Shown: positions 1 to 64,000 of the stretch, piece by piece | Layout: each line of letters starts with the position of its first letter | How positions within the stretch are numbered: the stretch's first letter is position 1 | From: Patescibacteria group bacterium | GTDB taxonomy: Bacteria > Patescibacteriota > Gracilibacteria > UBA4473 | Assembly (NCBI GenBank): GCA_965660445.1 | Contig: CBFIAK010000001.1 | Span: 32,001-96,000, forward strand | Length of the DNA: 64,000 bases | Reading direction: 5' to 3' | Made by a program: the position numbers and the translations under genes | The notes under the pieces: model-generated | Database searches by the model: none | Told to the model about the DNA's origin: nothing | Seen by the model: only the letters and a program-made list of their open reading frames with translations

Positions 1-1
1 T

Positions 2-586
2 CAAGATACTCTTATTTTCCTCACGAACACACCACGTATCATAGAATACAAAGGTGGAGTTATCAGCCCAATGAATACACAAGATTCCACTTGGAAACAA
101 GGAATAGATGTTGATGTCTTTGGAAGTCGGTTTATCTATATTCTTGATCCAGTATCAAATCAAATCTGGAAATATGAACGAAGACGTTCTGATTACTCTA
201 ATGCCTCCGCATATAATAAAAGTGGAGACTTATCGAGAGCTGTCAGTATGGCAATTGATGGTCATATATATGTCCTTTCGGATAATGGAAACATTCAAAA
301 ACTCCTACGAGGAGAAAACGAAGCGTATGAGTTTCGAGATCTTCCATCAATTCCATTTACAGGGAATAAGTTAAAACTATTTACGTCTGAATCTCATAGT
401 TTTCTCTATGTGCTTGACCCAGACAATAGTCGAGTATTAGTGTTTCAAAAAGGTGACCGATTTGCAACCTATCGAAAGCAGATATTTTTTGAGACCATTC
501 CTGAAGCTATTGATTTTCACATAAATGAATCAGGTCAAAAAGTGAATATTTTAACGGAAGATAAAATATATGAATTTGATTTGTAA
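2..586 (+). CDS. C-terminal part of a probable beta-propeller (NHL/SBBP-like) protein, 5'-truncated by the window edge
   Basis: Frame is open from position 2; repeated beta-blade motifs (IYILDP, IYVLSDNG, LYVLDPDNSRV). Confidence 0.6.
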   Translation, partial: QDTLIFLTNTPRIIEYKGGVISPMNTQDSTWKQGIDVDVFGSRFIYILDPVSNQIWKYERRRSDYSNASAYNKSGDLSRAVSMAIDGHIYVLSDNGNIQKLLRGENEAYEFRDLPSIPFTGNKLKLFTSESHSFLYVLDPDNSRVLVFQKGDRFATYRKQIFFETIPEAIDFHINESGQKVNILTEDKIYEFDL

Positions 587-589
587 CCT

Positions 590-841
590 ATGACACAAAA
601 AACAACTATTGGAGTGTGCACAGGACCACGATGCACACAAAAACTTTCACATTACACACTCGAAAGAGCCAAAAACGAATGTGTATTTTCAAAAAAAGAA
701 AATGAGATTGCGATTGAAGAATGTGGATGCCAAGGAAACTGCGAAAAAGGTCCAACAATTATTATTCGTCAAGGCGAAAACCGAGAACAAAAAAGTTTTG
801 TTTCCCCTTTAGAAATATCTAAAATCATTAAACGTTTATAA
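590..841 (+). CDS. Thioredoxin-like (2Fe-2S) ferredoxin
   Basis: CTGPRC and CGCQGNCEKGP cysteine motifs; next to an FNR-type reductase. Confidence 0.75.
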   Translation: MTQKTTIGVCTGPRCTQKLSHYTLERAKNECVFSKKENEIAIEECGCQGNCEKGPTIIIRQGENREQKSFVSPLEISKIIKRL

Positions 842-851
842 TTTTCACATT

Positions 852-1580
852 ATGACTATCTACAATGGAACATGTCGCATAGAAGCAATATATGATAAAG
901 CCGATAACACAAAAGAGTTTCATTTATCGTTTCCCTTTTATGCACCACTTGGAAGCCAAGAACAAGCAACCGATACTTTTTCGTTTCAATCAGGTCAATT
1001 TTTATCGCTTGGATTTACAGAAAAACAATGGCGAGCTTATTCCATTGCATCAGCTGAAAAAGAAAAATATGTAATACTCATCATTCGACTTGTTCCTGAT
1101 GGAATTGGGTCTTCTTATTTACGTTCTGCAAAAATAGGTGATACGTTTCCATTCAAAGGTCCATTTGGGCATTTTACACTGTCTAATACTCATAATGCAC
1201 ACCTTGTTTTTTGTGCAACGGGAACTGGAATTGCTCCTTTTCGGTCTATGATTCAAACTGAAAACAAAAAAATAAATCCACGACGCATGACACTGCTTTA
1301 TGGTGGACGAACACAATCTGATATTGCCTACCTAGACGAAATTAATACATGGGCATCAAACCTTGAAGTACATATTGGACTGTCACAAGAAGAAAATCCC
1401 AATCTTTCTTTTGGAGATGTTCGTCAATGTAGAATCACTCAATTTATAGAAGAAATAAGTGATTTCCAAGACAAGGAATTCTATATTTGTGGAAACGGAA
1501 ACATGGTACGGTCTGTAACAGAATTATTACAGGTTCAGGGACTTGAAAAAAATCAAATTCGGACAGAAAGTTTCAATTAA
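852..1580 (+). CDS. Ferredoxin-NADP reductase family FAD/NAD(P)-binding oxidoreductase
   Basis: RAYSIAS, GxGS, GPFGHF, ATGTGIAP and YICG motifs. Confidence 0.85.
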   Translation: MTIYNGTCRIEAIYDKADNTKEFHLSFPFYAPLGSQEQATDTFSFQSGQFLSLGFTEKQWRAYSIASAEKEKYVILIIRLVPDGIGSSYLRSAKIGDTFPFKGPFGHFTLSNTHNAHLVFCATGTGIAPFRSMIQTENKKINPRRMTLLYGGRTQSDIAYLDEINTWASNLEVHIGLSQEENPNLSFGDVRQCRITQFIEEISDFQDKEFYICGNGNMVRSVTELLQVQGLEKNQIRTESFN

Positions 1581-1584
1581 GATT

Positions 1585-2346
1585 CTACTGTTGTTTCTTG
1601 ATGATTCTATATCCCCAAAAACTCAACCCCATAACAATCAAAGAAAACCACTGACCAGCATTGAGAGACAAAAACACCCACCCCACAGGTTTCCAAAACT
1701 CAATAATAAATCGAAGGACCCCATATCCCCCAAGAAAAACAGCGGTTAGTATCCCTTGGGTATTATTTTTCTGTTTCCATACAAACAATAAGACACTCAT
1801 CAAGATCAGGTTTTTTAATGACTCATAAATTTGTGTTGGATGTCTTAATTGGTCATCAATATGAGGAAAAATAACACCCCATGAAGCCTCAGTGGGTTTT
1901 CCTACTAGTTCTCCATTCACAAAGTTTGCAAACCGACCAAAAACAAGTACACAGGCTAAAGGAATAGCAAGTGAATCGGTCACACGAAAAAACGAACTCC
2001 AATCCTTCTTCAATCGAATCCAGAGAAAGAAAAGAGCCGAAAAAAGTCCTCCATGAAAAGACATTCCCCCCTTCCAAATAAAAAATACTTCTTGAGGGGC
2101 AGTAAGAAATATTTCTGGACGATACAAAAGAAGTTCCCCAACTCGACCACCAAGCACACCCCATAAGAAAACACCAAATAATAACGATTCAAAATCAGAA
2201 GATGTCAATTGTGTTTTGCCAAATGATTTATATATATTCCATCCCCAAAGAGAACAGAGGAAAAAACCACCCACATAAACCAATCCATACCACCGAATAG
2301 GAAACCCAAAAAGAAAGAATGCAACCGGATCAAAATTCCAAATCAT
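1585..2346 (-). CDS. lgt: Prolipoprotein diacylglyceryl transferase
   Basis: IRWYGL, GGMSFHGG, GRFANFVNGE and RHPTQIYE motifs; start placed at ATG 2346 (ATGA overlap with the upstream stop). Confidence 0.93.
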   Translation of the reverse strand: MIWNFDPVAFFLFGFPIRWYGLVYVGGFFLCSLWGWNIYKSFGKTQLTSSDFESLLFGVFLWGVLGGRVGELLLYRPEIFLTAPQEVFFIWKGGMSFHGGLFSALFFLWIRLKKDWSSFFRVTDSLAIPLACVLVFGRFANFVNGELVGKPTEASWGVIFPHIDDQLRHPTQIYESLKNLILMSVLLFVWKQKNNTQGILTAVFLGGYGVLRFIIEFWKPVGWVFLSLNAGQWFSLIVMGLSFWGYRIIKKQQ

Positions 2347-3002
2347 GAGATAAATAGTTCCAAAGGACGCAATCCCACTATGCGAAAAAACGGTCTTAAA
2401 AATGGCTTTTTGAAATAGGTATTCCATCGAAAAGCTTCTTGATTATAAAATTGTTGGAGCGTATATAGTTTTTCATCAAGAAATGTAAAATCATCAAGTA
2501 AATGATGAATAAGTTCTTTTTGGGAAGCGTTACTGTTTTTTTCTGCACGAGTAAAGAAATCCATCACAATACGAGACACATCTTGTTCTATTATGATCCG
2601 TTTCTCAGGATGACGAGAAAACGAATGATTTTGAACCAAAAGACGTATATCTAAAAGGGTGTTTCTGTCGGCATGAGATAGGATATTGTTTCGTACAGAA
2701 ACAGTATACAATAACGGCAAAATCATGTGTCGTTTTGCTAAAAAAAACAAAATCAAACTCCATATTTTTAAAATGCGTTTTTGTTCTCTATACAGAATTC
2801 CGTAACCAATAAACACACATAAAATTCCAACCCCTCCCAAAAAAAGCAATATCGCATACTCATTCAAAAATGAATCAATCGATTGAAGCACTTCTCTTAA
2901 TAAAGCCTGTGAATCATCAGAAAGCTGAGCTGAAACGGAACGATACAATCGTTCATCCCAACTTAATTCAACACCAGAAGGTAAAGGCGTTCTAGAAATC
3001 AT
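2343..3002 (-). CDS. Hypothetical membrane-anchored helical protein, weakly LemA-like
   Basis: One TM segment followed by LAKRHMILPLL and a QQFYNQEAFRWN tail resembling LemA; start uncertain. Confidence 0.45.
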   Translation of the reverse strand: MISRTPLPSGVELSWDERLYRSVSAQLSDDSQALLREVLQSIDSFLNEYAILLFLGGVGILCVFIGYGILYREQKRILKIWSLILFFLAKRHMILPLLYTVSVRNNILSHADRNTLLDIRLLVQNHSFSRHPEKRIIIEQDVSRIVMDFFTRAEKNSNASQKELIHHLLDDFTFLDEKLYTLQQFYNQEAFRWNTYFKKPFLRPFFRIVGLRPLELFIS

Positions 3003-3147
3003 AAGCACCTAAAAAATCAAAAGAAGTACGAAACCCAAACGAACCAAAAACTGATTCTAATTCTTGATGAAGCTGATCTTTTTCATTTTCATAAAAAGTT
3101 GAAGATGTTGGAATACGATTGAAGAGAGGCATATGTTTTCTTTTCAT
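2992..3147 (-). CDS. Possible 51-aa ORF (MKRKHMPLFNRIP...GAYDF)
   Basis: Manual translation, ATG 3147 to TAG 2992; overlaps the start of the next gene. Confidence 0.3.
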   Translation of the reverse strand: MKRKHMPLFNRIPTSSTFYENEKDQLHQELESVFGSFGFRTSFDFLGAYDF

Positions 3148-3170
3148 GGCAATTGGTTTACAGTGAGTAT

Positions 3171-4268
3171 ATGATATCTACAGAAAAAAACAAATGCCCC
3201 CTTGCTCTCTACGCACAGACAAATAGAACACAAGGGAGACAGCATCCCGAAGCAGAAGATCCACAAAGAAATCCGTTTCAAAGAGATCGGAATCGTATTA
3301 TTCACACGACTGCTTTTCGGCGTCTACAAGGAAAAACACAGGTCGTTTCTCCTGATTACGGTGATCATTTTCGAAACCGACTCACGCATACCATTGAAGT
3401 ATCTCTTACTTCTCGTGATATTGCACGACAACTGAATGTGAACGAAGACCTATGTGAATCTATAGCTCTTGCTCATGATTTAGGCCATCCACCGTTTGGA
3501 CATGCAGGAGAAGATGCACTCCACAAGAAAATGAAATCAGTGGGACTTACGTTTGATCATAACAAACAAAGTTTGAGAATGGTTGATATATTTGAGTCTC
3601 GATATTTTGGGTTTCGAGGTATTAATCTTACAAAAGAAGTAAGAGAAGGTATCGAAAAACACGAAAATATATTCTTCACAAAAACCAATGAACGAATCTA
3701 TTTTCCACATATAGAATCACAAGTAGTTGATATAGCCGATGAAATAACATATCTCTGCTCTGATATAGAAGATGGACTTTTGGGAAACTTTTTTAGTGTT
3801 TCAGATCTCCTGACACTCCCTTTGATGAAAAATATTATAAACGATCTCCCTGTCACACAAAGGGAACATCGATCGTCTATTATTCGAAATACAATGCGCA
3901 TCTTGCTTCAATACCTTATCGAAGGAACATTGTCTCATATTAAAACCCACAATATTCGCACACAAACCGATGTCCAAAAACATCCACACCACATTGTGCA
4001 GTTTCAAGACTCTATTCGTACAGAATTTTTACACATAAAACAGTTTCTGTATCAGCAATATTATACTCATCCCGATATTGAAGGAAGAAACCAATCTGGA
4101 ATTGAAAAACTCAATGCAATTTTTGATTTTCTTGTACGCAATCCTTCATCAATACCACACAATTTTATACACGAAGAAAAAAATGATTATATCCGTATTG
4201 GAGACTATATTGCGGGTATGACTGATCGTTTTGCCCTTCAATTTTATACACAAAACATTGCACAGTAA
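3171..4268 (+). CDS. dgt: dNTP triphosphohydrolase (HD superfamily)
   Basis: FQRDRNRI, FRRLQGKTQV, RLTHT, HDLGHPPFGHAGE and DYIAGMTDRFA motifs. Confidence 0.92.
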   Translation: MISTEKNKCPLALYAQTNRTQGRQHPEAEDPQRNPFQRDRNRIIHTTAFRRLQGKTQVVSPDYGDHFRNRLTHTIEVSLTSRDIARQLNVNEDLCESIALAHDLGHPPFGHAGEDALHKKMKSVGLTFDHNKQSLRMVDIFESRYFGFRGINLTKEVREGIEKHENIFFTKTNERIYFPHIESQVVDIADEITYLCSDIEDGLLGNFFSVSDLLTLPLMKNIINDLPVTQREHRSSIIRNTMRILLQYLIEGTLSHIKTHNIRTQTDVQKHPHHIVQFQDSIRTEFLHIKQFLYQQYYTHPDIEGRNQSGIEKLNAIFDFLVRNPSSIPHNFIHEEKNDYIRIGDYIAGMTDRFALQFYTQNIAQ

Positions 4269-4308
4269 CGCTGTACTTTTCTTATCTCTATTCATATAAT
4301 ACAAACTG

Positions 4309-4950
4309 ATGAAAATATCTGTTTCAATTCTGGATGCAAACTTTCAAACCCTCCAACAGGAAATAGACTCATTGCATACAGCAGACTCTCTTCACTTAGA
4401 TATTATGGATGGACATTATGTACCGAATCTAAGTTTTGGAACGCATATCCTCCAATCATTGACATTTCCGATTCCAACCCAAACACATCTCATGGTACAA
4501 AACCCAGAAGATTTCTTTGACGGATGCAGAAAAATCAACACAGAATCTATTTCTTTTCATATTGAAGCCACGGGACATCACAAAGCACTTCTACTCTTAA
4601 AATACTTAAAAAGACACAACCAAAAAGCAGGGCTTGCTCTTGATCTCTACACAAACCCAGAATGGATTACTCCTCAACTTTTTCCATTTATCGATACATT
4701 GACTCTTTTGTCTGTTAAGTCTGGTTACGGAGGACAAACGTTTCAAAATTCTGTTTTTGAAAAAATAGCATTTTTCCGAAAAAAAGGTTTTCATGGACTC
4801 ATAGAAGTAGATGGAGGTGTTACACAAGAGAATATATCATCTATAGCACATGCTGGAGCTGATCAAGTAGTGATTGGAAGTGCTCTTACAAAAATCAATC
4901 CCGAAGAGAGAGATCCTATGATTCAATTCTTGAGAGAGCGAAGTCTGTAG
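4309..4950 (+). CDS. rpe: Ribulose-phosphate 3-epimerase
   Basis: HLDIMDGHYVPN, HLMV, GYGGQ and EVDGG motifs. Confidence 0.92.
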   Translation: MKISVSILDANFQTLQQEIDSLHTADSLHLDIMDGHYVPNLSFGTHILQSLTFPIPTQTHLMVQNPEDFFDGCRKINTESISFHIEATGHHKALLLLKYLKRHNQKAGLALDLYTNPEWITPQLFPFIDTLTLLSVKSGYGGQTFQNSVFEKIAFFRKKGFHGLIEVDGGVTQENISSIAHAGADQVVIGSALTKINPEERDPMIQFLRERSL

Positions 4951-5017
4951 TCCTTCCTATTTTCCTTGACTTCAAAGACAGAAAAAGATACAAATAAACA
5001 CGAAAATCACTTTTTCT

Positions 5018-5467
5018 ATGGAAACTATTATTCAAAAAGCCCTCAAACTTCTTCTTGATAAATACGGAGCTTCTTATGATTGCGTGCGAGTAGAGGAGGA
5101 AAACGATCATTACTACGCTCTTATTGAAACAGAAGATCCATCACGACTTATTGGACGAAATGGAGCAACTATAAATGCACTGCAAACGATCCTCAAAAAC
5201 ATTTTGTGGACTCAAAACGAAAAAAAAGTATTCTTAACACTTGATGTTGATGGATATCGACAATCTCAGTATGAAAAAACGTATGATAAGATACGAAAAT
5301 CTATTGAAATGATGAAAGACCGAAACTTATCTGAATTAACACTCTATCCTATGAAACCATCGTTAAGACGTTTGGTTCATTTATGGATAGCAAAAAACTA
5401 CCCAGAGCTGTCAACAAACTCTGTAGGAGAAGGAACACAACGAACCATTCATGTGTTTTACAAATAA
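5018..5467 (+). CDS. Jag/KhpB-like RNA-binding protein (KH + R3H)
   Basis: LIGRNGATINALQ (KH) and RRLVH...SVGEG (R3H). Confidence 0.85.
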   Translation: METIIQKALKLLLDKYGASYDCVRVEEENDHYYALIETEDPSRLIGRNGATINALQTILKNILWTQNEKKVFLTLDVDGYRQSQYEKTYDKIRKSIEMMKDRNLSELTLYPMKPSLRRLVHLWIAKNYPELSTNSVGEGTQRTIHVFYK

Positions 5468-5535
5468 TACACTGAAAAAGATTGAACTCTCTCAAAATAA
5501 GAATACAATGACGTGTGTATTTTTCACTTATATGC

Positions 5536-7329
5536 ATGAAATATAGTGCTGACGAACTTCGAAAACAATGGTTTATATTTTGGGAATCAAAACATCATAA
5601 AATTATTCCATCAGCGAGTGTATTACCTGACAATGATCCAACGGCTTTGTTTCATAATGCTGGAATGCACCCACTTGTTCCATTCCTCATGGGACAAAAA
5701 CATCCAGAAGGAGTTCGACTCGCCAACGTACAAAAATGCATACGAACAGGTGACATTGATGAAGTGGGAGACGCAACACATCTGACATTTTTTGAGATGC
5801 TTGGAAACTGGTCTCTTGGAGATTATTTTAAGAAAGAGCAAATCGAATGGTCGTTTGAATTTTTAACCGATGTTCTCCAGCTCCCGCTCGAAAAATTAGC
5901 AGTATCAGTTTTTGCAGGCACTGAACATATTCCCCGAGATACTGAAAGTGCAAGATACTGGAAAGAATGCGGTATCATGCAAGAACGTATTGCGTATTTA
6001 GGTATGAAAGATAACTGGTGGGCAAAAGGAGATATTGGACCCTGCGGACCTGATACAGAAATGTTTTACTGGACTGGTGACACCCCTGCTCCTCTTCATT
6101 TTCAAGACACGCATGATGATCCTCGTTGGGTTGAAATTTGGAACGATGTTTTCATGCAGTTTCATAAAGATCAAAGCGGAATACTTCACCCTCTTCCACA
6201 AAAGAATATTGATACTGGTATGGGGCTTGAACGAGCTATAACCGTACTCAATGGATATCAATCTGTGTATCAAACTGAAATATTTACAGATATTTTGTCT
6301 CGAATATCAGATATTGCCAAAAAACCAGAAATCAAAGAAAACCCTATTGCACAAACTTCTACTGGACATTCTGCTCGTATCATCGCCGATCATATTCGAT
6401 CATCAAGCATTCTTATTGCTGATGGTATTTTTCCATCAAATGTTGATCAAGGATATATTTTAAGAAGACTCATTCGACGAGCTGTTCGACACGGTCGAAA
6501 GATTGGAATTCATGAAAATTTTTGTGCACGTGTTGCCGAACAAGTCATAGAAAACTTAATGCATACCTATACCGAACTTCATAGAGAAAAAAAGTCTATC
6601 CTTCATGCATTAGAACAAGAAGAAAACTTATTTCGAACAACACTTGAAAAAGGTGAAAAAGAGTTCGAAAAACTCATGATAAAACACGACGGACGTATTG
6701 ACGGAAAAATGGCTTTTTATATCTATGAAACATATGGATTCCCTTTTGAAATGACACAAGAGCTTGCACAAGAACACAACATTCAGATTGAAAAATCTGA
6801 GTTTGATATATGTATGAAAGAGCACCAAGAAAAATCAAAATCAAACGCTGAAAAGAAATTTAAAGGAGGACTTGGAGACCACTCAGAAGAAACAACAAAA
6901 TTACATACGGCTACTCATTTAATGCATACCGCATTACGAAAAGTACTCGGTGATCATGTTGAACAGAAAGGATCAAACATAACTCCTGAGCGGTTACGAT
7001 TTGATTTTTCTCATTCTGAAAAAATGACTCCCGAACAAATAAAAGCTGTAGAAGAACTGGTAAATACTGCTATTGATTCAGATGAAGAAGTTCATTGTGC
7101 AGAAATGACACTCGAAGAAGCACAAAAACAAAACGCCATTGGGCTCTTCCAAGACCGATATGCAGACCGAGTGAGCGTCTATACTATGGGTGAGTTTTCA
7201 AAAGAAATATGCGGAGGCCCACATGTCAAACGACTCGGAGAACTGGGACATTTTCAGATCACAAAAGAACAAAGTGCCGCACAAGGCATTAGACGAATTA
7301 AAGCGGTTCTGACCCCTCAGTCGAAATAA
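5536..7329 (+). CDS. alaS: Alanine--tRNA ligase, short form without the C-Ala domain
   Basis: FFEMLGNWS, EIWNDVFMQ, IDTGMGLER, HTATH and CGGPHV motifs. Confidence 0.96.
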   Translation: MKYSADELRKQWFIFWESKHHKIIPSASVLPDNDPTALFHNAGMHPLVPFLMGQKHPEGVRLANVQKCIRTGDIDEVGDATHLTFFEMLGNWSLGDYFKKEQIEWSFEFLTDVLQLPLEKLAVSVFAGTEHIPRDTESARYWKECGIMQERIAYLGMKDNWWAKGDIGPCGPDTEMFYWTGDTPAPLHFQDTHDDPRWVEIWNDVFMQFHKDQSGILHPLPQKNIDTGMGLERAITVLNGYQSVYQTEIFTDILSRISDIAKKPEIKENPIAQTSTGHSARIIADHIRSSSILIADGIFPSNVDQGYILRRLIRRAVRHGRKIGIHENFCARVAEQVIENLMHTYTELHREKKSILHALEQEENLFRTTLEKGEKEFEKLMIKHDGRIDGKMAFYIYETYGFPFEMTQELAQEHNIQIEKSEFDICMKEHQEKSKSNAEKKFKGGLGDHSEETTKLHTATHLMHTALRKVLGDHVEQKGSNITPERLRFDFSHSEKMTPEQIKAVEELVNTAIDSDEEVHCAEMTLEEAQKQNAIGLFQDRYADRVSVYTMGEFSKEICGGPHVKRLGELGHFQITKEQSAAQGIRRIKAVLTPQSK

Positions 7330-7375
7330 AGAGATTCAATCTTTTGAATGAACATTTTTCAAAGAAAAACGAGTT

Positions 7376-8071
7376 TTAATAGAGTATTTCACCCACTAAT
7401 GATTGGACTATTTGTTGTGTTTTTTGTAGTTCTTTTTGATGAGACAACCGATCATGTTCCATCTTTATTTTTTTCATATACAAAGGTCCATTCATCAGAC
7501 TAACCCATATATTAGCCAAACAATCAAGTTGTATATCATGCCCTTCATGATGCATTGTGATACGAAAATTATCAGTCATGAATCCAATGTGAGTGAGAGT
7601 TGTATAAAGATACGTAAGACAATCCTCAGAAATTCCCATTGTATAATCTTTAAAGAATTCACTTCGTCCTGACATTTGCGTTGCAAATAGAAGGAATCGT
7701 TTTAATTCTGAAAAACTTTGAAAAAATGGATATAACTGATCCATATCAAATAATGGTTCAAAATGATCAAGCACATCACTCAGAAAACGAGTACGAAACA
7801 CAGCGTTGCTCGCAATAAAGGGTGATTCCGAAATAAATCCTTGGTCTACAAACATTTGGACATCATCTTTATATTCAGGAACAAGTGTCTCTAAAAATTC
7901 CTGGTTTACAATAGGACATGTACTTTTGGGTGTATCACTTCCAGTCAACGTTGTTGCATCTGTATAGAGATGCAATATCATCTTATCGAATTCTTCTTTG
8001 GTTGATTCCAAGAAAGTATCTAATTTTTGATTATCACATTCGACATGGTGTGTGTGGGGGCAAATTTTCAT
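7376..8071 (-). CDS. Hypothetical protein
   Basis: 231-aa ORF filling the gap between alaS and holB; no recognised motif. Confidence 0.6.
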   Translation of the reverse strand: MKICPHTHHVECDNQKLDTFLESTKEEFDKMILHLYTDATTLTGSDTPKSTCPIVNQEFLETLVPEYKDDVQMFVDQGFISESPFIASNAVFRTRFLSDVLDHFEPLFDMDQLYPFFQSFSELKRFLLFATQMSGRSEFFKDYTMGISEDCLTYLYTTLTHIGFMTDNFRITMHHEGHDIQLDCLANIWVSLMNGPLYMKKIKMEHDRLSHQKELQKTQQIVQSLVGEILY

Positions 8072-8108
8072 ACGTTTACAAAAAAAAAAGTTCTCGTATA
8101 CTTTTTAT

Positions 8109-8891
8109 ATGGTACCACATAGTATACAACAAAGAATAGAAAAAAACAATATTCCTCAACGCATATTACTCTCCGGTTCAGGGGACAATAAATCAATTGG
8201 TATCGCTATTGCATCCCTCTTACAAGACACTCCTCCTGACAGAATAGAACGAGGACTTCACCCTGATACACTTGTATTTCCGGATACTGGAAAAAGTTTT
8301 AAAATCGATTGGTCTGATGCTGCAAAAAAAGATAACCAAGACGAACACGAAAATGTACGAGGTCTTATTCGATGGGCTCATCAGAAACCAGCGCTGGGAA
8401 GATACCGAGTCGTTGTTTTTGAAAACTTAGAACGACTCACCGATGTTGCTCCTCATGCCTGTTTAAAACTGATTGAAGAACCACCTCAAAAAACAGTATT
8501 TATTTTTACCACACAAAACCATCATCATCGAAAACTGCTGGATACGATTATTTCTCGACTGACATTGTTTCGCATTTCTCATGGAAATACATTTGCTCTA
8601 CAGTATGAAGATGAAATAAATACGTTTCTCAATCACACCTCACTTATTCATAAGTTTAAACTTATAGAATCCCTTGATAAAGATTCTAAATCAAAATCTG
8701 ACCGCATTGATCGAAGTGAAATAAAAACTTTTCTCACAGACGTAATGCACATACTTCGTGATAAACAAACACATCACACATCACTTGAAGATGTTTTTGA
8801 AGCCTATGAAGCCATAGAAAAAAATATACATCCTCGTTTAGTTTTGGAGCGACTCGCATTACGAATGCATTTGCGCCATAAAGGATTGTAG
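8109..8891 (+). CDS. holB: DNA polymerase III delta' subunit-like protein
   Basis: HPD, ACLKLIEEPP and LLDTIISR motifs. Confidence 0.8.
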   Translation: MVPHSIQQRIEKNNIPQRILLSGSGDNKSIGIAIASLLQDTPPDRIERGLHPDTLVFPDTGKSFKIDWSDAAKKDNQDEHENVRGLIRWAHQKPALGRYRVVVFENLERLTDVAPHACLKLIEEPPQKTVFIFTTQNHHHRKLLDTIISRLTLFRISHGNTFALQYEDEINTFLNHTSLIHKFKLIESLDKDSKSKSDRIDRSEIKTFLTDVMHILRDKQTHHTSLEDVFEAYEAIEKNIHPRLVLERLALRMHLRHKGL

Positions 8892-9905
8892 GTCAAAACG
8901 AGGGTTGGCATCAACAAATGAAACATTCTGATTGTTTTCTTTTTTCTGCGCCCATAGGTATCCAGCTGATGCAATCATAGCGGCATTATCAGTGGAATAC
9001 AAAAATTTATGAGGCATAAAAAACTGAATACCTCTTTCTTTACACCACTGCTGAAAAACTGATCGAATATAAGTATTCGCCGATACTCCACCCACAAAGT
9101 GTAATGCTTTTGTATCTGGAAATTGCTGAAACGATCGATCGAGTTTTTTGAGAAACGTCTGAGCAACACACGACTGAAAGCTCGCACAAACATCGGCTTT
9201 GAATTGTTCTGAAAAAGGTGTTGTTTCTGATTCAAGCAGTCTATATACAGCTGCTTTTAACCCCGAGAAAGAAAAATTTAAAGACTCTTTCTCTAAAAGA
9301 ATAATTGGAAAGGAGAAAGCGTTTGGGTCACCTTTTTCTGCATACTGACTCACAATGGGACCTCCTGGATAAGAAAGTCCGAGCATTTTCGCACATTTAT
9401 CAAACGCCTCCCCTGCTGCATCATCGAGAGTATATCCAATACATTCTACCTTATGCCAATGAGAAACTCTATACAGATGTGTATGCCCTCCGGACACAGT
9501 CAGTGTTAAACTGGGAAACTCAAAATCATCAAACGATCGATCAAGAAGGGGGGAAACAATATGTCCGTATACATGGTGAATCGGAATAATTGGTTTTTGT
9601 AATAACAGTGACAAAAAACTACCAACAGTAGTTCCGGTGAGAAGTGATGTTTGAAGCCCTGGACCGACTGTTACTGCTATAGCATCAATATCGTGCATAC
9701 GCATTTGTGAAACACTCAGTAGTTCTTCAAAAAGAGGGATAATGTGCAATTCATGAAGTCGCGCCGCCAGCTCTGGCACCACTCCCCCATAGTGAGCATG
9801 ATTCGTTATTTGAGAATGGGTAACATGCGCACACACATGTGTTGCGTTTTGCACAATACTCAAGGCTGTGTCATCACACGACGATTCGATACCAAGAATG
9901 TTCAT
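8859..9905 (-). CDS. tsaD: tRNA threonylcarbamoyladenosine synthesis protein
   Basis: GIESSCDDT, GGVVPELAAR, VSGGHT, DDAAGEAFDK and TDNAAMIA motifs. Confidence 0.96.
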   Translation of the reverse strand: MNILGIESSCDDTALSIVQNATHVCAHVTHSQITNHAHYGGVVPELAARLHELHIIPLFEELLSVSQMRMHDIDAIAVTVGPGLQTSLLTGTTVGSFLSLLLQKPIIPIHHVYGHIVSPLLDRSFDDFEFPSLTLTVSGGHTHLYRVSHWHKVECIGYTLDDAAGEAFDKCAKMLGLSYPGGPIVSQYAEKGDPNAFSFPIILLEKESLNFSFSGLKAAVYRLLESETTPFSEQFKADVCASFQSCVAQTFLKKLDRSFQQFPDTKALHFVGGVSANTYIRSVFQQWCKERGIQFFMPHKFLYSTDNAAMIASAGYLWAQKKENNQNVSFVDANPRFDLQSFMAQMHS

Positions 9906-9911
9906 AAAAAA

Positions 9912-10319
9912 TTATCGATATTGTTCAGCATAATAATATCGGTTCAAAGGGATATCTTTTGAAACCGATAACCAACGAATAAGTCGTTTTTTTCCTGACA
10001 TATCAGAATGTCCATGAAAATTATATCGTGTTCGATATGGGGTCTGAAAAGGAAGGACTTCTTTTTTTGCTGGAATATCTGGCATTTGAATACGAGTTTC
10101 ATTGCTGTGAAGAGCATATGCTGCTCGAATACGATTTTTGGGATTCAGTGAATACCAAGGTACCAGACCATCAAATTGGTATTCTTTCACCAAAGGGGTG
10201 TCAGCAACTGATTGAAGTGATGATTGTCCAAACACCGAATGAGCCCCAAAAAAAAGGAAAAAAGGAGCGACAATTGTCACTCCTAAAATTTGAAGAATGA
10301 GTCGTTGTATACCAATCAT
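9912..10319 (-). CDS. Hypothetical exported protein
   Basis: N-terminal hydrophobic signal-like segment; tightly packed between fusA and tsaD. Confidence 0.55.
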   Translation of the reverse strand: MIGIQRLILQILGVTIVAPFFLFFGAHSVFGQSSLQSVADTPLVKEYQFDGLVPWYSLNPKNRIRAAYALHSNETRIQMPDIPAKKEVLPFQTPYRTRYNFHGHSDMSGKKRLIRWLSVSKDIPLNRYYYAEQYR

Positions 10320-10324
10320 ACCTT

Positions 10325-12418
10325 TTATTTTCGTTCACTAATAATTTTTTCCGAAACACTTGATGGGACTTTATCATAATGAGAAAACTCCATTGAATAA
10401 CTCGCACGTCCTTGTGTAAATGATCGAAGATCAGTTGCATACCCAAACATGGACGCCAAAGGAATTTTTGCTTGTACACATTTTGCAAGTCCTCGGTCAC
10501 CACTTTCTTGAATAATTCCTCTTCGAGACGAAATATCTCCCATAACATCTCCTAAGTAATCTTCTGGTGTGACAATCTCAACAGACATAATAGGTTCCAA
10601 AAGAACTGGTTTTGCTTTTTTTGCTCCTTCTTTGAAAGCATGAATAGCTGCTGTTTTAAACGCTAATTCTGAAGAGTCCACATCATGATAAGACCCATCA
10701 ATAAGCTCTACTTCTACATCAACAACAGGATACCCTGCCAAAACTCCTCGATTAATAGCTTCTGTAAACCCTTTTTGACATCCCGGAATGTATTCATTTG
10801 GAATAGAAGCTCCTTTAATAGAGTTAATAAACTTAAACGAAGCATCATCATCTGTGGTTTTGACTCTTGGTCGAATTTTACAAACAACATGTCCAAACTG
10901 ACCACGTCCTCCTGATTGCTTCTTATGCGTATATTCTGATTCTACTTCTTGTTGAATTGTTTCTCTATACGCTACTTGTGGTTGTCCGATATTTGCTTCG
11001 ACTTTAAACTCTCGTTTCATACGATCCACTAAAACATCAAGATGTAATTCACCCATCCCCGACATAATAGTTTGTCCAGTATCTTCATCCGTATACACTT
11101 TGAATGTTGGATCTTCTTCTGCAAGTTTTTGTAACGCCAACCCCATTTTTTCTTGATCGGCTTTTGTTTTTGGTTCAATAGAAATTGAAATAACTGGTTC
11201 TGGAAAGTTCATAGACTCAAGCACAATGGGTTGTTTTTCATCACATAATGTTTCCCCTGTTTTTGTACTCTTAATACCCACAACCGCTCCAATATGTCCA
11301 GCAGGAATTTCTTGAATTTCTTCTCGAGTATTGGCATGCATTTGAAGCAATCGTCCAATACGTTCTTTTTCTCCTGAATTTACGTTGTACACATATGACC
11401 CAGAACTTAAGACACCTGAATACACACGCACAAAAGTAATTCGTCCCACATATGGATCGGTTGCAATTTTGAATGCCAAAGCAGCGAGTGGTTCTGTTTT
11501 GCTTGGTTTTCGTCTAATAATTTCTTCTGCATTGTCTGGATGATGCCCATCAATACTTCCTACATCTAATGGGGTTGGCAAATAATACGTAACCGCATCA
11601 AGCAGAGGTTGAACTCCTTTGTTTTTGAGAGCCGTTCCTGTTAAAACTGGTACAAAATGCCCCTTAATAGTTGCTTTTCGAATTCCTGCTCGAATTTCAT
11701 CGACTGTTAACTCACTACCCTCAAGATATTTTTCCATCAATGCTTCATCCGTAGTTGCAATCGCTTCTAACATTTTCCCTCTCCATTCTTGTGCAACTTT
11801 CATTTCTTCAGCGGGAACATCAATTACTTCTAGTTCTTTTCCTGCATCATCATGATAAATAGTCGCTTTCATTTCTACTAAGTCAATAATCCCTTGAAAC
11901 TGAGACTCTATTCCAATGGGAAGCTGAATAGGATATGCATCTTTCGTAAGTCGCTCAATAATCGATTCGTATGAACGCCAAAAACTCGCCCCTGTTCGAT
12001 CAAGTTTATTGATAAAACACATTCGAGGAACTTTATACGTATCAGCTTGTCGCCATACAGTTTCTGATTGTGGCTCAACACCCGCAACACCATCAAACAC
12101 ACAAACCGCTCCATCAAGGACTCGAAGTGATCGCTCTACTTCTACCGTAAAATCAACGTGCCCAGGTGTATCGATAATATTAATCTGACAATCTTGCCAA
12201 AAACAAGTTGTTGCCGCAGAAGTAATAGTAATTCCACGCTCTTGTTCTTGTTCCATCCAGTCCATAGTTGCCTGACCATCATGAACTTCCCCAATTTTAT
12301 GTGACCGTCCTGTATAAAACAAGATTCGTTCGGTTACAGTGGTTTTTCCAGCATCAATATGGGCAATAATCCCGATATTTCGCACTTTGTCTAATGAGTA
12401 ATGTTGAGGTTTTGACAT
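10325..12418 (-). CDS. fusA: Elongation factor G
   Basis: [33 protein letters not shown] and all five EF-G domains. Confidence 0.98.
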
Positions 12419-12543
12419 AGTCAATAAAAATTAAAAAAATACAGCTAAAAATCGTGTGGATTGTAAAAAGTGTTCTAAAAATGTCAATACAATCCAAGAG
12501 AGCATACCAAAAGAACCCAAAAAAAAGAAACCAAATTATTCCC

Positions 12544-12984
12544 TTAACGGTTTGAAAACGATTTCAAGAGAGTATCAAGTTTTTTCTGTCCCTCAACATA
12601 CAATTCTTCAATATACGAACGAGAAGCATTATATAATTCATCTATTTTTTGTTTTCCTTCTTTTGTTTTGTATTCAGCCGTTGTTTTTGCTTTTTCATAC
12701 CAAGCCTGTAGATCAATCATCATTGTTTGATATTTATGAGATAATGTGTTTTTTTGTTTCTCATAATATTGCGATGTAGCATCTGCTTGTTTTTCCACGC
12801 AAGCCTCAACCTCAGCTTGATACACATTCACCGCCTCTATACCAGAATCCCAAAAAGATGACAATGAACCAGACAATGAATCAAGCTGGCTCTGCACTTG
12901 CTTATTTGCTGTTTCATACATTTTTTTTGCTGATTCATACCATGATTCGGCTGTATCACGATTATTGTTTTCTAAAGGAGGCAT
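12544..12984 (-). CDS. Hypothetical amphipathic helical protein
   Basis: ATG 12984 (MPPLENNN); repeated WYE.AKK-like helices; the longer upstream extension overlaps smpB. Confidence 0.55.
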   Translation of the reverse strand: MPPLENNNRDTAESWYESAKKMYETANKQVQSQLDSLSGSLSSFWDSGIEAVNVYQAEVEACVEKQADATSQYYEKQKNTLSHKYQTMMIDLQAWYEKAKTTAEYKTKEGKQKIDELYNASRSYIEELYVEGQKKLDTLLKSFSNR

Positions 12985-13094
12985 ATAAAAAGAATTTAAG
13001 AATTCAATAGAAATAATACCAGAAAAAGAAAAACAAACAAACCTAAAAAAAGCCACTTGAAGCAAAATAAAAACTATGATACACATAAAAGACA

Positions 13095-13532
13095 ATGATT
13101 CAGAATAAAAAAGCTTTTTTTGATTATGACATCCAAGACACACTGCTTGCGGGAATGGTTCTTCAAGGATGGGAAGTGAAATCAATTCGCAATCAAAACG
13201 CTCATATAAAAGGAGCATGGATTAAGATTCGAAACGGAGAAGCTTTTTTAGAAAATTTTCAGATAAATCCATACAAATTTGCCCCTGAGTCAAAGCAAAC
13301 TACAACACAAGTAAAACTATTATTGAAGAAAAAAGAAATAGATTCGCTTGAACGAAAAATAAAGGAAAAAAACATGAGTCTTGTTCCGTTACGTATTCTT
13401 GATCGATCAAAACATATCAAGTGTGAGATCGGTATTGGGAAAGGACGAAAAAAATACGAAAAACGAAACGTTTTAAAAGAACGAACTGAAAAACGAGAAA
13501 TTGCACAAAAATTGAAAAAATTTCGAACATAA
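13095..13532 (+). CDS. smpB: SsrA-binding protein
   Basis: NKKAFFDY, AGMVLQGWEVKSIR and GKGRKKYEKR motifs. Confidence 0.95.
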   Translation: MIQNKKAFFDYDIQDTLLAGMVLQGWEVKSIRNQNAHIKGAWIKIRNGEAFLENFQINPYKFAPESKQTTTQVKLLLKKKEIDSLERKIKEKNMSLVPLRILDRSKHIKCEIGIGKGRKKYEKRNVLKERTEKREIAQKLKKFRT

Positions 13533-13545
13533 GTAGTATCAAAAT

Positions 13546-14007
13546 ATGAAAGAACCAAAAAAGCTGTCACTTGCGGAATCAAAAGTTATTGATTCTCGAA
13601 CGGCCAACAATGGTCAAATTATTCGACGTCGTCGCGAATGCCTCCACACTGGACAACGCTTCACAACCTTTGAACGTATTCAAACATCAAACCTTATTGT
13701 TCTGAAACGAGATGGAACATCTGAACCATATGATCGAGAAAAACTCGAGAAAGGGATTATGATATCCTGCGGAAAAAGAGCTATATCGATCAATATTATT
13801 CATGCCCAACTTTCAGAACTCGAAGAAAAATGGAGCCAAAAAGGAAGTGTTGAATCACAACAAATTGGAGAGGATATTATGAAAATGTTAAAAAAAATAG
13901 ATGATGTGGCTTATATCAGATTCGCTTCAGTCTACAAAAAATTTCAAGATATTGAAACGTTTAAGAAAGCACTTGATGAAGTTCTTGAAAAACACAACGA
14001 GTCATAG
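13546..14007 (+). CDS. nrdR: Transcriptional repressor NrdR (ATP cone; degenerate Zn ribbon)
   Basis: KVIDSR, RRRREC, RFTTFE, KRDG and AYIRFASVY motifs. Confidence 0.9.
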   Translation: MKEPKKLSLAESKVIDSRTANNGQIIRRRRECLHTGQRFTTFERIQTSNLIVLKRDGTSEPYDREKLEKGIMISCGKRAISINIIHAQLSELEEKWSQKGSVESQQIGEDIMKMLKKIDDVAYIRFASVYKKFQDIETFKKALDEVLEKHNES

Positions 14008-14059
14008 ATTTTAAAAAAAGTTCTGTTGTTTTTTTCTTCTTCTTTCATACTATAACAGC

Positions 14060-14623
14060 ATGGATATAATATTTATTGGTATACAAGGATCAGGAAAAGG
14101 CACTCAAGCACGATTATTACAAGAAAAAAAGGGGTATGCTCTTTTTGAAACAGGTGCTCAATTGCGCTCTATAAGTCAAGAAAACTCAGTACTCGGAAAA
14201 AAGATAAAAAAAATTATTGAGAATGGAAATCTCGTTGAAAATGAAACGGTTATGGCATTAGTTGAGACTTTTTTGGAATCACACAATGCATCTCAGCCAA
14301 TTCTTTTCGATGGGATCCCTCGTTTTGAAACACAACGTCAATCACTCGAAACACTTCTCAACAATCAAAACCGATTATTTCATGTGATACACATAACCCT
14401 TCCTGAATCAGAAGTGCTCAAACGTCTGCACGAACGAGCTGAAAAAGAAGGACGAAAAGATGACACAAAAGAAGCAATTCAAACACGAATTCAGCATTTT
14501 TATACATACACACAACCACTCATCGATACATGGAAAAAAGAAAACAAAATAACAACTATTAATGGAGACCGACCACTCCAAGATGTTCATACAGACATTC
14601 TTTCTCTCATCAATTCACTGTAG
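14060..14623 (+). CDS. adk: Adenylate kinase, short LID
   Basis: GIQGSGKGTQA, FDGIPR and GRKDD motifs. Confidence 0.88.
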   Translation: MDIIFIGIQGSGKGTQARLLQEKKGYALFETGAQLRSISQENSVLGKKIKKIIENGNLVENETVMALVETFLESHNASQPILFDGIPRFETQRQSLETLLNNQNRLFHVIHITLPESEVLKRLHERAEKEGRKDDTKEAIQTRIQHFYTYTQPLIDTWKKENKITTINGDRPLQDVHTDILSLINSL

Positions 14624-14631
14624 ATTTATTC

Positions 14632-15381
14632 ATGAAAATTATCCCAAAGACTCCAGAACAGATTCAACTCATGAGACAAGCGGGTACTATCTGGCGTGAA
14701 ACAATTGAGGTATTAAAAAAACACATTCAGGAGGGAACAACGCTTCTTTCTTTAGATGCTATTGCAGAAGAAACAATCCGAAGCAAAAATGCCATTCCTG
14801 CTTTCAAAGACTTTGAAGGATTTCCAAACACGCTCTGCACAATGCTCAATAGTGAAGTTGTTCATGGAATTCCTGATAATCGAACACTCAAAAATGGAGA
14901 TTTACTCACCATTGATGGCGGATGCATTTATAAAGGATGGTATAGTGATGCCGCTTTTAGTATAATTGTAGGTGGCGATGAAATGAATCCCGCACGAGCT
15001 CGGTTTTCAAAAACAGTATACCAAGCACTTCAACAAGGCTGTCAAATGGCTCGCACAGGTAATACCCTCGGAGATATTGGCTGGGCGATTGAAAAACATA
15101 TTACTGAAAACGGATATACGCTGTGTAAAGAATACACGGGGCACGGTATTGGTATGTCTATGCATGAAGAACCATATGTCTATAATTATGGAAACCGTCA
15201 TGAAGGTATGAAACTGCGCACAGGTATGACCTTATGCATTGAGCCTATTGTGACTATGGGGAAACCAAAAGTAAAAATCCTTTCTGATGGATGGACGGTC
15301 GCAACACATGATGGAAAAGATGCTTGCCAGTGGGAACACTGCGGAGTTGTAACTCCTGATGGGTTTGATATTTTCGTCTAA
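14632..15381 (+). CDS. map: Type I methionine aminopeptidase
   Basis: VVHGIP, GHGIG..MHEEP, IEP and WEH motifs. Confidence 0.95.
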   Translation: MKIIPKTPEQIQLMRQAGTIWRETIEVLKKHIQEGTTLLSLDAIAEETIRSKNAIPAFKDFEGFPNTLCTMLNSEVVHGIPDNRTLKNGDLLTIDGGCIYKGWYSDAAFSIIVGGDEMNPARARFSKTVYQALQQGCQMARTGNTLGDIGWAIEKHITENGYTLCKEYTGHGIGMSMHEEPYVYNYGNRHEGMKLRTGMTLCIEPIVTMGKPKVKILSDGWTVATHDGKDACQWEHCGVVTPDGFDIFV

Positions 15382-15384
15382 AAC

Positions 15385-16950
15385 ATGAACACAGAATCCA
15401 AACAGAAAACACGAACATTCAAAAATAAAATCGGTCTTCTTATTGGTATTTTTGTGGTGTGTATTGGGATAGGAATTCTCATTGTGATTATTCCGTTTCT
15501 AAAACTCGGTATTGGCACAAGCCCGACGCTTATTGTACTTATTAACGAAAACGAAGCTCGTCCATGTGGAGGATTTTTAACCGCCTACGGTGTCGTGCAG
15601 TTATTCCCTCCTCAATTCGAAATATCTGATATCTACGCACTCAAAGATCATGATTTTGGAGTATCTTCATTTCCGATTACGCAGGTATCTGAAAAACAAT
15701 ATTTTTGGGATTTAGGGACATCAACAAATAAATACGAATGCAGTAAAACCCTCACTGATGCCTACAATCATATATCATCAACACCGGTCACCCAAACAAT
15801 TCTTGTCCCCTTTGCAAGCATTGAAAAACTCCTTAATCCTCTTTTTCCGCTTATTCTTGATGGAGAAAGTGTTGATCAATCAAACTTTTTTTCATTTTTC
15901 TCACGCAAAGCCGCAGATGTAGACCGCCATGACGAAGAAGCTCTTCAGGGACGGAAATCTCCGATGAAAATACTGGCAAAAGAAAGCATAAAAAAGGTTC
16001 TCACACACCCCACAGCACTCTTTTCTGTGTGGAAAAAATCACAAGAAATGATACAAAGTGAAGAGATATTCACTCCACATGCTTCACAAAACTCAAAAGA
16101 AACAAGTCCTGAACTTCGCATCGTTGAATGGAATCTTGGAGGAGGAAAGAGTTCTCGATACCTACAAAAAAAACTCACAATGCGTATCACAGAAACAAGT
16201 CCTCAGCTATGGAATATAAATATTACTTTTACAGCACAAAACCACAGTCAAAATGATGCACCACTCGGACAAGACTGGAAGGGTGTTTTTTCGGTACAAT
16301 TTCCTGATTTTTTATCACTCACATCAGAAGAAATATCTGCACATATCCCAACAAATGGAGTTTTTGAAACCAAGTGGTACACAACGTACAGAGGAAACCT
16401 TCCATCATTAAGTATAAGAACCAACGCATATCAGTCATTATTCGCTGATATTTCTGTTTCTGCATTTCCTCAACAAACCATTCACTCTCACACACTCAAC
16501 ACAAAAGAACATTTCGGAGTATTTTGGGGGCAGATTTATGAGTACCAAGCACTGGATTGGAATATTACAAAAGACCAAATTCCACCCTTTATTACACGAC
16601 ATACTATTATTCCAATTAATATCATTGATGGAGCTTTAGAAAACGAAACCAAGAAAGCACAATTCAAAGAAAACAGTCTCTTTGTAGAACTTCATTTCAA
16701 TGAAGAAATAAACATTATTCAACCACTTCGTACACAACTAATCGATACACAATGGGAAAACGAACAAGAGGAACACCTATCTCATACACAATATCACCTT
16801 TTATCAGACAAAAAAACACTCTTACTCGCATTTCCAAGTACAATAAAACAAAAAAATGAACGCTACAAAATTCAAGTCGAAAACATAGAAGATCTCTTCG
16901 GAAATCGCCTTATTACAAAGCCTCGAACGGTTATAGACCGCACAGAATAA
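15385..16950 (+). CDS. Membrane-anchored protein, DUF4012-like
   Basis: N-terminal TM; NENEARPCGGF and EWNLGGGKS resemble DUF4012-family motifs; Ig-like C-terminus. Confidence 0.55.
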   Translation: MNTESKQKTRTFKNKIGLLIGIFVVCIGIGILIVIIPFLKLGIGTSPTLIVLINENEARPCGGFLTAYGVVQLFPPQFEISDIYALKDHDFGVSSFPITQVSEKQYFWDLGTSTNKYECSKTLTDAYNHISSTPVTQTILVPFASIEKLLNPLFPLILDGESVDQSNFFSFFSRKAADVDRHDEEALQGRKSPMKILAKESIKKVLTHPTALFSVWKKSQEMIQSEEIFTPHASQNSKETSPELRIVEWNLGGGKSSRYLQKKLTMRITETSPQLWNINITFTAQNHSQNDAPLGQDWKGVFSVQFPDFLSLTSEEISAHIPTNGVFETKWYTTYRGNLPSLSIRTNAYQSLFADISVSAFPQQTIHSHTLNTKEHFGVFWGQIYEYQALDWNITKDQIPPFITRHTIIPINIIDGALENETKKAQFKENSLFVELHFNEEINIIQPLRTQLIDTQWENEQEEHLSHTQYHLLSDKKTLLLAFPSTIKQKNERYKIQVENIEDLFGNRLITKPRTVIDRTE

Positions 16951-17021
16951 GAATGAAAAACTCATTGACTTCTCACCTCAACCCCTTACAATAGACAGAG
17001 AGATTTATATCAACCCTCTTT

Positions 17022-17351
17022 ATGAATTCTCACTCCGAAAAACGAATACAGTTATCGTTTTTAATACAAAAAACGAACACACTGTTAACGACCTATTTGA
17101 GTATTATCACCCTCATTCTTGGATTCCTCTATTTGTTTGGACTCAATACTGTTGCTATGCGTGGGTATATACTCACACAAGAAGCCTACAAAAGCCAAGT
17201 TATAGCCCAAGAATTAGAACGACTTGATTCCCAAATTACAGCACTAGATACAAAAGAATTTCTCACGAAAAAAACAGAGGCCTCTTTTATGGTTTATAAC
17301 AATAAAAAAGATTTCTTAGTATACAAGGCTCATTATACAGCACAAAAGTAA
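17022..17351 (+). CDS. Small TM plus coiled-coil protein, FtsL-like topology
   Basis: One TM followed by a heptad-rich segment. Confidence 0.45.
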   Translation: MNSHSEKRIQLSFLIQKTNTLLTTYLSIITLILGFLYLFGLNTVAMRGYILTQEAYKSQVIAQELERLDSQITALDTKEFLTKKTEASFMVYNNKKDFLVYKAHYTAQK

Positions 17352-17448
17352 TAACAAAAACTCATACTTACAGCGAAAAATCAAGGTCATTTTTTTGTCA
17401 TTTGTTCGAATACCTCTATAATTAAAGGATTTTATAAAAATAAACTTC

Positions 17449-20100
17449 ATGTCTCATTTTGATTCATTTACCAAACTTGCGAAGAACATCATTATTTTTG
17501 CTCAAGAAGAAATGCAAAGGCTCGGAGACGAAAAGCTTTCTACTCAACACATATTATTAGGAATACTCCGCCAACCGAAATCTGTTGGAGGAAAGGTATT
17601 ACATCAGTTTGGGATTGATTATGAAAATGCGTTTCGTGTGGCACAAACACTGGCACACAAAACTGATGGTGAAGAGAGAGGCACCGAGGAAGAAGCAAAA
17701 ATATTTTCTCAACAAACACAAACTATCATTTCAGCTTCTGCTCAAACAGCGCTTGATTTTGGGCACTCAATGGTTGATTCTGAGCATATTCTTTATGCTT
17801 TATGCCAAGAAAGTAGCGGTGGAGCTTATGACATACTTGAAACACTTATGGTACCTCCGATGGTGATTAGTGATCAATTAGAAACATTGTTTAAGCAAAC
17901 AAAGAATACAAATGAAGACACGCCACATCAAGACATACAAACAACAACACCAACAGCGCAACAATTTGAGCAATTACTCAATGGTATTCAGGGGATTTTA
18001 GTGGGAATGAGTGTCGGAGTTGGTGAATCAAAGCAAATGGATGATCAACCATTTACCCATATGGATGAAGAAGATCAGAGTATGGAACACCATGCTCGAA
18101 CACGCAAAAAGAAGAAGCTTGCTCTTGATTATTTTTGTATAGATTTCACAGAAATGGCAGAAGACGGAAAACTCGATCCGGTTATTGGTCGTGATGATGA
18201 AACAAAACGAATGGTACAAATTCTCGCTCGAAAAAATAAAAACAATCCTATCTTATTAGGGGATCCAGGAGTTGGAAAAACAGCGATTGTTGAAGGACTT
18301 GCTCAACAAATAGTACAAGGGAATGTTCCTGATAAACTTATTGATAAACGAGTTCTTTCTCTTTCTATGGCAAACCTTATTGCGGGAACGAAATATCGAG
18401 GAGAGTTTGAAGAACGGCTCAAACGTATTATAGAAGAGGCATCAGAAGCTGATAATGAAATCATCCTTTTTATTGACGAACTTCATACTATTATGGGAGC
18501 TGGGTCGGCAGAAGGATCTCTTGATGCAGCAAATATACTCAAGCCTGCACTTTCTCGAGGACTTATCCAAATGATTGGAGCGACTACTGTAGAAGAATAC
18601 CGGAAACATATTGAAAAAGATGCGGCACTTGCTCGTCGATTTCAATCGATTGACGTACCCGAACCATCACTTGAAGACGCTCTCAAGATTCTTAAAGGGC
18701 TTAAACCTCATTATGAAGAACATCATTTTGTTCGTATTGATGATGAAGCGTTAGAAAAAGCAGTTGAGCTTTCTGATCGATATATAAACGATCGATTTTT
18801 ACCTGATAAAGCCCTTGATCTTATTGATGAAACCTGTGCATCACAATCGATTACACACAGACTGAATGGAAAAGAAATTCGTGCACTACGACAACGGATT
18901 TCAAAAATACAAACACAGAAAGAAAAGGCAGCTGTCGATCAAAACTACGAGAAAGCAAACAAGTTCTACCAAGAAGAACAACGGCTTGAAGAAGAGTTAC
19001 AAGCTTTAAAAACAAAAAAAGTTGTTGGACGAAAACCTAAAAAAATAACGGCTGAAAACATTGCTCAAATACTGCAAGATATCACCAAAATACCCGTCAC
19101 AAAAATGATGGATAATGAAACCGAAAACCTCAAAAGTATGGAATCTGATCTCAGAAAACATATTATTGGACAAGAAAAAGGAATTTCAGAAGTTGCCAAA
19201 TATATCCGCCGGTCTCGTATAGGGCTTCATGATCCACGCCGACCGAGAGGAGTTTTCTTATTTCTTGGACCCACCGGAGTTGGGAAAACAGAACTCGTAA
19301 AACAACTCGCAAAAACCGTATATCATGACGAAAAAGCGTTGATTAAGATTGATATGTCTGAATTCTCATCGCCTCATACAGGTTCTCGACTTGTAGGAGC
19401 ACCTGCAGGATACGTGGGGTACGAAAACGGAGGAGAGCTGACTGAAAAAGTACGACGAAAGCCATACAGTATTCTTTTGTTTGATGAAATTGAAAAAGCT
19501 CATCGAGATGTACACAATATGCTCTTGCAAATTTTCGAAGACGGACAATTAACAGACGGAAAAGGACGACAAGTATCTTTCCGAAACACGATTATCATTA
19601 TGACTTCTAATATTGGATCTGAACGATTTAAGTCGAATGCAAAAAATATTGGGTTTAGCACCTCAAAACAAGAACAAGAAAAAGGAGAACAAGAACTCAA
19701 AACCATTACCAAAGATGTACTTGAATCATTAAAACAGACTTTTTCACCAGAATTCATAAACCGACTTGATTCCACAGTTGTATTTCATCCTTTGTCAAAA
19801 GAATCAATTAAAAAAATTGTGGCGTTACATATTGAAGAGTTCCAAAATCGACTCAACAAGAAAGGAATCACACTGAAAATAAGTGGATCTCCTATAAACG
19901 CGTTAGCGGCTCGGTCGTATAACCCAGAAACAGGAGCTCGTGAAGTTCGACGTATTATTGCGGATCAGTTAGAACATCCTCTTGTTGAAGCATTAATGCA
20001 TGGAGATATTCATGAGAACGATACCGTTCAAGTGCGATATAACACAAGCACAGAACAATGTGAGTTTCAACGCGTTCTCAAAACCACAAAAAAGAAGTAA
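17449..20100 (+). CDS. clpC: ATP-dependent Clp protease ATP-binding subunit
   Basis: Clp_N repeats, two Walker A motifs (GDPGVGKT, GPTGVGKT), UVR-like middle domain. Confidence 0.92.
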   Translation: MSHFDSFTKLAKNIIIFAQEEMQRLGDEKLSTQHILLGILRQPKSVGGKVLHQFGIDYENAFRVAQTLAHKTDGEERGTEEEAKIFSQQTQTIISASAQTALDFGHSMVDSEHILYALCQESSGGAYDILETLMVPPMVISDQLETLFKQTKNTNEDTPHQDIQTTTPTAQQFEQLLNGIQGILVGMSVGVGESKQMDDQPFTHMDEEDQSMEHHARTRKKKKLALDYFCIDFTEMAEDGKLDPVIGRDDETKRMVQILARKNKNNPILLGDPGVGKTAIVEGLAQQIVQGNVPDKLIDKRVLSLSMANLIAGTKYRGEFEERLKRIIEEASEADNEIILFIDELHTIMGAGSAEGSLDAANILKPALSRGLIQMIGATTVEEYRKHIEKDAALARRFQSIDVPEPSLEDALKILKGLKPHYEEHHFVRIDDEALEKAVELSDRYINDRFLPDKALDLIDETCASQSITHRLNGKEIRALRQRISKIQTQKEKAAVDQNYEKANKFYQEEQRLEEELQALKTKKVVGRKPKKITAENIAQILQDITKIPVTKMMDNETENLKSMESDLRKHIIGQEKGISEVAKYIRRSRIGLHDPRRPRGVFLFLGPTGVGKTELVKQLAKTVYHDEKALIKIDMSEFSSPHTGSRLVGAPAGYVGYENGGELTEKVRRKPYSILLFDEIEKAHRDVHNMLLQIFEDGQLTDGKGRQVSFRNTIIIMTSNIGSERFKSNAKNIGFSTSKQEQEKGEQELKTITKDVLESLKQTFSPEFINRLDSTVVFHPLSKESIKKIVALHIEEFQNRLNKKGITLKISGSPINALAARSYNPETGAREVRRIIADQLEHPLVEALMHGDIHENDTVQVRYNTSTEQCEFQRVLKTTKKK

Positions 20101-20216
20101 GTCTTCAAAAAACATAATCGTATGAAACTATTACGGAAGTCTGTATACGTTTCATGATGACTGAAACAAGAAAGAAGTATTGCATTTTTTTGAAAAATAG
20201 ATAAAAATGCTGCACG

Positions 20217-20696
20217 ATGAAAAAAGAAACAAAACCTCAAACAACCCAATCAAATGAGATCGAGACACTCATAGCAGAAAACGAGAAACTAAAAATAGAA
20301 CTTGAAGAAGCAAAACAACTTCAAATAAGAGCTCTTGCTGATTTACAAAACGTACAACGACGAGAAAGCGAACAAAAATCAATGTGGTCACGTGACGCGG
20401 TAGTATTCTTTTTTCAAAAACTCATTCCTCGATTAAACGAAGTAATGCAGTGCGGAAAACACACGCAAGATAAAAATGTTCAAAAAACCATCACGACGTT
20501 TCTTGAGAGTTTAGAAAAACAAGGACTTGTGATGATAAACCCAAAACAAGGAGATGTTATTGATCCAAATATACACGAAGTTCTTCTTGTGGCGGAAGGC
20601 AAAAAAGACACTGTTGTGTCTGTGCTAGAAATCGGATGGCAGTTTCAAGACAGAGTCATTACTCCTGCAAAGATATCAGGCGGACAAGACGTATAG
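20217..20696 (+). CDS. grpE: Nucleotide exchange factor GrpE
   Basis: RALADLQNVQRR, DPNIHE and GWQFQDRVITPAK motifs. Confidence 0.88.
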   Translation: MKKETKPQTTQSNEIETLIAENEKLKIELEEAKQLQIRALADLQNVQRRESEQKSMWSRDAVVFFFQKLIPRLNEVMQCGKHTQDKNVQKTITTFLESLEKQGLVMINPKQGDVIDPNIHEVLLVAEGKKDTVVSVLEIGWQFQDRVITPAKISGGQDV

Positions 20697-20714
20697 TTTA
20701 TAACATTCTCTCTC

Positions 20715-20831
20715 ATGGCAAAAAAGAAAACATTTCGTATAAAAAAGAAAAAATTAGCCCTTCAAATAATCGTTTGGATTATTATTGTAGCGCTTTTAGG
20801 AACCGTCTTCTTACCTGCATTTTTAGGCTGA
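20715..20831 (+). CDS. 38-aa basic single-TM protein, absent from the ORF track
   Basis: MAKKKTFRIKKKKLALQIIVWIIIVALLGTVFLPAFLG*; its TGA overlaps the mnmA ATG (TGATG). Confidence 0.65.
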   Translation: MAKKKTFRIKKKKLALQIIVWIIIVALLGTVFLPAFLG

Positions 20832-21907
20832 TGAATGCGTCTAAAAAAGTTCTTCTTGGGTTTTCAGGTGGGGTTGATAGTAGTGTGTGTGCTCAATTAT
20901 TACAAGAACAAGGATACGAAGTAACTGGGCTTTTTTTAAAAACATGGGATGATGAACACTGCACGAGTCAACGCGATAGTTTTGATGCTCGAATGGTGGC
21001 TGACAAACTCAATATTTCTTTGTATACTTTAGACTTATCACAAGAATATAACGATTTTGTTTTTCAGTATTTTTTAGATCAAAACAGAGCTGGTCGAACA
21101 CCAAATCCTGATATTTTATGTAATAAATATATAAAATTTTCAGCATTTTTGAAAAAAGCAGACGAGCTTTCGATTCCATTTATTGCAACAGGACATTATG
21201 CACATAATTACTGGAACGAATCACAGAAAAAACAGGAGCTTTTGATTCCAAAAGACACACACAAAGACCAAACGTATTTTTTGTATACACTCAATCAAAA
21301 CATACTCGCACGAACAATATTTCCCCTTGCTCACCTCACAAAATCAGAAGTAAGACAGAAAGCTCAATTACTCACATTTCCAAATGCAGATAAAAAAGAT
21401 TCTGTGGGTATTTGCATGGTAGGAGACCGAAACTACAAATCGTTTATTCAACAATACATTTCAAAAAACGAAGGACCTATTCGAGATATACGCACTCAAA
21501 AAACAATTGGATCACATGAAGGGCTCTCCTTTTATACCATTGGACAACGACGAGATTTGGGTATTGGCGGAGTTAAAGGATGTGAAGAAAAACCATGGTT
21601 TGTTGTCCGAAAAGAGAAAACACAAAACACATTATGGGTTTCTCAATATGAAGACGATTTATTATTTTCAGAACTCACCGCTCATTCACTTCATTGGGTG
21701 AGCGGAAATGCTCCGGACACAACCAAAACCTATACCGCTAAAATACGTTATCGCAGCGAAGGAAGTCCTTGTGAGATACGCATAGAAAATGACACCCTTC
21801 ATATTCGGTTTCATAGTCCTGTTCGAGCCGTAGCAATAGGACAATCCGTCGTTTTATATGAAGGAAATAAATGTCTTGGTGGAGGAGAAATTATCGAAAG
21901 CACCTGA
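20831..21907 (+). CDS. mnmA: tRNA-specific 2-thiouridylase
   Basis: SGGVDSS, GRTPNPDILCN, ATGHYA and KDQTYFL motifs. Confidence 0.96.
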   Translation: MNASKKVLLGFSGGVDSSVCAQLLQEQGYEVTGLFLKTWDDEHCTSQRDSFDARMVADKLNISLYTLDLSQEYNDFVFQYFLDQNRAGRTPNPDILCNKYIKFSAFLKKADELSIPFIATGHYAHNYWNESQKKQELLIPKDTHKDQTYFLYTLNQNILARTIFPLAHLTKSEVRQKAQLLTFPNADKKDSVGICMVGDRNYKSFIQQYISKNEGPIRDIRTQKTIGSHEGLSFYTIGQRRDLGIGGVKGCEEKPWFVVRKEKTQNTLWVSQYEDDLLFSELTAHSLHWVSGNAPDTTKTYTAKIRYRSEGSPCEIRIENDTLHIRFHSPVRAVAIGQSVVLYEGNKCLGGGEIIEST

Positions 21908-21946
21908 TACTTGTCAAAAAATATTTTGTGTCTATAGTGAAAACAC

Positions 21947-23092
21947 ATGAAAAAGCTAATTTTGACATTCATATTTTTGATGGGACTTATCCCAGGTATT
22001 ACTACTCATGCACAACGAGTACCAACTCTTGATTTCTTTCACGGAGAAACGTGTCCACATTGCCATAGAGAAAAAGAATGGTTTCCTGATCTTCAAAAAC
22101 TCTACCCAGATCTTCAAATTAATGAATATGAGGTGTGGTTTAATGCGGAAAATAATGAGTTAATGAAACAACGTTTGCGAGAACTCGGGCAAACATCTTC
22201 AGGAGTACCAACAAATATTATTGAAACAGATGTTGTGGTTGGGTTTCGACCTGACGATATTCTTGCCGCGCTTGAAAAACACTATGGACCACCACAAGAA
22301 ATAAGCGCAGACTCTCAAACCACTACGCCAGAGGTAGACGATGAATCGTGGCGAAAATATCTTGATAAATCATGGCCCATCATGAGTATTATTTTAGGAA
22401 TAGTCGATGGGTTTAACCCTTGTGCTATGTGGACACTCTTGATTCTTATTGGGTTTTTACTCGGTATGGAAGACACACGAAAACGATGGTTAGTGGGGAG
22501 TGTTTTTGTAGGAAGCTCTGCTATCATTTATTTTCTAGCATTGCTCGCGTATTTACTTGGGTTTGAGAGCATTCTTTTATTTGCAAGTGGAAATGTCATG
22601 GGGTGGATATTTCGAATTGTAGGGGTGCTTGCTTTAGCAACAGGAGCTATTGCCCTCAAGACTAGTTTCAAAAAAACAGTTGATTGTGATGTACGAGACG
22701 CAAAAAGCAAAAAAGAGTTTCGTGACAAACTCGCTGAAATACTGGAGCGTGATGAAATATACATGGTTCTCATTGGAGTTGTGGGGTTAGCGTTTTCGGT
22801 TAATATGGTTGAACTTTTATGTAGCTTTGCGATTCCTACAGCCTTTACTGGAACACTCGTATCTTTAGATCTTCCGTTTTATCAACAGATAATAGCGATT
22901 GTTCTATATGACATTATGTATATTTTAGACGATGTATTGGTACTCGTGATTGCTCTATGGACGCTCAACCTAAAAATCATTACCAACAACAAAATCATTC
23001 AGTATTCCCATTTAATAGGAGGAATTCTTCTCGTACTTATTGGTCTTCTTCTGATTTTCGATCCAGGAACACTTACACGACTCACGAGTTAA
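21947..23092 (+). CDS. Thioredoxin/glutaredoxin domain fused to a DsbD/CcdA-like membrane domain
   Basis: Signal peptide, CPHC, GFNPCA and ELLCS motifs, multiple TMs. Confidence 0.75.
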   Translation: MKKLILTFIFLMGLIPGITTHAQRVPTLDFFHGETCPHCHREKEWFPDLQKLYPDLQINEYEVWFNAENNELMKQRLRELGQTSSGVPTNIIETDVVVGFRPDDILAALEKHYGPPQEISADSQTTTPEVDDESWRKYLDKSWPIMSIILGIVDGFNPCAMWTLLILIGFLLGMEDTRKRWLVGSVFVGSSAIIYFLALLAYLLGFESILLFASGNVMGWIFRIVGVLALATGAIALKTSFKKTVDCDVRDAKSKKEFRDKLAEILERDEIYMVLIGVVGLAFSVNMVELLCSFAIPTAFTGTLVSLDLPFYQQIIAIVLYDIMYILDDVLVLVIALWTLNLKIITNNKIIQYSHLIGGILLVLIGLLLIFDPGTLTRLTS

Positions 23093-23544
23093 TGAAACCA
23101 AAAACACGTCTTTCAATTGAAACTTTTTTTCAGGAATCTGAAAAATACATACAACGTGTTCGATATGAATATGGTGCTGTTTTAGATCCAAAGAACCCAC
23201 AATCAACTGATTGTTCTGGGTTTTTGTATGGCTTATTCGCTCATCTCGGTATAACTATACCGAGATGCTCTATTGAACAATACGAAGCCTGTGAGATCAT
23301 ACATCACCCAACAGAAAAACCGAACCCCGAAGGTGGAAAACGTGGTGATTTACTCTTTTGGTACGGAGAACGACCAAACAAAACCATGAATATAAACCAT
23401 GTAGCCGTTATTGAGAAATATCTCGGGAATCAGCAATACCAAACGATTGAGTCTGCGAGGAGCGAAAACGGAGTCGCTCGTGTTGTACGAACCCTTGAAG
23501 AAAAACATCGTATTGGACGGTTTCCTTTTTTTTGTAGCCCATGA
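23092..23544 (+). CDS. NlpC/P60 family cysteine hydrolase
   Basis: DCSGF, IPR.S..Q, GDLLF and HVA motifs. Confidence 0.82.
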   Translation: MKPKTRLSIETFFQESEKYIQRVRYEYGAVLDPKNPQSTDCSGFLYGLFAHLGITIPRCSIEQYEACEIIHHPTEKPNPEGGKRGDLLFWYGERPNKTMNINHVAVIEKYLGNQQYQTIESARSENGVARVVRTLEEKHRIGRFPFFCSP

Positions 23545-24206
23545 ATCACAGATTTTCAATTCTTCGTTCGGTATTAGAACTCATCACGCTGATTGCTTTT
23601 TTTTATTTAGTGGTTCATTTAAATGGGCATGCCATACTGCTCTTGCTTGATCATGGACACGCAGATCATCACCACATAACCGAGACCGTATCTATTGTGT
23701 CTCATTGGGAAGAATGGGCATGGGGCATTGGAATAAGTCTTCTTTTTATTGGTATATGGCAAAAAACACCATTACGACACCTTATACCGTGTCAGCATGA
23801 ACATTGTCACACAGAAAAACCACTCTCCCATTTACTCGCCATTGGAGCTTTGTGTTTGCATTTTTTCCCGGAAGCAGGAATTCGATATTCATTACTCGAA
23901 ACATTCTCGTTTCAATGGGAATCAGTATTAGTACTCGTAGGGTTTATATCACACATACTGGTTGATATTCTCATTACATTTCATTTAGCGTCTTATTGGA
24001 ACACACTTCCAAAACGCATACTCTGTGTTCTCTTTATTGGAAGCATTTGGGGAGTCGCATTCTTTGCGCATAACTGGATAGACGTTATTTTTTCTCATAC
24101 AACAGAGGGGTTGTTTCTTTTAATAAGCGGGTTTATACTGTCGATGTTTCTTCATCTTCCTCATAAACCAAAATCATGTGTGGTTTGTGAATCGCAACCA
24201 TCATAA
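23541..24206 (+). CDS. His-rich multi-pass membrane protein, possible metal transporter
   Basis: HGHADHHH, CQHEHCH, LHFFPE; about 6 TMs. Confidence 0.5.
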   Translation: MNHRFSILRSVLELITLIAFFYLVVHLNGHAILLLLDHGHADHHHITETVSIVSHWEEWAWGIGISLLFIGIWQKTPLRHLIPCQHEHCHTEKPLSHLLAIGALCLHFFPEAGIRYSLLETFSFQWESVLVLVGFISHILVDILITFHLASYWNTLPKRILCVLFIGSIWGVAFFAHNWIDVIFSHTTEGLFLLISGFILSMFLHLPHKPKSCVVCESQPS

Positions 24207-25969
24207 TGGAACAAAAAACCGCTTTACGCATACTCAAAACCGGAGAAAACGTTTTTTTAACAGGTGCAGCAGGAACAGGAAAAACGTATGTATTGCATCA
24301 ATTTATAAAATGGCTCTACACACATCGCATATCAGTGGCTATTACGGCTTCCACTGGAATTGCCAGTTCTCATATTGCTGGGCAAACGATTCATAGTTGG
24401 AGTGGTATTGGTATTCGAGAAACACTCACTCGCAAAGACTGTGATACGATTGCTCGTAAAAAAGTGGTACGTGAACGAATTGAGTCGACTCATGTTTTGA
24501 TCATTGATGAGATGTCGATGATTTCTCGCCAAACACTTGAGGCTCTTGATGAACTGTTTCGGTTTATACGGTTATCAAACGCACCGTTTGGTGGTATGCA
24601 AGTGGTGGTATGTGGAGACTTTTTTCAGCTTCCACCAGTAAGCAAAACCCCTATACCCAACACACAAAAATTTGCGTTTATGTCTCCTTTATGGGGGCAA
24701 GCAAGGTTTCAGGTGTGTTACTTAAAAGACCAGTTTCGACAAAACGAAGACGATCTCGCTGGGTTTTTGGACGAAATTCGGTCAGGAGAAGTATCAGATA
24801 GTCGTATCAATCAGCTCCAAGAGTGTATTGAACGCACGCAAGAAGAAACTCCGGAACAAACCTATACGAAACTCTATACACATAACATTGATGTGGATAC
24901 ATTAAACGAAAAAGAACTAAACGCGCTGCCCTCTCCGGGATATGAGTTTGTAGGCATGGGATCAGGTGACAAATCGGGCATAGAAATACTAATGAAATCA
25001 GTATTAGTACCGCACCGTATGGTATTAAAAAAAGGAGCTCCTGTTATGTTTATTAAAAATAATCCAAAAGTGGGATACCACAATGGAACACTTGGCACCA
25101 TTACTGATTTTACATCAGAAGGGTTTCCCGTGGTCACGACACGAGACGATCGAGATATTTATGTAACACAGGAAGAATGGAGTATTCGTGATCGGTACGG
25201 AACACCTCAATCAACGTATAGCCATATTCCATTACGCCTCGCATGGGCTATTACCGTACATAAAAGCCAAGGGATGACACTTGATGAAGCAGAAATGGAT
25301 TTATCAAAGACGTTTGAAACAGGGCAAGGATATGTCGCGTTATCGAGAGTACGCAATTGGAGAGGATTAAGACTTCTCGGATGTAATAGCACAGCATTAC
25401 AGATTGATCCACTTGTATTACAAGCCGATAAACGGTTTCAAGAACTCTCACAAGACGGAGAACAAAACATACTCAATACCGATTCATCATTGATTGAAAA
25501 ACGTATTGAAGACAGACGTTTATCACAAGAAAATTCTATGAAAGAAGAAGAAATGCCTTTGTTTCTCTCTGAAAAAAAGAAAGTAAAAATAAAGAAGAGT
25601 GTAGTCAAACCAGAACCTCAAAAAAAAGTATCAACCTATAGTGTGACCAAATCGTTATTACTCGAGAAAAAGCCAATTGAGTCTATTATGGAAGCACGAG
25701 GAATGAATTATGATACGATTATCAAACACATTGAACATTTAGTCATAGAAACACCTGATTTAGATATCGATTATTTACGTCCTGAAAAAAAAGACATGGC
25801 AAAAATGACGATGGGGTTCATACAAGCAGAACAGAAAGCAACCGCTGAAGACCGTGATAAAGACGGACATGTAAAACTCAAACTTGTTTTTGAGACTCTT
25901 AATGAGTCTTATTTCTATAACGATTTAAAAATCGCACGACTTTTTTTATTAGACCGCACAAAAAACTAA
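24206..25969 (+). CDS. PIF1-family SF1B helicase with a C-terminal HTH
   Basis: GAAGTGKT, DEMSM, PFGG.Q...GDFFQLPPV, TVHKSQG and YVALSR motifs. Confidence 0.88.
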   Translation: MEQKTALRILKTGENVFLTGAAGTGKTYVLHQFIKWLYTHRISVAITASTGIASSHIAGQTIHSWSGIGIRETLTRKDCDTIARKKVVRERIESTHVLIIDEMSMISRQTLEALDELFRFIRLSNAPFGGMQVVVCGDFFQLPPVSKTPIPNTQKFAFMSPLWGQARFQVCYLKDQFRQNEDDLAGFLDEIRSGEVSDSRINQLQECIERTQEETPEQTYTKLYTHNIDVDTLNEKELNALPSPGYEFVGMGSGDKSGIEILMKSVLVPHRMVLKKGAPVMFIKNNPKVGYHNGTLGTITDFTSEGFPVVTTRDDRDIYVTQEEWSIRDRYGTPQSTYSHIPLRLAWAITVHKSQGMTLDEAEMDLSKTFETGQGYVALSRVRNWRGLRLLGCNSTALQIDPLVLQADKRFQELSQDGEQNILNTDSSLIEKRIEDRRLSQENSMKEEEMPLFLSEKKKVKIKKSVVKPEPQKKVSTYSVTKSLLLEKKPIESIMEARGMNYDTIIKHIEHLVIETPDLDIDYLRPEKKDMAKMTMGFIQAEQKATAEDRDKDGHVKLKLVFETLNESYFYNDLKIARLFLLDRTKN

Positions 25970-25970
25970 T

Positions 25971-26402
25971 ATGAAAGAGAACCAAATAGCCATTTCATGG
26001 GATGACGAACACGAAATGAAAACAGAATGGATTCAGTTAGAAAAAGCCATTACTGATAGAGGATCAAAATATAGTATTACGGCTGGCAGAGTAAGAACCA
26101 ATACTGAAATAAAACAGTTTCTAAAGAAAGTGAAATCCAATAAAAAGTATGCAAAAGCGACACATAATACATATGCCGTTCGTGTTCGAAAAGACGGAAA
26201 AGTTTACGAAAGTAAGAACGATGACGGCGAAACAGGAGCGGGGATGGTTATTTTAAGACAACTACGCAATCACAACTGGGTAAATATAGTGGTAGTGGTG
26301 ACACGTTGGTTTGGAGGAATACAATTGCATGCCGATCGGTTTCGACATGTGCAAGATGGAACTGATATGATACTGAATGTTCTGGAAACAAAAAAAGAAT
26401 AG
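25971..26402 (+). CDS. YigZ/IMPACT family protein
   Basis: ATHN, DDGETGAG and VTRWFGG motifs. Confidence 0.85.
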   Translation: MKENQIAISWDDEHEMKTEWIQLEKAITDRGSKYSITAGRVRTNTEIKQFLKKVKSNKKYAKATHNTYAVRVRKDGKVYESKNDDGETGAGMVILRQLRNHNWVNIVVVVTRWFGGIQLHADRFRHVQDGTDMILNVLETKKE

Positions 26403-26458
26403 ATTTTTCGCAAAAACGAGGTACAGTTTGAACAATTATTATTTCGTATTCCACAAAG

Positions 26459-27328
26459 ATGACCATTCCTCCAGAAGTGATGACACAGATTAAAAAAGCT
26501 CAACAAGGAGAAATGACTGAGTATTATATCTACACAGCGTTATCGCAGAGAGTTTCCCATACACACAACCGAGACATTTTAACCCGCATTGCTGAACAAG
26601 AAAAATCACACAGTGAGTTTTGGGCACAATACACAGGCACACAAGCCACACCAAACGCATGGAAAGTATGGTGGTTTACAACTATTGCTCGTTTATTTGG
26701 GCTTACGTTTGGATTAAGACTTATGGAAAAAGGCGAAGTACATGCACAAAGCATGTACGCATCAATTATCGAGTATGTACCTGAAGGCAAATCTATACTT
26801 GAAGACGAAAAACAACACGAACAAGAACTCATCGAATTACTCCATGAAAAAAAACTCGATTACATGGGTTCGGTTGTTTTAGGACTTAACGATGCGTTGG
26901 TAGAACTAACAGGCGCACTAGCAGGATTATCGTTTGCGTTTCAGAACACACATCTTATTGCTGTCACAGGGCTCATTACAGGTGTAGCAGCATCGTTTTC
27001 GATGGCAGCATCTGAATATTTATCAAATAAAGCAGATGGGAACAAAGATGCTCATATATCGGCTTTGTATACAGGGTTAGCCTATATTGGAACGGTTCTC
27101 TTTTTAGTCACTCCATTTTTCGTATTCACGCATTACGCAGTTGCTTTGGGAGTTTCGCTCAGTATATCAATTTTGATTATTTTCTTTTTCAATTTTTACC
27201 TCTCTATTGCACGAAACACAGAGTTTTGGAAACGTTTTTTTGAGATGGCGGGTATTAGTCTTGGTGTATCAGCTCTGAGTTTTGGTATTGGTATTTTTGT
27301 ACGATTTTATTTTGGGATTGAGGTATAG
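26459..27328 (+). CDS. Rubrerythrin-like domain fused to a VIT1/CCC1 transporter
   Basis: Two ExxH motifs; GLNDAL and SMAASEYL. Confidence 0.85.
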   Translation: MTIPPEVMTQIKKAQQGEMTEYYIYTALSQRVSHTHNRDILTRIAEQEKSHSEFWAQYTGTQATPNAWKVWWFTTIARLFGLTFGLRLMEKGEVHAQSMYASIIEYVPEGKSILEDEKQHEQELIELLHEKKLDYMGSVVLGLNDALVELTGALAGLSFAFQNTHLIAVTGLITGVAASFSMAASEYLSNKADGNKDAHISALYTGLAYIGTVLFLVTPFFVFTHYAVALGVSLSISILIIFFFNFYLSIARNTEFWKRFFEMAGISLGVSALSFGIGIFVRFYFGIEV

Positions 27329-27342
27329 CAAACACCAACCGT

Positions 27343-27418
27343 GTCCCGATATATCGAGAAACAGTATCCCTCCTTTTCATTGCCTCGTTTCACTCGTTAT
27401 TCAAAGCACATTCAACTG
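27343..27418 (-). repeat. tRNA-trailer repeat, copy 1 (inferred original 3' flank of tRNA-Ser)
   Basis: Colinear with 39588-39664, 51 of 77 columns identical by manual alignment. Confidence 0.7.
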
Positions 27419-27468
27419 TGGCGGGCAGAATATGTCTCCTACCCTTTATAGCTATTATTTAATATTTC

Positions 27469-27507
27469 AATGAGACAAACAAGACACTATAAAAAAGGGT
27501 GTCTCAA
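27469..27507. repeat. Left-end GAGACA/TGTCTC hairpin motif, copy 1
   Basis: AATGAGACAAACAAGACACTATAAAAAAGGGTGTCTCAA, nearly identical to 30548-30587. Confidence 0.85.
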
Positions 27508-27509
27508 AA

Positions 27510-30212
27510 TTAAAGATTATTTTTTGCCTTAATTAGCGCGATATCTTTATTATTATTTCTTGTTTTCAAAGAATCTAGGATCTTTTGACCTGCCTCTGGA
27601 GTCCAATATATTTTTAGGTTTTCTCTAGCTCGTGTAATAGCTGTATAAAAAATATTATGAGTAATCAACTCTTCTGTTTCGGCCGTGATTACAATCTTAA
27701 CCGAATTATATTCCAACCCTTGTGCTTTATGGATTGAAACTGCATAAGCTACCTGAAAAGGAATTATTGTGTCCAAAGAGTCATCATCTTCATCAGTACT
27801 TTTATACTTGTTAACAACAAAACGAATCACAGAGGTGTCATCAGATTCACTATCAAGAAGTTCAAGATCATACCTAGACGCTTCAAATCCATTGATAACT
27901 TTTCCAATTTCAATATCAAATTGTATTTGATCTTCAGAGCTATTTATATCGATGATTCTACCTTTTAAGTTATTATAAATTAAAGGCGAAAATCGTTCTG
28001 CCTCGTTAAACAAAATAGGATCATTGACCTTATAGGTTTGGATTCCCCATCTCACTGTTTTGTTTTTGTTATTATTTTGTAAAAACCTATTAATATTATT
28101 TATTCCATAAAGCCCATCATAATTTAAACAAAGAATAATTTCATCGTTTTGTGTATAATCAAAAATTGACTCATCAAGCCTTGCTGAATATTGGTTTCTT
28201 GTTATATGCTCAACAATATCATCATCAATATTTCGAACTTTATCCCAAAGATCAAGTAAGTTTTTATTTGTTGTTCGGTAAGGCTTCGTTAGTTCAAAAA
28301 CTGAATGATCTCGTATAAATGGTCTAATTACACTAAACCAATTTCCGAATAGAATTGATTCAATTTGGAATATGTCACCAACTAAAACTATAGATAAAAA
28401 AGAAACTTTCTCTAATATTTTTTGCATATCAGTATTACTAACAGTACTGCATTCATCAATAAAGAGTAGATCGAACTCACTATCTTGATTACTTCGAGAC
28501 AAGAACTTGGATATAGTTTGAAATTTGCAATTAGAGGCTTGAACTTTTCTTCTCAAATTATCTACAGCAGGGTTTGTGTTTGCTAGATAAAGTTTTCGTT
28601 CATCATTAAAAAAATGTGATATGTGATTTATCAGAGTTGATTTGCCAGTTCCTGCCGCACCATAAATTAGAGCTACTTTGGAGCTTTCAAACATTTGTTC
28701 AATAAACGATTTTTTTTGATCGCAATCAATATCGTAATCAGAAAAATTCAACCAAGCACTAACCGATTTCGAATAGTCTTTAAAGCCTGTTAATGAAAGA
28801 TCCTTTAATTCATTAATAATATATAATACATCTTTTTCATACCCCCTCATATAAATATGATTCTTATAGCTATCAAGTTTTCGATTTCCGTGAGTAAAAT
28901 AAAGTGAATTATTATAAGTTTGAATAAGATCATCAACATTCTCAAAATGATCTAACTCTTCTTGTGGAGTGTATAAATATCCATTAACTTCTGTGTTATT
29001 TTTCACAAATCTTGCGAGTATTTCGTGCTCTCTACCAGTTGAATCAATGCAATCAAACAAATCTGAAATTTTAGGATTATGGTTTTTTAGAGACGTATTA
29101 AATGGCATTTCATCAAAAGGAATACAACCATATTCAAGTTTTAAATCTGATAACTTTATACAAGATGTTCCTGTATACTGCTTTTTTATAATCTGGTTAT
29201 TTAACCGATAGAGCAAATAAGCAATAATATTATGACCTGCTTTTTTATTTTTAATTAAACCTCGACATTCGTCTAAAATACTCAAAAAATGTATAGTTTT
29301 AACTCTTGTTTTTAATGCATCCTGAAAATCTTTATAATTATCATCAGGAAGATTCATAATTTCAGGAACACTAAGACCAGACCTCTTAAGAAGAGACATT
29401 AGTTCTCGTGATTCTGGAGAGTTTCCTCTCATTTTAAGTTCACTTCCAAATATTTTGGCAAAATTATTGAGCTCACATGGCCTAATTGAGATCTCCCAAT
29501 CATCAATAATTTGAATCGGCATCTGTTTATTCAAAACACTTATATAATCATTACTAATTGAAAGTTTAACGGCATAATTTTTGGAAACATCAAATCGTGT
29601 AAATGCAATAATTCTATCAAATTTACTTATGTTATTACTTGCTCGAGTAAAAGTTACCTCATAATAAACTTCATATTGAACAAAAAAGGGTTTTATCTTT
29701 TGAATATAGTATCTGTCACCTGTGGATGATTTAGATCTTCTTGATGCTGGCTGTTTAATTTTGTCAACGATCTTTTCATAATACTCACTAAGTGCTGGAT
29801 CTGTATTTATGGGGAAATCACGAATATTACTAAGAACATCAAGTCCATACTGTCTTTTGAGAAAAGATCTTATTTTCAATAGGTATTCATAGTACTTCAA
29901 AATTAATCTTTCAGAGTTTTCTTCATCAAGGGTGTAATGAGAAGCTGAGATTTTTAACAAGCTATGAAATTTTTTTAAGAACTTCAACTTTCCCATTCGG
30001 CCTACAAAAGCATTAGCTTCCTCAATATTTTCGTAATTAATTTTTATATCATCCCCATTACTGAAAATCTTCAATGAGATATGTTCAACAAAATTCCTAA
30101 GCTGGGAAAGCATATTTTGAGAGAGAATACCCCTTTCTGTAACGTCAAATTTATCAATATTAGCACAAAGAAGTTTATCGATATCTAAGATGGCTTTATC
30201 TATTTTTTGCAT
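27510..30212 (-). CDS. 900-aa RecD-like SF1B helicase with a large uncharacterised N-terminal region
   Basis: GAAGTGKST, FIDECST, VGDIFQI, SIHKAQGLEY and YTAITRARE motifs. Confidence 0.85.
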   Translation of the reverse strand: MQKIDKAILDIDKLLCANIDKFDVTERGILSQNMLSQLRNFVEHISLKIFSNGDDIKINYENIEEANAFVGRMGKLKFLKKFHSLLKISASHYTLDEENSERLILKYYEYLLKIRSFLKRQYGLDVLSNIRDFPINTDPALSEYYEKIVDKIKQPASRRSKSSTGDRYYIQKIKPFFVQYEVYYEVTFTRASNNISKFDRIIAFTRFDVSKNYAVKLSISNDYISVLNKQMPIQIIDDWEISIRPCELNNFAKIFGSELKMRGNSPESRELMSLLKRSGLSVPEIMNLPDDNYKDFQDALKTRVKTIHFLSILDECRGLIKNKKAGHNIIAYLLYRLNNQIIKKQYTGTSCIKLSDLKLEYGCIPFDEMPFNTSLKNHNPKISDLFDCIDSTGREHEILARFVKNNTEVNGYLYTPQEELDHFENVDDLIQTYNNSLYFTHGNRKLDSYKNHIYMRGYEKDVLYIINELKDLSLTGFKDYSKSVSAWLNFSDYDIDCDQKKSFIEQMFESSKVALIYGAAGTGKSTLINHISHFFNDERKLYLANTNPAVDNLRRKVQASNCKFQTISKFLSRSNQDSEFDLLFIDECSTVSNTDMQKILEKVSFLSIVLVGDIFQIESILFGNWFSVIRPFIRDHSVFELTKPYRTTNKNLLDLWDKVRNIDDDIVEHITRNQYSARLDESIFDYTQNDEIILCLNYDGLYGINNINRFLQNNNKNKTVRWGIQTYKVNDPILFNEAERFSPLIYNNLKGRIIDINSSEDQIQFDIEIGKVINGFEASRYDLELLDSESDDTSVIRFVVNKYKSTDEDDDSLDTIIPFQVAYAVSIHKAQGLEYNSVKIVITAETEELITHNIFYTAITRARENLKIYWTPEAGQKILDSLKTRNNNKDIALIKAKNNL

Positions 30213-30547
30213 TCAAAAATAATTGAAGAAAATAATACTCTTATACTACTTTTTTGAAAAATATTGAATAGGATTCTTTATCCAAAAAAGGCAAAAGGGT
30301 CAATAAACTGTAACATTATAGTCTTTAATTCCACTGCCCTTACTGATCTCTCCACCATAGTGACCAACCTTCCAACCCTTTCGACGACTCTAAGGGTTTA
30401 AACAGGTCTTAACAAGCAAAAATCATAATGTACCACTCCCTAGGAAGTAGATCACTATGACGTATTAGTGAATTGTATGGCGGGCAGGAACGGTCTCATG
30501 TCTTATCTGTCATTATCATTAGCCTTTTTTGTATATCTTTTTATCAA

Positions 30548-30587
30548 AATGAGACAAATGAGACACTATAAAAAAGGGGTGTCTCAA
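30548..30587. repeat. Left-end GAGACA/TGTCTC hairpin motif, copy 2
   Basis: AATGAGACAAATGAGACACTATAAAAAAGGGGTGTCTCAA. Confidence 0.85.
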
Positions 30588-30698
30588 TTTTCATAATGTT
30601 ACAAATGTTACACCGTAGAAGGGGCATTAAATAAGGAAAAAAATCCTAGACTTCAAAATCCATTGCGTCATCAATTGAATACAAATTTTATTCAACAA

Positions 30699-31937
30699 AT
30701 GAATAAGTTAGTACCAGAAGTGAAATACTGCATCTATGCGAGGAAGTCGAGTGAATCGGATGAGAAACAAGCCCTATCGATTGGATCACAGATAACCGAA
30801 ATGCAACGGCTGGCAGAAAAAGAAGGACTCAAGGTCGTTGAGAGCATCCAAGAGAGCAAATCTGCCAAAGACTCGGGGCAAAGAGCAGGATTTACACAGC
30901 TTCTCGCAGGGCTTGAGGAAGAGCGGTTCAATGCCATTCTCACATGGGCACCAGATCGGCTGAGTAGAAATGCGGGAGACCTTGGGAAACTGGTAGATCT
31001 AATGGATCAGAAGGTGCTTGTGAAGATTCAGACAAGCGGACAGGCATTCACAAACACTCCTGATGAAAAATTCCTGCTCATGATCCTGTGTTCTCAAGCC
31101 AAGTTAGAAAACGATAACAGGTCAAAGAATGTGAAACGAGGACAACGAACACGGTGCGAAATGGGAACTAGTCCTGGACCCGTGCCACTTGGATATAAAC
31201 TCATCCGAGGACAAAAATACGGAGAAGCGAGTAAGATTTTAATCGATACGGAACAAGCCCCATTCGTTAAAAAAGCATTCGAATATATCGCTTATGAGAA
31301 CTTAAGTGGACGACAGGTAAAAGAATATCTGGAAGATGAAGGATTCCGTAATAAACAAGGGAAAGTCATTGGATATAGTCGAATTTTCAAAATCATTAAA
31401 GAACCGTTTTACTACGGTGAGTTTGATTATGGAGGAATCCGATACAAAGGAACTCATAAACCGATAATCACAAAAGAACTCTTTGATGCTGTTCAAGACA
31501 AACTGCAAAAATATGCGGTTCGAGAAAAATGGGGACGAAAAGATTTTTACTTCAATCGGATTCTGAAATGTGCTGAGTGTGGATCAGGTGTCAGTGGAAC
31601 AGAACACACAAACAGACATGGAACCAAATACATCTACTACAAATGCAACAAATATGGCGGAACAAAAAAATGTAGTTGCAAATACATTCGAGAAGAAAAA
31701 CTTTTTGAAGAAGTGGCAAAAATCATTGTCGACGTAAAAGAAGAACATCTTCGAATGAATCGACGAATCAAAGAAGACTTAATAATGATAAATCGGCATC
31801 ACAGAGAAAAACCAATAACAATCCAAGAGCATTTAATCTCCATACTCAAGGATGGAACGAAAAAAGAGAAATCTGATATTTTGAGGAGTTTTAAAGAGAA
31901 ATTATTATTGAAAGATGGGAAAATAGTATTGTTTTAA
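30699..31937 (+). CDS. Large serine recombinase (resolvase, recombinase and Zn-ribbon domains)
   Basis: YARKS catalytic motif, DRLSRN, PLGY, FYYG, HKPII, CAECG and YYKC. Confidence 0.92.
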   Translation: MNKLVPEVKYCIYARKSSESDEKQALSIGSQITEMQRLAEKEGLKVVESIQESKSAKDSGQRAGFTQLLAGLEEERFNAILTWAPDRLSRNAGDLGKLVDLMDQKVLVKIQTSGQAFTNTPDEKFLLMILCSQAKLENDNRSKNVKRGQRTRCEMGTSPGPVPLGYKLIRGQKYGEASKILIDTEQAPFVKKAFEYIAYENLSGRQVKEYLEDEGFRNKQGKVIGYSRIFKIIKEPFYYGEFDYGGIRYKGTHKPIITKELFDAVQDKLQKYAVREKWGRKDFYFNRILKCAECGSGVSGTEHTNRHGTKYIYYKCNKYGGTKKCSCKYIREEKLFEEVAKIIVDVKEEHLRMNRRIKEDLIMINRHHREKPITIQEHLISILKDGTKKEKSDILRSFKEKLLLKDGKIVLF

Positions 31938-32023
31938 CGTCAGGAATATACGAAGTTTTGCGACTGAAAGGAGTAAAATTTGGGTGAAGCCTGCAAGGAT
32001 TTTCTCTTTAAGCCTTGTTATGT
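31932..32023 (-). repeat. attC-like site 2 (apparently chimeric)
   Basis: Minus strand reads CACATAAC...GTTAAAAC; same layout as site 1. Confidence 0.72.
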
Positions 32024-32091
32024 GGTTTTTCTGCAAGAAAAACTGCTGGAGAAAATCTTTGATTTTCGTAAGCACAGTATGACGGAGGACA

Positions 32092-32589
32092 CTATCTACT
32101 AGAATAAAAATCCTGTATTTCTTTCCAACTTCCATCAATCTTTTTTGCTAAAGAGTATCTTGAGATTCTATCTTTTCGACTAATTAATTCTTTTGAAGTT
32201 CTATCAAATTGTGAAGATGATTTTGAAATTGTTAAATGTGGATTATAATTATCTTCAAAATATTGTTTTGCGATTACATCAAATTCTGAATCAGCATAAT
32301 TTCTTACAACAGAAACAATTCCTTTATGCAATTGCAAAAGCTCATCAGAACGAGATAATTTTAACACTAAAGAATCTTTATCAAAATCATCGAAACCTAA
32401 AGTTTCAAATTCAAAAGGATTAAAACTAATTTGAGAAAAATCAGTAACCAATTTATTTTCATGTTTAGGTTTCATATAGAAAAAACAAAGTGTAGAATGT
32501 AAACCAGAACTTGGTAGAACTAAATTATTTTGTCTCGAAATTAAATTGGACAATTCTTCGTTTGGTCGAAAATAAGCAAGATACTTCAT
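32092..32589 (-). CDS. 2H phosphoesterase (LigT/2'-5' RNA ligase-like); ORF of cassette 2 (31938-32653)
   Basis: Two HxT motifs, LHSTL and PHLTI. Confidence 0.8.
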   Translation of the reverse strand: MKYLAYFRPNEELSNLISRQNNLVLPSSGLHSTLCFFYMKPKHENKLVTDFSQISFNPFEFETLGFDDFDKDSLVLKLSRSDELLQLHKGIVSVVRNYADSEFDVIAKQYFEDNYNPHLTISKSSSQFDRTSKELISRKDRISRYSLAKKIDGSWKEIQDFYSSR

Positions 32590-32647
32590 AAATTAAGGAA
32601 AGAAATACAGTAATATAAATATTTGGATAGTGTTCGAGTAATATTGC

Positions 32648-32729
32648 ACATAACATCAGGATTTAACAAAGTTCGCGGAGCGAATTTGGGAAATTCCTGC
32701 AAGGAATTTCTGTTAAATCCTTGTTAAAT
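32648..32729 (-). repeat. attC-like site 1
   Basis: Plus strand TAACA-TC-AGGATTTAACA...TGTTAAATCCT-TGTTA forms a stem with a 2-nt bulge; minus-strand cores CATTTAAC and GTTATGTG. Confidence 0.82.
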
Positions 32730-32790
32730 GAGGGTGAGCGAAGCGAAAGGCTGCAAGCCGTCCCCGACTGACTGCAAGGAAGGAGAGTTT

Positions 32791-33309
32791 CTACAAACAA
32801 ACGTCATCAGTCAAGAGAATTTGCTTTTTACCAAGAATATGTTTTAAACTATCAATTGCCGAATCATGATTATTTTTCCCATGTAAAGAATTACAAGCAT
32901 CTTCAATTACAAAAGTTTCAATATTATTATCAAATAAATCCATCGCAGTTTTGATAATACAAACATCCGTGTAAATCCCAGTAAGATAAATTTTTGTAAT
33001 TTTATTAGTTTTAATGAATTCTTTTAATTCATTATTTAATACAGTATAAGTATTATGCTGAATGTTTATATTGTCTGATGTTTGTAATTCGGAAAATAGT
33101 TTTTGATCTTCTTTATTTTGAAATTTAGTCCAACTTAATTGTTTTTCAAATAAAGATTTTCCATCATTAACAAATGTTGGAAAAACTATTTTTCCATTAA
33201 ATGATTCTTTCAATTTTAAAAGATTCGGCAATATATTCTCAGATTCTTGGTATCTAAAACCTTCTTGCATATCAATTATTAAAAGCAAATTCTCCATAAT
33301 ATAAAACAT
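32791..33309 (-). CDS. Isochorismatase/cysteine hydrolase family protein; ORF of cassette 1 (32654-33354)
   Basis: LLIIDMQEGF, GIYTDVCI and IEDAC motifs; start may be ATG 33297. Confidence 0.85.
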   Translation of the reverse strand: MFYIMENLLLIIDMQEGFRYQESENILPNLLKLKESFNGKIVFPTFVNDGKSLFEKQLSWTKFQNKEDQKLFSELQTSDNINIQHNTYTVLNNELKEFIKTNKITKIYLTGIYTDVCIIKTAMDLFDNNIETFVIEDACNSLHGKNNHDSAIDSLKHILGKKQILLTDDVCL

Positions 33310-33347
33310 AAATTACTTTGTATATAAAAGTTTGTTTGTAGAAATTT

Positions 33348-33370
33348 CATTTAACTCGTTTTTATCCAAC
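33348..33370 (-). other. attI-like recombination site
   Basis: Minus strand GTTGGAT-aaaaacga-G/TTAAATG; the GTTAAATG core exactly complements the CATTTAAC of site 1. Confidence 0.7.
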
Positions 33371-33382
33371 CTTTGTATTTCA

Positions 33383-33411
33383 AATATAGCAATTTCTTGT
33401 ATGTTATGCAA
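33383..33411 (-). promoter_or_regulatory. Pc-like promoter facing the cassettes
   Basis: TTGCAT-17 nt-TATATT with an extended -10 TG on the minus strand. Confidence 0.55.
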
Positions 33412-33431
33412 ACTTTTATTATTCTTTGGAT

Positions 33432-34244
33432 ATGGAAAATATTTTGGACAAAACCGAACGAGTTTGGAAATTGAGAAACTACTCCCCAAAAACTCGCAAA
33501 GCATATCTGTTCTACATAAGAGAGTATATCAGTTTTTCTAAAGGAAAAGGAATTAAAGATAAACAAAAAGCGATTGAAGATTTTTTGCTTGATAAATACA
33601 ATCGTAAACAATCTCCGCAAACAGTTAATCTGGCACTCAATGCGGTAAAATTTCTGTACGCGGAAGTTTTGAAAGATCCACAAAAGATTGACTTGAAGTT
33701 TGCGAAGAGAGACAAGAAATTACCCATTGTTTTGTCTCATGCAGAAATTAAAGAAATTATCCAGGCGACTGAAAATGCAAAATACAAACTCATGATTTCG
33801 CTTGGCTATGCTTGCGGTCTGCGTGTGAGTGAAGTTATAAATCTACGTGTTGCAGATTTGGATATTGATGAACTCGTCGTACATATCAAAGGAGCAAAGG
33901 GGAAAAAAGACAGAATCAGTGTTTTGCCAGAAAAATTACAAAATGATTTGCGAAATATCATTGCAGGCAAAAGTAATAATGATTTTATCTTTGCCTCTAA
34001 TCGAGGAGGAAAACTCACAACAACGTCTTTACAAAAAATGTTCCGCAAAAGTTTAGCCAATACGAACATAAGAAAACCCGCTACCTTTCACTCATTGCGT
34101 CATTCATTCGCCACGCATTTACTCGAAAATGGAACCGATGTGAGATATGTGCAAGAACTGCTTGGGCATTCCAACATCCGCACCACACAAGTGTATACGC
34201 AAGTAACAAATCCAAAGTTAAAGAACATAAAAAGCCCTTTATAA
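33432..34244 (+). CDS. IntI-like tyrosine recombinase lacking the IntI-specific insertion
   Basis: N-terminal LRNYSPKTRKAY, KKLPIVLS, GLRVSE, KGKKDR, HSLRHSFATHLL, LGH...TQVYT and a C-terminal SPL. Confidence 0.9.
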   Translation: MENILDKTERVWKLRNYSPKTRKAYLFYIREYISFSKGKGIKDKQKAIEDFLLDKYNRKQSPQTVNLALNAVKFLYAEVLKDPQKIDLKFAKRDKKLPIVLSHAEIKEIIQATENAKYKLMISLGYACGLRVSEVINLRVADLDIDELVVHIKGAKGKKDRISVLPEKLQNDLRNIIAGKSNNDFIFASNRGGKLTTTSLQKMFRKSLANTNIRKPATFHSLRHSFATHLLENGTDVRYVQELLGHSNIRTTQVYTQVTNPKLKNIKSPL

Positions 34245-34402
34245 ATATTTTTAAAACTGCCCTTATCGCACATACCTCATAGGAAGCAAAAACTCCTACC
34301 CATGCGACGACTTTGAAGGCTTTATCAACGCTAAATACCCCAAATGTCCCAATGCCCCATCCACCATAGTGGAAAGGAACCAGGTGCCATTAGTGCGTTG
34401 TC

Positions 34403-34493
34403 TGGCGGAGAGAGAGGGATTCGAACCCTCGGTTCCGGAAAACGGAACACACGCTTTCCAAGCGTGCGCATTCGACCACTCTGCCATCTCTCC
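34403..34493 (-). tRNA. tRNA-Ser(GGA)
   Basis: GGAGAGATGGCAGAGTGG...CTTGGAAAG...long variable arm...GGTTCGAATCC...CCGCCA. Confidence 0.96.
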
Positions 34494-34587
34494 TTTTCAT
34501 CGCATTGGCGGTATCCTATCACAAACGTTCCTTCATTCAAGCAAAAAAAGTTGAAAAAAATCCGAAAAACTCCCACAATCAAAACAC

Positions 34588-35616
34588 ATGAATCGATTAT
34601 TCTGGCTATCAAGTCTCTTTTTATGCACCGTCGCATGGGCATCTCCCATGCCTTATAAGGCGTCATTACAGTCATATACCAATCAAAGAATCCCTCAAAA
34701 TGCAGTTGGGGCGCATATAGCCACGCTTCATATACAGGCTCATGAAGACATTGCTGTTTCTGAAATCCATGTATGGGCGAAAGGACTCGTCACCAGTGAC
34801 GATTTTGAAAATGCATGGATCGAAACGAGTACTCAAGTTTCAAGCTTTCAATCGCCTTTTTTTAATGATAACACCAGTCATATACGGTTTCGAGACCCTA
34901 TTTATATCTCAAAAAACGAAGAAATAAGTTTTGATATATTTTTAAGTCTGCGCCAGAACATTGCGAATCGAAATTTTTCACTTGATGTCCAAAACATAGT
35001 ACTTGAAAACAAAAACCACAAAACAACGCCTATCACTTTACTCGAAACACAGCAAACAACTATTTCTGGATTCGAAGCACCTGAAATAAAAATCATACCG
35101 CTTGGTTCAGATACCGTAATTCCCATGGGACGCACACGAGAACTTGCACGGTTTCAAATACAAAACACAAACGCAACACCTATAAATCTTAAAAACATTC
35201 AACTCGAAAACATTGGTACGGCGAACTTGCATGAGAGTTTTTCTTCTCTCAGTCTTATACATCAAAACACCGTACTCGCAAACGCATCACCACAACAAAA
35301 TGAAACGATTACTTGGGAAATTCCTTCGTTTGTTATCGAAAGAAACCAATCGGCAACATTCCAAGTCAGCGGACAACTTCTCTACGCACAAGACGGAAAA
35401 ACTCTCCAGTTTCAAATCAAAAACGCTACTGATATAAAAACAAAACACAATGATCAGTCTTCATATGCTCGTATTATCTCATCATTACCCGTTTCACTCT
35501 CTACTCATACACTTCGCGGAGGCGGACTATTTACACGCCCATATAGACACAAATATTCTGGATTGCGTCGATCAGGAATCGAAATAAAAAACCCGTGGTA
35601 TTTTCGCAATCACTAA
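34588..35616 (+). CDS. Exported protein with two beta-rich (Ig-like) repeats
   Basis: Signal peptide ending in AWA; two similar beta-rich halves. Confidence 0.6.
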   Translation: MNRLFWLSSLFLCTVAWASPMPYKASLQSYTNQRIPQNAVGAHIATLHIQAHEDIAVSEIHVWAKGLVTSDDFENAWIETSTQVSSFQSPFFNDNTSHIRFRDPIYISKNEEISFDIFLSLRQNIANRNFSLDVQNIVLENKNHKTTPITLLETQQTTISGFEAPEIKIIPLGSDTVIPMGRTRELARFQIQNTNATPINLKNIQLENIGTANLHESFSSLSLIHQNTVLANASPQQNETITWEIPSFVIERNQSATFQVSGQLLYAQDGKTLQFQIKNATDIKTKHNDQSSYARIISSLPVSLSTHTLRGGGLFTRPYRHKYSGLRRSGIEIKNPWYFRNH

Positions 35617-35818
35617 AGAACAGAAAAACCCGCAAAACAAAGCAAAAAAATTTGACTTATTCTGTATCACAATTATTATCGCCCCCGATTATAGTTTGTA
35701 TACAAATCTTGTGTTTTTCTTTCCATGCAAAAAAAACTTCTCCAATAAAGCATTACTGATCTTGTTTGGTAAAGCTCTATAAGAGTGTTTATTTTTATTT
35801 TTTCACCCTTCTTGTTCT

Positions 35819-38800
35819 ATGGTTGCCGTACAAAAATTCAATTTTCCAGCAAAACTTTCTCCTGTAAAAAAAGAAGGAGAACGATATTTTTTCACGTCTG
35901 ATATCGGAGATGGGTTTGAGTTCCCAGATCTTATTCAAGTACAAACCAATTCTTATGACTGGTTTTTAGGAGAAGGACTTCAAGAACTCATTGATTCTAT
36001 AAATCCTATTGAAGACGCAACAGGAAAAAAACTAAAACTAGAAATAAAAAGTTACGACATTGAACCTCCTAAATACGATTTAGATACGTGTCATAAAAAA
36101 GGATTGTCATATGAATCAATCATTCGAGCACAAGTAGCGCTCACCAATCTTGAAACTGGAGAAATCAAGGAACAAGAAGTTTATTTTGGACAAATTCCAC
36201 AAATAACAGATCAAGGAACATTTATTATTAATGGGATTGAACGGATTATTGTTTCTCAAATTGTACGAAGCCCTGGAGCGTTTTTTGCAGAAATGCAAAA
36301 CATGCCAAATGCATTTACAGCAAAACTGATTCCAAAACGAGGAGCATGGATTGAAATTGAAACTGACAAAAGAGGTCTTATTTGGGTGAAAGTCGACCGA
36401 AAACGAAAAATACCAGTGACCATGTTTTTGCGAACATTCGGGTATGATACGGATAAAAAAATTCTAGACTTGTTTAAAAATGAAACAAAAGGACTCACTG
36501 AAAACCCAATTTTAAAAACACTTGAGAAAGACGAAGCAACAACTGAAAAAGAAGCATGGCAAGGAGTTTATAAACGAATTCGTCCAGGAGATTTAGCAAC
36601 ACCTGAAAACGCTAAAGTGTTTTTAGATGATATGTTTTTAAATTTTCGAAAATACGATTTAGGACCTATTGCGCGATACAAAATCAATAAAAAGTTTGAT
36701 TTAAAAACGCCAAACACTCCAGAAGGCCGCACTTTTCAATTAGAAGACTTTATTGAAATGGTACGTGAAATTATACGACTCAATAACGGATCAGGACAAG
36801 GTCCTGACGATATTGATCATTTAGCGAATCGACGTATCCGAGGGGTAGGAGAACTCGTACAAAACAAGTTTCGAATCGGATTGCTTCGAACAGAACGTAT
36901 TATTCGAGACCGAATGTCTATTGTCGATCTCGAAACCGTGACTCCAACTCAAATTGTAAACTGCAGACCAATCACAGCTGCAATGCATGAGTTCTTTGCA
37001 TCTGCACAACTTTCGCAATTCATGGATCAAACAAATCCTTTAGCCGAACTTGAACACAAACGACGAATTTCAGCTATGGGTCCAGGGGGGCTTTCACGAG
37101 AACGAGCATCATTTGAAGTACGTGACGTACACCCATCTCAATACGGGCGTATTTGTCCGGTCACAACACCAGAAGGTCCGAATATCGGACTCGTATTACA
37201 CTTAGCATCGTATGCAAAAGTGAATGAATATGGGTTTTTAGAAACTCCATATCGAACAGTCTCTCATGTAATTGCAAATGATGGAACTGCTGTCATAGGA
37301 CGAAGAGTAAAAGAAGAAATCCTTGATGGAAAAAAAGTTATTATCTCAAAAGACCAAATCTGCACAAAAGAACAAGCAGAAGCCATCAAGAAAATAAAAG
37401 ACAAAAAAGAAATTAAAGTACAGGCTTATATCACAGATGAAGTACAATATTATGACCCAGATGCTGAACGAAAAATGTGTATTGCACAAGCGAACACCAT
37501 TTTAAACGACAGAGGAGAATTTACGAAAAGTTTTATTTCTGCTCGTAAAAACTATGAACCTGGAACCTATGATGAATCGATGGTGACACATATTGATATT
37601 TCTCCAAAACAGATTGTGTCTCTTTCTACATCACTTATTTCATTCCTTGAACACGACGACAATACTCGTGCATTGATGGGATCAAACATGCAACGACAAG
37701 CAGTTCCTCTTATTATGCCAGATTCCCCTATTGTTGGAACAGGAATGGAAAAGATCACATCACGAGACCAATGTATTCGAGCTGAAGAAGATGGAGAAAT
37801 TAAGTATGCTGATGCGAATGAAATCGTATTTGTCAGCAAATCAGGAAAAAAGAAAACATATTCACTCAAAACATTTTATCGATCAAACCAATCGACTTGT
37901 ATCACACAGAAAACAAAAGTAGTGAGTAAACAAAAAGTAAAAAAAGGTGATGTCTTAGCTGATGGAGCTTCTGTAGAAAACGGAGAGCTTGCCATTGGGC
38001 AAAACTTGATCGTTGCGTACATGTCATGGAGTGGGTACAACTACGAAGATGCGATTATTATTTCTGAACGGTTAGTAAAAGAAGGGTCATACAATTCTAT
38101 TCATATTGAAAAATATGAACTCGATGTTCGTGACACAAAACTTGGGCCCGAAGAACTCACTGCAGACATTCCAAACGTAGCAGCCGCAAAACTCAAAGAC
38201 TTAGACGAAAATGGATTGGTTCGTATTGGATCAACGGTTCTGGCAGGAGATATTCTTGCCGGAAAAGTGACTCCGAAAGGAGAAAGTGAATTAACCGCTG
38301 AAGATCGATTATTAAGAGCTATTTTTGGAGAAAAAGCAAACGATGTAAAAGATTCTTCTCTTCGGCTTCCACGAGGATCTGGAGGGAAAGTGATTGACGT
38401 AAATATACTTGATCGATCACAAGGTGACGATTTACCAAATGGAGTATTGAAACGAATTCAGATTTTAGTAGCACAGCTACGACATTTAGAAGCAGGAGAC
38501 AAAATGGCAGGACGACACGGGAACAAAGGAGTTATTTCTCGAGTTGTACCAATTGAAGATATGCCACATATGGAAGACGGAACGCCAGTTGATATTATTC
38601 TTAATCCTCTTGGGGTATCGTCTCGTATGAACATTGGACAAATTCTCGAAACACATTTAGGAATGGCAGCCTATAAGATGGGTATAAAAGTAGCAACTCC
38701 AGTACTGAATGGAATCTCGTTAGACAAAATACAAGAGTTCCTCAAAGCAAACAATTTACCGGAAGACGGAAAGTTCCAACTCTATGACGGACGAAGTGGA

Positions 38801-39466
38801 GAAGCGTTTAAAAACCGAACAGTGGTAGGGATTGCCTATATGGTAAAATTAAGTCACTTGGTGGAAGACAAAATGCATGCTCGGTCTGTTGGACCATACT
38901 CATTAGTAACCCAACAACCGTTTGGAGGGAAAGCACAAAACGGAGGTCAGCGGTTAGGAGAAATGGAAGTTTGGGCACTCGAAGCATACGGAGCAGCACA
39001 CACACTTCAAGAAATGTTAACTATCAAATCCGATGATGTACATGGGCGAGGAAAAGCGTATGAAGCAATTGTAAAAGGTGAACCAATCGAACTTATTTCT
39101 ATTCCTGAATCGTTCAACGTGCTTATTAAAGAGCTTCAAGCATTAGGACTCAAAGTAGAACTCTTAAAAGACGGACAAGAAGTAAACGATAAGATTATTC
39201 AGTCACTTGATCCAAAAGAAGACCAGAAACGACAAGAGTATGAAAACGAAAAACTCAAATCTGAAAAAAGTTTATTAGAAGAATCAGAAGATTTTCAAGA
39301 AGTAGCCGATGAAGACGATGTTATCGCTCATGAAGCAGGACTCGGAATTTCATTAAGTGATGAAGAAACGGGAGTCGATGACGATGACGATGACGATGAC
39401 GATCGCCCACAAGATGAGAATGAAGATGGATTTGACGATGACGACGATATTCGAGAAGACAACTAA
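35819..39466 (+). CDS. rpoB: RNA polymerase beta subunit
   Basis: FIINGIER, SQFMDQTN, TPEGPNIG, GDKMAGRHGNKG and GQRLGEMEVWALEAY; long acidic tail. Confidence 0.98.
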   Translation: MVAVQKFNFPAKLSPVKKEGERYFFTSDIGDGFEFPDLIQVQTNSYDWFLGEGLQELIDSINPIEDATGKKLKLEIKSYDIEPPKYDLDTCHKKGLSYESIIRAQVALTNLETGEIKEQEVYFGQIPQITDQGTFIINGIERIIVSQIVRSPGAFFAEMQNMPNAFTAKLIPKRGAWIEIETDKRGLIWVKVDRKRKIPVTMFLRTFGYDTDKKILDLFKNETKGLTENPILKTLEKDEATTEKEAWQGVYKRIRPGDLATPENAKVFLDDMFLNFRKYDLGPIARYKINKKFDLKTPNTPEGRTFQLEDFIEMVREIIRLNNGSGQGPDDIDHLANRRIRGVGELVQNKFRIGLLRTERIIRDRMSIVDLETVTPTQIVNCRPITAAMHEFFASAQLSQFMDQTNPLAELEHKRRISAMGPGGLSRERASFEVRDVHPSQYGRICPVTTPEGPNIGLVLHLASYAKVNEYGFLETPYRTVSHVIANDGTAVIGRRVKEEILDGKKVIISKDQICTKEQAEAIKKIKDKKEIKVQAYITDEVQYYDPDAERKMCIAQANTILNDRGEFTKSFISARKNYEPGTYDESMVTHIDISPKQIVSLSTSLISFLEHDDNTRALMGSNMQRQAVPLIMPDSPIVGTGMEKITSRDQCIRAEEDGEIKYADANEIVFVSKSGKKKTYSLKTFYRSNQSTCITQKTKVVSKQKVKKGDVLADGASVENGELAIGQNLIVAYMSWSGYNYEDAIIISERLVKEGSYNSIHIEKYELDVRDTKLGPEELTADIPNVAAAKLKDLDENGLVRIGSTVLAGDILAGKVTPKGESELTAEDRLLRAIFGEKANDVKDSSLRLPRGSGGKVIDVNILDRSQGDDLPNGVLKRIQILVAQLRHLEAGDKMAGRHGNKGVISRVVPIEDMPHMEDGTPVDIILNPLGVSSRMNIGQILETHLGMAAYKMGIKVATPVLNGISLDKIQEFLKANNLPEDGKFQLYDGRSGEAFKNRTVVGIAYMVKLSHLVEDKMHARSVGPYSLVTQQPFGGKAQNGGQRLGEMEVWALEAYGAAHTLQEMLTIKSDDVHGRGKAYEAIVKGEPIELISIPESFNVLIKELQALGLKVELLKDGQEVNDKIIQSLDPKEDQKRQEYENEKLKSEKSLLEESEDFQEVADEDDVIAHEAGLGISLSDEETGVDDDDDDDDDRPQDENEDGFDDDDDIREDN

Positions 39467-39478
39467 AGAAAAAAAATC

Positions 39479-39510
39479 AAAAGGCAGAAACTTATTATTT
39501 CTGCCTTTTT
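39479..39510 (+). terminator. Intrinsic terminator-like hairpin after rpoB
   Basis: AAAAGGCAGAAA-cttatta-TTTCTGCCTTTTT. Confidence 0.75.
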
Positions 39511-39512
39511 AA

Positions 39513-39587
39513 GCACGTATCGTATAATGGCTATTATACGGCCTTGCCAAGGCTGAGACACGGGTTCGACTCCCGTTACGTGCTCCA
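39513..39587 (+). tRNA. tRNA-Gly(GCC)
   Basis: GCACGTA acceptor stem, CTTGCCAAG anticodon loop, GGTTCGACTCC and TCCA end. Confidence 0.95.
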
Positions 39588-39664
39588 CAGTTGAATTTGA
39601 GATAAGCAAGGAGCGAAGTGACGCAGTCGAATCCAAAGATACGGTGTCCCAAATACATCGGGAC
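39588..39664 (+). repeat. tRNA-trailer repeat, copy 2
   Basis: Homologous to 27343-27418 on the minus strand. Confidence 0.7.
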
Positions 39665-39813
39665 TATTTCAAGTACGTCATCATCCTAGAAGCGACAAGC
39701 GAAGCGAGTCGGAAATGGAATGTTGTCGGAACAAAGAAAAATAAACATAAAAATTAAAAAACAAGTTTCCATGGAAAAAGAAAAAGATTAATATACGATT
39801 AAGAAAAAAACTC

Positions 39814-40533
39814 ATGGAAATAATAACACTTGTTGTATTCACTTTTATTGCATCGGCAATTGGTACAACGACAAGTTTTGGGACATCAACATTTATGGTT
39901 CCTGTTCTCGGTTTTTTTTACCCACTTCCCATCACATTACTATTTAGTGGTATTATCCATTGGCTTGGGAATCTTTGGAAAATGCATTTTTTCCGTTCGG
40001 GAGCCCAAACAAAACTTATTCTTTTATTTGGTATCCCCGGAATCATAACGAGTTATTTGGGAGCGCAACTCATTCCTGATATTTCAGAAGTATTACTATC
40101 GCGATCACTCGGAATATTTTTTATACTCTATGTTCTTTTTTTGTTCAAACACAAAAACTGGAAAATAATCGCCAATACACCAAGTGCTTTGATTGGAGGA
40201 GTTTTATCGGGGTTTAGCTCTGGTATATTTGGAGTAGGTGGTGCTATTCGAGCGGCGTTTCTCTCTGCATACGATTTAAAAAAAGTAAGCTTCATTTTTA
40301 CGGCAGGAGCGATTGGAGTCTTTATTGACACAGGAAGAATAACAAAATACATGCTTGACGGAGTAACACTCGAAAACAATTTACTCATTGCTCTGGCATT
40401 CGCTATTCCTGCTTCATTTCTTGGTGGATATGCTGGTCGAAAAATAAACGACAAAATTCCTCAAGAAAAATTTCGAAACGTTATTGCATTTGCATTATTA
40501 CTTATGGCTTTTAAATATATTTTTTGGCCATAA
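39814..40533 (+). CDS. TauE/SafE (TSUP) family transporter
   Basis: About 8 TMs; SFGTS...P and GIFGVGG motifs. Confidence 0.82.
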   Translation: MEIITLVVFTFIASAIGTTTSFGTSTFMVPVLGFFYPLPITLLFSGIIHWLGNLWKMHFFRSGAQTKLILLFGIPGIITSYLGAQLIPDISEVLLSRSLGIFFILYVLFLFKHKNWKIIANTPSALIGGVLSGFSSGIFGVGGAIRAAFLSAYDLKKVSFIFTAGAIGVFIDTGRITKYMLDGVTLENNLLIALAFAIPASFLGGYAGRKINDKIPQEKFRNVIAFALLLMAFKYIFWP

Positions 40534-40579
40534 GGATATATTCAAAACCAAAAATAAAAACTTAATATAATTTCCAATT

Positions 40580-41233
40580 ATGACACAAAAAAACATGTAC
40601 ACATTCTTCATCATTTTAGGCAGCCTCCTTACTATCTGGTTTTTATATAGCTGGCTATCGGTTCGTGCTATTGAAAAACCAAAGTATAGTGTAATATCAA
40701 GTACTCAAAATTATGAGATACGTGAATATGCTTCATATATTATTGCCGAAACAAAAGTAAGTGGTGTAAAAAATCGTGATAAGGCAGTTCGAAAAGGGTT
40801 TCCGATAGTAGCAGATTACATATTTGGAAACAACACCTTACAAGATAAAATTGCTATGACCGTACCAGTAAATACGCAAACAGATAATTCAGAAAAAATA
40901 GCCATGACTGTTCCTGTTAACACAGAAGAAGAAAAAAAAGACGGTATCTATAAAGTATCTTTCGTAATGCCGAGTAATTACACACTTGAAACATTACCAA
41001 TCCCCAATGACAACCGAGTAATACTTAAAGAAGTCCCCTCTCGAAAAGTAGCGGTAAGAAAATTTACATGGTCTGCACAAGATTTTATCGTAAAAAAACA
41101 AGAAGAAGCACTTCTTTCTGCTCTGAATAATGATGGAATTAAAACTGTGGGAGCAATAAATTTAGCACGATACAATCCCCCATGGACCATTCCTTTTATG
41201 CTTCACAACGAAGTACAGATAGAAATTGAATAA
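40580..41233 (+). CDS. SOUL family heme-binding protein
   Basis: YEIREY, DYIFG.N, KIAMTVPV, SFVMPS and YNPPWT..NEV motifs. Confidence 0.9.
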   Translation: MTQKNMYTFFIILGSLLTIWFLYSWLSVRAIEKPKYSVISSTQNYEIREYASYIIAETKVSGVKNRDKAVRKGFPIVADYIFGNNTLQDKIAMTVPVNTQTDNSEKIAMTVPVNTEEEKKDGIYKVSFVMPSNYTLETLPIPNDNRVILKEVPSRKVAVRKFTWSAQDFIVKKQEEALLSALNNDGIKTVGAINLARYNPPWTIPFMLHNEVQIEIE

Positions 41234-41287
41234 CAAAAATTGACAAAATATTTTACAGAAAAATATACAATTATTATCAATATTCAA

Positions 41288-41460
41288 ATTAGGGAAGCAC
41301 AGGAGCGCTAAGGCGCTCGAATTCAGAATCTTGAATCTGGAATCTTGGTAAAATTACAGGAATCACAAAAAAATCACAAGGCTGTGCAAAATCTTGTGAT
41401 TTTTTCCATAATTCATAATTCTTAATTCACAATTCCAATATGAGCGAATGAATTCCTATA
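41288..41460. repeat. Nested imperfect palindrome with inverted heptamer arrays
   Basis: (GAATYYN)x4 at 41319-41346, (CWYAATT)x4 at 41407-41434, central AAAAAATCACAAG/CTTGTGATTTTTT stem. Confidence 0.6.
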
Positions 41461-41506
41461 CAAAGGAAGGGGGTATATGGGGGAAACCTTTGGTTTCAAC
41501 CCATAA

Positions 41507-41890
41507 TCAAAGTTCCCCCCCCGAATCCACATTCCCTGCCCCAAGCAATGTATTAGCAATAGCAAACGAGAGAAGTATTACAAGGATCCCTAAAGCCGCA
41601 TAAAGGAGTATTTTTTTCGGTTTATCAGTGTCATCACCGGCCGCCACAATATACAATACGCCTCCGTAAATAAACATAACCACGGCTATAAGCCCAACAA
41701 ATGATAAAACATAGTTTATAATAGTGAGGACTCCTTCTCGAAAACTCCCATCATAACTGGTTGATTGTTGAATAGCTTGTGGGTTATCTGTTGAACGAAC
41801 CATTCCTCTGTTTTGTGCAAGAGCCACAGAAGGTGCTATAAACACTGATCCACAAAACAAAAAAGCCAAAGCCAAAACAAATTTTTTCAT
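41507..41890 (-). CDS. T4SS-type (VirB2/TrbC-like) pilin
   Basis: Signal peptide ending in ALA; IYGG..YI.AAGD...KKILLYAALG with two TMs. Confidence 0.75.
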   Translation of the reverse strand: MKKFVLALAFLFCGSVFIAPSVALAQNRGMVRSTDNPQAIQQSTSYDGSFREGVLTIINYVLSFVGLIAVVMFIYGGVLYIVAAGDDTDKPKKILLYAALGILVILLSFAIANTLLGAGNVDSGGEL

Positions 41891-41946
41891 AAGAGTCACT
41901 ATAATTTCGGTTGAATTTTAATTGTATTTCCGAAAAAATACAATTA

Positions 41947-43968
41947 ATGGATCTCTCTTTTCCGCTTGAGAATATTCTCAAGACAACAACAGCTCATATA
42001 AAGAAACTCAAAAAAATAGGCATTCATACTCTGGGTGACTTATTGCAATACATGCCGAGAACTATTGAGTCGACCGAACTGATTACTGATTTTAATGATA
42101 TTCAGTTTGGAGTAAAAAATTCACTGTCTGGAACGCTCTGTGATATACGAAAAGAACGCACTCCTCGTGGGAAAACACTTACCAAAGCTGCATTCGTACT
42201 GCCCAATGGGGCAACCCTTGATGTCATTTGGTTTCAAACCCCCTACATACTCCGAACTATACAAGACGAAACACACGTATTTCTCGTTGGAAAAGTCAAC
42301 CGACAATACGGAAAAATTCAAATACAGAACCCTGAAGTCCATATAAAAGACACGATTCATGTTGGGAAACTTCGAGCGGTATATCCCGAATCTCCTCCAC
42401 TGACTTCAAAATGGTTTCGTGAAAAAATAGCAGGCGTTCTTCTCTACACAAAAAAATTTCCCGATATTATTCCATCTCATATCCGAGAATCTGAAAACCT
42501 CCTCTCAAAACCAGAAGCCCTTACCTGTATTCACAATCCTGACTCTACCGAACAATGGAATCTTGCTCGACGCACACTCGCGTTTGAGGAACTTCTTATT
42601 CTTCAGTCTCGGGTACTGCAACGAAAGAAACAGTACCAAAATGACCAAAAAAGCAAATACCGTATTCCATTCAATCCAGAAGAAATAAAGAAAGATTTTC
42701 AGATTATTCCGTTTGAACTCACTAATGGACAAAAGAAATGTTTACTCGATATACTCAAAGATTTTGAACGATCTCAACGAGCCCATCGACTGCTCCAAGG
42801 CGATGTCGGAAGCGGAAAAACCATTATTGCGTTTTTAGCCATGCTTCAGATTATAAAACAAGGCGGACAAGCAGCGCTCGTTGCACCAACAGAAATTCTT
42901 GCAAAACAACATTTTAAAAATGCCTTACAATTTTTTCCAACACAGTATCGAACTGAACTTTTGACAGGATCGGTAACGGAAAAAGAAAAATCTCGTATAA
43001 AAACTCAATTACGAACAGGTCAAATTCAAGTTCTAATTGGTACCCATGCTTTGTTTACTCCTGACACTGAGTTCAAAGACCTTGGTATTGCTGTTATTGA
43101 TGAACAACACCGATTTGGTGTAAAACAACGTGCTGTATTGGGACAAACCAATGCGCATGTGCTTTCCATGACAGCAACGCCAATCCCTCGAACACTTGCA
43201 CTCACTATTTACGGAGACCAAGACATTTCTCAAATCACAGAACTCCCCCCCGGAAGAAAACCCGTTATTACTCGTATTGTTAGTGACCAAAAGACACAAA
43301 CACTGTGTTATCGATTTATAGAAGACCAGATGGTCAAAGAGAAACAAATATTTTGGGTTTGTCCTCTTATTGATGAATCTGATGCCATTGAAGCAAAAAA
43401 TGTAAAAGCACAGTATGAACATATTGCAAAAGATCTCTACCCTGCACGACGAGTAGAGTTATTACATGGCAAGATGAAACCAAAAGAAAAAGATGCTATC
43501 ATGACTCGGTTTAAGAACAAAGAGTTTGATATTTTGGTATCGACATCGGTTATTGAAGTAGGAGTCGATATTCCCAACGCAACTATTATGGTTATTGAAA
43601 ACTCAGAACGGTTCGGGCTATCTCAACTTCATCAGTTTCGAGGACGTATTGGAAGAAACGATCGGCAGTGTTATTGTTTTTTAATGGTTGGCAAACAAGA
43701 AGACAAACACAAAGAACGCCTTCGTGCTCTGGAGAAAACCACTGATGGACTGAAGCTCGCTGAAATAGATTTGAAACTGCGTGGTATGGGAGAAATATAC
43801 GGCACACGACAATCGGGACTGCCACAATTTAAATGCGCAGACATCAGTGATGTTGCTTTGCTTCAATTAACCCGAGACTACGCACTTTCTCTGATAGAAG
43901 ATGACTCTTCTCTACAATCGCATCCATACTTAAAAAAAGCAGTAGAAGAAGAAAGCATAGAACTCTAG
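41947..43968 (+). CDS. recG: ATP-dependent DNA helicase RecG
   Basis: QGDVGSGKT, DEQHRFG, MTATPIPR and QFRGRIGR motifs. Confidence 0.96.
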   Translation: MDLSFPLENILKTTTAHIKKLKKIGIHTLGDLLQYMPRTIESTELITDFNDIQFGVKNSLSGTLCDIRKERTPRGKTLTKAAFVLPNGATLDVIWFQTPYILRTIQDETHVFLVGKVNRQYGKIQIQNPEVHIKDTIHVGKLRAVYPESPPLTSKWFREKIAGVLLYTKKFPDIIPSHIRESENLLSKPEALTCIHNPDSTEQWNLARRTLAFEELLILQSRVLQRKKQYQNDQKSKYRIPFNPEEIKKDFQIIPFELTNGQKKCLLDILKDFERSQRAHRLLQGDVGSGKTIIAFLAMLQIIKQGGQAALVAPTEILAKQHFKNALQFFPTQYRTELLTGSVTEKEKSRIKTQLRTGQIQVLIGTHALFTPDTEFKDLGIAVIDEQHRFGVKQRAVLGQTNAHVLSMTATPIPRTLALTIYGDQDISQITELPPGRKPVITRIVSDQKTQTLCYRFIEDQMVKEKQIFWVCPLIDESDAIEAKNVKAQYEHIAKDLYPARRVELLHGKMKPKEKDAIMTRFKNKEFDILVSTSVIEVGVDIPNATIMVIENSERFGLSQLHQFRGRIGRNDRQCYCFLMVGKQEDKHKERLRALEKTTDGLKLAEIDLKLRGMGEIYGTRQSGLPQFKCADISDVALLQLTRDYALSLIEDDSSLQSHPYLKKAVEEESIEL

Positions 43969-44055
43969 AAAACACAGAAAGACGCAAAAAATATTTTGCG
44001 AAAAACGAGTAATACTGCTATCGTCGGAAAGCATTATTTTCAAACAGACATACTT

Positions 44056-46374
44056 ATGGCACAAAACCTTGTTATTGTTGAGTCTCCTGCAAAGGCAAAA
44101 ACAATCGAAAAATTTTTAGGAAAAGATTTCGTTGTAAAATCAAGCTTCGGACACATTCGAGACCTTCCATCAAAAGGAATGAATATTGATATTGAAAATG
44201 GGTTTGCTCCTCATTATGAGATTAATACCGATAAGAAAAAGGTCGTTAATGAGCTCAAGAAAATAGCAAAAGAAAGTACTGTCTGGCTCGCATCCGATGA
44301 AGACCGAGAAGGAGAAGCTATTGCATGGCATTTAGCGGAAGCACTTCATTTAGACCCCAAAAAAACAAAGAGAATAACGTTTCATGAAATCACAAAACCA
44401 GCTATTTTAAAAGCGATTGAGAACCCACGAGTTATAAACAAAGATCTCGTTGATGCTCAACAAGCACGTCGAGTACTTGATCGACTTGTGGGATATGAAA
44501 TTTCACCAATATTATGGAAGAAAATACGAACAGGACTTTCTGCCGGAAGAGTGCAATCAGTGGCTGTTCGGCTTATTGTTGAACGAGAAGAAGAGATTCG
44601 AAAATTTGATTCAAAATCAAGTTTTAAGGTAATGGCTGAGTTTGATTTAAAAGACGGAAAAGTTTTAAAAGCAGAACTCAAGAAAAAAATTCCAACAATC
44701 GAAAAAGCTCAAACATTTTTAGAGACTATTAAAGACGCTTCGTTTCAGATTTCTGATATTATCACAAAACCAGGAAAACGCACTCCGGCTGCTCCATTCA
44801 CAACATCAACACTCCAACAAGAAGCCAGTCGAAAACTTGGATTTTCGGTAAAACAAACCATGACTGTTGCTCAAAAACTCTATGAATCAGGGAAAATAAC
44901 CTATATGCGTACTGATTCTATGAATTTGTCAGAAACGGCTATTTCACAGATAGAATCTGAGGTAAAAACCGAGTTTGGAAAAGAATATTTTCAAAAACGC
45001 GTCTTTAAAACGAAGTCTTCTACAGCGCAAGAAGCACATGAAGCAATCCGTCCAACCGATACATCCAAACGAGACCAAGGATCTGATTCTAATGAAAAAC
45101 GGCTCTATGAACTTATCTGGAAAAGAACAGTAGCCTCACAAATGGCTGATGCTCTTCTTGAAAAAACAGTTGTACACATTGATATTTCTACACATGAATC
45201 ACAATTAGTCGCTGAAGGAGAAGTGATTCAGTTTCCAGGATTCCTAGAAGTCTATATTGAAAGTTCTGATGACGAAGATGATAATGCACTCGAAAAGAAC
45301 ATTCTTCCACCTCTTGCAAAAAATCAGATATTACCTTTGAAGACACTACAAGCAAAAGAAGGATTTGATCGATCTCCTCCTCGATACACAGAGGCAAGTT
45401 TAGTAAAGAAAATGGAAGAAATGGGAATTGGACGACCATCAACCTATGCTCCAACGATTTCAACTATTCAAGACCGAGGATACATTGAGAAAAAAAGCAC
45501 CGAAGGCACAAAACGTCATTATGCCTTTTTAGTACTCAAAAAAGGGGCTATCATCAATGAAGAAAAAACCGAAACCACAGGAGCTGAAAAAAACAAACTA
45601 TTCCCTACCGATACTGGAAAAGTCGTCAATGAGTTTCTAATGAGATGTTTTCCTACTATTTTAGATTATCATTTCACGGCAAAAGTTGAAGAAGAATTTG
45701 ATGCCATTGCTCATGGAAAAGAACGATGGAATCGAATGATTCAAGAATTCTACACTCCGTTTCATGCATCAGTAGAAGAAACAGGGGAAATATCTCGAAG
45801 TGAAATTTCGTATGCACGAGAAGTTGGTATTGATCCAAAAACAAAAAAACCTATTTTTGCTCGTATTGGACGATTCGGCCCCATGCTACAACTCGGAGAA
45901 ACTGAAAGCGAAGAAAAACCACGGTTTGCCTCTATCCCAAAAGATGTCTCTATTGACGATATTACACTTGAACAAGCTCTTCCTTTATTTGAACTTCCAC
46001 GTGTTATTGGAAAAACAAAAGACGGTACCGAAATTACCGCTCAGATCGGACGATTTGGTCCGTATATTAAACACGATAAGACTTTTGTATCAATCCAAGA
46101 AACAGAACTTTTTGATATAACCCTTGAAGAAGCTGAGAAAAGAATCAATGAGAAAAAAGAAGAAGCTCAAAACCGTATTATTCATGATTTCACAGAAAAA
46201 GGTATTCAAGTACTCAAAGGTCGATACGGTCCGTATATCACAGACGGAAAGAAAAACGCAAAAATACCAAAAGACAAAGCACCCGAATCCCTTACGCAAA
46301 AAGAATGCGAAGACCTGCTTTCAAAAGCTCCTGACCGAAAAAAACGAGGATTTGTACGAAAAACAAAGAAATAG
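44056..46374 (+). CDS. topA: DNA topoisomerase I with C-terminal Topo_C repeats
   Basis: IVESPAKAKT, DEDREGE, SAGRVQS, ITYMRTD and GRFGP repeats. Confidence 0.97.
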   Translation: MAQNLVIVESPAKAKTIEKFLGKDFVVKSSFGHIRDLPSKGMNIDIENGFAPHYEINTDKKKVVNELKKIAKESTVWLASDEDREGEAIAWHLAEALHLDPKKTKRITFHEITKPAILKAIENPRVINKDLVDAQQARRVLDRLVGYEISPILWKKIRTGLSAGRVQSVAVRLIVEREEEIRKFDSKSSFKVMAEFDLKDGKVLKAELKKKIPTIEKAQTFLETIKDASFQISDIITKPGKRTPAAPFTTSTLQQEASRKLGFSVKQTMTVAQKLYESGKITYMRTDSMNLSETAISQIESEVKTEFGKEYFQKRVFKTKSSTAQEAHEAIRPTDTSKRDQGSDSNEKRLYELIWKRTVASQMADALLEKTVVHIDISTHESQLVAEGEVIQFPGFLEVYIESSDDEDDNALEKNILPPLAKNQILPLKTLQAKEGFDRSPPRYTEASLVKKMEEMGIGRPSTYAPTISTIQDRGYIEKKSTEGTKRHYAFLVLKKGAIINEEKTETTGAEKNKLFPTDTGKVVNEFLMRCFPTILDYHFTAKVEEEFDAIAHGKERWNRMIQEFYTPFHASVEETGEISRSEISYAREVGIDPKTKKPIFARIGRFGPMLQLGETESEEKPRFASIPKDVSIDDITLEQALPLFELPRVIGKTKDGTEITAQIGRFGPYIKHDKTFVSIQETELFDITLEEAEKRINEKKEEAQNRIIHDFTEKGIQVLKGRYGPYITDGKKNAKIPKDKAPESLTQKECEDLLSKAPDRKKRGFVRKTKK

Positions 46375-46511
46375 ATTGACACAAAGCATGAAATATTTTA
46401 TAAATAAAATAGTTCTTTTCAAACGTGATTGATAGGATGAGAAAAATATTTTCTTCACCTATCACACACCTATAAATAGCAACACATTTCAAATTATATT
46501 GGAGGTCAGTA

Positions 46512-46658
46512 ATGGCAAAATTACTCGGATGGATCATTTTGATAATGCTTGGAATAGCACTTATATCAAGCTTCGCGCCTGCAGTTGTTATCGGTGGAAT
46601 TATACTCTTTGGTGCCGGATACTACTTAGTAAAAGGCGATTCTAGCACAAGCAGTTAA
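46512..46658 (+). CDS. 48-aa hydrophobic membrane protein, absent from the ORF track
   Basis: MAKLLGWIILIMLGIALISSFAPAVVIGGIILFGAGYYLVKGDSSTSS*; GGAGG RBS at 46501; terminator follows. Confidence 0.7.
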   Translation: MAKLLGWIILIMLGIALISSFAPAVVIGGIILFGAGYYLVKGDSSTSS

Positions 46659-46669
46659 TTCCCGAACAC

Positions 46670-46703
46670 AAAAACACTTATGGAACTCATAGGTGTTTTT
46701 TTT
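46670..46703. terminator. Bidirectional terminator-like hairpin
   Basis: AAAAACACTTATG-gaact-CATAGGTGTTTTT between convergent genes. Confidence 0.65.
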
Positions 46704-47574
46704 ATACGCTATACAGTTTTTTTGCGTTCTCAAATAATTGCAAACCGCATTCATATTCATCAATATTTTTAATGTGTGCAATCAATTGCACAACTTCTTT
46801 TAAAGTTGAGGCATCGTTTCGCTTTACTCCATTTTTTCGAGCTTGTTGTGGCACTAAAAATGGGCTATCAGTTTCAGTCACAAGGTATTCAAGAGGAACC
46901 GCACGAACAACATCTCTGAGTGTGTCTGATTTTGGATACGTGAGCACACCACCAATACCAATAAAAAAACCGTATTCTTGAGTCATCTTTAAAGCACACG
47001 CCGTATCACTTGAAAAACAATGCACAACTCCTGAAAGTCCTTGAACTTTATAAGTGCGAAGGGCTTCTTCAAATTCGCGATAGGCATCACGCACATGAAA
47101 CACAAGCGGTTTACGAAACAATCGTGCAAGTTGAATATGCATTTCAAATGATTCATATTGCCGTGCCAGTATTTCAGGCGAATTATTGTGGTACAAATCA
47201 AACCCAGTTTCTCCAAACCCAACGACGTTCTCGTTCTGTTTTTTCGTTACATCCGAAAAAAAGGAAAACAGTTCTTGAAAATTATGTGCTTGTAATTCAT
47301 ATGATTCAAACCCCGAAGGTCTGTAATTTTTTTTTGCAGAAAAACAATCCAATACATCACACGGATGTACCCCAAGTGTTGCATACATACCTTCATATTT
47401 TTGAGCGAGTGCCAAGGCTGCCATACTTGATACTTCTTCACATCCAATTTGAACTTGATGAGAAACCCCTGCGTCCTTACAAGTACTTAAAACCGATTCA
47501 AGATCGTTATCAAACGCAGAAAAATAAAGATGGGTATGCGTTTCAAAAATTGGATATAATGTATTGTCAGACAT
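46702..47574 (-). CDS. TatD family nuclease
   Basis: ETHTHL, GVHP, GETGFD, HVRDA, VHCFS and ETDSPFL motifs. Confidence 0.9.
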   Translation of the reverse strand: MSDNTLYPIFETHTHLYFSAFDNDLESVLSTCKDAGVSHQVQIGCEEVSSMAALALAQKYEGMYATLGVHPCDVLDCFSAKKNYRPSGFESYELQAHNFQELFSFFSDVTKKQNENVVGFGETGFDLYHNNSPEILARQYESFEMHIQLARLFRKPLVFHVRDAYREFEEALRTYKVQGLSGVVHCFSSDTACALKMTQEYGFFIGIGGVLTYPKSDTLRDVVRAVPLEYLVTETDSPFLVPQQARKNGVKRNDASTLKEVVQLIAHIKNIDEYECGLQLFENAKKLYSV

Positions 47575-47587
47575 AAATAAAAAAACA

Positions 47588-48391
47588 CTAAAAAATTGAA
47601 GGGCGAGATGTCCCTTTCCACTTCCAAAGATACTGAAAAACCGATCGTACATGAATCCAAAACGTTCGTTTTTTCATACTCCGAAACACGCCTTCTCCCG
47701 ATAATCGTTTTTGTTCATGAAAAGCTTTCACAGTCGGTACCTGAAGAACCCTATACCCTGCATGCCAACACCGACGACATAAATCCGTATCTTCTAAGAA
47801 TAAGAAAAAACGGTCATCAAACCCGTTGAGAACTGACATGAAAAAATCTTTCTTCATCAGTAAAAAACTCCCTTGTGCCCATTCAACCGGAAACGCATCT
47901 TTCCGATGTGGGTGAACATGTTTCACATGAAAAAATCGTTTTTTCAGTAACGAAAAAAAGGTAGGAAACTTCCACGTATTTGCTAATGGCACATGATCGC
48001 TTGTCTCTAACAATGGGGTTACAATACCGTTTTGAGGATTACTCAAAAGCACAGAGAGAAGTGATTCAAACACCGGTTCACAAAACTCTATATCGGGGTT
48101 TATAAACGCAACATAGTTTCCCATAGCAAATTGAACGCCTTGCATATTTCCTTTTCCAAACCCAATATTTTGTTGTAATTCAACCACATGCACTCGCTTA
48201 TCATGCGCTACGGCCTCCACACACACACGAAATCTATCTTTCCCTGAATGATTATCCACAATAATCCATTCCCACTCAATATGAGGTGGAAATTTCTTTA
48301 AAGACTCATATAACCGCAACAACTTTTGTTCTGTTCGATAATGAACGGTTATCAACGAAATGGTTTGTGAACCTGTATCACTCATATTCAC
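47588..48391 (-). CDS. Family 2 glycosyltransferase
   Basis: VDNHS, NIGFGKG, INPD and FDDRFFLFLEDTD motifs. Confidence 0.88.
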   Translation of the reverse strand: MNMSDTGSQTISLITVHYRTEQKLLRLYESLKKFPPHIEWEWIIVDNHSGKDRFRVCVEAVAHDKRVHVVELQQNIGFGKGNMQGVQFAMGNYVAFINPDIEFCEPVFESLLSVLLSNPQNGIVTPLLETSDHVPLANTWKFPTFFSLLKKRFFHVKHVHPHRKDAFPVEWAQGSFLLMKKDFFMSVLNGFDDRFFLFLEDTDLCRRCWHAGYRVLQVPTVKAFHEQKRLSGEGVFRSMKKRTFWIHVRSVFQYLWKWKGTSRPSIF

Positions 48392-48399
48392 TCATCAGT

Positions 48400-49749
48400 C
48401 TAAATATTTTTTTCAAAAAAGGAAACGATATCTGATTGACGCACCGTTTCTTGTGTTCCAGTTTTCATATTCTTTACACAAACTGATTGCGTTTTTATCT
48501 CGTCTTCACCAATAACACACACCCACTCTACCCCAAGATAATCAGCATATTCAAACTGTTTCTTCATTTTCTTTTGTTCCAAATACGTTTCTACTCGAAA
48601 CCCACTACAACGCAGCATTTTTTGCAGTGCAAACGAAGTCCCCATACCTTCCTGATCGTGTTGCACAATTAAAATATCACAAGGAGATAGAAACGTATCA
48701 ACAACAACCCCTTCATCGAATAACTGATGAAGTAACCGAGTTAACCCAATAGACATCCCAACTCCTGGGTACGATTTTCCAGTAAACAAAGAGGTTAAAT
48801 CATCATATCGCCCTCCTGAACAAATAGATCCAAGATGTGGAAACCGAGTCAGCGTTGTTTCGTAAATCGTACCCGTATAATAATCAAGCCCTCTCGCAAT
48901 AGATATATCAGGGCGATAATACTGAGCATCGCCTTGCATACACGCTAAAGTATCAAACACAATCCGTAATTGATGCAACCCTTCTTGCCCTTCTTCCGAT
49001 AATGAAAAAGACTGAAAAAACTCAAAAAAATCAGCGTAATTATTATCTGGAGATGGTTCGAATGCCATTATATCTAAAAGTTGTGCTTGCTGAGCATCCG
49101 ATAACCCAAGAACACGCAAAGACTCTTTCACAAACCCAATTCCTTTTTTCTCCATATCGTCGATAATATCGATACATTGTTTCAGGTTTGTTTCATTCAC
49201 TCCGCAGTGTTGTAAAACACCACGCAATAATTTTCTATTACTGATACGTACTACAAATTCGCCAATATTCAGTTTTGAAAAAACATCAATCATAATAGAA
49301 GGAAGTACTCCGTCATGTTCAATCGCCAATGATTCTGATCCAACAATATCAATATCACATTGATCAAATTGTCGAAACCGTCCTTTCTGTGCTCGTTCAC
49401 CACGAAAAACAGGCCCTATACAATATCTGCGAAAAGGAAACCGAATATCGTTCAAATGACGAGCAATATACAACGCTAAAGGTACAGTATGGTCAAACCG
49501 CAATGCGTTTCCAGAATGAGACGTATCAGTTTCATCATCAAGTAATCGTTTCAGAACATACATTTCTTTTGGATTTCCTCCTTTCGCCAAAAAATTTTCT
49601 TCTCGTTCAACCATTGGTGTAGTCACCGGAAAAAATCCATACGATTCAAAAACATGTGTAATTGTTTGTACCCATTGTTGTTTTATTCGTTCTTGTGAAG
49701 GTGTAAACTCTGGAAACCCACTCGGACACGAAACATTGTGAGAAGACAT
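48400..49749 (-). CDS. hisS: Histidine--tRNA ligase
   Basis: LRFDHTVP, FRGERAQKGRFRQF, RGLDYYTG and GGRYD motifs. Confidence 0.96.
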   Translation of the reverse strand: MSSHNVSCPSGFPEFTPSQERIKQQWVQTITHVFESYGFFPVTTPMVEREENFLAKGGNPKEMYVLKRLLDDETDTSHSGNALRFDHTVPLALYIARHLNDIRFPFRRYCIGPVFRGERAQKGRFRQFDQCDIDIVGSESLAIEHDGVLPSIMIDVFSKLNIGEFVVRISNRKLLRGVLQHCGVNETNLKQCIDIIDDMEKKGIGFVKESLRVLGLSDAQQAQLLDIMAFEPSPDNNYADFFEFFQSFSLSEEGQEGLHQLRIVFDTLACMQGDAQYYRPDISIARGLDYYTGTIYETTLTRFPHLGSICSGGRYDDLTSLFTGKSYPGVGMSIGLTRLLHQLFDEGVVVDTFLSPCDILIVQHDQEGMGTSFALQKMLRCSGFRVETYLEQKKMKKQFEYADYLGVEWVCVIGEDEIKTQSVCVKNMKTGTQETVRQSDIVSFFEKNI

Positions 49750-49760
49750 ACCATAAAAAA

Positions 49761-51023
49761 TTAAGAGATGAGACGTTGCAGTTCTTGTTGATCAATATCG
49801 GGCCCAATACCGCAAAACCGTAAATGTTGAGGATCAAGAATCCGTTGAGCAAGATTTTGTACCTGATCCGCTGTTACAGCTCGATACTGATCTTTCAGTG
49901 TTTCGAAATGAACTGTCGTATTATAGAGAAGTTGATCTTTTCCAAAATGATGAGCGATATCTTCTGTATCTTCTGTTAATAAATCCATCTTCCCGCACAG
50001 ATAATTCTGTGCTTTTTCGAGTTCTCCTTCAAGTAAACCATGCTCTCGTATATTTTTATATTCATACACTATTGCTTCCACGGCTTTGAGTACATCTTGC
50101 AACCGAACCCCTGCGCGAGTTGTTAAAAGCCCTGTGTCTGTAAACTCATCAACACTGGTCCGAATAGAATAACACAAACCCTTACTTTCTCGAACGTTCT
50201 GAAACATACGAGCACTCATATTGCCTCCAAGAACCGCGGCTAATACTTTTAGTACTGGAAACTCTGGATCGTTTTCAGCCAATGCCCGACACCCAATCGA
50301 TATATGATATTGTTCTGTTTTTTTTGTTCGTATTTTATATTTCTCCGTCACGATATCCGCATCAAACGGAGGGAAAGAAAGTGTTTGTGATTGGTGTGGA
50401 AACTGAAAATATGATTCTAACACATCAAGTGATGTCTCATCTACCGCTCCTGCAACAGTAATCACTGTGTTTTCCGGCACATATAATGCATTTTTATAGG
50501 CTATAAATTGATCCTGAGTAACAGAACGAATCAATTCCTTTGTTCCAATTTGATCTCGTCCTAAGGGTTGATCACCAAAAACAAGTTGTTCAAAATCCCA
50601 ACTAATTTGATACATAGGAGCATCTAAATACATGGCCATTTCTTCTAAAATAACCCCTCTTTCTTTTTCTATTTCTTCAGGATCAAACCGAGAGTGAAGC
50701 ATCATATCAGAAAGAACGTCACAGGCTTTTTCAAAATGAGCTTTCCCGCTCTTTACATAATATCCAGCATACTCTTTCCCTGTAAACGCATTAAAAGCCC
50801 CTCCAAAGCAATCGACCGCTTCTGATACAGCCTTTGGAGTTGTGTATTTTTTTGCCCCCTTAAAAAACATATGTTCTAAAAAATGCGAAATTCCAGCAAT
50901 TGATTTATCTTCGTAACGAGATCCAGCCCCAACCAAGATAAGGGTTGTCACTACTGATGTTCCTTCAAGAGCAACCGCTTGCAATCGTAATCCATTTTGA
51001 GTAGTTCGTGTATAAACTTTCAT
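49761..51023 (-). CDS. M16 family zinc peptidase
   Basis: HFLEH inverted zincin motif, NAFT and RESKGLCY. Confidence 0.92.
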   Translation of the reverse strand: MKVYTRTTQNGLRLQAVALEGTSVVTTLILVGAGSRYEDKSIAGISHFLEHMFFKGAKKYTTPKAVSEAVDCFGGAFNAFTGKEYAGYYVKSGKAHFEKACDVLSDMMLHSRFDPEEIEKERGVILEEMAMYLDAPMYQISWDFEQLVFGDQPLGRDQIGTKELIRSVTQDQFIAYKNALYVPENTVITVAGAVDETSLDVLESYFQFPHQSQTLSFPPFDADIVTEKYKIRTKKTEQYHISIGCRALAENDPEFPVLKVLAAVLGGNMSARMFQNVRESKGLCYSIRTSVDEFTDTGLLTTRAGVRLQDVLKAVEAIVYEYKNIREHGLLEGELEKAQNYLCGKMDLLTEDTEDIAHHFGKDQLLYNTTVHFETLKDQYRAVTADQVQNLAQRILDPQHLRFCGIGPDIDQQELQRLIS

Positions 51024-51109
51024 GCTTGGATTGTACGAGAATAAAGCAGAAAAACAACACAAAATGAAGAAAACTTGATTCTTTTATTGAGAAAAATCAT
51101 ACTCATAGT

Positions 51110-52324
51110 ATGAAACGTACTTGGATCACAAAAGCAACTCTGATTCATCTCAATATACTTTGTTTACTCCTTCCTTTACACGGAAGTATAACTGTATTTT
51201 TCCCCGAACCTTTTCGATTCTGGAAAGAATACATACTTCTATTTTTTCTCTGTGTCTGGATATTTCAAGAAATACAGACCCCTCAAAAATGGATTTTTAA
51301 AAGTACTGAAACACTGAGTGCAAGTATGGTCATCCTCACAGGACTTCACCTATTCACCGCTCCACACACACTCACGGCTTTACATGCAGCCCGATATATA
51401 ACCCTTGGATTTCTTCTCTACACTCTATTCAAGCGACTCATCTATACTCACAACTACCCAATTACACTGCAAAACATAAGTCGATACCTATTCTGGGGAT
51501 GTGGTTTGTCTGTTCTTTTTGGTTTATGGGCACATTTTGCAGGCGGTTACTCTGTACTTCAACAATGGTATTCAACCACTATTTCATCATGGGTTCCAAG
51601 CCAAACAATCCCCCTTTACCATGCTGTTAATGATATACCTCGAATGCAAGGTACTGCATCAGGTCCCATTGAGTTTTCACACCTACTTCTCGCATCACTC
51701 ATGATACTTCCCTACGCAAAACTCAAGAAATGGGTTCTTTTCATGGGGATATTACTCCTCTTAACAGGTATACTTATGAGTGCATCACGATCTGCTTTTT
51801 TTATCGCTTTTATTATACTCGCATTTCAAAGTGCAAGATGGTACAACCTCCCAAAAACGACCCTGCAAACACTTATTGCTGGACTCTTTGTTCTTATTAC
51901 CATTGGTATGTCATTCAACCCAACACTGCCCGCAAAAATAGTCTACAGAGCCGGCACATCCGATCACATAACTCGTCCCATAGAAGGAATCGGAAAAGCA
52001 ATAACTAATCCCCTTTGGGGAGATCTCGGATCTGTTGGCCCAGCGGCGCGAGCGTACAATCTAACTCATCACAATGATGATAAAGCTTTCATTGCTGAAA
52101 ATATATTTATTGATTACTGGATTCAGCTTGGTATTTTGGGGTTATGTATATCAATTTCTTTTTTCATTGCCCTGTGGAAAACAATGGGAAACAATGGGAG
52201 AATTTGGGTTTTGTCTATTCTTATAGCAGGAAACATAGCCACTATTTTTGATATGACACCCATAAGTATCTTGTTTTTTATTCTATTAGTGGTATTGTCA
52301 AACAAACATAATCCTTCCTCATGA
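51110..52324 (+). CDS. O-antigen ligase/Wzy-like membrane protein
   Basis: Many TMs; RMQGT..GP, SASRS and ENIFI...QLGILG motifs. Confidence 0.7.
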   Translation: MKRTWITKATLIHLNILCLLLPLHGSITVFFPEPFRFWKEYILLFFLCVWIFQEIQTPQKWIFKSTETLSASMVILTGLHLFTAPHTLTALHAARYITLGFLLYTLFKRLIYTHNYPITLQNISRYLFWGCGLSVLFGLWAHFAGGYSVLQQWYSTTISSWVPSQTIPLYHAVNDIPRMQGTASGPIEFSHLLLASLMILPYAKLKKWVLFMGILLLLTGILMSASRSAFFIAFIILAFQSARWYNLPKTTLQTLIAGLFVLITIGMSFNPTLPAKIVYRAGTSDHITRPIEGIGKAITNPLWGDLGSVGPAARAYNLTHHNDDKAFIAENIFIDYWIQLGILGLCISISFFIALWKTMGNNGRIWVLSILIAGNIATIFDMTPISILFFILLVVLSNKHNPSS

Positions 52325-53403
52325 ATGGTTTAGCCCATCATATCGATAATTTATTTATTATACTCGGGTATATGGTTTGTAGTTTTGTAATTGCTATACT
52401 CTTATTTCCTGATTTCATACAGTTTGTAAAAGATTTTAAGATAACCCAAAAAATCAGAGAAGATGGTTTAAGTGGTGGTACTGCAAAATTATTTCGTGAA
52501 CTTCATGCTCATAAATCAGGAACTCCAACAATGGGAGGAATTGTGATTATAACTGCCATTCTCTCAACAGTCCTTATCTCACGTATATTGTCTTATTATG
52601 GTATTATCGATAGCTCTCTCTTAAACCGAGGTGAAACCTATCTCCCTATTGCAACGCTCATTAGTGTTGGGATATTGGGCGTTATTGATGACTACTTAAA
52701 TATTAAAGAATCCTCCAAACAAAAAGGGTTATCGGCACGAGTAAAACTCTGGAGTCTTATTGTGTTTTCAATTGCAGGCGCCTTATGGTTCACCTTAAAG
52801 CTCGAATACTCGAGTATTCATATTCCAGGAATAGGAGATTTCGAAATAGGGTTCTTTTATTTTCCTTTATTTATTTTGGTACTCGTAGGAACTTCAAATT
52901 CGGTAAACTTAACCGATGGGCTCGATGGACTCGCAGGTGGACTGCTCGCTATCGCCTATGGAATATTCGGAGCTATATCATATTTCTCAGGGCAACCTAT
53001 TTTAGCTACTTTTTGCGCTGTTATTATGGCAGCTCTTATTGCATTTTTATGGTTTAATGTTCCTCCAGCAAAAATATATATGGGGGATACTGGCTCTCTC
53101 TCTCTTGGCGCGACTCTCGGAGTGATTGCGATGATGACTAATTCTCTCGCTATATTACTTATTGTTGGGTTTATTTTTATTCTTGAGACACTGTCTGTCA
53201 TTTTGCAATTGTTTTGGAAAAAACATTTTCAAAAAAAACTGTTTCTTATTGCCCCTATTCATCATCATTTTGAAGCAAAAGGATGGTCAGAAACTCAAAT
53301 CGTAATGAGGTTTTGGATTCTCGGTGCTTGCATAGGAGTAGTCGGACTTCTGGTTGGACTTTTGGGTATGGGAAACCGAGAATTTTCTCTTTTTCTTTTT
53401 TAA
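52321..53403 (+). CDS. mraY: Phospho-N-acetylmuramoyl-pentapeptide transferase
   Basis: KSGTPTMGG, DDY, NLTDGLDGL, MGDTGS and APIHHHFE motifs. Confidence 0.96.
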   Translation: MNGLAHHIDNLFIILGYMVCSFVIAILLFPDFIQFVKDFKITQKIREDGLSGGTAKLFRELHAHKSGTPTMGGIVIITAILSTVLISRILSYYGIIDSSLLNRGETYLPIATLISVGILGVIDDYLNIKESSKQKGLSARVKLWSLIVFSIAGALWFTLKLEYSSIHIPGIGDFEIGFFYFPLFILVLVGTSNSVNLTDGLDGLAGGLLAIAYGIFGAISYFSGQPILATFCAVIMAALIAFLWFNVPPAKIYMGDTGSLSLGATLGVIAMMTNSLAILLIVGFIFILETLSVILQLFWKKHFQKKLFLIAPIHHHFEAKGWSETQIVMRFWILGACIGVVGLLVGLLGMGNREFSLFLF

Positions 53404-53435
53404 GTTTTTAAGTATAGTACAACTCACTTACACGC

Positions 53436-54614
53436 ATGCAAATACAAGGTACTACACTTCAACCAAAGAAAAAAAACATGATTGCTTTTCTTGATCAAGG
53501 AGAAACCCTTGGAGGAACAGAACGATTTTTACTTGATTTTATAAACAGTCTTTCACAAGAAGACCAAAAAAGAAATCCCTCTATTGTACTAGGCGGATCA
53601 TCAAGAAAATATAGAGAACGAATACCAGAAACAATCCCTATTTATTCATTTTCTTTTCCATCTGTAAAAGGAAACCTATTTACAAAAATATGGAGACTCT
53701 TTCAAATTATTTCTTCAGCACAAAAACTGAATAAAAAACTCAAAACTGAACAAATAACAACTGTTTTTTCAAACACTCCCCGAACAAGTTTTGTTATGTT
53801 TTTCGCAAAAATTTTATGGAGAACACGATCACGATGGATTGTAATGATTCATGATTTTTCTATTCCCGGAAAGATTCTTTCTCGCATTGTCGCTCAATGC
53901 AATACCGTTGTTGTTAGTTCTACAGCAGCACGTAATTACGTGCATGCTCATATTCGACCAAAAGATTATAAAAAAATAAAAATTGTCGAAAACAGTGTTG
54001 ATGTTGATGCATTACCAAATATATCGACTCCAACAGAAATCAAGAATATACTCATGCTCGGACGAATAGATCCGCAAAAAGGACAAAAATACGCTTTAGA
54101 AGCGGCTGATTTACTACTCGAACGAAACCCTGATCTGCAGTTTAAGATTGTCGGGAGCCCATTTGAAAAAGATGAACGAACCGTGAGATACAACCAAGAA
54201 ATTCATGAGTTTGTAAAAGAACGAGAACTTTCCAATGTATCATTTCAAGAAGAAGTATCAAATCCTTTTGAAGTTATTGCACAATGCGATTGTTTACTAG
54301 CACTTCCCACACAACCTGAATCATTTGGAAGAATTGTTATAGAGGCACTCGCTATGGGAAAACTCGTTATTGTGTTTCGTGAAACTGGGCCAAAAGAGAT
54401 TATGCAAAGCTATGAACAGTTTATAGGGGTATCGGTAAAACCCTTGGTTATAGAAAAAAATGCAATGACTCTCGCCGAAACCATTGGTCATTTTGCAGAT
54501 CATCCTGACGATAGTCATATTTACACAGAAAAAGCTCGTGAATTTGTTCGAAAACAGTTTTCTGCACAAGAAAGTAAAAAAAGACTTCTTCATATTTTAA
54601 CCCATTCTGACTAA
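53436..54614 (+). CDS. Family 4 glycosyltransferase
   Basis: GGTER, GRIDPQKG and ESFGRIVIEA motifs. Confidence 0.88.
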   Translation: MQIQGTTLQPKKKNMIAFLDQGETLGGTERFLLDFINSLSQEDQKRNPSIVLGGSSRKYRERIPETIPIYSFSFPSVKGNLFTKIWRLFQIISSAQKLNKKLKTEQITTVFSNTPRTSFVMFFAKILWRTRSRWIVMIHDFSIPGKILSRIVAQCNTVVVSSTAARNYVHAHIRPKDYKKIKIVENSVDVDALPNISTPTEIKNILMLGRIDPQKGQKYALEAADLLLERNPDLQFKIVGSPFEKDERTVRYNQEIHEFVKERELSNVSFQEEVSNPFEVIAQCDCLLALPTQPESFGRIVIEALAMGKLVIVFRETGPKEIMQSYEQFIGVSVKPLVIEKNAMTLAETIGHFADHPDDSHIYTEKAREFVRKQFSAQESKKRLLHILTHSD

Positions 54615-54637
54615 CAAAGAGGAACGGTTCTAAATAA

Positions 54638-54666
54638 TTGACAAAATTACAAAAAATGACTACAAT
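54638..54666 (+). promoter_or_regulatory. Sigma70-type promoter upstream of uvrA
   Basis: TTGACA-17 nt-TACAAT. Confidence 0.65.
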
Positions 54667-54726
54667 GGCGCTACCAAGAAAGCGCATATTGGGCGCTTTT
54701 TTTTGTATTTCACTGATTTATTTTTC

Positions 54727-57597
54727 ATGCAAGACCACATAATTGTTCGCGGTGCACGTATGCACAACCTTAAGAATATTAATGTGGATATTCCCCGTAA
54801 TAAGTTAACCGTGATTACAGGTGTTTCAGGATCAGGAAAATCATCACTGGCCTTTGATACGATTTTTGCGGAAGGACAACGCCGGTACATGGAAAGTTTA
54901 TCAACCTATGCACGGCAGTTTTTAAAACTCCAAGAAAAAACAGAAGTTGATTCCATTGATGGACTCTCTCCAGCTATTTCAATTGATCAAAAGACAATCA
55001 TTCGAAATCCTCGATCAACGGTTGGGACTGTGACTGAAATCTATGATTATATGCGGTTATTGTTTGCAAAACTCGGAACGCCTATAAATCCCCTCACAGG
55101 AAAAAAACTCGAATGTCAATCTCCAAGTCAAATTGCCGACACTATCCAAGAATGGAAAGAAGGTGAGAAATTCATGGTACTTGCACCACTCATAAAAGAT
55201 AAAAAAGGTGAACACAGACACATTATCTCTAAAATACAAAAAGCAGGTTTTGTACGCCTCAGGATTGATGGATTTGTAACGACGATAAATGAAGACATAG
55301 AGCTAGATCCAAACAAAAAACATTCTATTGAAATTGTGGTTGACCGTCTTGTGAAAGCCGATTATTCACCTCGATACAAAACACTCGAATCAGGAGACAA
55401 AATTGAAGAACAAAACGATGATCGACTTCGATTGATTGATTCACTTGAAACAGCTCTTAAGTTTGGAGAAGGAATTGTTGTTATCCACACTCTTTCTGAT
55501 GAAATGGATCATCTTTTTTCCGAACACTTATCGGACCCTGAAACAGGATTTTCATTTCCAGAGCTTGAACCACGACTTTTTTCATTTAATTCTCCCCATG
55601 GAGCCTGTTTAAAATGTCACGGATTGGGGTACAAACTCACACTTGATCAAGATTCAACATTTAATGATAATCTTTCTATTCGTGAAGGAGGTATTCTTCC
55701 ATGGGCATCACTCGGCATGAATGCACAACGATGGTACTTTTCAGTCCTCGAAGCCGTTGGAAAAATATATAATTTCAGTCTCGATGAACCACTATCGCGA
55801 ATATCAGATGATACAAAAACAAAGCTTCTTGAAGGGTTTGGATCAGAAGTATTTAACGTTCCACTGAAAGGTGCTTATAGCGGAAGACATACCGAAACAA
55901 ATTTTGAAGGCATCATTCATCAAACAGAGAAACGATATAACGAATCTGATTCTGAGTTTGTGCGCAAAAAACTCAGTGAGTTTATGCGTGAACAATCGTG
56001 TAGCGAATGTCATGGTACGCGCTTAAATATATACGCTCAAAATGTTTTTGTTGACGATAAAAACATAGCGCAATTATGTCAGATGTCTATTTCTGAGTTC
56101 AAAGAATGGATAGGATCGCTCAAGATTTCACAATTTAATGAAAAAATAGCTCGTCCAATTCAAAAAGAAATTGTCGATCGACTCGGATTTCTTGAAAAAG
56201 TAGGTTTGAGCTACTTAAATCTTTCTCGAACAGCCAACACTCTTTCAGGAGGAGAAGCACAGAGAATTCGGCTCGCCACGCAAATCGGATCGTGTTTGCA
56301 AGGCGTACTGTATGTACTTGATGAACCATCTATTGGACTTCATCAAAAAGACAACACAAAACTGATTGAAACACTCAAAAATCTCCGTGATATAGGAAAT
56401 ACGGTCATTGTTGTTGAACACGATGAAGACACCATTCGAGAAGCTGATTTTGTTATTGAAATTGGTCCCAAATCCGGAAAAAATGGAGGACATTTGGTAT
56501 GCTGTGGTGCATTAGAAGAAATAAAAGATATTCCGTGTGAAACTGCTGATTTCTTATTTGGAAGACAAAGCATTGATATCCCCCGAGTACGTCGACACCC
56601 AATTGGAAAACTATCGATTCGTGGTGCAAGAGAAAACAATTTAAAAAATATTGATATTGATATTCCATTAGGAATATTGGTAGGAGTTTCTGGCGTATCA
56701 GGGTCTGGAAAAAGTTCTCTTATAAACAAAATTTTAGTACCAACACTTGCTCGAAAACTGAATCGCGCAAAATCTTTATCAGGAGCTCATGACAGCATTG
56801 AAGGCATTGAACAACTCGATAAACTCATTTCTATTGATCAAACGCCTATTGGGCGAACCCCTCGTTCAAACCCGGCCACTTACACTGGTGTTTTTACGGA
56901 TATCCGAGATGTTTTTTCATCTCTTCCAGAATCAAAAATTCGAGGATATAGCAGTGGACGATTTAGTTTTAATATTAAAGGAGGACGATGTGAATCATGT
57001 AGTGGAGACGGAATCAAAAAAATAGAAATGCATTTCTTGCCAGATGTATATGTACCCTGTGAAGTCTGTAACGGAAAACGGTATAACCAAGAGACACTTG
57101 AAATTAAATACAGAGGAAAATCTATTTATGAAGTTCTTGATATGACCGTTGAAGAAGCGTTACAATTTTTTGAAAATTTTTCAAATATTGCTCATAAACT
57201 AGAAGCATTACACTCCGTTGGACTTGGGTATATTCATCTAGGGCAAAGTGCTGTAACACTTTCTGGAGGAGAAGCACAACGAGTAAAACTCGCCAGTGAA
57301 CTCATGAAAAAAGCTACAGGAAACACGATTTATGTACTCGACGAACCCACAACTGGACTTCACTTTAGTGATGTCAAACGATTACTCGAAACCATTCAAA
57401 AATTAGTCGACAAAGGCAACTCTGTGATTGTTATTGAGCATAATCTAGACGTCTTAAAATGTTGTGACTATTTGATTGATCTCGGTCCTGAAGGTGGACA
57501 CCGAGGAGGACATATCGTTGGCATGGGAACTCCTGAAGAATTAGCAAAAAATAAAGAGAGCTTCACAGGACATTTCCTAGAAAAGATGATTTCTTAA
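54727..57597 (+). CDS. uvrA: Excinuclease ABC subunit A
   Basis: Two GVSGSGKSS motifs, two LSGGEAQR motifs, Zn modules. Confidence 0.98.
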
Positions 57598-57657
57598 AAA
57601 GTTTCCTTGAAAAAAAGAGTAAAAGAGAGTATAATGATACGATTTTTATATTTTTCT

Positions 57658-58113
57658 ATGAAATCTATTACATACCAACACGCTCAAGCGAGAAATATCA
57701 TATTTCAGAATTTTCATGATCATGATGAAGATTGGTTTCCCAATAGATGTGAAATCGACAGTCCAGAAGTAGATAGTGTCGAAGATATGCAAATCATTCT
57801 GAAAGAGCTCGGATATTATGAAGGGGAGATTGATAATTTAGGAGGAAAAGTCAGTTCTTTTGATCAAACTTCAGACGCAGTAAAACAATTTATTAAAGAT
57901 TGGAATCGTGAAAACCCTGAAGATATAATCAATGGAGAAAATGAAACCGATACCATCACAAGCTATGTGACTCCAGAAATAATGAAACGACTTCAATATG
58001 TCGCTTTGAAAAAACAAATCAACTGGGAACTCAATGAACTCAAAGACCGATTCAAAAAAATAACCCCTCAAAATATTCAGAAGAAGAAAAAAAATAATAT
58101 AAGTCGACAATAA
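57658..58113 (+). CDS. Hypothetical protein with a peptidoglycan-binding-like motif
   Basis: VEDMQIILKELGYYEGEID...TSDAVKQF; start uncertain. Confidence 0.5.
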   Translation: MKSITYQHAQARNIIFQNFHDHDEDWFPNRCEIDSPEVDSVEDMQIILKELGYYEGEIDNLGGKVSSFDQTSDAVKQFIKDWNRENPEDIINGENETDTITSYVTPEIMKRLQYVALKKQINWELNELKDRFKKITPQNIQKKKKNNISRQ

Positions 58114-58214
58114 CTTGACAATATTATATATTTGTTTTATAAAGGAGATGCTCTTTGAGTCGACGAAACAACTCAAACATACAAATATTATAAACAATAA
58201 AAAAAGGAGTCTTT

Positions 58215-58751
58215 ATGCAAAAGCATATAGTTGCGATAATTCTTATCGCTTTCAGCGCACTGCTACTAAGCAGCTGCGGAACCAATTTTAACGGTTCACA
58301 AACAAACACATATGCCCCACAATGGTTTGATTATAACGGGGGTGAATCTGTAGGTCTTGATGTTCAACGATACTTCTCAAAAAGGCTTACAGAAGCTGGA
58401 AAAGGAGAAAGATCTGAGGACAAACTCTATGATCCTCGTTCAAAAACAGGAACACTGATAGTAGATGGCAAGCACTACACACTCAAAGAAATTACTCCTT
58501 CACATTTAGTGATTGAGTTCTATGCTCCTCAGGGTTGTGCTGGTGCGCAATCTGGAAGGATACAAATCAAAAATGATGCTGGGTATTGTACTAGTTGTTG
58601 CAAAATCCAGTATTATCCACAAGATCTCGCGGTTAGTACCCGACTTGATGAAGTGTGGAAAGAAGTCCAAACATGGTACGAACGTGCTGGATTTGGCCTG
58701 TTAATACCAGAGGAATCAAATGATATCCAATGGTTTAACAAATTTTTCTAA
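58215..58751 (+). CDS. Hypothetical lipoprotein
   Basis: Lipobox LSSC; AAGGAG RBS. Confidence 0.7.
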   Translation: MQKHIVAIILIAFSALLLSSCGTNFNGSQTNTYAPQWFDYNGGESVGLDVQRYFSKRLTEAGKGERSEDKLYDPRSKTGTLIVDGKHYTLKEITPSHLVIEFYAPQGCAGAQSGRIQIKNDAGYCTSCCKIQYYPQDLAVSTRLDEVWKEVQTWYERAGFGLLIPEESNDIQWFNKFF

Positions 58752-58770
58752 ATCGTCGACTAGAGCACCT

Positions 58771-58803
58771 AATCCTCGTTTCAATAGAAACGAGGATTTT
58801 TTT
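58771..58803. terminator. Terminator hairpin between convergent genes
   Basis: AATCCTCGTTTC-aata-GAAACGAGGATT followed by a T-run. Confidence 0.75.
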
Positions 58804-58810
58804 AAAATTA

Positions 58811-60247
58811 TTATGATTTCTTTTTTCCTTTTTTGAGTCGTTCCTCATGTGATTCCATCGCATCTCGAAATTCAACCACAAGTGGGGTTCCAAAAAAACC
58901 AAATTTTTCTCTTAATTTGTTTTCAACATATCGTTTATACGAAAAATGAAACGCTTTTTTATTATTCACGAAAAAGAGAAACTTTGGAGGAAGCGTATCA
59001 ACCTGTGACGCATATTTAATCACTCCGCGTTTCGTCCCTACCATAGGCGTTATGTGCTGGTAATAAACATCTGGAATAAACCGATTCAGCTCCGCCGTTG
59101 AGACTCGCTTATTCATTTCTGAAAAAATTCCTCTTAAGGTTTCAAAAAGATCCTGCACTCCTTTTCCTGTTTTTGCTGAAAAAAAGACAACAGGCGCCCA
59201 TGATGCAAATGGTATTTTCTGATGCAAATAATGCCAATAATCTTTTTTTACCCGATCTAAGTCTTTTCCCCACATTGGTATTTCTTCTAAATCTCGTTCA
59301 TCTGTTTCCTCTTGTGCTTTTGTTTTTTCTCGTACTAAATCAAATTTATTCACCCCAATAACAAGCCCTTTTCCGGCATCAATAGCAGCACCTGCGAGTG
59401 CTAAATCTTGATGAGTAACTCCATCCAGAGCATCAATGAGTAAAATTGCCACATGGCACGTTTCAATCGCTCGTTTTGTTCTTACAGAACTCCAAAACTC
59501 AATATCACGTTCAATACGCCCTGGACGACGAAGACCAGCGGTATCTAAAAACATATACGATTGTCCTGATTCATCAGTGTATGCCACATCAATAGTATCA
59601 CGAGTTGTCCCTGCTATTTCTGATACCACTGATCGTTTTTGCCCCAAAATACTATTAAGCAAAGAACTTTTCCCAACATTTGGTCGCCCCAAAAATGCAA
59701 CCCGAAGAGTATCTGTTTCTTCTGTTACTTCTGGTTCTTTTCCATGCCCTTTTTCCATCAATAATGCCTCGAGGGCATCTTCAAGTTCCCACATCCCAGC
59801 ATAATTTTTTGCAGAAATAGCAAGTGGTACTCCAAACCCAAACTCTGCATATTCAAATAAATGCATATTTGAACCATCATCAATTTTATTCGCTACAAAA
59901 ATAAGTGGTTTTTTCTTTCGTCTTAATGACTCAATAATATCATAGTCATCAGTAGTGAGTGGATTCTTCCCGTCAATTAAAAACAAAATCAAATCGGCAT
60001 TATCAGAAGCTAATCGTGCTTGTGTTTGAATTTCCGCATCAAGATTTTCTCCCTTCGTATTCGTAAGCCCCGCGGTATCTAAAAGCCAGTAATCAACTTT
60101 TTCACCATGTATCTTTTCCATAAGACTATCTCGAGTAGTTCCAGATATTGGAGATGTAATCGCTTTGTTCTGTTTCGCAAAACAATTAAAAAGGGTTGAT
60201 TTTCCTACATTGGGTCTCCCAACGATAGCAACAAGAGGCAGTGACAT
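58811..60247 (-). CDS. der: Ribosome biogenesis GTPase Der/EngA
   Basis: Tandem GRPNVGKS, GTTRD and DTAG domains plus a KH-like tail. Confidence 0.96.
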   Translation of the reverse strand: MSLPLVAIVGRPNVGKSTLFNCFAKQNKAITSPISGTTRDSLMEKIHGEKVDYWLLDTAGLTNTKGENLDAEIQTQARLASDNADLILFLIDGKNPLTTDDYDIIESLRRKKKPLIFVANKIDDGSNMHLFEYAEFGFGVPLAISAKNYAGMWELEDALEALLMEKGHGKEPEVTEETDTLRVAFLGRPNVGKSSLLNSILGQKRSVVSEIAGTTRDTIDVAYTDESGQSYMFLDTAGLRRPGRIERDIEFWSSVRTKRAIETCHVAILLIDALDGVTHQDLALAGAAIDAGKGLVIGVNKFDLVREKTKAQEETDERDLEEIPMWGKDLDRVKKDYWHYLHQKIPFASWAPVVFFSAKTGKGVQDLFETLRGIFSEMNKRVSTAELNRFIPDVYYQHITPMVGTKRGVIKYASQVDTLPPKFLFFVNNKKAFHFSYKRYVENKLREKFGFFGTPLVVEFRDAMESHEERLKKGKKKS

Positions 60248-60309
60248 AAAAAAAAGAATAGAGTGGATTTCAACTTAACAAATATTAAATACTTTGTAAA
60301 ATAAACACA

Positions 60310-61620
60310 ATGATAAATGCTCTCCGCCATATAATTCCAGAACGGTTTCCATTGCGATTATGGTACCATAAAACTTCTGCGATGCTTGCTAGCACTGTTT
60401 ATAGGTTTCCAGGACACCATATGAGCGTTATTGCTGTTACTGGAACAAGTGGAAAATCAACAACAATCGAGCTTTTGCATTATATTCTCAGTAGTGCTGG
60501 TTTTAATGTCGGATCTCTTTCAGGAATTCAGTTTCGTATAAAAGACCAAGTATTTCCAAACCATTCACTGCGAACATCTCTCAGACCATGGGATACGCAA
60601 AAATGGCTTCAGAAAATGAAAAAAGAAGGATGTGAGTATGCACTGGTAGAAATATCTTCACATGCTATTGATCAAAATCGACATTGGGGTATTGGTATAG
60701 ATACAGGCGTCATAACCAATATTTATGACCACGAACATCTTGATTACCACAAAACCTTTGAAGCATACAAAAACACAAAACTTCATTTACTCGAATCTCT
60801 CAATCACGAATACCGAAAACCAAACGTTCCAAAACGAGCTATTATTAATAACGATAATCCTGCATGCACAGAAGCACGTCATATTCATTGTGATGATATA
60901 TGGACGTATTCATTTTCAACCGAAAGCGACTATCATGCGACCAACATTGAACTTTCTCAAACAGATATTCAGTTTGATATTCGAATTCCGAACCACGAAG
61001 CCCACATTCGAGTCCCTCTTATTGGAATGCATAACGCACAAAACATACTCTGTGCCATCACTATAGCATCCGCACACGGGGTATCACTCCAACACATACA
61101 AAAATGCCTCGAATCGTTTCCAGGAGTTCCTGCTCGATTAGAACCAATAGGAGATAAAACCCTTGGTTTCTCTCTTCTTTTAGATTATACCTATAAACCA
61201 TCGGCACTCCAAAATGTACTCAAAACACTGAAAAACGTAACCAAAAAGAGACTCGTTGTTGTCTGGGGTGGGGCTGGAGGTCGCAGTGAAGAAAACTGGA
61301 AAGAGTCAGCAAAAGAACTCAAAAAATATGCCGATGAAATAGTACTCACAACTGATGATCCATACGAAAAGGATCCTCGATATATTAGCGAAGTTATAAA
61401 ATCAGTTATCGAACGTCAAGAAGGTGATGGATTTTTTGATATTCCCGACCGATACGAAGCAATACGGTATGCAATTCTAACTGCAGAAAAAGGAGATACG
61501 GTTCTTATTGCCGGAAGAGGACACGAAAGCATCCAAACCATTGGAAAAACAAAAATACAATTTGAAGACAAAAAAGTATGCGAAGAAATACTCCAACACC
61601 GAACTCATTACATAAAATAA
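60310..61620 (+). CDS. murE: MurE-like Mur ligase
   Basis: VTGTSGKST, EISSHA, HEHLDYH, ARLE and AGRGHE motifs. Confidence 0.85.
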   Translation: MINALRHIIPERFPLRLWYHKTSAMLASTVYRFPGHHMSVIAVTGTSGKSTTIELLHYILSSAGFNVGSLSGIQFRIKDQVFPNHSLRTSLRPWDTQKWLQKMKKEGCEYALVEISSHAIDQNRHWGIGIDTGVITNIYDHEHLDYHKTFEAYKNTKLHLLESLNHEYRKPNVPKRAIINNDNPACTEARHIHCDDIWTYSFSTESDYHATNIELSQTDIQFDIRIPNHEAHIRVPLIGMHNAQNILCAITIASAHGVSLQHIQKCLESFPGVPARLEPIGDKTLGFSLLLDYTYKPSALQNVLKTLKNVTKKRLVVVWGGAGGRSEENWKESAKELKKYADEIVLTTDDPYEKDPRYISEVIKSVIERQEGDGFFDIPDRYEAIRYAILTAEKGDTVLIAGRGHESIQTIGKTKIQFEDKKVCEEILQHRTHYIK

Positions 61621-61668
61621 TTCAAAAAAATATTATCATAAAAAAACAAGTCATATCCTTCTTTTTCC

Positions 61669-61698
61669 TTGCCAAAAAAAGCCCTACTCCTCTATAAT
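61669..61698 (+). promoter_or_regulatory. Sigma70-type promoter with no substantial ORF downstream
   Basis: TTGCCA-18 nt-TATAAT. Confidence 0.5.
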
Positions 61699-61755
61699 AA
61701 GACAGCATTGAAAAGTGAAACACTTTGAAATGTACTATTTAGATTGAGAGAAGAG

Positions 61756-61779
61756 AAACCGTCTTTCCGGCGGTTTTTT
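61756..61779 (+). terminator. Plus-strand terminator hairpin
   Basis: AAACCGTC-tttcc-GGCGGTTT followed by a T-run. Confidence 0.6.
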
Positions 61780-61814
61780 CTTGTCTTTTTAAAAAAACAT
61801 ATTTCAATTGATAC

Positions 61815-61850
61815 AAAAAAAACATCTCGATTGCCGAAGCAATCGAGATG
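61815..61850 (-). terminator. Pilin gene terminator
   Basis: Perfect 12-bp stem with a cUUCGg loop and U8 on the minus strand. Confidence 0.8.
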
Positions 61851-61880
61851 AAATAACTATCAAGAGAAAGGAATGATTCC

Positions 61881-62297
61881 TTAGTTTTGACCGCCACTGT
61901 TTTGGTTTCCCGCACCCAGTATAGTATTGACCAAAGCAAACGAAATCAAAACCACAATAATACCAATAGCTGCATACATAAGCACTTTCTTTGCTTTTTC
62001 TGTATCGTCCCCACCAGCTGTAATATACAAGAAACCTCCATAAATTACCATAATAGTAGCAATAAGCCCCAAAAAGAATAGAAAGTAGTTTACAATAGTA
62101 AGAACTCCTTGCCGTGCAGACCCTCCAAAGCTCGTAGACTGCATAACGTTATCTGGATTATCATAGTCATTAATCATTGGACTTGTTGATCCTCCTGTTC
62201 CCACAGTATTACTTTGCGCTAACGCTGGAGTCGCATCAAAAGCGAGAAGTCCTAAAACTGATAGAAATCCAAAAGCGAGAAGAAACATTTTTTTCAT
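61881..62297 (-). CDS. T4SS-type (VirB2/TrbC-like) pilin, paralog of 41507-41890
   Basis: ALAQ, DNP...QSTS.GGS.RQGVLTIVNY, IYGGFLYITAGGDD motifs. Confidence 0.75.
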   Translation of the reverse strand: MKKMFLLAFGFLSVLGLLAFDATPALAQSNTVGTGGSTSPMINDYDNPDNVMQSTSFGGSARQGVLTIVNYFLFFLGLIATIMVIYGGFLYITAGGDDTEKAKKVLMYAAIGIIVVLISFALVNTILGAGNQNSGGQN

Positions 62298-62419
62298 GAT
62301 AATTTGAAATGAATAAAAAATATGTGATTACTTATGGAGTATAATTGCTCACACAAAAAAGCACAATATAGGTTTCGTGTTTTAGATTGACAATATATTC
62401 CAAACCTTTCAGTTTTACA

Positions 62420-63343
62420 CTACTTTGTTGTCAGATAATGTTCTACATCAAGAGCCGCTTTGCAACCCATACCAGCTGCAACAACAGCTTGTTGATAATG
62501 TGGATCAGCACAATCACCAGCAATAAACACGGAAGGAATATTTGAATGAGTATGATTTTTTATCTGTAAATACCCTTTGTCATCCATATCAAGATGTCCC
62601 TTTAAAAATCCGGTACTCGGAATTCTTCCAATAGCCATAAAAAGACCGTCAACTGGAAGTTCACTTGTACTCTTATCTTGAGTATCTGTTAGTTCTAAAG
62701 ATTCAAGTTTTATTTCTCCTTTTAAATCACTCACGGCTTTATTCCAAATAATTTCTATTTTTTCGTTCTCAAACACCCGTTGCTGCATTGGTTTAGAAGC
62801 TCTCAATGAATCACGCCGATGAATAAGATATACCTTGGAAGCAAATTTTGTTAAGAAAGATGCTTCTTCGCACGCCGTATCTCCACCACCAACAACAGCT
62901 ACCGTTTTATTACGAAAGAATGCTCCATCACATGTAGCACAAGCTGTATACCCCTTCCCAAAAAACCGTTCTTCATCTTTTCCTAAACGCAACCATCGGG
63001 CAGCCGCACCAGTAGCAACAATAACACTATCGGCTTCATATTGAGAAACATTGGTTCTTATTTTTAAGTTTTGAGAATCCGAAAAATCAACTGATTCAAC
63101 TGTTTCATACGCAAACCGAGTACCAAATTCTTGTGCTTGAGCTTTCATACGCTGCATAAGCAATGGTCCAGTCATTCCAGGGGATGTTCCTGGAAAGTTT
63201 TCAATATCAGTTGTCCCCATAAGCTGCCCACCAGGATCAGATCCTTCAAAAACAAGTGGTTGTAGGTCTGCACGAGAAGCATATAATGCAGCCGTAAGGC
63301 CTGCAGGGCCTGATCCAATAATGATAAGTTTTTCACGTGTCAT
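62420..63343 (-). CDS. trxB: Thioredoxin reductase
   Basis: IIGSGPAG, CATCDG, VVGGGDTA and IAGDC motifs. Confidence 0.95.
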   Translation of the reverse strand: MTREKLIIIGSGPAGLTAALYASRADLQPLVFEGSDPGGQLMGTTDIENFPGTSPGMTGPLLMQRMKAQAQEFGTRFAYETVESVDFSDSQNLKIRTNVSQYEADSVIVATGAAARWLRLGKDEERFFGKGYTACATCDGAFFRNKTVAVVGGGDTACEEASFLTKFASKVYLIHRRDSLRASKPMQQRVFENEKIEIIWNKAVSDLKGEIKLESLELTDTQDKSTSELPVDGLFMAIGRIPSTGFLKGHLDMDDKGYLQIKNHTHSNIPSVFIAGDCADPHYQQAVVAAGMGCKAALDVEHYLTTK

Positions 63344-63463
63344 AAAAAAGAGAAAGAAAAGAAATACAGTCAAATGGTACTCAAGAAAGAAAAAACTTCA
63401 AAAAAAATATACCTCTGTTATACTTCGCGTTGATCTTGTATTTCTTTATTTATTCTTTCTATC

Positions 63464-64000
63464 ATGAGCATTGAACCATTAAAAACCATGTACACAAACG
63501 CTATTCCGTTTCTAGAAATAATGATTTTAGGAAACAGTGTCGGCAATATCATTTTTTCTTTTGTCCTCTTCTTTGTTTTGTTTTGGATACTTCGTATTTT
63601 TCGAAAAATAATACTCATCAAACTCTCATCGTGGGTCAAAAATACTGAAACCGATATCGATGATGAAATATTAAGTGTTATATCAAACGTATCACCGCTT
63701 TTTTATTGGGTAATTGCATTTTTCATTGCGACACAAAAACTCGTTCTCTCTCCATGGATTGGAAACCTTATTCACGGAATATTTATAGTTATTATTGTGT
63801 ACGAAATCATAAAAGCCACTCAAAACATACTCAACTACATTCTTCAAAAAGTCATCGCCGATAAAGACTCCACCGCGCTGGCTGGGATTAACCTTATTAT
63901 TCGCATTGTCTTATGGAGTATTGGTCTGTTGATGATATTATCAAACCTAGGAATAAATGTTTCAGCTCTTATTGCCAGTATGGGAATTGGAGGTATTGCT
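63464..64000 (+). CDS. MscS family mechanosensitive channel, 3'-truncated by the window edge
   Basis: Frame open to the end; T.T.IDD and LSNLGINVSALIASMGIGGIA (TM2-TM3). Confidence 0.85.
   Translation, partial: MSIEPLKTMYTNAIPFLEIMILGNSVGNIIFSFVLFFVLFWILRIFRKIILIKLSSWVKNTETDIDDEILSVISNVSPLFYWVIAFFIATQKLVLSPWIGNLIHGIFIVIIVYEIIKATQNILNYILQKVIADKDSTALAGINLIIRIVLWSIGLLMILSNLGINVSALIASMGIGGIA

Follow-up and report, generated by a model that had tools for sequence, protein, structure and literature searches.

A probable tandem of large-serine-recombinase elements at the CCA end of a tRNA-Ser gene in a Patescibacteria genome

Results

Layout of the locus

The 64,000-nucleotide stretch of Patescibacteria DNA analysed here (the window) carries an intact tRNA-Ser(gga) gene on its reverse strand (34403..34493; ARAGORN, Rfam tRNA 61.3 bits), whose final six bases, CCGCCA, are the reverse complement of the last of three TGGCGG cores (34403-34408). 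The other two cores lie at 27419..27424 and 30478..30483, and a motif search recovered all three, with their surrounding motifs, exactly where the original prediction had placed them. The outer cores are 6,984 bp apart and thereby split the tRNA from its own native 3' trailer, a displaced reverse-strand segment (27328..27418) that starts CAGTTGAAT in the tRNA sense and would represent the B' side of attB. The middle core, where a right end, the core and a left end follow one another in attP-like order, marks the junction between element A (3,059 bp, with core copy 1 as its outer junction) and element B (3,925 bp). Both strands of the 991-kb genome together contain 175 copies of TGGCGG, and the bare 6-mer is uninformative by itself.

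The tandem arrangement and its exact boundaries are borne out by an insert-free paralogous site in the same genome: at tRNA-Ser(gct), trailer, TGGCGG and tRNA run on uninterrupted (G000:C1:465471-465569), and the trailer directly after that tRNA matches window positions 27328-27424 with 92% identity over 99 bp. CCA-CAGTTGAAT follows 2 of the genome's 36 tRNAs, tRNA-Ser(gct) and tRNA-Gly(gcc), the latter as predicted. Empty sites, likewise anticipated, exist in the four relatives that keep the rpoB-adjacent tRNA-Ser(gga) neighborhood free of inserts (L007, L011, L012, L013); three more relatives (L014, L015, L016) hold there the conserved right-end module described below with different cargo, and since L014-L018 were picked because their match extended beyond the tRNA, these occupancy counts are not a frequency.

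Ends shared by the two elements

Both left ends read TGGCGGGCAG-N5-GTCTC and continue into a GAGACA inverted-repeat block, with 94% identity between 27469-27499 and 30548-30578. Element B has the half-site core-N8-GGTCTC (30484..30498, forward strand) and a repeat block at 30548..30588 (forward strand), about 110 bp upstream of a recombinase start, and this block is identical in 43 of 43 bases to G000:C1:668595-668637, upstream of a paralogous recombinase gene, and 87-98% identical to copies in other genera. In element A, the half-site (27425..27438, forward strand) reads core-N8-TGTCT, one mismatch from the family's GGTCT when set against 10 other hairpin-bearing left ends, and the block at 27469..27507 (forward strand) has no recombinase gene behind it. 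Both right ends, at 30464 and 34389, read ATTAGTG-NN-TTGT-N-TGGCGG, with 17 of 20 bases equal, and each terminates a module of about 150 bp that we call the R module: R2 of element B (34248..34402, reverse strand) and its diverged copy R1 in element A (30323..30477, reverse strand), both with ATTAGTG-N7 leading into the core.

The likeness of the ends between the two elements, a central claim of the prediction, lies far above chance. Local alignment of the left ends scores 63 against 16.0 +/- 2.4 for shuffled sequence, and of the right ends 30 against 15.9 +/- 2.2, neither score being reached by any of 500 shuffles; two interior segments aligned as a control score 27 against 23.9 +/- 3.7, a value reached by 110 of 500. 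Across the genome (both strands, 991 kb), TGGCGGGCAG occurs twice, both times at the left ends, TCCACCATAGTG and ACTGCCCTTA twice each, CGACGACT 16 times and ATTAGTG 71 times, and longer common words (10- and 12-mers) are confined genome-wide to the predicted ends.

From these ends we reconstruct the family's recombination site as ATTAGTG-N7-[core]-N8-GGTCT, where the core is NNNCCA (TGGCGG on the + strand in this case), with the conserved R module to one side and the GAGACA repeat block to the other. Among 11 left ends located by their hairpins, TGG-NNN-N8-GGTCT is exact in 9, with one mismatch in element A and no fit in L028; the core-to-repeat spacing, counted by hand in 9 left ends, ranges from 30 to 73 bp. 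The R module is conserved beside tRNA-Ser genes in other genera, with weak covariation only.

Gene content of elements A and B

The sole gene of element A encodes a 900-aa SF1 (RecD2-like) helicase (27510..30212, reverse strand; Pfam AAA_30, Viral_helicase1, UvrD_C_2) that matches PDC-S53, a PADLOC candidate defence family, with 1335.8 bits (residues 1-899 on profile positions 1-895 of 900). At locus L097, a single 15.5-kb element with a large serine recombinase (LSR) has at its far end a copy of element A's left end, hairpin and helicase (2,887 bp, 80.6% identity). Because this A-like left part sits within a larger element, A most simply looks like a deletion derivative rather than a purpose-built satellite; it retains both ends and the GAGACA block and would have lost its recombinase, and it would move only through a recombinase supplied in trans, or jointly with B. 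The prediction of a recombinase-less satellite thus holds as to the missing recombinase, and its satellite status gives way to the derivative reading.

Element B (30478-34402) is a candidate autonomous unit: besides its LSR and R2 it has two small genes as cargo and, as an accessory, an IntI-like tyrosine recombinase. The LSR (30699..31937, forward strand; Pfam Resolvase, Recombinase, Zn_ribbon_recom) has 412 aa counted from ATG, the reading frame as listed beginning at TTG, 30663. Its best NCBIfam match is CcrB, and since the score of 119 bits falls far under the cut-off of 900, it is not a Ccr protein. The cargo genes, both on the reverse strand, encode a 165-aa member of the 2H phosphoesterase / 2'-5' RNA ligase superfamily (32092..32589; PF13563, 37.7 bits; TIGR02258, 28.6 bits, under cut-off) and a 172-aa isochorismatase-family hydrolase (32791..33309; PF00857, 100.5 bits). 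Between them lies an attC-like imperfect palindrome with ATTTAAC / GTTAAAT boxes (32645..32735), whose predicted DNA fold of -20.9 kcal/mol (z = -6.8) is equalled by 0 of 200 shuffles; a degenerate attC-like repeat at 31928..32030, which aligns with 32683-32726 over 44 nt at 82% identity, does not fold (z = 0.44 and 0.21). The 272-aa tyrosine recombinase, tyr272 (33426..34244, forward strand), is IntI/XerA-like and lacks the IntI-specific insertion. Profile searches agree with the prediction that replication and transfer genes are absent from the window, and relatives of the element do carry other genes: a ParB-methylase, a methylase, an HTH protein and a terminase. No directionality factor was seen within the window.

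The same end design at other tRNA genes

Elsewhere in the same genome, an R-like module comes after a tRNA-Trp gene that ends in CTGCCA, and 22.8 kb away lies a left end, TGGCAG-N8-GGTCT, with a hairpin and an LSR paralog; the identity of this tRNA was predicted from the core sequence before inspection. In the relative G016, TGGCTG stands at both ends of an LSR element of about 19 kb at tRNA-Gln (L027:2629, L052:3806). The genome under study has four serine recombinases and two tyrosine recombinases only, tyr272 and a Xer-like protein on C3, and in G016, tyr272 at E <= 1e-20 matches nothing but a Xer-like gene, located at 883 kb. At L097, an R module and an LSR (76% identity) occur together at tRNA-Ser.

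Among 33 metagenome loci with relatives of the LSR (two of which, L063 and L064, appear to be duplicate records of a single sequence), a tRNA lies downstream of the LSR gene in 10, and in 10/10 of these the first such tRNA and the LSR gene converge, 0.13-7 kb apart. An upstream search at 9 metagenome junctions for an identical 6-mer together with GTCT found none. Several relatives have R-module inserts that lack any recombinase and in which the tRNA end recurs as a long direct repeat, of 29 bp in L014 and 37 bp in L023. Neither a circle junction nor an excised form was present in the contigs of the single run that contains the sequence, and the lone 'skip' joint in these contigs is accounted for by the paralogous site.

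Discussion

The boundaries of the two elements, the end design common to the family, the covariation of core and tRNA and the gene content can all be read from the sequence comparisons above. We consider it probable that the 6,984 bp at 27419-34402 are two site-specifically integrated elements, both of one LSR family, that form a stack where tRNA-Ser(gga) ends in CCA, and that members of this family target the last six bases (NNNCCA) of tRNA genes. We propose that the site of a circular element would recombine with the last six tRNA bases, leaving the tRNA intact and displacing its native trailer. The LSR is our candidate for the mover because the tRNA-Trp and tRNA-Gln islands share the end design and have LSRs, and neither has a tyr272-type recombinase; to this extent the prediction that the serine recombinase moves the platform is upheld, on the basis of comparison rather than experiment. 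We infer catalysis by the LSR and the position of the crossover inside the core; either element may still be mobile.

Several observations count against this reading. The core-plus-GTCT search at the 9 metagenome junctions came back empty, the dyad symmetry of the half-sites is weak as judged by eye, and the left half-site of element A departs from the family motif. An attP used by an LSR is normally smaller than a 150-bp module plus GAGACA boxes. Classical LSRs are known to recombine attP x attB only, and the phiC31 and Bxb1 integrases refuse hybrid sites; stacking a second element beside the first needs such a site, and no directionality factor is seen in the window. A tyr272-type gene, moreover, lies near a tRNA-Ser 3' end twice, in the window and in L100. 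The integrases of tRNA islands usually adjoin the tRNA, and tyr272 (33426-34244) could itself serve as integrase for element B and the R-module family, with the LSR as cargo or acting at some other step. The R module lies in the 160-bp gap that separates the end of its gene from the tRNA 3' end, and a 47%-identical homolog in L100 stands 1.6 kb from tRNA-Ser(tga), likewise tail to tail. Long direct repeats of the tRNA end are the classical tyrosine-integrase signature, as seen at the R-module inserts of L014 and L023, and a 6-bp core would suit a Xer-type overlap region. However, among the R-module loci inspected, only the window has a tyr272 gene beside the module: an 82%-identical ortholog in L030 lies by restriction-modification genes and PdxS with neither tRNA nor R module, and another in L091 sits among what look like housekeeping reading frames. 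Pfam finds in tyr272 a SAM-like N domain and a catalytic domain only, leaving no arm-binding domain for a 150-bp module, and the tRNA-Trp and tRNA-Gln islands have the equal end design and no such gene. We regard tyr272 as a quite unlikely integrase for the family.

A single composite, integrated or inherited in one piece, that has since become an immobile, fixed relic and whose internal junction was left by older accretion or by rearrangement of a larger L097-like element, is also unlikely, if slightly less so. The one 15.5-kb element at L097 matches A in its left part and B in its right, contig depths of A (16.9) and B (19.2) equal those of the flanks (18.0 and 18.3) in the only run, and the missing directionality factor, the mismatched half-site of A and the strong divergence of R1 from R2 all point the same way. 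Yet the internal junction is no scar: an R end and a left end, both complete, meet there at a core and are joined by a second full hairpin, as with two stacked elements, comparable stacks occur in L035, L057 and L065, and the LSR and tyr272 reading frames are intact. Judged by their alignment, the A and B ends differ too much for a recent duplication. That there are no mobile elements here, merely AT-rich intergenic similarity near a tRNA, has next to nothing in its favor beyond the frequency of the bare core, and is refuted by the shuffling results, the confinement of the 10- and 12-mers, the uninterrupted paralogous site and the conservation of the end motifs across genera.

The two-tier design put forward in the prediction, in which the LSR moves the platform and tyr272 loads and unloads cassettes at attC-like sites as in a mini-integron, would add to our preferred reading and strikes us as doubtful. 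The layout is integron-like, in that the recombinase gene points away from two small ORFs that share one strand, and a related repeat stands after each; the repeat at 32645-32735 is a strong imperfect palindrome with RYYYAAC / GTTRRRY-like boxes; tyr272 has its best PDB match in IntI4, an integron integrase of Vibrio (E = 4e-46), and its best NCBIfam match in the integron integrase family; and tyr272 homologs head a run of 8 small same-strand ORFs in L100 and abut an LSR in L089. Against this, tyr272 lacks the IntI-specific insertion, its alignment to IntI4 (2a3v) falling into two parts and passing over about residues 211-241 of that chain, and scores 226 bits against the TIGR02249 cut-off of 265. 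The second attC-like repeat is unfolded (z = 0.4), leaving one of two that folds; the repeat has no further genome copy and no DNA-level match in 40 relatives; the genes upstream in L030 form a tight restriction-modification operon without spacers; and the ORFs of L100 have no attC-like repeat common to all, one 33-nt pair only. In its original form, the two-tier claim is unsupported.

Returning to two stacked LSR elements, the locus resembles several known systems in part. Ccr large serine recombinases move SCC elements (SCCmec, pseudo-SCC), for which the site is the rlmH 3' end. Like them, the present elements would be LSR-driven cassettes that stack at the very 3' terminus of a conserved gene and do not inactivate it, with recombinase-less members in the same arrays, and CcrB is the best family of the window's LSR; in contrast, there is one recombinase here instead of a CcrA/CcrB pair, the target is the tRNA CCA end, and the core lies between a 150-bp R module and GAGACA repeats. 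Element B recalls integrons in its divergent recombinase and small same-strand ORFs, its one folded attC-like palindrome and IntI4 as nearest solved structure, and differs in the missing IntI insertion, the sub-cut-off score, the degenerate second site and the lack of an array. The res sites of Tn3/gamma-delta resolvase combine a crossover site with further repeated boxes upstream of a serine recombinase gene. GTCTCA-type boxes in both orientations, within about 110 bp after the crossover site and just upstream of the LSR, offer a lead in that direction and could be putative accessory or autoregulatory binding sites, although the core-to-repeat spacing is variable here and the enzyme belongs to the large rather than the small serine recombinases.

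Tandem accretion of ICEs and IMEs with CIMEs (cis-mobilizable elements), as treated in the excerpt of PMC5704250 cited here, shares with our locus an internal site that is chimeric between the ends of two elements. In that excerpt, the tRNA-gene accretions described use tyrosine integrases and serine-recombinase IMEs mostly insert within dispensable genes, disrupting them (PMC5704250). Elements A and B share a 6-bp repeat and have no conjugation or mobilisation module. Our host, moreover, is Gracilibacteria/Peribacteria-like, of the Candidate Phyla Radiation (CPR). Tycheposons of Prochlorococcus, in the portion of their description cited here (10.1101/2020.12.28.424599), are likewise marine, tRNA-targeted, cargo-carrying and stacking, with older copies pushed into the island and degenerate remnants common. 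In the same portion, a large serine recombinase replaces the tyrosine recombinase in 27 of 937 elements, and some of these are satellite-like with terS (10.1101/2020.12.28.424599); relatives of the present element carry an HTH protein and a terminase. Neighboring tycheposons are parted there by partial tRNA copies and often have primase, helicase or polymerase modules (10.1101/2020.12.28.424599), whereas A and B share 6 bp only and have no such modules. The locus is an ordinary type of genomic island in a tiny-genome bacterium of a little-studied lineage, and its type, tandem accretion at a tRNA, is already known from CIME and SCC arrays and from tycheposons.

Tandem elements at the CCA end of tRNA-Ser(gga)

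Two elements lie head to tail at the CCA end of the tRNA-Ser(gga) gene (34403-34493, minus strand): element A (27419-30477, 3,059 bp), whose one gene encodes a 900-aa SF1 helicase, and element B (30478-34402, 3,925 bp), whose four genes encode a large serine recombinase (LSR; 30699-31937), a 2H-phosphoesterase-like ORF, an isochorismatase-family ORF and a 272-aa tyrosine recombinase that we call tyr272 (33426-34244). Every motif that the original prediction had placed here was found in its place. The core TGGCGG stands at 27419, 30478 and 34403, and the last six bases of the tRNA gene, CCGCCA, are the reverse complement of the third copy. Both left ends read TGGCGGGCAG-N5-GTCTC and continue into GAGACA repeats able to form a hairpin; both right ends read ATTAGTG-N7-TGGCGG. 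The bare core has 175 copies in the 991-kb genome, and the left-end 10-mer, the right-end 12-mer and the right-end 10-mer have exactly two each, at the predicted ends only. Aligned locally, the left ends score 63 (shuffled, 16.0 +/- 2.4) and the right ends 30 (shuffled, 15.9 +/- 2.2), values reached in 0 of 500 shuffles in either case; two interior segments aligned as a control score 27 (shuffled, 23.9 +/- 3.7), a value reached in 110 of 500. Identity among the three junctions and the tRNA end is limited to the 6 bp of the core, and between the two left ends to 10 bp, which fits the short identity without long direct repeats that marks LSR elements. Joining the two ends reconstructs a 34-bp site, ATTAGTG-N7-core-N8-GGTCT, with its centre inside the core; by eye, the dyad symmetry of its half-sites is weak, where an LSR attP would have about 50 bp with an imperfect dyad around a central dinucleotide.

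The genome itself offers a view of the site before insertion, and with it the boundaries are exact. The stretch 27328-27424 is 92% identical over 99 bp to G000:C1:465471-465569 (contig C1 of the same genome), which follows tRNA-Ser(gct), and at that locus trailer, TGGCGG and tRNA body are contiguous. Because of this match to an uninterrupted trailer, and of an opening common with tRNA-Gly(gcc), we identify 27328-27418 as the native trailer of tRNA-Ser(gga), displaced by 6,984 bp; the tRNA-Ser(gct) paralog serves as an in-genome view of the empty site. The claim that the same junction recurs after tRNA-Gly was borne out: CCA-CAGTTGAAT lies behind tRNA-Gly(gcc) in the window, and trailers of this type follow only two of the 36 genomic tRNAs, tRNA-Gly(gcc) and tRNA-Ser(gct). 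The opening CAGTTGAAT is joined by a GTCCC...GGGAC hairpin at 39588-39665 (tRNA-Gly(gcc)), at G000:C1:465471-465563 (tRNA-Ser(gct)) and in the displaced 27328-27418.

As to the proposed check for an empty site, the relatives compared belong to other genera only; in four of them (L007, L011, L012 and L013) the rpoB-adjacent tRNA-Ser(gga) has no insert. At three others (L014, L015 and L016) it carries an insert with the same right-end module and different cargo; loci L014-L018 were picked for matches running past the tRNA, so that counts with and without insert represent no frequency.

A shared end design that accompanies serine recombinases at several tRNAs

The right end of element B is a module of about 150 bp (34248-34402, between tyr272 and the tRNA), here called the R module, which is conserved beside tRNA-Ser genes of three anticodons (gga, tga and gct) in loci filed as Candidatus Gracilibacteria, Peribacteria, Altimarinota or Patescibacteria MAGs; element A ends in a diverged copy (R1, 30323-30477). 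When 15 copies were folded jointly as a candidate structured RNA, RNAalifold returned 13 pairs, 2 of them compensatory, with a covariation term of -0.26, and in an Rfam search the tRNA was the sole match and the R module matched no family. Because of this scant covariation and the lack of an Rfam family, we consider the module more likely to be protein-binding DNA than an RNA gene. The GAGACA block of the left end keeps 87-98% identity from genus to genus, and all 43 of 43 bases agree at a second locus of the same genome. Upstream of it, TGG-NNN-N8-GGTCT is present at 9 of the 11 loci where the block was found; element A has one mismatch, and L028, which is partly masked, does not fit. The hairpin was considered as a possible promoter: by eye, its copies at G000:C1:668 kb and in locus L057 contain TTGAAA-18-TATAAA; a promoter consensus scan of 27300-30750 gave 18 sites against 17.6 expected, with none on the plus strand at the hairpins.

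The second hairpin locus of the genome carries TGGCAG in place of the core, and so predicts a tRNA gene ending in CTGCCA on the plus strand at lower coordinates. The tRNA-Trp(cca) gene at C1:645810-645883 fits: its last bases are CTGCCA, and an R-like module lies behind it. The island of 22.8 kb so delimited (G000:C1:645884-668696, outside the window) encodes two LSR paralogs, 47% and 53% identical, along with ParB-methylase, methylase, HTH and terminase-like ORFs. The genome of a relative (G016) has an element of about 19 kb with an LSR 52.6% identical; TGGCTG stands at either end of it, and the right-hand copy is the end of tRNA-Gln. At a third locus (L097), where the R module occurs as well, TGGCGG delimits an element at tRNA-Ser(tga) whose LSR is 76% identical. 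No tyr272-type gene was found in the tRNA-Trp island or the tRNA-Gln island, and a search of the whole of G016 with tyr272 at E <= 1e-20 matched only a Xer-like gene elsewhere. Among metagenome loci with LSR relatives, a tRNA lies downstream of the LSR gene in 10 of 33, and the first such tRNA is convergent with it in all 10, at 0.13 to 7 kb, two of these loci looking like duplicates; a matching left end, sought at 9 of the 10 junctions, was found at none.

The LSR of element B (412 aa) has Resolvase, Recombinase and zinc-ribbon domains (PF00239, 79.5 bits; PF07508, 59.6 bits; PF13408, 38.7 bits; all above cut-offs). Its scores against the Ccr families are low (CcrB 119 bits, cut-off 900; CcrA 68, cut-off 700; CcrC 60, cut-off 900), and it falls outside them. 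Across these loci, what the instances of the end design have in common is the serine recombinase; this comparative evidence supports the LSR as the predicted catalyst of attP x attB integration. Recognition by enzymes of this family apparently falls on the last six bases of a tRNA gene, with LSR paralogs seemingly adapted to different ones (Ser, Trp and Gln).

Behind tRNA-Gln(ttg) (G000:C1:115675-115730, outside the window), a 52-bp stretch ending in AGACC-N8-CAGCCA looks like the minimal scar of an element, and tRNA-Gln(ctg) (G000:C1:113200-113304, also outside the window) has an R-like trailer. R-module inserts at tRNA-Ser that encode no recombinase measure 1.44 kb in L023, where the single ORF is Fic-like as named by eye, 0.6 kb in L021 and 5.5 kb in L014, and are bounded by tRNA-end repeats of 37, 8 and 29 bp, respectively. 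An R-module 19-mer lies 7 nt past a tRNA-like 3' end finishing in GCCA in L044 (2900-3100), a contig labelled Oceanicoccus MAG, so that either the contig is misbinned or a related element exists beyond the lineage; two Lachnoanaerobaculum matches to the 19-mer, in unrelated sequence with no adjoining tRNA end, were treated as chance.

Element A and its candidate defence gene

The helicase of element A matches the PADLOC profile PDC-S53 with 1335.8 bits over its full length (residues 1-899 on profile positions 1-895 of 900). PDC-S53 is a candidate single-gene defence family, and a defence role for this helicase is putative. The gene is patchily distributed, occurring in 4 of 400 other genomes of the class and 0 of 42 in the same family, and one copy in another family is 83% identical. 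Two homologs (G071:C3:22776-25478 and G309:C2:76920-79604) contain 15 and 26 in-frame TGA codons, which indicates that the gene has moved between lineages that differ in how TGA is read. Some relatives likewise have many in-frame TGAs; for the genome studied here an alternative code was considered and the standard one kept, stop-to-stop frames of at least 150 codons covering 92% with table 11 and 151% with TGA readthrough.

The original prediction took element A for a recombinase-less satellite, and A does have both ends and no recombinase gene. Its origin is more simply explained by comparison with L097, where the far end of one 15.5-kb element has 80.6% identity with A along 2,887 bp that span the left end, the hairpin and the helicase. 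In L097 a ParB-methylase, a methylase, an HTH protein and a broken terminase lie between helicase and LSR; the similarity to A breaks off upstream of the helicase gene, some 60 bp from its start, and the window then has the R1 module. On the simplest reading, A is a deletion derivative in which the two ends and a single cargo gene remain.

Stacking and mobility

Textbook serine integrases recombine attP with attB only, so insertion of a second element beside the first required a hybrid site. It is conceivable that the enzyme tolerates such sites, as Ccr recombinases do, that extra conserved DNA (the R module and the GAGACA boxes) alters the rules, or that A and B came in together as one block. 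The family often forms stacks (L035, L057 and L065), and in L035 and L057 they contain partial or pseudo-tRNA spacers, which in some stacks would offer a fresh target. In L057 a 152-bp pseudo-tRNA-Ser, which keeps the acceptor halves and is not called by ARAGORN, flanks an ABC-transporter island (4049-4200 and 9637-9788), the second copy being followed by an LSR element. In L065, a single hairpin is preceded by two left-end-like sites (TGGCGG-N8/9-GTCT; 70-110 and 140-175) at a spacing of 75 bp, as a further trace of stacking.

The earlier claim that neither replication nor transfer genes are visible stood for the window; a replication module (primase, polymerase or replicative helicase) is absent from both elements. 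Neither A nor B has a PICI-like packaging module; relatives carry a terminase and an HTH protein. Viral contigs gave 0 matches to the junction motif and two fragments of LSR relatives, both without ends, and a phage collection held no LSR above 29% identity. One public run, which may be the source of the assembly, contains the stretch and is stored as contigs. Neither circle junctions nor variant forms showing excision of A with or by B were seen in these contigs, and since contigs drop rare variants the run does not decide present mobility. Contig depth is alike for A, B and flanks, but the depths of short unitigs scatter so much that an empty site present in a minority would escape notice. 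A joint of 27418 to 34403 in one contig, whose shorter side is 24 letters, could have signalled excision; we discounted it because the paralogous tRNA-Ser(gct) locus, with 45 bp in common on its left side and about 31 bp on its right, yields the same joint.

The tyrosine recombinase and the proposed two-tier design

The two-tier design first proposed, in which the LSR moves the platform and the tyrosine recombinase loads cassettes, fared differently in its two halves. The LSR as mover is supported by the comparisons between loci. As for tyr272, it is nearest to integron integrases (TIGR02249, 226 bits, cut-off 265; IntI4, E = 4e-46) and stands divergent from small ORFs in an integron-like layout, in which no attI could be delimited; one attC-like repeat (32645-32735) folds strongly (z = -6.8). 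Against cassette loading, the alignment with IntI4 (2a3v) skips about 31 residues (about 211-241 of the chain) at the site of the IntI-specific insertion, and the second repeat (31928-32030) does not fold (z = 0.4), where an integron would show at least two folding attC sites. Further copies of the repeat were not found by BLAST in the same genome or among relatives, and the attC-like 10-mer occurs elsewhere in the genome as often as expected by chance. We conclude that tyr272 is not an integron integrase in the strict sense, and that cassette loading by it is possible but doubtful. A more elaborate proposal is that the LSR element carries a second, independent recombination system, in which an insertion-less IntI-like tyrosine recombinase would capture single genes at attC-like folds, making a mobile mini-integron in a bacterium of the Candidate Phyla Radiation (CPR) that hops between tRNA CCA ends; the GAGACA boxes and the 150-bp R module would in addition serve the LSR in the manner of res accessory sites, permitting it to use hybrid sites and so explaining stacking; we regard this as a still longer shot.

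Nor is tyr272 the host Xer, since genes of its type are patchy (at least 47% identity in 8 of 40 relatives) and a Xer-like gene of about 310 aa is near-universal and also present on contig C3. That gene (G000:C3:7171-7716, about 316 aa), of a type found in nearly every relative, and tyr272 are the only two tyrosine recombinases of the genome; the organism seems to have a single Xer, and tyr272 is an accessory gene. Elsewhere, in favour of the integron-like layout, one tyr272 homolog abuts an LSR (L089) and another stands at the head of 8 small same-strand ORFs 1.6 kb from tRNA-Ser (L100); against cassette loading, the 82% ortholog in L030 heads a tight restriction-modification operon. Small ORFs by tyr272-type genes are flanked by 26-30-nt inverted repeats, 78-88% complementary, in L100 (10665-11076 and 11149-11658); a pair of inverted repeats in the window (32815-32841 and 33268-33294) may be due to chance.

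Significance and relation to known systems

What these elements add is an exact, testable attB and attP for an LSR family of Gracilibacteria/Peribacteria-like bacteria, a lineage whose mobile DNA is almost undescribed; our literature search found no paper on such elements there. What most deserves an experiment is this clear prediction of the att sites, together with the apparent change of target from one tRNA to another. If true, the latter would provide a natural series of related integrases with differing, highly conserved targets, useful to builders of integrase tools, and would bear on how serine integrases shift specificity. The elements also show how the small genomes of the group gain and stack single defence genes at tRNAs, among them the candidate PDC-S53 helicase, restriction-modification and the Fic-like ORF.

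Islands at tRNAs, tandem accretion and integrase-less derivatives are all well known, and nothing here is new in kind. Tycheposons resemble our elements in their LSR-carrying minority, as far as the available part of the preprint describes it (bioRxiv 10.1101/2020.12.28.424599). The tRNA target is shared, but repeats in the window are 6 bp only, in contrast to the partial tRNA copies between neighbouring tycheposons, and A and B are without the replication or packaging module of those elements. SCC arrays stack alike, but by Ccr recombinases, to which the LSR here does not belong. A deletion derivative with both ends and cargo is what the ICE/IME literature calls a cis-mobilizable element (CIME), in the part of the source available to us (PMC5704250). 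Element A, with both att ends and the helicase as its sole ORF beside a neighbour that encodes the LSR, has this composition, and tandem accretion with a CIME, as that part of the same source describes it, works likewise.

Follow-up and report, generated by a model that had tools for sequence, protein, structure and literature searches.

We find that a locus in a 64,000-nt stretch of DNA from a Patescibacteria group bacterium (GCA_965660445.1, CBFIAK010000001.1:32,001-96,000, forward strand; hereafter the window, to whose positions all coordinates refer) is very probably an integron-like gene-capture platform, built around a recombinase that is close to the integron integrases but without their extra domain. 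An earlier note, made from the sequence alone, had proposed an integron-like system with an insert-less integrase and an atypical attC, and the comparative evidence (arrays at related loci, a rule by which cassette cores match, covariation in the sites, and homology breakpoints) supports that proposal. A search of the literature found no paper describing this insert-less integron-like system. As far as sequence comparison reaches, the anatomy of the platform, its point of exchange, the compensatory conservation of its stems, and the way in which content varies behind a platform that is itself conserved are established.

The recombinase gene occupies 33426..34244 on the plus strand and encodes 272 amino acids if translation starts at TTG and 270 if it starts at the ATG of 33432. 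The product has Phage_integrase and Phage_int_SAM_4 domains in Pfam, and R133, H222, R225, H248 and Y257 are invariant among 14 aligned homologs, in agreement with the earlier description of a 270-residue tyrosine recombinase with its catalytic residues in place. All 14 homologs are of equal length and lack the IntI-specific insert. Profile, structure and alignment matches each bear on that absence. The top NCBIfam match, TIGR02249 (226 bits against a cut-off of 265), is split into two stretches, the first pairing residues 6-180 with positions 1-178 of the 315 in the model. The best solved structure, VchIntIA (2a3v, 161 bits), is likewise matched in two stretches, residues 13-206 to 12-210 and 197-272 to 242-317, with about 35 residues skipped, and alignment to two classical IntIs leaves two gaps, of about 26 and 11 residues, at their extra sequence. 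The protein is an IntI-like tyrosine recombinase that lacks the additional domain near patch III, as the note had supposed.

Scores of 209.7 bits on XerA_Arch, 182.5 on XerD and 178.6 on XerC, together with the 226 bits on TIGR02249, might suggest that the protein is a chromosomal XerC/D-type dimer resolvase or an ordinary classical IntI. Each score, however, is under its curated cut-off (220, 329.6 and 335.15 bits for the three Xer models), so that a normal IntI or chromosomal XerC/D score, an outcome the note had named as counting against its reading, did not occur. A Xer dimer resolvase should score above its family cut-off and be conserved as one copy across relatives; the integrase does neither, as its homologs are found in 15 of 61 related genomes, whereas a separate Xer-like recombinase is present in 58 of the 61. 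The tree also places the integrase apart from E. coli XerC/D and the relatives' Xer-like genes, with support of 100/100. With the IntI insert absent as well, we regard a resolvase or an ordinary IntI as scarcely credible.

An insert-less relative of the integron integrases is also what the wider tree depicts. When it is rooted on Xer, the 13 IntIs with the insert fall into a single clade (100/100), which nests within a set of insert-less lineages that have arrays as well, and a single change suffices to account for the presence of the insert, although the deep nodes of this tree are weak (80/87 or unresolved). Insert-less relatives from metagenome-assembled genomes (MAGs) labelled Nanoarchaeota, Pacearchaeota and Woesearchaeota group with the array-bearing metagenome loci L119-L122 in the tree and alignment.

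Two attC-like sites lie on the plus strand of the window. Site 1 (32647..32730) folds into an R box, a 2-nt bulge adjoining the core, an 11-bp L stem and a two-branched apex, with z = -5.9 on the plus and -6.2 on the minus strand; none of 200 shuffles folded equally well. The bulge and branched apex are those the note had called atypical. The note had placed a hairpin after each ORF, and this holds for site 1 alone of the two. Site 2 (31931..32024), recognized by a family-model match and by comparison of its arms, is degenerate: folding found no hairpin there (z = +0.54 and +0.83), although it is homologous to site 1, with 80% column identity. Its two arms, of which the left is like sites at other loci and the right is like site 1, no longer pair; the distal site of the array looks decayed.

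The note had also suggested scanning the neighborhoods of integrase homologs with a covariance model. Our model R1, built from eight sites of other genomes with the window excluded, finds both window sites (32.4 bits, E = 3e-5, for site 1 and 30.2 bits, E = 1e-4, for site 2) and matched further sites as well. In the alignment of sites, all 11 pairs of the L stem have changes on both sides. Paired cells make up 95.0% of the total, compared with 67.1% in shuffles, none of the 500 attaining the observed value, and with 30-44% in slid controls; the AAC/GTT pairs are retained in 99.1% of cells. The sites are therefore imperfect palindromes with R''/R' and L boxes, conserved in structure more than in sequence, as integron attC sites are. 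The L stems of the family are uninterrupted, 11-12 bp long and free of extrahelical bases, with a 2-3-nt bulge on the AAC arm; the spacer measures 3-5 nt on the AAC arm as against 1 nt on the GTT arm, and the extrahelical bases near L'' and the roughly symmetric unpaired central spacer of integron attC sites are absent. A three-way junction is conserved at the apex, and a ...GTT... / ...AWTTGGG motif recurs there.

With a second model, R2, at a threshold of E < 0.01, we collected 37 sites in 22 loci. In type A loci all 28 sites are upstream of the integrase and on its strand, while in type B loci all nine are downstream and on the opposite strand; none of the 37 has either of the other two combinations of side and strand. 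Sites are present in 14 of the 17 type A loci with at least 1 kb of upstream sequence, the exceptions being L021, L024 and L028. Insert-less integrases of this family have arrays of one and the same kind of structured site beside them in 16 type A loci.

The attI (33348..33367, plus strand), identified from a recurrent motif and from homology breakpoints, consists of CATTT and AAC followed by the conserved TCGTTTTTATCC, with the crossover probably falling within the AAC at 33353-33355. If exchange takes place at an AAC/GTT triplet, the R-box flanks should match cassette by cassette, and this complementarity is present just as the note had described it. The cores of cassette 1 are CATTTAAC at 33348-33355 and GTTAAATG at 32723-32730, and those of cassette 2 are CACATAAC at 32647-32654 and GTTATGTG at 32017-32024, the end 5-mers of the latter cassette (ATGTG and CACAT) matching at 5/5 positions. 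The rule is general in related loci. Nine of 14 adjacent site pairs match at 5/5 positions (mean 4.36) and the remaining five at just 3-4, as compared with a mean of 2.31 and 3.2% perfect matches in 1158 inter-locus control pairs; no resampling out of 100000 reached the observed value. The left and right 5-mers within one site agree at about the background level (mean 2.77, n = 35). At the attI itself, which adjoins the integrase gene, homologs have the motif X5 followed by AAC TC.TTT.TAT at 54-169 nt before the integrase start. In 10 of 16 loci the exact 8-mer expected from the array is present in the 250 nt that precede the integrase, as against 8 of 240 control pairs. Four further loci match at 7/8 positions of the motif, and the test failed at L029 (5/8) and L031 (6/8). 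In type B loci the expected 8-mer is present in 7/7.

Both cassettes are on the minus strand and the array is short, with these two members. Cassette 1 (32654..33354, 701 bp) has attC 1 at its 3' end and carries one ORF (32791-33309), which encodes a hydrolase of the isochorismatase family, while cassette 2 (31939..32653, 715 bp) carries one ORF (32092-32589) for a member of the 2'-5' RNA ligase / 2H phosphoesterase superfamily. In 22 of 26 cassette intervals the largest ORF reads away from the integrase. As in integrons, then, the cassettes are co-oriented and mostly of a single ORF, with exchange at the core triplet. Cassette content is mixed: eight of 20 ORFs score above a Pfam cut-off, and 10 of the 20 are without any Pfam match. 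A serine recombinase and a helicase adjoin the array. Between the integrase start and attI there is a promoter-like match (TTTGCA-18-TATATT with TG; 33383..33412, minus strand) directed toward the cassettes, but the AT-rich region yields 20 such matches where shuffles predict 10.4, and so we treat it as a lead of little weight to a cassette promoter (Pc), which integrons have within or close to intI.

In comparisons with related genomes, homology breaks off at attI. In G004, whose integrase has 82% amino acid identity, homology to the window is confined to 33344-34249. Contigs of runs X2 and X3, from another study, match 33343-34237 and then diverge, while a contig of run X4 matches 33260-33354, in cassette 1, and diverges past 33354. 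Contigs of other metagenomes have the integrase and attI in common and differ beyond attI. No predicted circle or deletion joints were found in contigs of other runs. These comparisons bear on the idea that a genomic island has inserted at tRNA-Ser with this recombinase as its integrase, the two sites being unrelated repeats between genes. A distance of 159 nt does separate the end of the integrase gene from the tRNA-Ser 3' end (34403-34493), GC content is low at 27-34 kb (0.29-0.30 as compared with about 0.37), and the neighboring serine recombinase and helicase would not be out of place in an island. Against this, homology with the closest relative (G004) ends 5 nt past the integrase stop codon, with a different downstream context, no tRNA repeat is among the 20 largest direct-repeat families of 20000-40000, and the core-matching rule would be left unexplained; we consider an island very improbable.

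A somewhat better case, though still an improbable one, can be made that the array is real but its neighbor is not its enzyme, the cassettes being relics, comparable to attC clusters that have no integrase, moved earlier or in trans by another recombinase, and the 272-residue protein acting as an ordinary double-strand site-specific recombinase. Site 2 is decayed, and classical work, in the available part of Escudero 2020, links folded-attC recombination to the I2 helix. A whole-genome scan, in which at most 55 candidates per genome were scored and the window's own sites were missed, found sites in 10 of 15 genomes with an integrase match and also in 9 of 46 without. However, the window's genome has only two tyrosine recombinases, the integrase and the Xer-like one; integrase, attI motif and array keep one fixed geometry in 16 type A and 7 type B loci; and an attI with the cassette-specific 5-mer is found at 54-169 nt from the integrase start.

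Under the reading that we favor, that of a gene-capture platform served by its own integrase, the adjacent recombinase would insert circular single-gene cassettes at attI (X5, AAC and TCGTTTTTATC), which lies some 75 nt before the start of the recombinase gene, and would excise them through recombination at the structured attC-like site that closes each cassette on its 3' side. The crossover would be in or beside the conserved AAC/GTT triplet, and thus the five bases flanking the triplet would move with the cassette. The site probably works as a folded single strand or cruciform, as the complementary R-box halves are 70-180 nt apart and can meet only through folding, and resolution may follow the integron pathway of one strand exchange and replication. 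In classical IntIs the I2 pocket docks extrahelical bases. An L stem with no extrahelical base and a 2-3-nt bulge on the AAC arm fits an enzyme without that pocket, although experiments on classical IntIs, in the part of Escudero 2020 that treats them, tie folded-attC recombination to the I2 helix, contrary to I2-less action.

Insert-less integron integrases appear in Patescibacteria-type genomes and DPANN-like lineages and, with the inverted layout, in Bacteroidota and Spirochaetota. Because of the nesting in the Xer-rooted tree and the 7/7 core matching in type B loci, we put at about even the chances that they are a widespread and possibly ancestral branch of the integrons. An insert-less integrase with an integron-like platform suggests an integron branch uncounted by current surveys. 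If so, folded-hairpin cassette capture would be independent of the I2 helix and might predate it, and in censuses for which the insert is a requirement many complete integrons would have passed as integrase-less arrays or been missed altogether. The additional domain (I2 helix) is regarded, in the available text of Escudero 2020, as the defining innovation for recombination of folded single-stranded attC sites. A natural insert-less family with all of the footprints of cassette capture offers a direct test of the need for this domain and is a candidate for the state before that innovation; it could also account for seemingly integrase-less arrays in uncultured lineages. The family also places a gene-capture platform in a genome of 0.99 Mb and in MAGs with Patescibacteria or DPANN labels. 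We found no paper describing integrons in MAGs so labelled, to be compared with the archaeal integrons, DPANN included, in the available text of PMC9668308.

The locus is like classical integrons in that the integrase is divergent from an array of single-ORF cassettes, with attI beside it. A structured site having both R boxes (...AAC / GTT...) and L boxes closes each cassette, exchange falls at the AAC/GTT triplet so that the R-box flanks match cassette by cassette, structure rather than sequence is conserved in the sites, and the best protein and structure matches of the integrase are integron integrases. Unlike classical IntIs, such as VchIntIA of the Vibrio arrays, the window integrase is without the additional domain and its I2 helix. 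Where classical attC sites, as defined in the available part of Nivina 2016, have an unpaired central spacer, the sites here have, when read on the integrase-sense strand, a bulge of 2-3 nt in the AAC arm. A Vibrio atypicus array, when oriented likewise, has 3/3 unpaired spacers and carries its extra base on the GTT arm, whereas here the L stem is uninterrupted; R1 found no match on the Vibrio sites. The three-way-junction apex with its motif is a further difference.

IntegronFinder calls an IntI only if an insert-specific profile matches, according to the portion of Ghaly 2022 (PMC9668308) on methods, which lends indirect support to the note's suggestion that a system of this kind may escape standard tools. 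The available text of the same paper reports archaeal integrons in uncultured small-genome lineages, including DPANN, and mostly as arrays without a detectable IntI (75 genomes, with 539 attC sites and 6 IntIs). In some of these archaeal integrons attI is directly downstream of intI, as it is in our type B loci, but the archaeal IntIs of that paper have the additional domain, which its method demands, while the present family is insert-less. Insert-less relatives are known as proteins, in the 'Integron-like' subgroup of simple tyrosine recombinases (Smyshlyaev 2021, PMC8138268); in the available text, that subgroup is given no link to attC arrays, attI or cassettes, and the insert is deemed essential for integron function.

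The Xer recombinases (XerC/D and archaeal XerA) resemble the window integrase in size, in domain layout and in having no I2 helix, and XerA structures are its next-best structure matches, at about 140 bits. An insert-less Xer also acts on a folded single strand, that of the CTX phage, which mimics a duplex site (Escudero 2020, in the part available). Unlike Xer, the integrase gene is neither universal nor a single-copy housekeeping gene, scores below the Xer cut-offs and is separate in the tree. Xer and the elements that exploit it, such as IMEX and the CTX phage hairpin, use one dif site, whereas the integrase described here is tied to arrays of variable cassettes.

The integrase gene (33426-34244, + strand) encodes a tyrosine recombinase of 272 aa with Pfam Phage_integrase and Phage_int_SAM_4 domains. 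Its top NCBIfam model is TIGR02249 (integron integrase), at 226 bits against a cut-off of 265, with a match that is broken in two (residues 6-180 align to positions 1-178 of the model's 315); XerA_Arch follows (209.7 bits against 220), then XerD and XerC, all under cut-off. Among solved structures, the top match is 2a3v, the Vibrio cholerae integron integrase (161 bits; XerA structures reach ~140 bits). This match is also split, with query 13-206 falling on 12-210 and query 197-272 on 242-317, so that ~35 residues of the classical enzyme have no counterpart in the window integrase. Aligned with two classical IntIs from the loci compared below, the protein shows two gaps, of ~26 and ~11 residues, exactly at the extra sequence of the classical enzymes; the short length is common to all 14 homologs in the alignment (40-82% identity), across which the catalytic Arg, His, Arg, His and Tyr do not vary. 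An earlier note on this DNA had described an integrase with all of its catalytic residues and without the IntI-specific insert (the I2 helix region), and both statements are borne out by these data. The result that note had set against its own reading, a score as a normal IntI or a chromosomal XerC/D, did not appear, the protein lying below both the TIGR02249 and the Xer cut-offs. It also lies under the cut-off of the NCBI model NF040815, named 'site-specific tyrosine recombinase/integron integrase', which is passed by some relatives (L063, L044, L050, L054 and L047). One homolog, L067, appeared to be insert-bearing by a regular-expression measure of insert length, but the alignment ruled this out.

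A recombinase with Xer models among its best matches might be simply the housekeeping Xer of its host. We rejected this reading, as a separate Xer-like gene is present in the genome, which is 0.99 Mb in 5 contigs, and the window integrase is patchy among relatives. The second tyrosine recombinase scores 220.7 bits with the XerD model, versus 181.8 for the window integrase, and is present in 58 of 61 related genomes, including all 36 of the same family; the window integrase gene is present in 15 of the 61 and in 6 of the 36.

Two ORFs on the - strand are divergent from the integrase: an isochorismatase-family hydrolase (cassette 1, 32791-33309) and a member of the 2'-5' RNA ligase superfamily (cassette 2, 32092-32589). 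A hairpin site had been proposed after each of them, and this held for the first only. Site 1 (32647-32730), which ends cassette 1, folds strongly on either strand (z = -5.9 and -6.2; 0/200 shuffles fold equally well) into an 11-bp stem that is topped by two apical hairpins and separated by a 2-nt bulge from the closing AAC/GTT stem, in agreement with the bulge and branched apex noticed earlier. Site 2 (31931-32024), which ends cassette 2, has no such fold (z = +0.54 and +0.83). The core 8-mers quoted in the earlier note are present where it had placed them. Site 2 is 80% identical to site 1 over aligned columns; its left arm is nearly that of the sites at other loci (L121 and L031, for example) and its right arm is like that of site 1, so that by sequence it appears to combine two types of site. 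Such hybrid arms would not result from R-box crossover alone.

Between the stop codon of the cassette ORF and the site, the window has a GC-rich stretch of 50-70 nt (32731-32790) with recurring GAGCGAAGCG-like and GTCCCC motifs. A stretch of this kind follows about one third of sites, and is also seen at L121, L031, L026, L030, L116, L118, L119, L122 and L045; many other sites are followed by ATGTA instead. The GC-rich stretch is found at high depth in other metagenomes.

To place these sites in context, we inspected neighborhoods of up to 8-10 kb around integrase homologs from related genomes, a species-level genome collection and metagenome contigs, many of which have the homolog at a contig end. 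A generic stem scan of 80 genome-collection loci was noisy and was used for leads only. A simple scan found one site architecture common to the upstream regions of several homologs: X5-AAC is followed by a 3-4-nt spacer and an 11-12-bp stem leading to a three-way junction, and the return stem by a single base and GTT-Y5. A covariance model built from 8 sites, none of them from the window (R1), recovers site 1 at 32.4 bits (E 3e-5) and site 2 at 30.2 bits (E 1e-4), plus new sites in other loci, while a second model built from 16 sites (R2) identifies 37 sites at E < 0.01 in 22 loci. A covariance-model check, which the earlier note had suggested with the two window sites as its basis, does reveal site arrays beside the homologs. 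All 28 sites of 16 loci (type A) are upstream of the integrase on its own strand, and all 9 sites of the type B loci, which are labelled Bacteroidota or Spirochaetota or are unlabelled metagenome contigs, are downstream on the other strand; none of the 37 R2 sites in the 22 loci has either of the remaining two possible arrangements. The nearest homologs of the window integrase are in MAGs labelled Patescibacteria, Peregrinibacteria or Saccharibacteria. Where the upstream sequence of a type A locus extends to 1 kb or more, sites occur in 14 of 17 cases, the exceptions being L021, L024 and L028. Pairing in the family is well conserved: in the alignment of the 37 sites, which was fitted to the covariance model and is hence biased toward structure, 95.0% of cells have standard pairing, versus 67.1% in shuffles (0/500 reach the observed value), and each of the 11 long-stem pairs has changes in both of its partners. 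Pairing falls to 30-44% once the partner is shifted by 1-3 columns, and on the strength of the effect size and these slid controls we argue that the pairing is real despite the model-fitted alignment.

Within the window's own genome, BLAST found no further copies of site 1, and the R2 scan, with 150 of 571 candidates scored, returned only site 2. The sole Rfam match in 27000-35000 is a tRNA, with no family matching the sites. Searching the whole genome with a loose pattern yielded 74 matches, versus 43-53 in shuffles, and as only site 1 had the family core sequences this search is uninformative; an energy-threshold scan for any AAC...GTT fold was discarded because its noise was too high. Elsewhere, the closest relative (G004), G047, G060 and nine genomes without an integrase match have more family sites on other contigs, away from the integrase, including four in a row with no neighboring integrase on contig 13 of G060; as no more than 55 candidates were scored per genome, these counts are lower bounds. 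The type B loci are L049, L052, L053, L063, L132, L142 and L156, two of them from cultured isolates (Winogradskyella ursingii and Flavobacteriaceae bacterium S0862), and their integrase is insert-less and, in many loci, ~375-390 aa long with an N-terminal extension. The integrase homologs L034 (from G046) and L035 (from G047) have in-frame TGA or other stops: one may belong to a lineage reading TGA as sense, with 6 TGA codons in its Xer-like gene, and the other looks like a broken second copy.

If crossover at the AAC/GTT triplet is what inserts circular cassettes, the five bases that follow GTT should be the reverse complement of the five that precede AAC in the neighboring site on the integrase side. 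Both window junctions match 5/5. Nine of 14 adjacent site pairs do so (mean 4.36), as against 3.2% of 1158 inter-locus control pairs (mean 2.31), and 0/100000 resamplings attain the adjacent-pair values, so the core complementarity first noticed cassette by cassette in the window is upheld across the family. The two flanks of one and the same site match at background (mean 2.77), as an integron array predicts, unlike a simple palindrome. For the integrase-proximal site, 10 of 16 loci (mismatched controls, 8/240) have the exact expected 8-mer in the 250 nt that precede the integrase, always at a conserved motif that lies 54-169 nt before the start codon and reads AAC then TC.TTT.TAT or a variant. 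Another four loci have a 7/8 match at this motif, and L029 and L031 fail this test of attI, the insertion site beside the integrase. The expected 8-mer is found in all seven type B loci, in five of them at a similar motif 67-126 nt past the integrase stop codon.

Neighboring sites are mostly 0.5-1.0 kb or 1.5-1.8 kb apart, and in 22 of 26 intervals the largest ORF is directed away from the integrase. A Pfam scan of 20 cassette ORFs from other loci left 10 without a match and 2 under cut-off; the 8 over cut-off are an Mrr-type nuclease, a P-loop kinase-like protein, a radical SAM protein, a metallo-beta-lactamase-fold hydrolase, a DNA methylase, two NUDIX proteins and a gamma-glutamyltranspeptidase. 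DNA homology with G004, whose integrase is 82% identical (aa), is limited to 33344-34249, that is, from attI to 5 nt past the stop codon, and beyond attI that genome has methylase-like ORFs instead of the window cassettes. Public runs were compared as contigs only. In two runs of another study, contigs follow the window over 33343-34237, apart from scattered differences, and then run on into unlike sequence; in a run of a third study, with the integrase nearly uncovered, a 560-nt contig matches cassette 1 at 33260-33354 before unlike sequence, base 33354 being the first of cassette 1 under the proposed crossover. These breakpoints, each from single contigs, are consistent with a mobile cassette, though not proof of one. 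The predicted joints (33354 to 32654; 32653 to 31939) are absent from the contigs of four runs, which is uninformative either way since contigs drop rare forms. Three joints skipping ~550-600 bases between the two window sites have short sides (23-32 letters) and are likely cross-matches between similar sites.

The array ends at a large serine recombinase gene (30663-31937), the stop codon of which overlaps the last AAC. A homolog with ~66% nt identity (L023 6677-7703, in G047, a genome of another family) is tail to tail with an integrase homolog, and the platform may be carried on a larger element. Two 31-nt direct repeats (27469-27499 and 30548-30578, 94% identical) flank a gene for a 900-aa RecD/SF1-type helicase (27510-30212, - strand, GC ~0.29), and the contig graph of the source run is broken at the repeat, with several loose ends.

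A tree of 72 rows (LG+G4), 8 of them Xer, replaces a quick tree with a single long outgroup; it omits 17 near-duplicate rows, L043 and L108 (internal stops), and L034 and L035 (broken or recoded). E. coli XerC and XerD and six Xer-like genes of related genomes stand apart from all IntI-like rows (100/100), the 13 insert-bearing IntIs form one clade (100/100), and the window integrase is within a 19-row type A clade (100/96). Rooted on Xer, the tree nests the classical clade among insert-less, array-carrying lineages (L119-L122, type A and type B), with deep nodes that are weak (80/87) or unresolved, and insert presence needs only a single change. The simplest reading, which is not established, is that the insert was gained once, after arrays arose.

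Taking the evidence together, we are quite confident that the window holds a short, genuine integron-like platform, with an integrase lacking the defining insert and attC sites of distinct geometry. The earlier proposal of an integron-like system on a minimal integrase is thus supported by the site arrays, core matching, stem covariation and the end of homology at attI. Of the features that formally define an integron, the insert and the extrahelical bases are absent here, while the functional footprints are present. We are less sure of the detailed mechanism (a folded single strand and one strand exchange) than of the system as such. In our search of openly available full texts, no paper ties attC arrays to an integrase without the insert, and none deals with integrons in Patescibacteria or Peregrinibacteria; the supplements of Ghaly 2022 and Smyshlyaev 2021 may be relevant to how new the system is. 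The text of Ghaly 2022 (PMC9668308) gives 539 attC sites and 6 IntIs in 75 archaeal genomes, with IntI calling that depends on an insert-specific profile, and that of Smyshlyaev 2021 (PMC8138268) has an integron-like subgroup with incomplete conservation of the insert, yet holds the insert to be essential. The IntegronFinder 2.0 survey is of complete RefSeq genomes.

In a classical attC site the arms of the recombined (bottom) strand are described as differing, 5'-AAC-3' lying on one and the extrahelical bases on the other, and the central spacer that separates the R and L boxes as unpaired (Nivina 2016). The classical array beside the Vibrio atypicus IntI has this layout on its integrase-sense strand, with a 3/3 unpaired spacer and, on the GTT side, one extra base in the L arm. 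Strand choice and resolution mode in the present family can only be inferred. On the same strand, its sites are unlike those of the Vibrio atypicus array: the L stem is unbroken, and the AAC side has a bulge of 2-3 nt. As the I2 helix is described as docking the extrahelical bases, as well as preventing a second strand exchange (Escudero 2020), the joint absence of the helix and of L-box extrahelical bases is coherent.

Follow-up and report, generated by a model that had tools for sequence, protein, structure and literature searches.

How is one DNA strand selected for recombination in a cassette array whose integrase lacks the insertion that sets IntI enzymes apart? Integron recombination is a textbook example of a structure-specific reaction on single-stranded DNA, and its choice of strand is ascribed mainly to extrahelical bases in the folded site, which an IntI-specific domain reads. 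In the window analysed here (a 64 kb stretch, taken whole), two gene cassettes lie beside the gene for an IntI-like recombinase, and their spacers carry a series of small DNA hairpins on one strand. The same cassette logic is found in many small-genome bacteria without either classical partner, with stabilising motifs that belong to one strand, and to DNA only, in their place. We lean towards the view that these hairpins are structural parts of a distinct, Patescibacteria-type attC family, in which they would stabilise the fold of one strand and so bias the choice of strand.

The integrase and its cassettes

The integrase gene (33426..34244, + strand) encodes an IntI-like tyrosine recombinase of 272 aa, with Pfam Phage_integrase and SAM_4 matches and without the IntI-specific insertion. 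Its best-scoring model is that of integron integrases, TIGR02249, at 226 bits (under the cut-off of 265) and split into two stretches, such that model positions 179-236 have no match. Its best relative of solved structure is the Vibrio integrase VchIntIA (2a3v, E 4e-46), in which chain residues from about 211 to 241 are unmatched, and archaeal XerA structures align with it end to end (E about 6e-40). Given these two gaps, the first-pass annotation was correct in describing the IntI insertion as missing.

Two small ORFs on the - strand, each followed by a spacer, diverge from the + strand integrase gene. That of cassette 1 (32791..33309) encodes an isochorismatase-family hydrolase of 172 aa (PF00857, E 1.5e-28), and that of cassette 2 (32092..32589) a 165-aa member of the 2'-5' RNA ligase / cyclic phosphodiesterase superfamily (PF13563, E 2.7e-9). 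The two spacers, which hold site 2 and site 1 respectively, have a 44-nt stretch in common at 82% identity. At the attI-side junction an R' half-box on the + strand, TCATTTAAC (33347..33355), is recognised by its complementarity to site 2: it is the perfect complement of the 3' R box of that site plus its flank (32723-31), and it pairs in a 10-bp helix of the closed-cassette fold. We infer that the attI-side crossover lies between 33354 and 33355.

The spacers are attC-type sites

Relatives of the integrase, at 57-88% identity, were found in 80 loci, nearly all of them in MAGs named as Patescibacteria/CPR lineages. A loose regular expression returned 17 sites in these loci, all upstream of the integrase gene and on its strand. 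In their alignment TAAC, AAGTT, AATTTGG and GTTA are invariant (TAAC and GTTA in 17/17), and the cells of the R/L helix pair in 94.8% of cases, compared with 30-50% when the partner is slid, with nine pairs that change on both sides. A covariance model built from the 17 sites was run at E up to 1 on 781,614 nt, comprising the window and the 80 loci, and gave 98 matches in 45 of the 81 sources, with up to seven per array. Every match is upstream of the integrase gene. All but two share its strand (+, 96 matches), and the two on the - strand are weak. Where a locus extends 3 kb or more upstream of the integrase, a site is nearly always present (33 of 36). In the genome to which the window belongs, the model matches the two window sites only, and in an even sample of the phylum it has a match at E up to 1e-5 in 21 of 151 genomes, G000 included. 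The sites are diverse, forming 78 clusters at 80% identity with a median pairwise identity of 0.57, and 48 of them merge into one cluster at 70%; because the sites have common ancestry, site counts throughout are counts of non-independent events. An exact pattern for the second hairpin of the tip (TTGGG-N5-CCTGCAAGG) had matched 0 of 100 relatives and was too narrow, and the covariance model was used instead.

The junctions between cassettes tell where recombination takes place. The 5 nt to the left of TAAC perfectly complement the 5 nt to the right of the left neighbour's GTTA in 22 of 49 neighbour pairs (mean 3.82 of 5), compared with 3.8% of random pairs and 3 of 91 comparisons of a site's own flanks. 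This is the classical integron signature of crossover inside the R box, to which the attI side and both window junctions conform. In 83 of 86 intervals (median length 727 nt) the strand opposite the sites carries the longest ORF, in agreement with the earlier reading that it is the cassettes' non-coding strand that bears the hairpins.

We conclude that an integron of two cassettes lies in the window and that the spacers are its attC-type sites. Cassette sites had first been proposed from this locus alone, as the R/L covariation and crossover signature of the homologous arrays now bear out. The R boxes have the inverse core AAC ... GTT, whose A-T, A-T and C-G pairs hold in 83, 83 and 77 of 83 cases among the 85 best sites; the L boxes are kept by structure and not by sequence (nine double-sided pair changes); crossover falls within the R box (neighbour flanks matching 5 of 5 in 22/49); and cassettes of a single ORF, in one orientation, stand beside a divergent integrase. 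What the partner integrase does not have is the IntI-specific additional domain. Literature searches on integrons and attC sites in Patescibacteria/CPR found no description of these sites, and the available main text of PMC9668308 and PMC9024848, supplements aside, makes no mention of Patescibacteria or CPR.

Comparison with the attC sites of integrons (class 1 attCaadA7, Vibrio VCR) shows how far the likeness goes. Shared are the imperfect palindrome, the AAC/GTT R boxes, the covarying L boxes, the crossover in the R box, the single ORF per cassette, the divergence of array and integrase, the greater stability of the bottom strand over the top strand, and a purine tip, which in the sites of mobile integrons is a conserved 5'-GAA-3' on the bottom strand (PMC5027507, in its available portion). 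In contrast, the 3' L arm of the sites described here is free of extra bases (83/85); a pyrimidine bulge of 2-4 nt (TTT, TT or TC) lies instead between R' and L' on the 5' arm (83/85). Their 3' R-L spacer is empty in 84/85, and there is no bubble-like central spacer. Their conserved tip is a three-way junction in which the strings AAGTT/AATTTGGG are fixed, a further branched module is present, the stem is extended in a cassette-specific manner, and the integrase that serves them lacks the additional domain, which the available part of PMC9668308 calls defining and necessary.

Fold of the window sites and architecture of the tip

Site 2 (32646..32731, + strand; 70.1 bits in the covariance model) folds as DNA at -22.2 kcal/mol (z -6.7) into a stem of two boxes with a two-hairpin tip. 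Along the + strand it runs through the R' box TAACA (32651-55), a TC bulge (32656-57), the L' box (32658-68), hairpin 1 with a GGA loop (32669-87), hairpin 2 with a GCA loop (32690-710), the L'' box (32711-21) and the R'' box (32722-31). The terminal site 1 (31930..32025, + strand; 65.3 bits), which has CTGCAAG at 31991-97, folds weakly, at only -6.1 kcal/mol. It looks chimeric, since its L boxes stay unpaired, and because it hardly folds its hairpins may be relics.

The first-pass annotation had reported seven hairpin motifs on the + strand of these spacers, and all seven are in place. Two form the tip of site 2, namely TTCGC-GGA-GCGAA (32672-32684) and GAAATTCCT-GCA-AGGAATTTC (32690-32710). 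The tandem G.A hairpin CGACTGAAAGGAG (31961-31973) is within hairpin 1 of site 1. A further tandem G.A hairpin, TGAGCGAAGCGAA (32735-32747), and the hairpin GGCT-GCA-AGCC (GGCTGCAAGCC, 32749-32759) belong to a second structure to the right of site 2, here called module B, and beyond these is a nested G.A hairpin with a GCA triloop, C-GA-CT-GA-CT-GCA-AG-GA-AG-GA-G (32765..32785). The last, GTTTTTCT-GCA-AGAAAAAC (32025-43), is one of two predicted side hairpins (32025..32067, the other at 32051-67) that occupy the module-B position of site 1; it is also found after the R'' box in the homologous loci L004 and L006.

Across the sites, the tip is a three-way junction, with hairpin 1 between AAGTT and AATTT, followed by a GGG junction and then by hairpin 2. 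The string CTGCAAG, whose triloop is closed by T:A, has seven copies on the two strands of the 64 kb window, an ordinary number overall (shuffles average 4.88); five of the seven fall within 31991-32778, in the two spacers, and all five are on the + strand. In the 991 kb genome it occurs 35 times on the + strand and 21 times on the - strand, and the two spacers are its sole clusters. Hairpin 2 has several loop classes across the sites (CTGCAAG, GAGCCGA or GAGCTGA, GAAGTGCAACGA, CGGA and GTA), and CTGCAAG is therefore one variant and not the rule.

Could these loops and junctions be sequence-specific sites for the integrase or an accessory protein, with DNA stability secondary? Some strings are certainly constant. 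AAGTT and the junction string AATTTGGG are invariant or nearly so in the 17 aligned sites; loops recur together with their closing pairs over differing stems (CTGCAAG, GAGCCGA in 8 cases, GAGCTGA in 4, GAAGTGCAACGA in 3); and the cores of module B are recurrent, with GTGCAACG found 15 times and GCGCAGCG 13 times. The loops of hairpin 2, however, fall into five or more unrelated classes, and the size of hairpin 1 varies from 7 nt to over 100 nt. The common denominator of this diversity is GNA or G.A, which fits a structural role better than a single protein site, and we consider recognition by a protein unlikely as the main function.

Motifs confined to one strand

The strand bias of the motifs, first noticed at this locus, is upheld in the homologous arrays, where 96 of 98 sites have one orientation and the apex triloops of the + strand include 39 GNA and no TNC. 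These 39, out of 62 apex triloops in the MFE folds of the 96 + strand sites, comprise 16 GTA, 10 GCA, 9 GAA and 4 GGA; they are closed by C:G in 25 cases and T:A in 14, never by G:C or A:T. The MFE folds of the - strand are a mirror image, with 36 TNC and 0 GNA. When perfect stems of at least 3 bp are counted, GNA exceeds TNC by 39 to 10 inside the sites and by 27 to 14 in the next 100 nt, compared with 288 to 314 in the rest of the upstream DNA and 484 to 495 in downstream DNA.

The tandem G.A motif behaves similarly. In its strict form (N-GA-stem-loop-stem-GA-N) it occurs 20 times on the + strand and 4 times on the - strand of the sites, and 26 and 6 times in the adjoining 100 nt, the zone in which the nested hairpin at 32765..32785 falls; elsewhere its density is about 0.7 per kb on either strand. 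A wider motif, GNA-NN-GNA-NN-GRA, occurs 47 times on the + strand and once on the - strand in 20.5 kb. Its inner dinucleotides are complementary in 44 of the 47 (GC/GC 16, AC/GT 13, GT/AC 6, AT/AT 4), compared with 26/101 on the + strand and 8/83 on the - strand of the background. The covarying motif that the first-pass annotation had described is thus a recurrent one, in its strict form (20 against 4) as in its wider form (44/47).

Wobble pairs add to this asymmetry. In the helices of the 85 best sites, 187 cells are G.T or T.G and 33 are A.C or C.A, and two G.T wobbles are nearly fixed, one next to AAC (68/83) and one inside AAGTT/AATTT (78/82). The complementary strand would hold TNC loops together with T.C and C.A mismatches. 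Standard DNA parameters favour the + strand fold in 81 of 95 sites; the mean difference is 2.24 kcal/mol, a modest gap from parameters that model GNA and G.A motifs poorly. This is close to the mean of 2.12 kcal/mol by which the bottom strand is favoured in 263 classical attC sites (PMC5027507, available portion). The same portion proposes that the unpaired tip and spacer act via stabilisation of the bottom strand, so that the principle of stabilisation is already known; its scale and form here are new.

Composition offers a neutral account of such counts, in which common descent and an excess of purines or of G on the non-coding strand would yield GNA and G.A strings as an unselected by-product. 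Strand composition alone can indeed bias GNA over TNC, as is seen from the purine-rich coding strand of the integrase ORF, which gives 114 GNA and 42 TNC by the perfect-stem count. The sites themselves have a GC skew of +0.148, and their relatedness (median identity 0.57; 48 in one cluster at 70%) is consistent with inheritance of the strings. Their purine fraction is only 0.53, however, and skew would not explain why the closing pairs are only C:G or T:A, nor why the 2-bp stems inside the motif covary among four Watson-Crick types with no change in the G..A positions on either side (44/47, against 26/101 and 8/83). We therefore give the neutral account little credence.

Likeness to DNA mini-hairpins

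The GC-GNA-GC strings of the sites are those of the d(GCGNAGC) mini-hairpins. Two G-C pairs enclose a GNA loop, with C:G on the loop side (gcGTAgc, gcGAAgc, gcGGAgc), and the loops GAA, GTA and GGA are shared; GCGGAGC occurs in the window and GCGAAGC in locus L004. The C:G closing pair is likewise shared by 25 of the 39 GNA triloops, the other 14 having T:A. In contrast to d(GCGNAGC), the motifs here are embedded as branches of recombination sites, many of them with T:A closures or in the form of 3x3 internal loops of GNA against GRA. These internal loops we take to be 'zipper-like' GXA/GYA motifs. Around a GNA loop, a C:G closing pair is better than G:C by about 3 kcal/mol (PMC3201870, available portion). 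DNA mini-hairpins are described as nuclease-resistant and poorly bound by SSB, and as present at the phage G4 origin and at RSF1010 ssiA, where the primase RepB' binds (PMC13037366, available portion); pBR322, ColE1 and the primosome are absent from the available text of that review.

By analogy with the G4 origin and ssiA, the hairpins might be single-strand initiation signals, which would prime the complementary strand of excised, single-stranded cassette circles. Both sets consist of hairpins on one strand with GNA mini-hairpins. The motifs here sit within a recombination site, of which they form the tip; folding for recombination already accounts for them. No primase or PriA site is indicated by the sequences, and a non-systematic look across the loci found no linkage to helicase or primase genes. 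A priming role is in our judgement quite improbable.

Module B and the closing of cassettes

The motifs at 32735-32785 lie outside the core of site 2, in a second branched module directly past its R'' box. Module B (32732..32765, + strand) consists of a GGG...CCCC outer helix around TGAGCGAAGCGAA and GGCTGCAAGCC. A core of the form G[CT]GCA[AG]CG or CTGCAAG is found at most 90 nt to the right of 39 of the 96 sites on the + strand and of none on the - strand, compared with 30 and 32 occurrences in 423 kb of downstream control DNA. Of 21 rows inspected, 19 have outer G/C runs that are complementary to each other, in three arrangements (CC/GG, GGG/CCC and GC/GC).

The region to the right of the site, or of module B, contains one arm of an inverted repeat that is specific to each cassette and whose other arm lies in the roughly 70 nt to the left of the next site. 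Of 47 cassettes, 30 have a repeat that is exact over at least 11 nt (the longest reaches 31 nt), compared with 1.9% of 2000 mismatched cassette pairs. The median distance is 2.5 nt from the end of the right arm to the next site and 46.5 nt from the site to the start of the left arm; from these positions, the arms prolong the R-box helix in the closed cassette, leaving module B as a side branch. For cassette 1 the arms are 32787..32802 and 33330..33345 on the + strand, which give a 16-bp helix. For cassette 2, repeats and fold pair the right side (32597..32646, + strand) with 32075-32126, through an exact 14-nt repeat (32597-610 with 32113-126) and further helices of 11, 2 and 6 bp. Folds of the closed forms therefore contain stem extensions of 16 bp for cassette 1 and 14+11+2+6 bp for cassette 2, and their energies on the + and - strands are -43.6 and -40.0 kcal/mol for the first and -38.8 and -34.0 kcal/mol for the second.

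Since the closing repeats would also pair in a cassette mRNA, and tandem G.A and G.U wobbles form in RNA too, we must ask whether the structures act in RNA, whether as cassette mRNA or as a + strand transcript running antisense to the cassettes. Several observations argue for DNA. The 3-nt GNA loops are the DNA optimum and are neither GNRA nor UNCG, and RNA forms of such hairpins are less stable (PMC13037366, available portion). In cassette mRNA, which has the sense of the - strand, the motifs would become UNC loops with U.C and C.A mismatches. Where the repeat continues towards the site, the first non-Watson-Crick pair is G.T on the + strand in 18 of 30 cases and A.C or C.A in 3, which argues against cassette mRNA as the folded species. 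Rfam has no match to these structures: at gathering scores its only matches in the window are two tRNAs, and at E up to 1 there are none in 31900-33450. A role in RNA is thus very improbable. A scan for promoters and terminators gave two features of the - strand, one weak and terminator-like (at hairpin 1), the other promoter-like (33412-33383); both leave the motifs unexplained. A strict pattern for a promoter-like string in long hairpin 1 loops matched only 3/96 sites.

A model for strand choice

The model that we favour, of hairpins as structural parts of the attC site, can be set out as follows. The + strand, complementary to the cassette ORFs, corresponds to the 'bottom' strand of integrons. 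Each site folds on it through an R-box helix (TC-NNN-TAAC with GTTA-NNN-GA), followed by a pyrimidine bulge of 2-4 nt, a covarying L-box helix of about 11 bp and a tip in which two mini-hairpins form a three-way junction. Just past the R box there is often another branched module, and in the closed cassette a cassette-specific helix lengthens the stem. The branches are built from motifs that would be stable only in the DNA of the + strand: GNA triloops closed by C:G or T:A, tandem G.A pairs, internal loops of GNA against GRA, and the two nearly invariant G.T wobbles. Such motifs would start the folding of one strand and hold it folded, possibly in the face of SSB and nucleases, and this one-strand fold would bias which strand the integrase recombines and thereby fix the orientation of the cassette. 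The classical extrahelical bases and the integrase domain that reads them are both absent from this system.

That the mini-hairpins set the recombined strand is plausible from these comparisons. The 2-4 nt bulge is a rival determinant: it lies on the AAC arm, whereas classical extrahelical bases lie on the opposite arm of the bottom strand (PMC5027507, available portion), and by itself it could settle the choice or even favour the other strand. The nearly invariant G.T pairs may likewise be what determines the strand.

Would an integrase of this kind have a parallel in acting on folded DNA? The only other tyrosine recombinases known on single-stranded substrates are XerC and XerD, according to the available portion of PMC5027507. 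As with Xer on folded phage ssDNA (of the CTX-phi type), the recombinase here has no IntI insertion and, judged from its sites, presumably a single-stranded substrate. Unlike the CTX-phi system, with its dif-like site, it serves cassette arrays with attC-like R and L boxes, and its best solved match is still VchIntIA (E 4e-46). We put forward, tentatively, the broader idea that Patescibacteria own an integron class with a Xer-like IntI devoid of the domain for reading extrahelical bases, in which strand choice and the pairing of cassette ends would reside purely in non-canonical motifs intrinsic to DNA. The motifs behind such a class might be GNA triloops, sheared G.A stacks, G.T wobbles, the side module and the closing helix that joins the ends, an assignment that is possible but, like the class itself, still doubtful.

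If the motifs do set the strand, these arrays would provide a natural test bed for recombination programmed by DNA folding alone, and compact parts for the design of synthetic attC sites. Integrases up to 88% identical are spread across many named candidate lineages, and their arrays may escape search tools that recognise integrons by the IntI domain.

Finally, there are possible traces of the two window sites elsewhere. In contigs of four other metagenome runs, short and closely similar pieces (90% or more) form pile-ups over 31985-32081 and 32664-32760. With pieces and joint sides of only 21-32 nt, this does no more than hint at reuse of the modules by other organisms. Several joints in those contigs skip the cassette between the two pile-ups.

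Cassette ends and attC-type sites

Both in the window and in homologous loci (L004-L080), the cassette ORFs are bracketed by cassette-specific inverted repeats that adjoin the attC boxes. The arms of the repeat lie at 32787-32802 and 33330-33345 for cassette 1, and at 32113-32126 and 32597-32610 for cassette 2. An exact inverted repeat of at least 11 nt is present in 30 of 47 cassettes, compared with 1.9% of mismatched pairs. Once the cassette is closed, these repeats would lengthen the stem of the site, and they could also keep the two cassette ends together.

Site 1 (31930-32025), the terminal attC-type site, folds with -6.1 kcal/mol, and its two L boxes fail to pair. The site seems to be a chimera, in which two different sites have been fused at the conserved centre. 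A convergent gene for a large serine recombinase (30663-31937) has a stop codon that overlaps the R' box of this site (TTTTAAC, 31932-31938).

Certain long hairpin-1 inserts of the attC-type sites hold a string resembling TGATAAAATAATAAGGA, read on the cassette-coding strand, as in three of the homologous loci (L053:4925-5052, L061:680-826 and L070:3590-3735). In this string a ribosome-site-like run comes after an extended -10-like element; it is possibly a promoter within the attC-type site. A strict pattern for it matched 3 of 96 sites, with further cases seen by eye.

Genomic context and possible spread

In 22 of the 60 loci scanned, the integrase stop codon is followed within ~430 nt by the start of a tRNA or tmRNA gene that lies on the other strand; the types found downstream of the integrase in the scanned loci are tRNA Ser, Ala, Leu, Val, Lys and Trp, and tmRNA. 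In the window the gene is a tRNA-Ser (GGA) at 34403-34493, and short collinear matches, which include the tRNA 3' end, link 30333-30483 with 34256-34408. The position of these genes, together with the collinear matches, is consistent with an integrative element that bears the entire integron. To the left of the serine recombinase lie a non-coding stretch of 450 nt (30213-30662) and a gene for a RecD2/TraA-like helicase of 900 aa (27510-30212). The GC content falls to ~0.29-0.30 at 28-30 kb and 32-34 kb, as expected for acquired DNA.

Integrase proteins are up to 88% identical among MAGs that bear the names of many different candidate lineages (loci L003-L082), which suggests that the integrase has spread horizontally. 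In 29 of 80 loci the sequence upstream of the integrase is shorter than 600 nt and often stops at a contig end, as though the arrays interrupted the assemblies. Four metagenome runs from other studies contain contig pieces that match at 90% or more and stack on 31985-32081 and 32664-32760; the pieces are short and give only a hint that the site modules are reused by other organisms. Far fewer such pieces cover the cassette ORFs than the two site regions.
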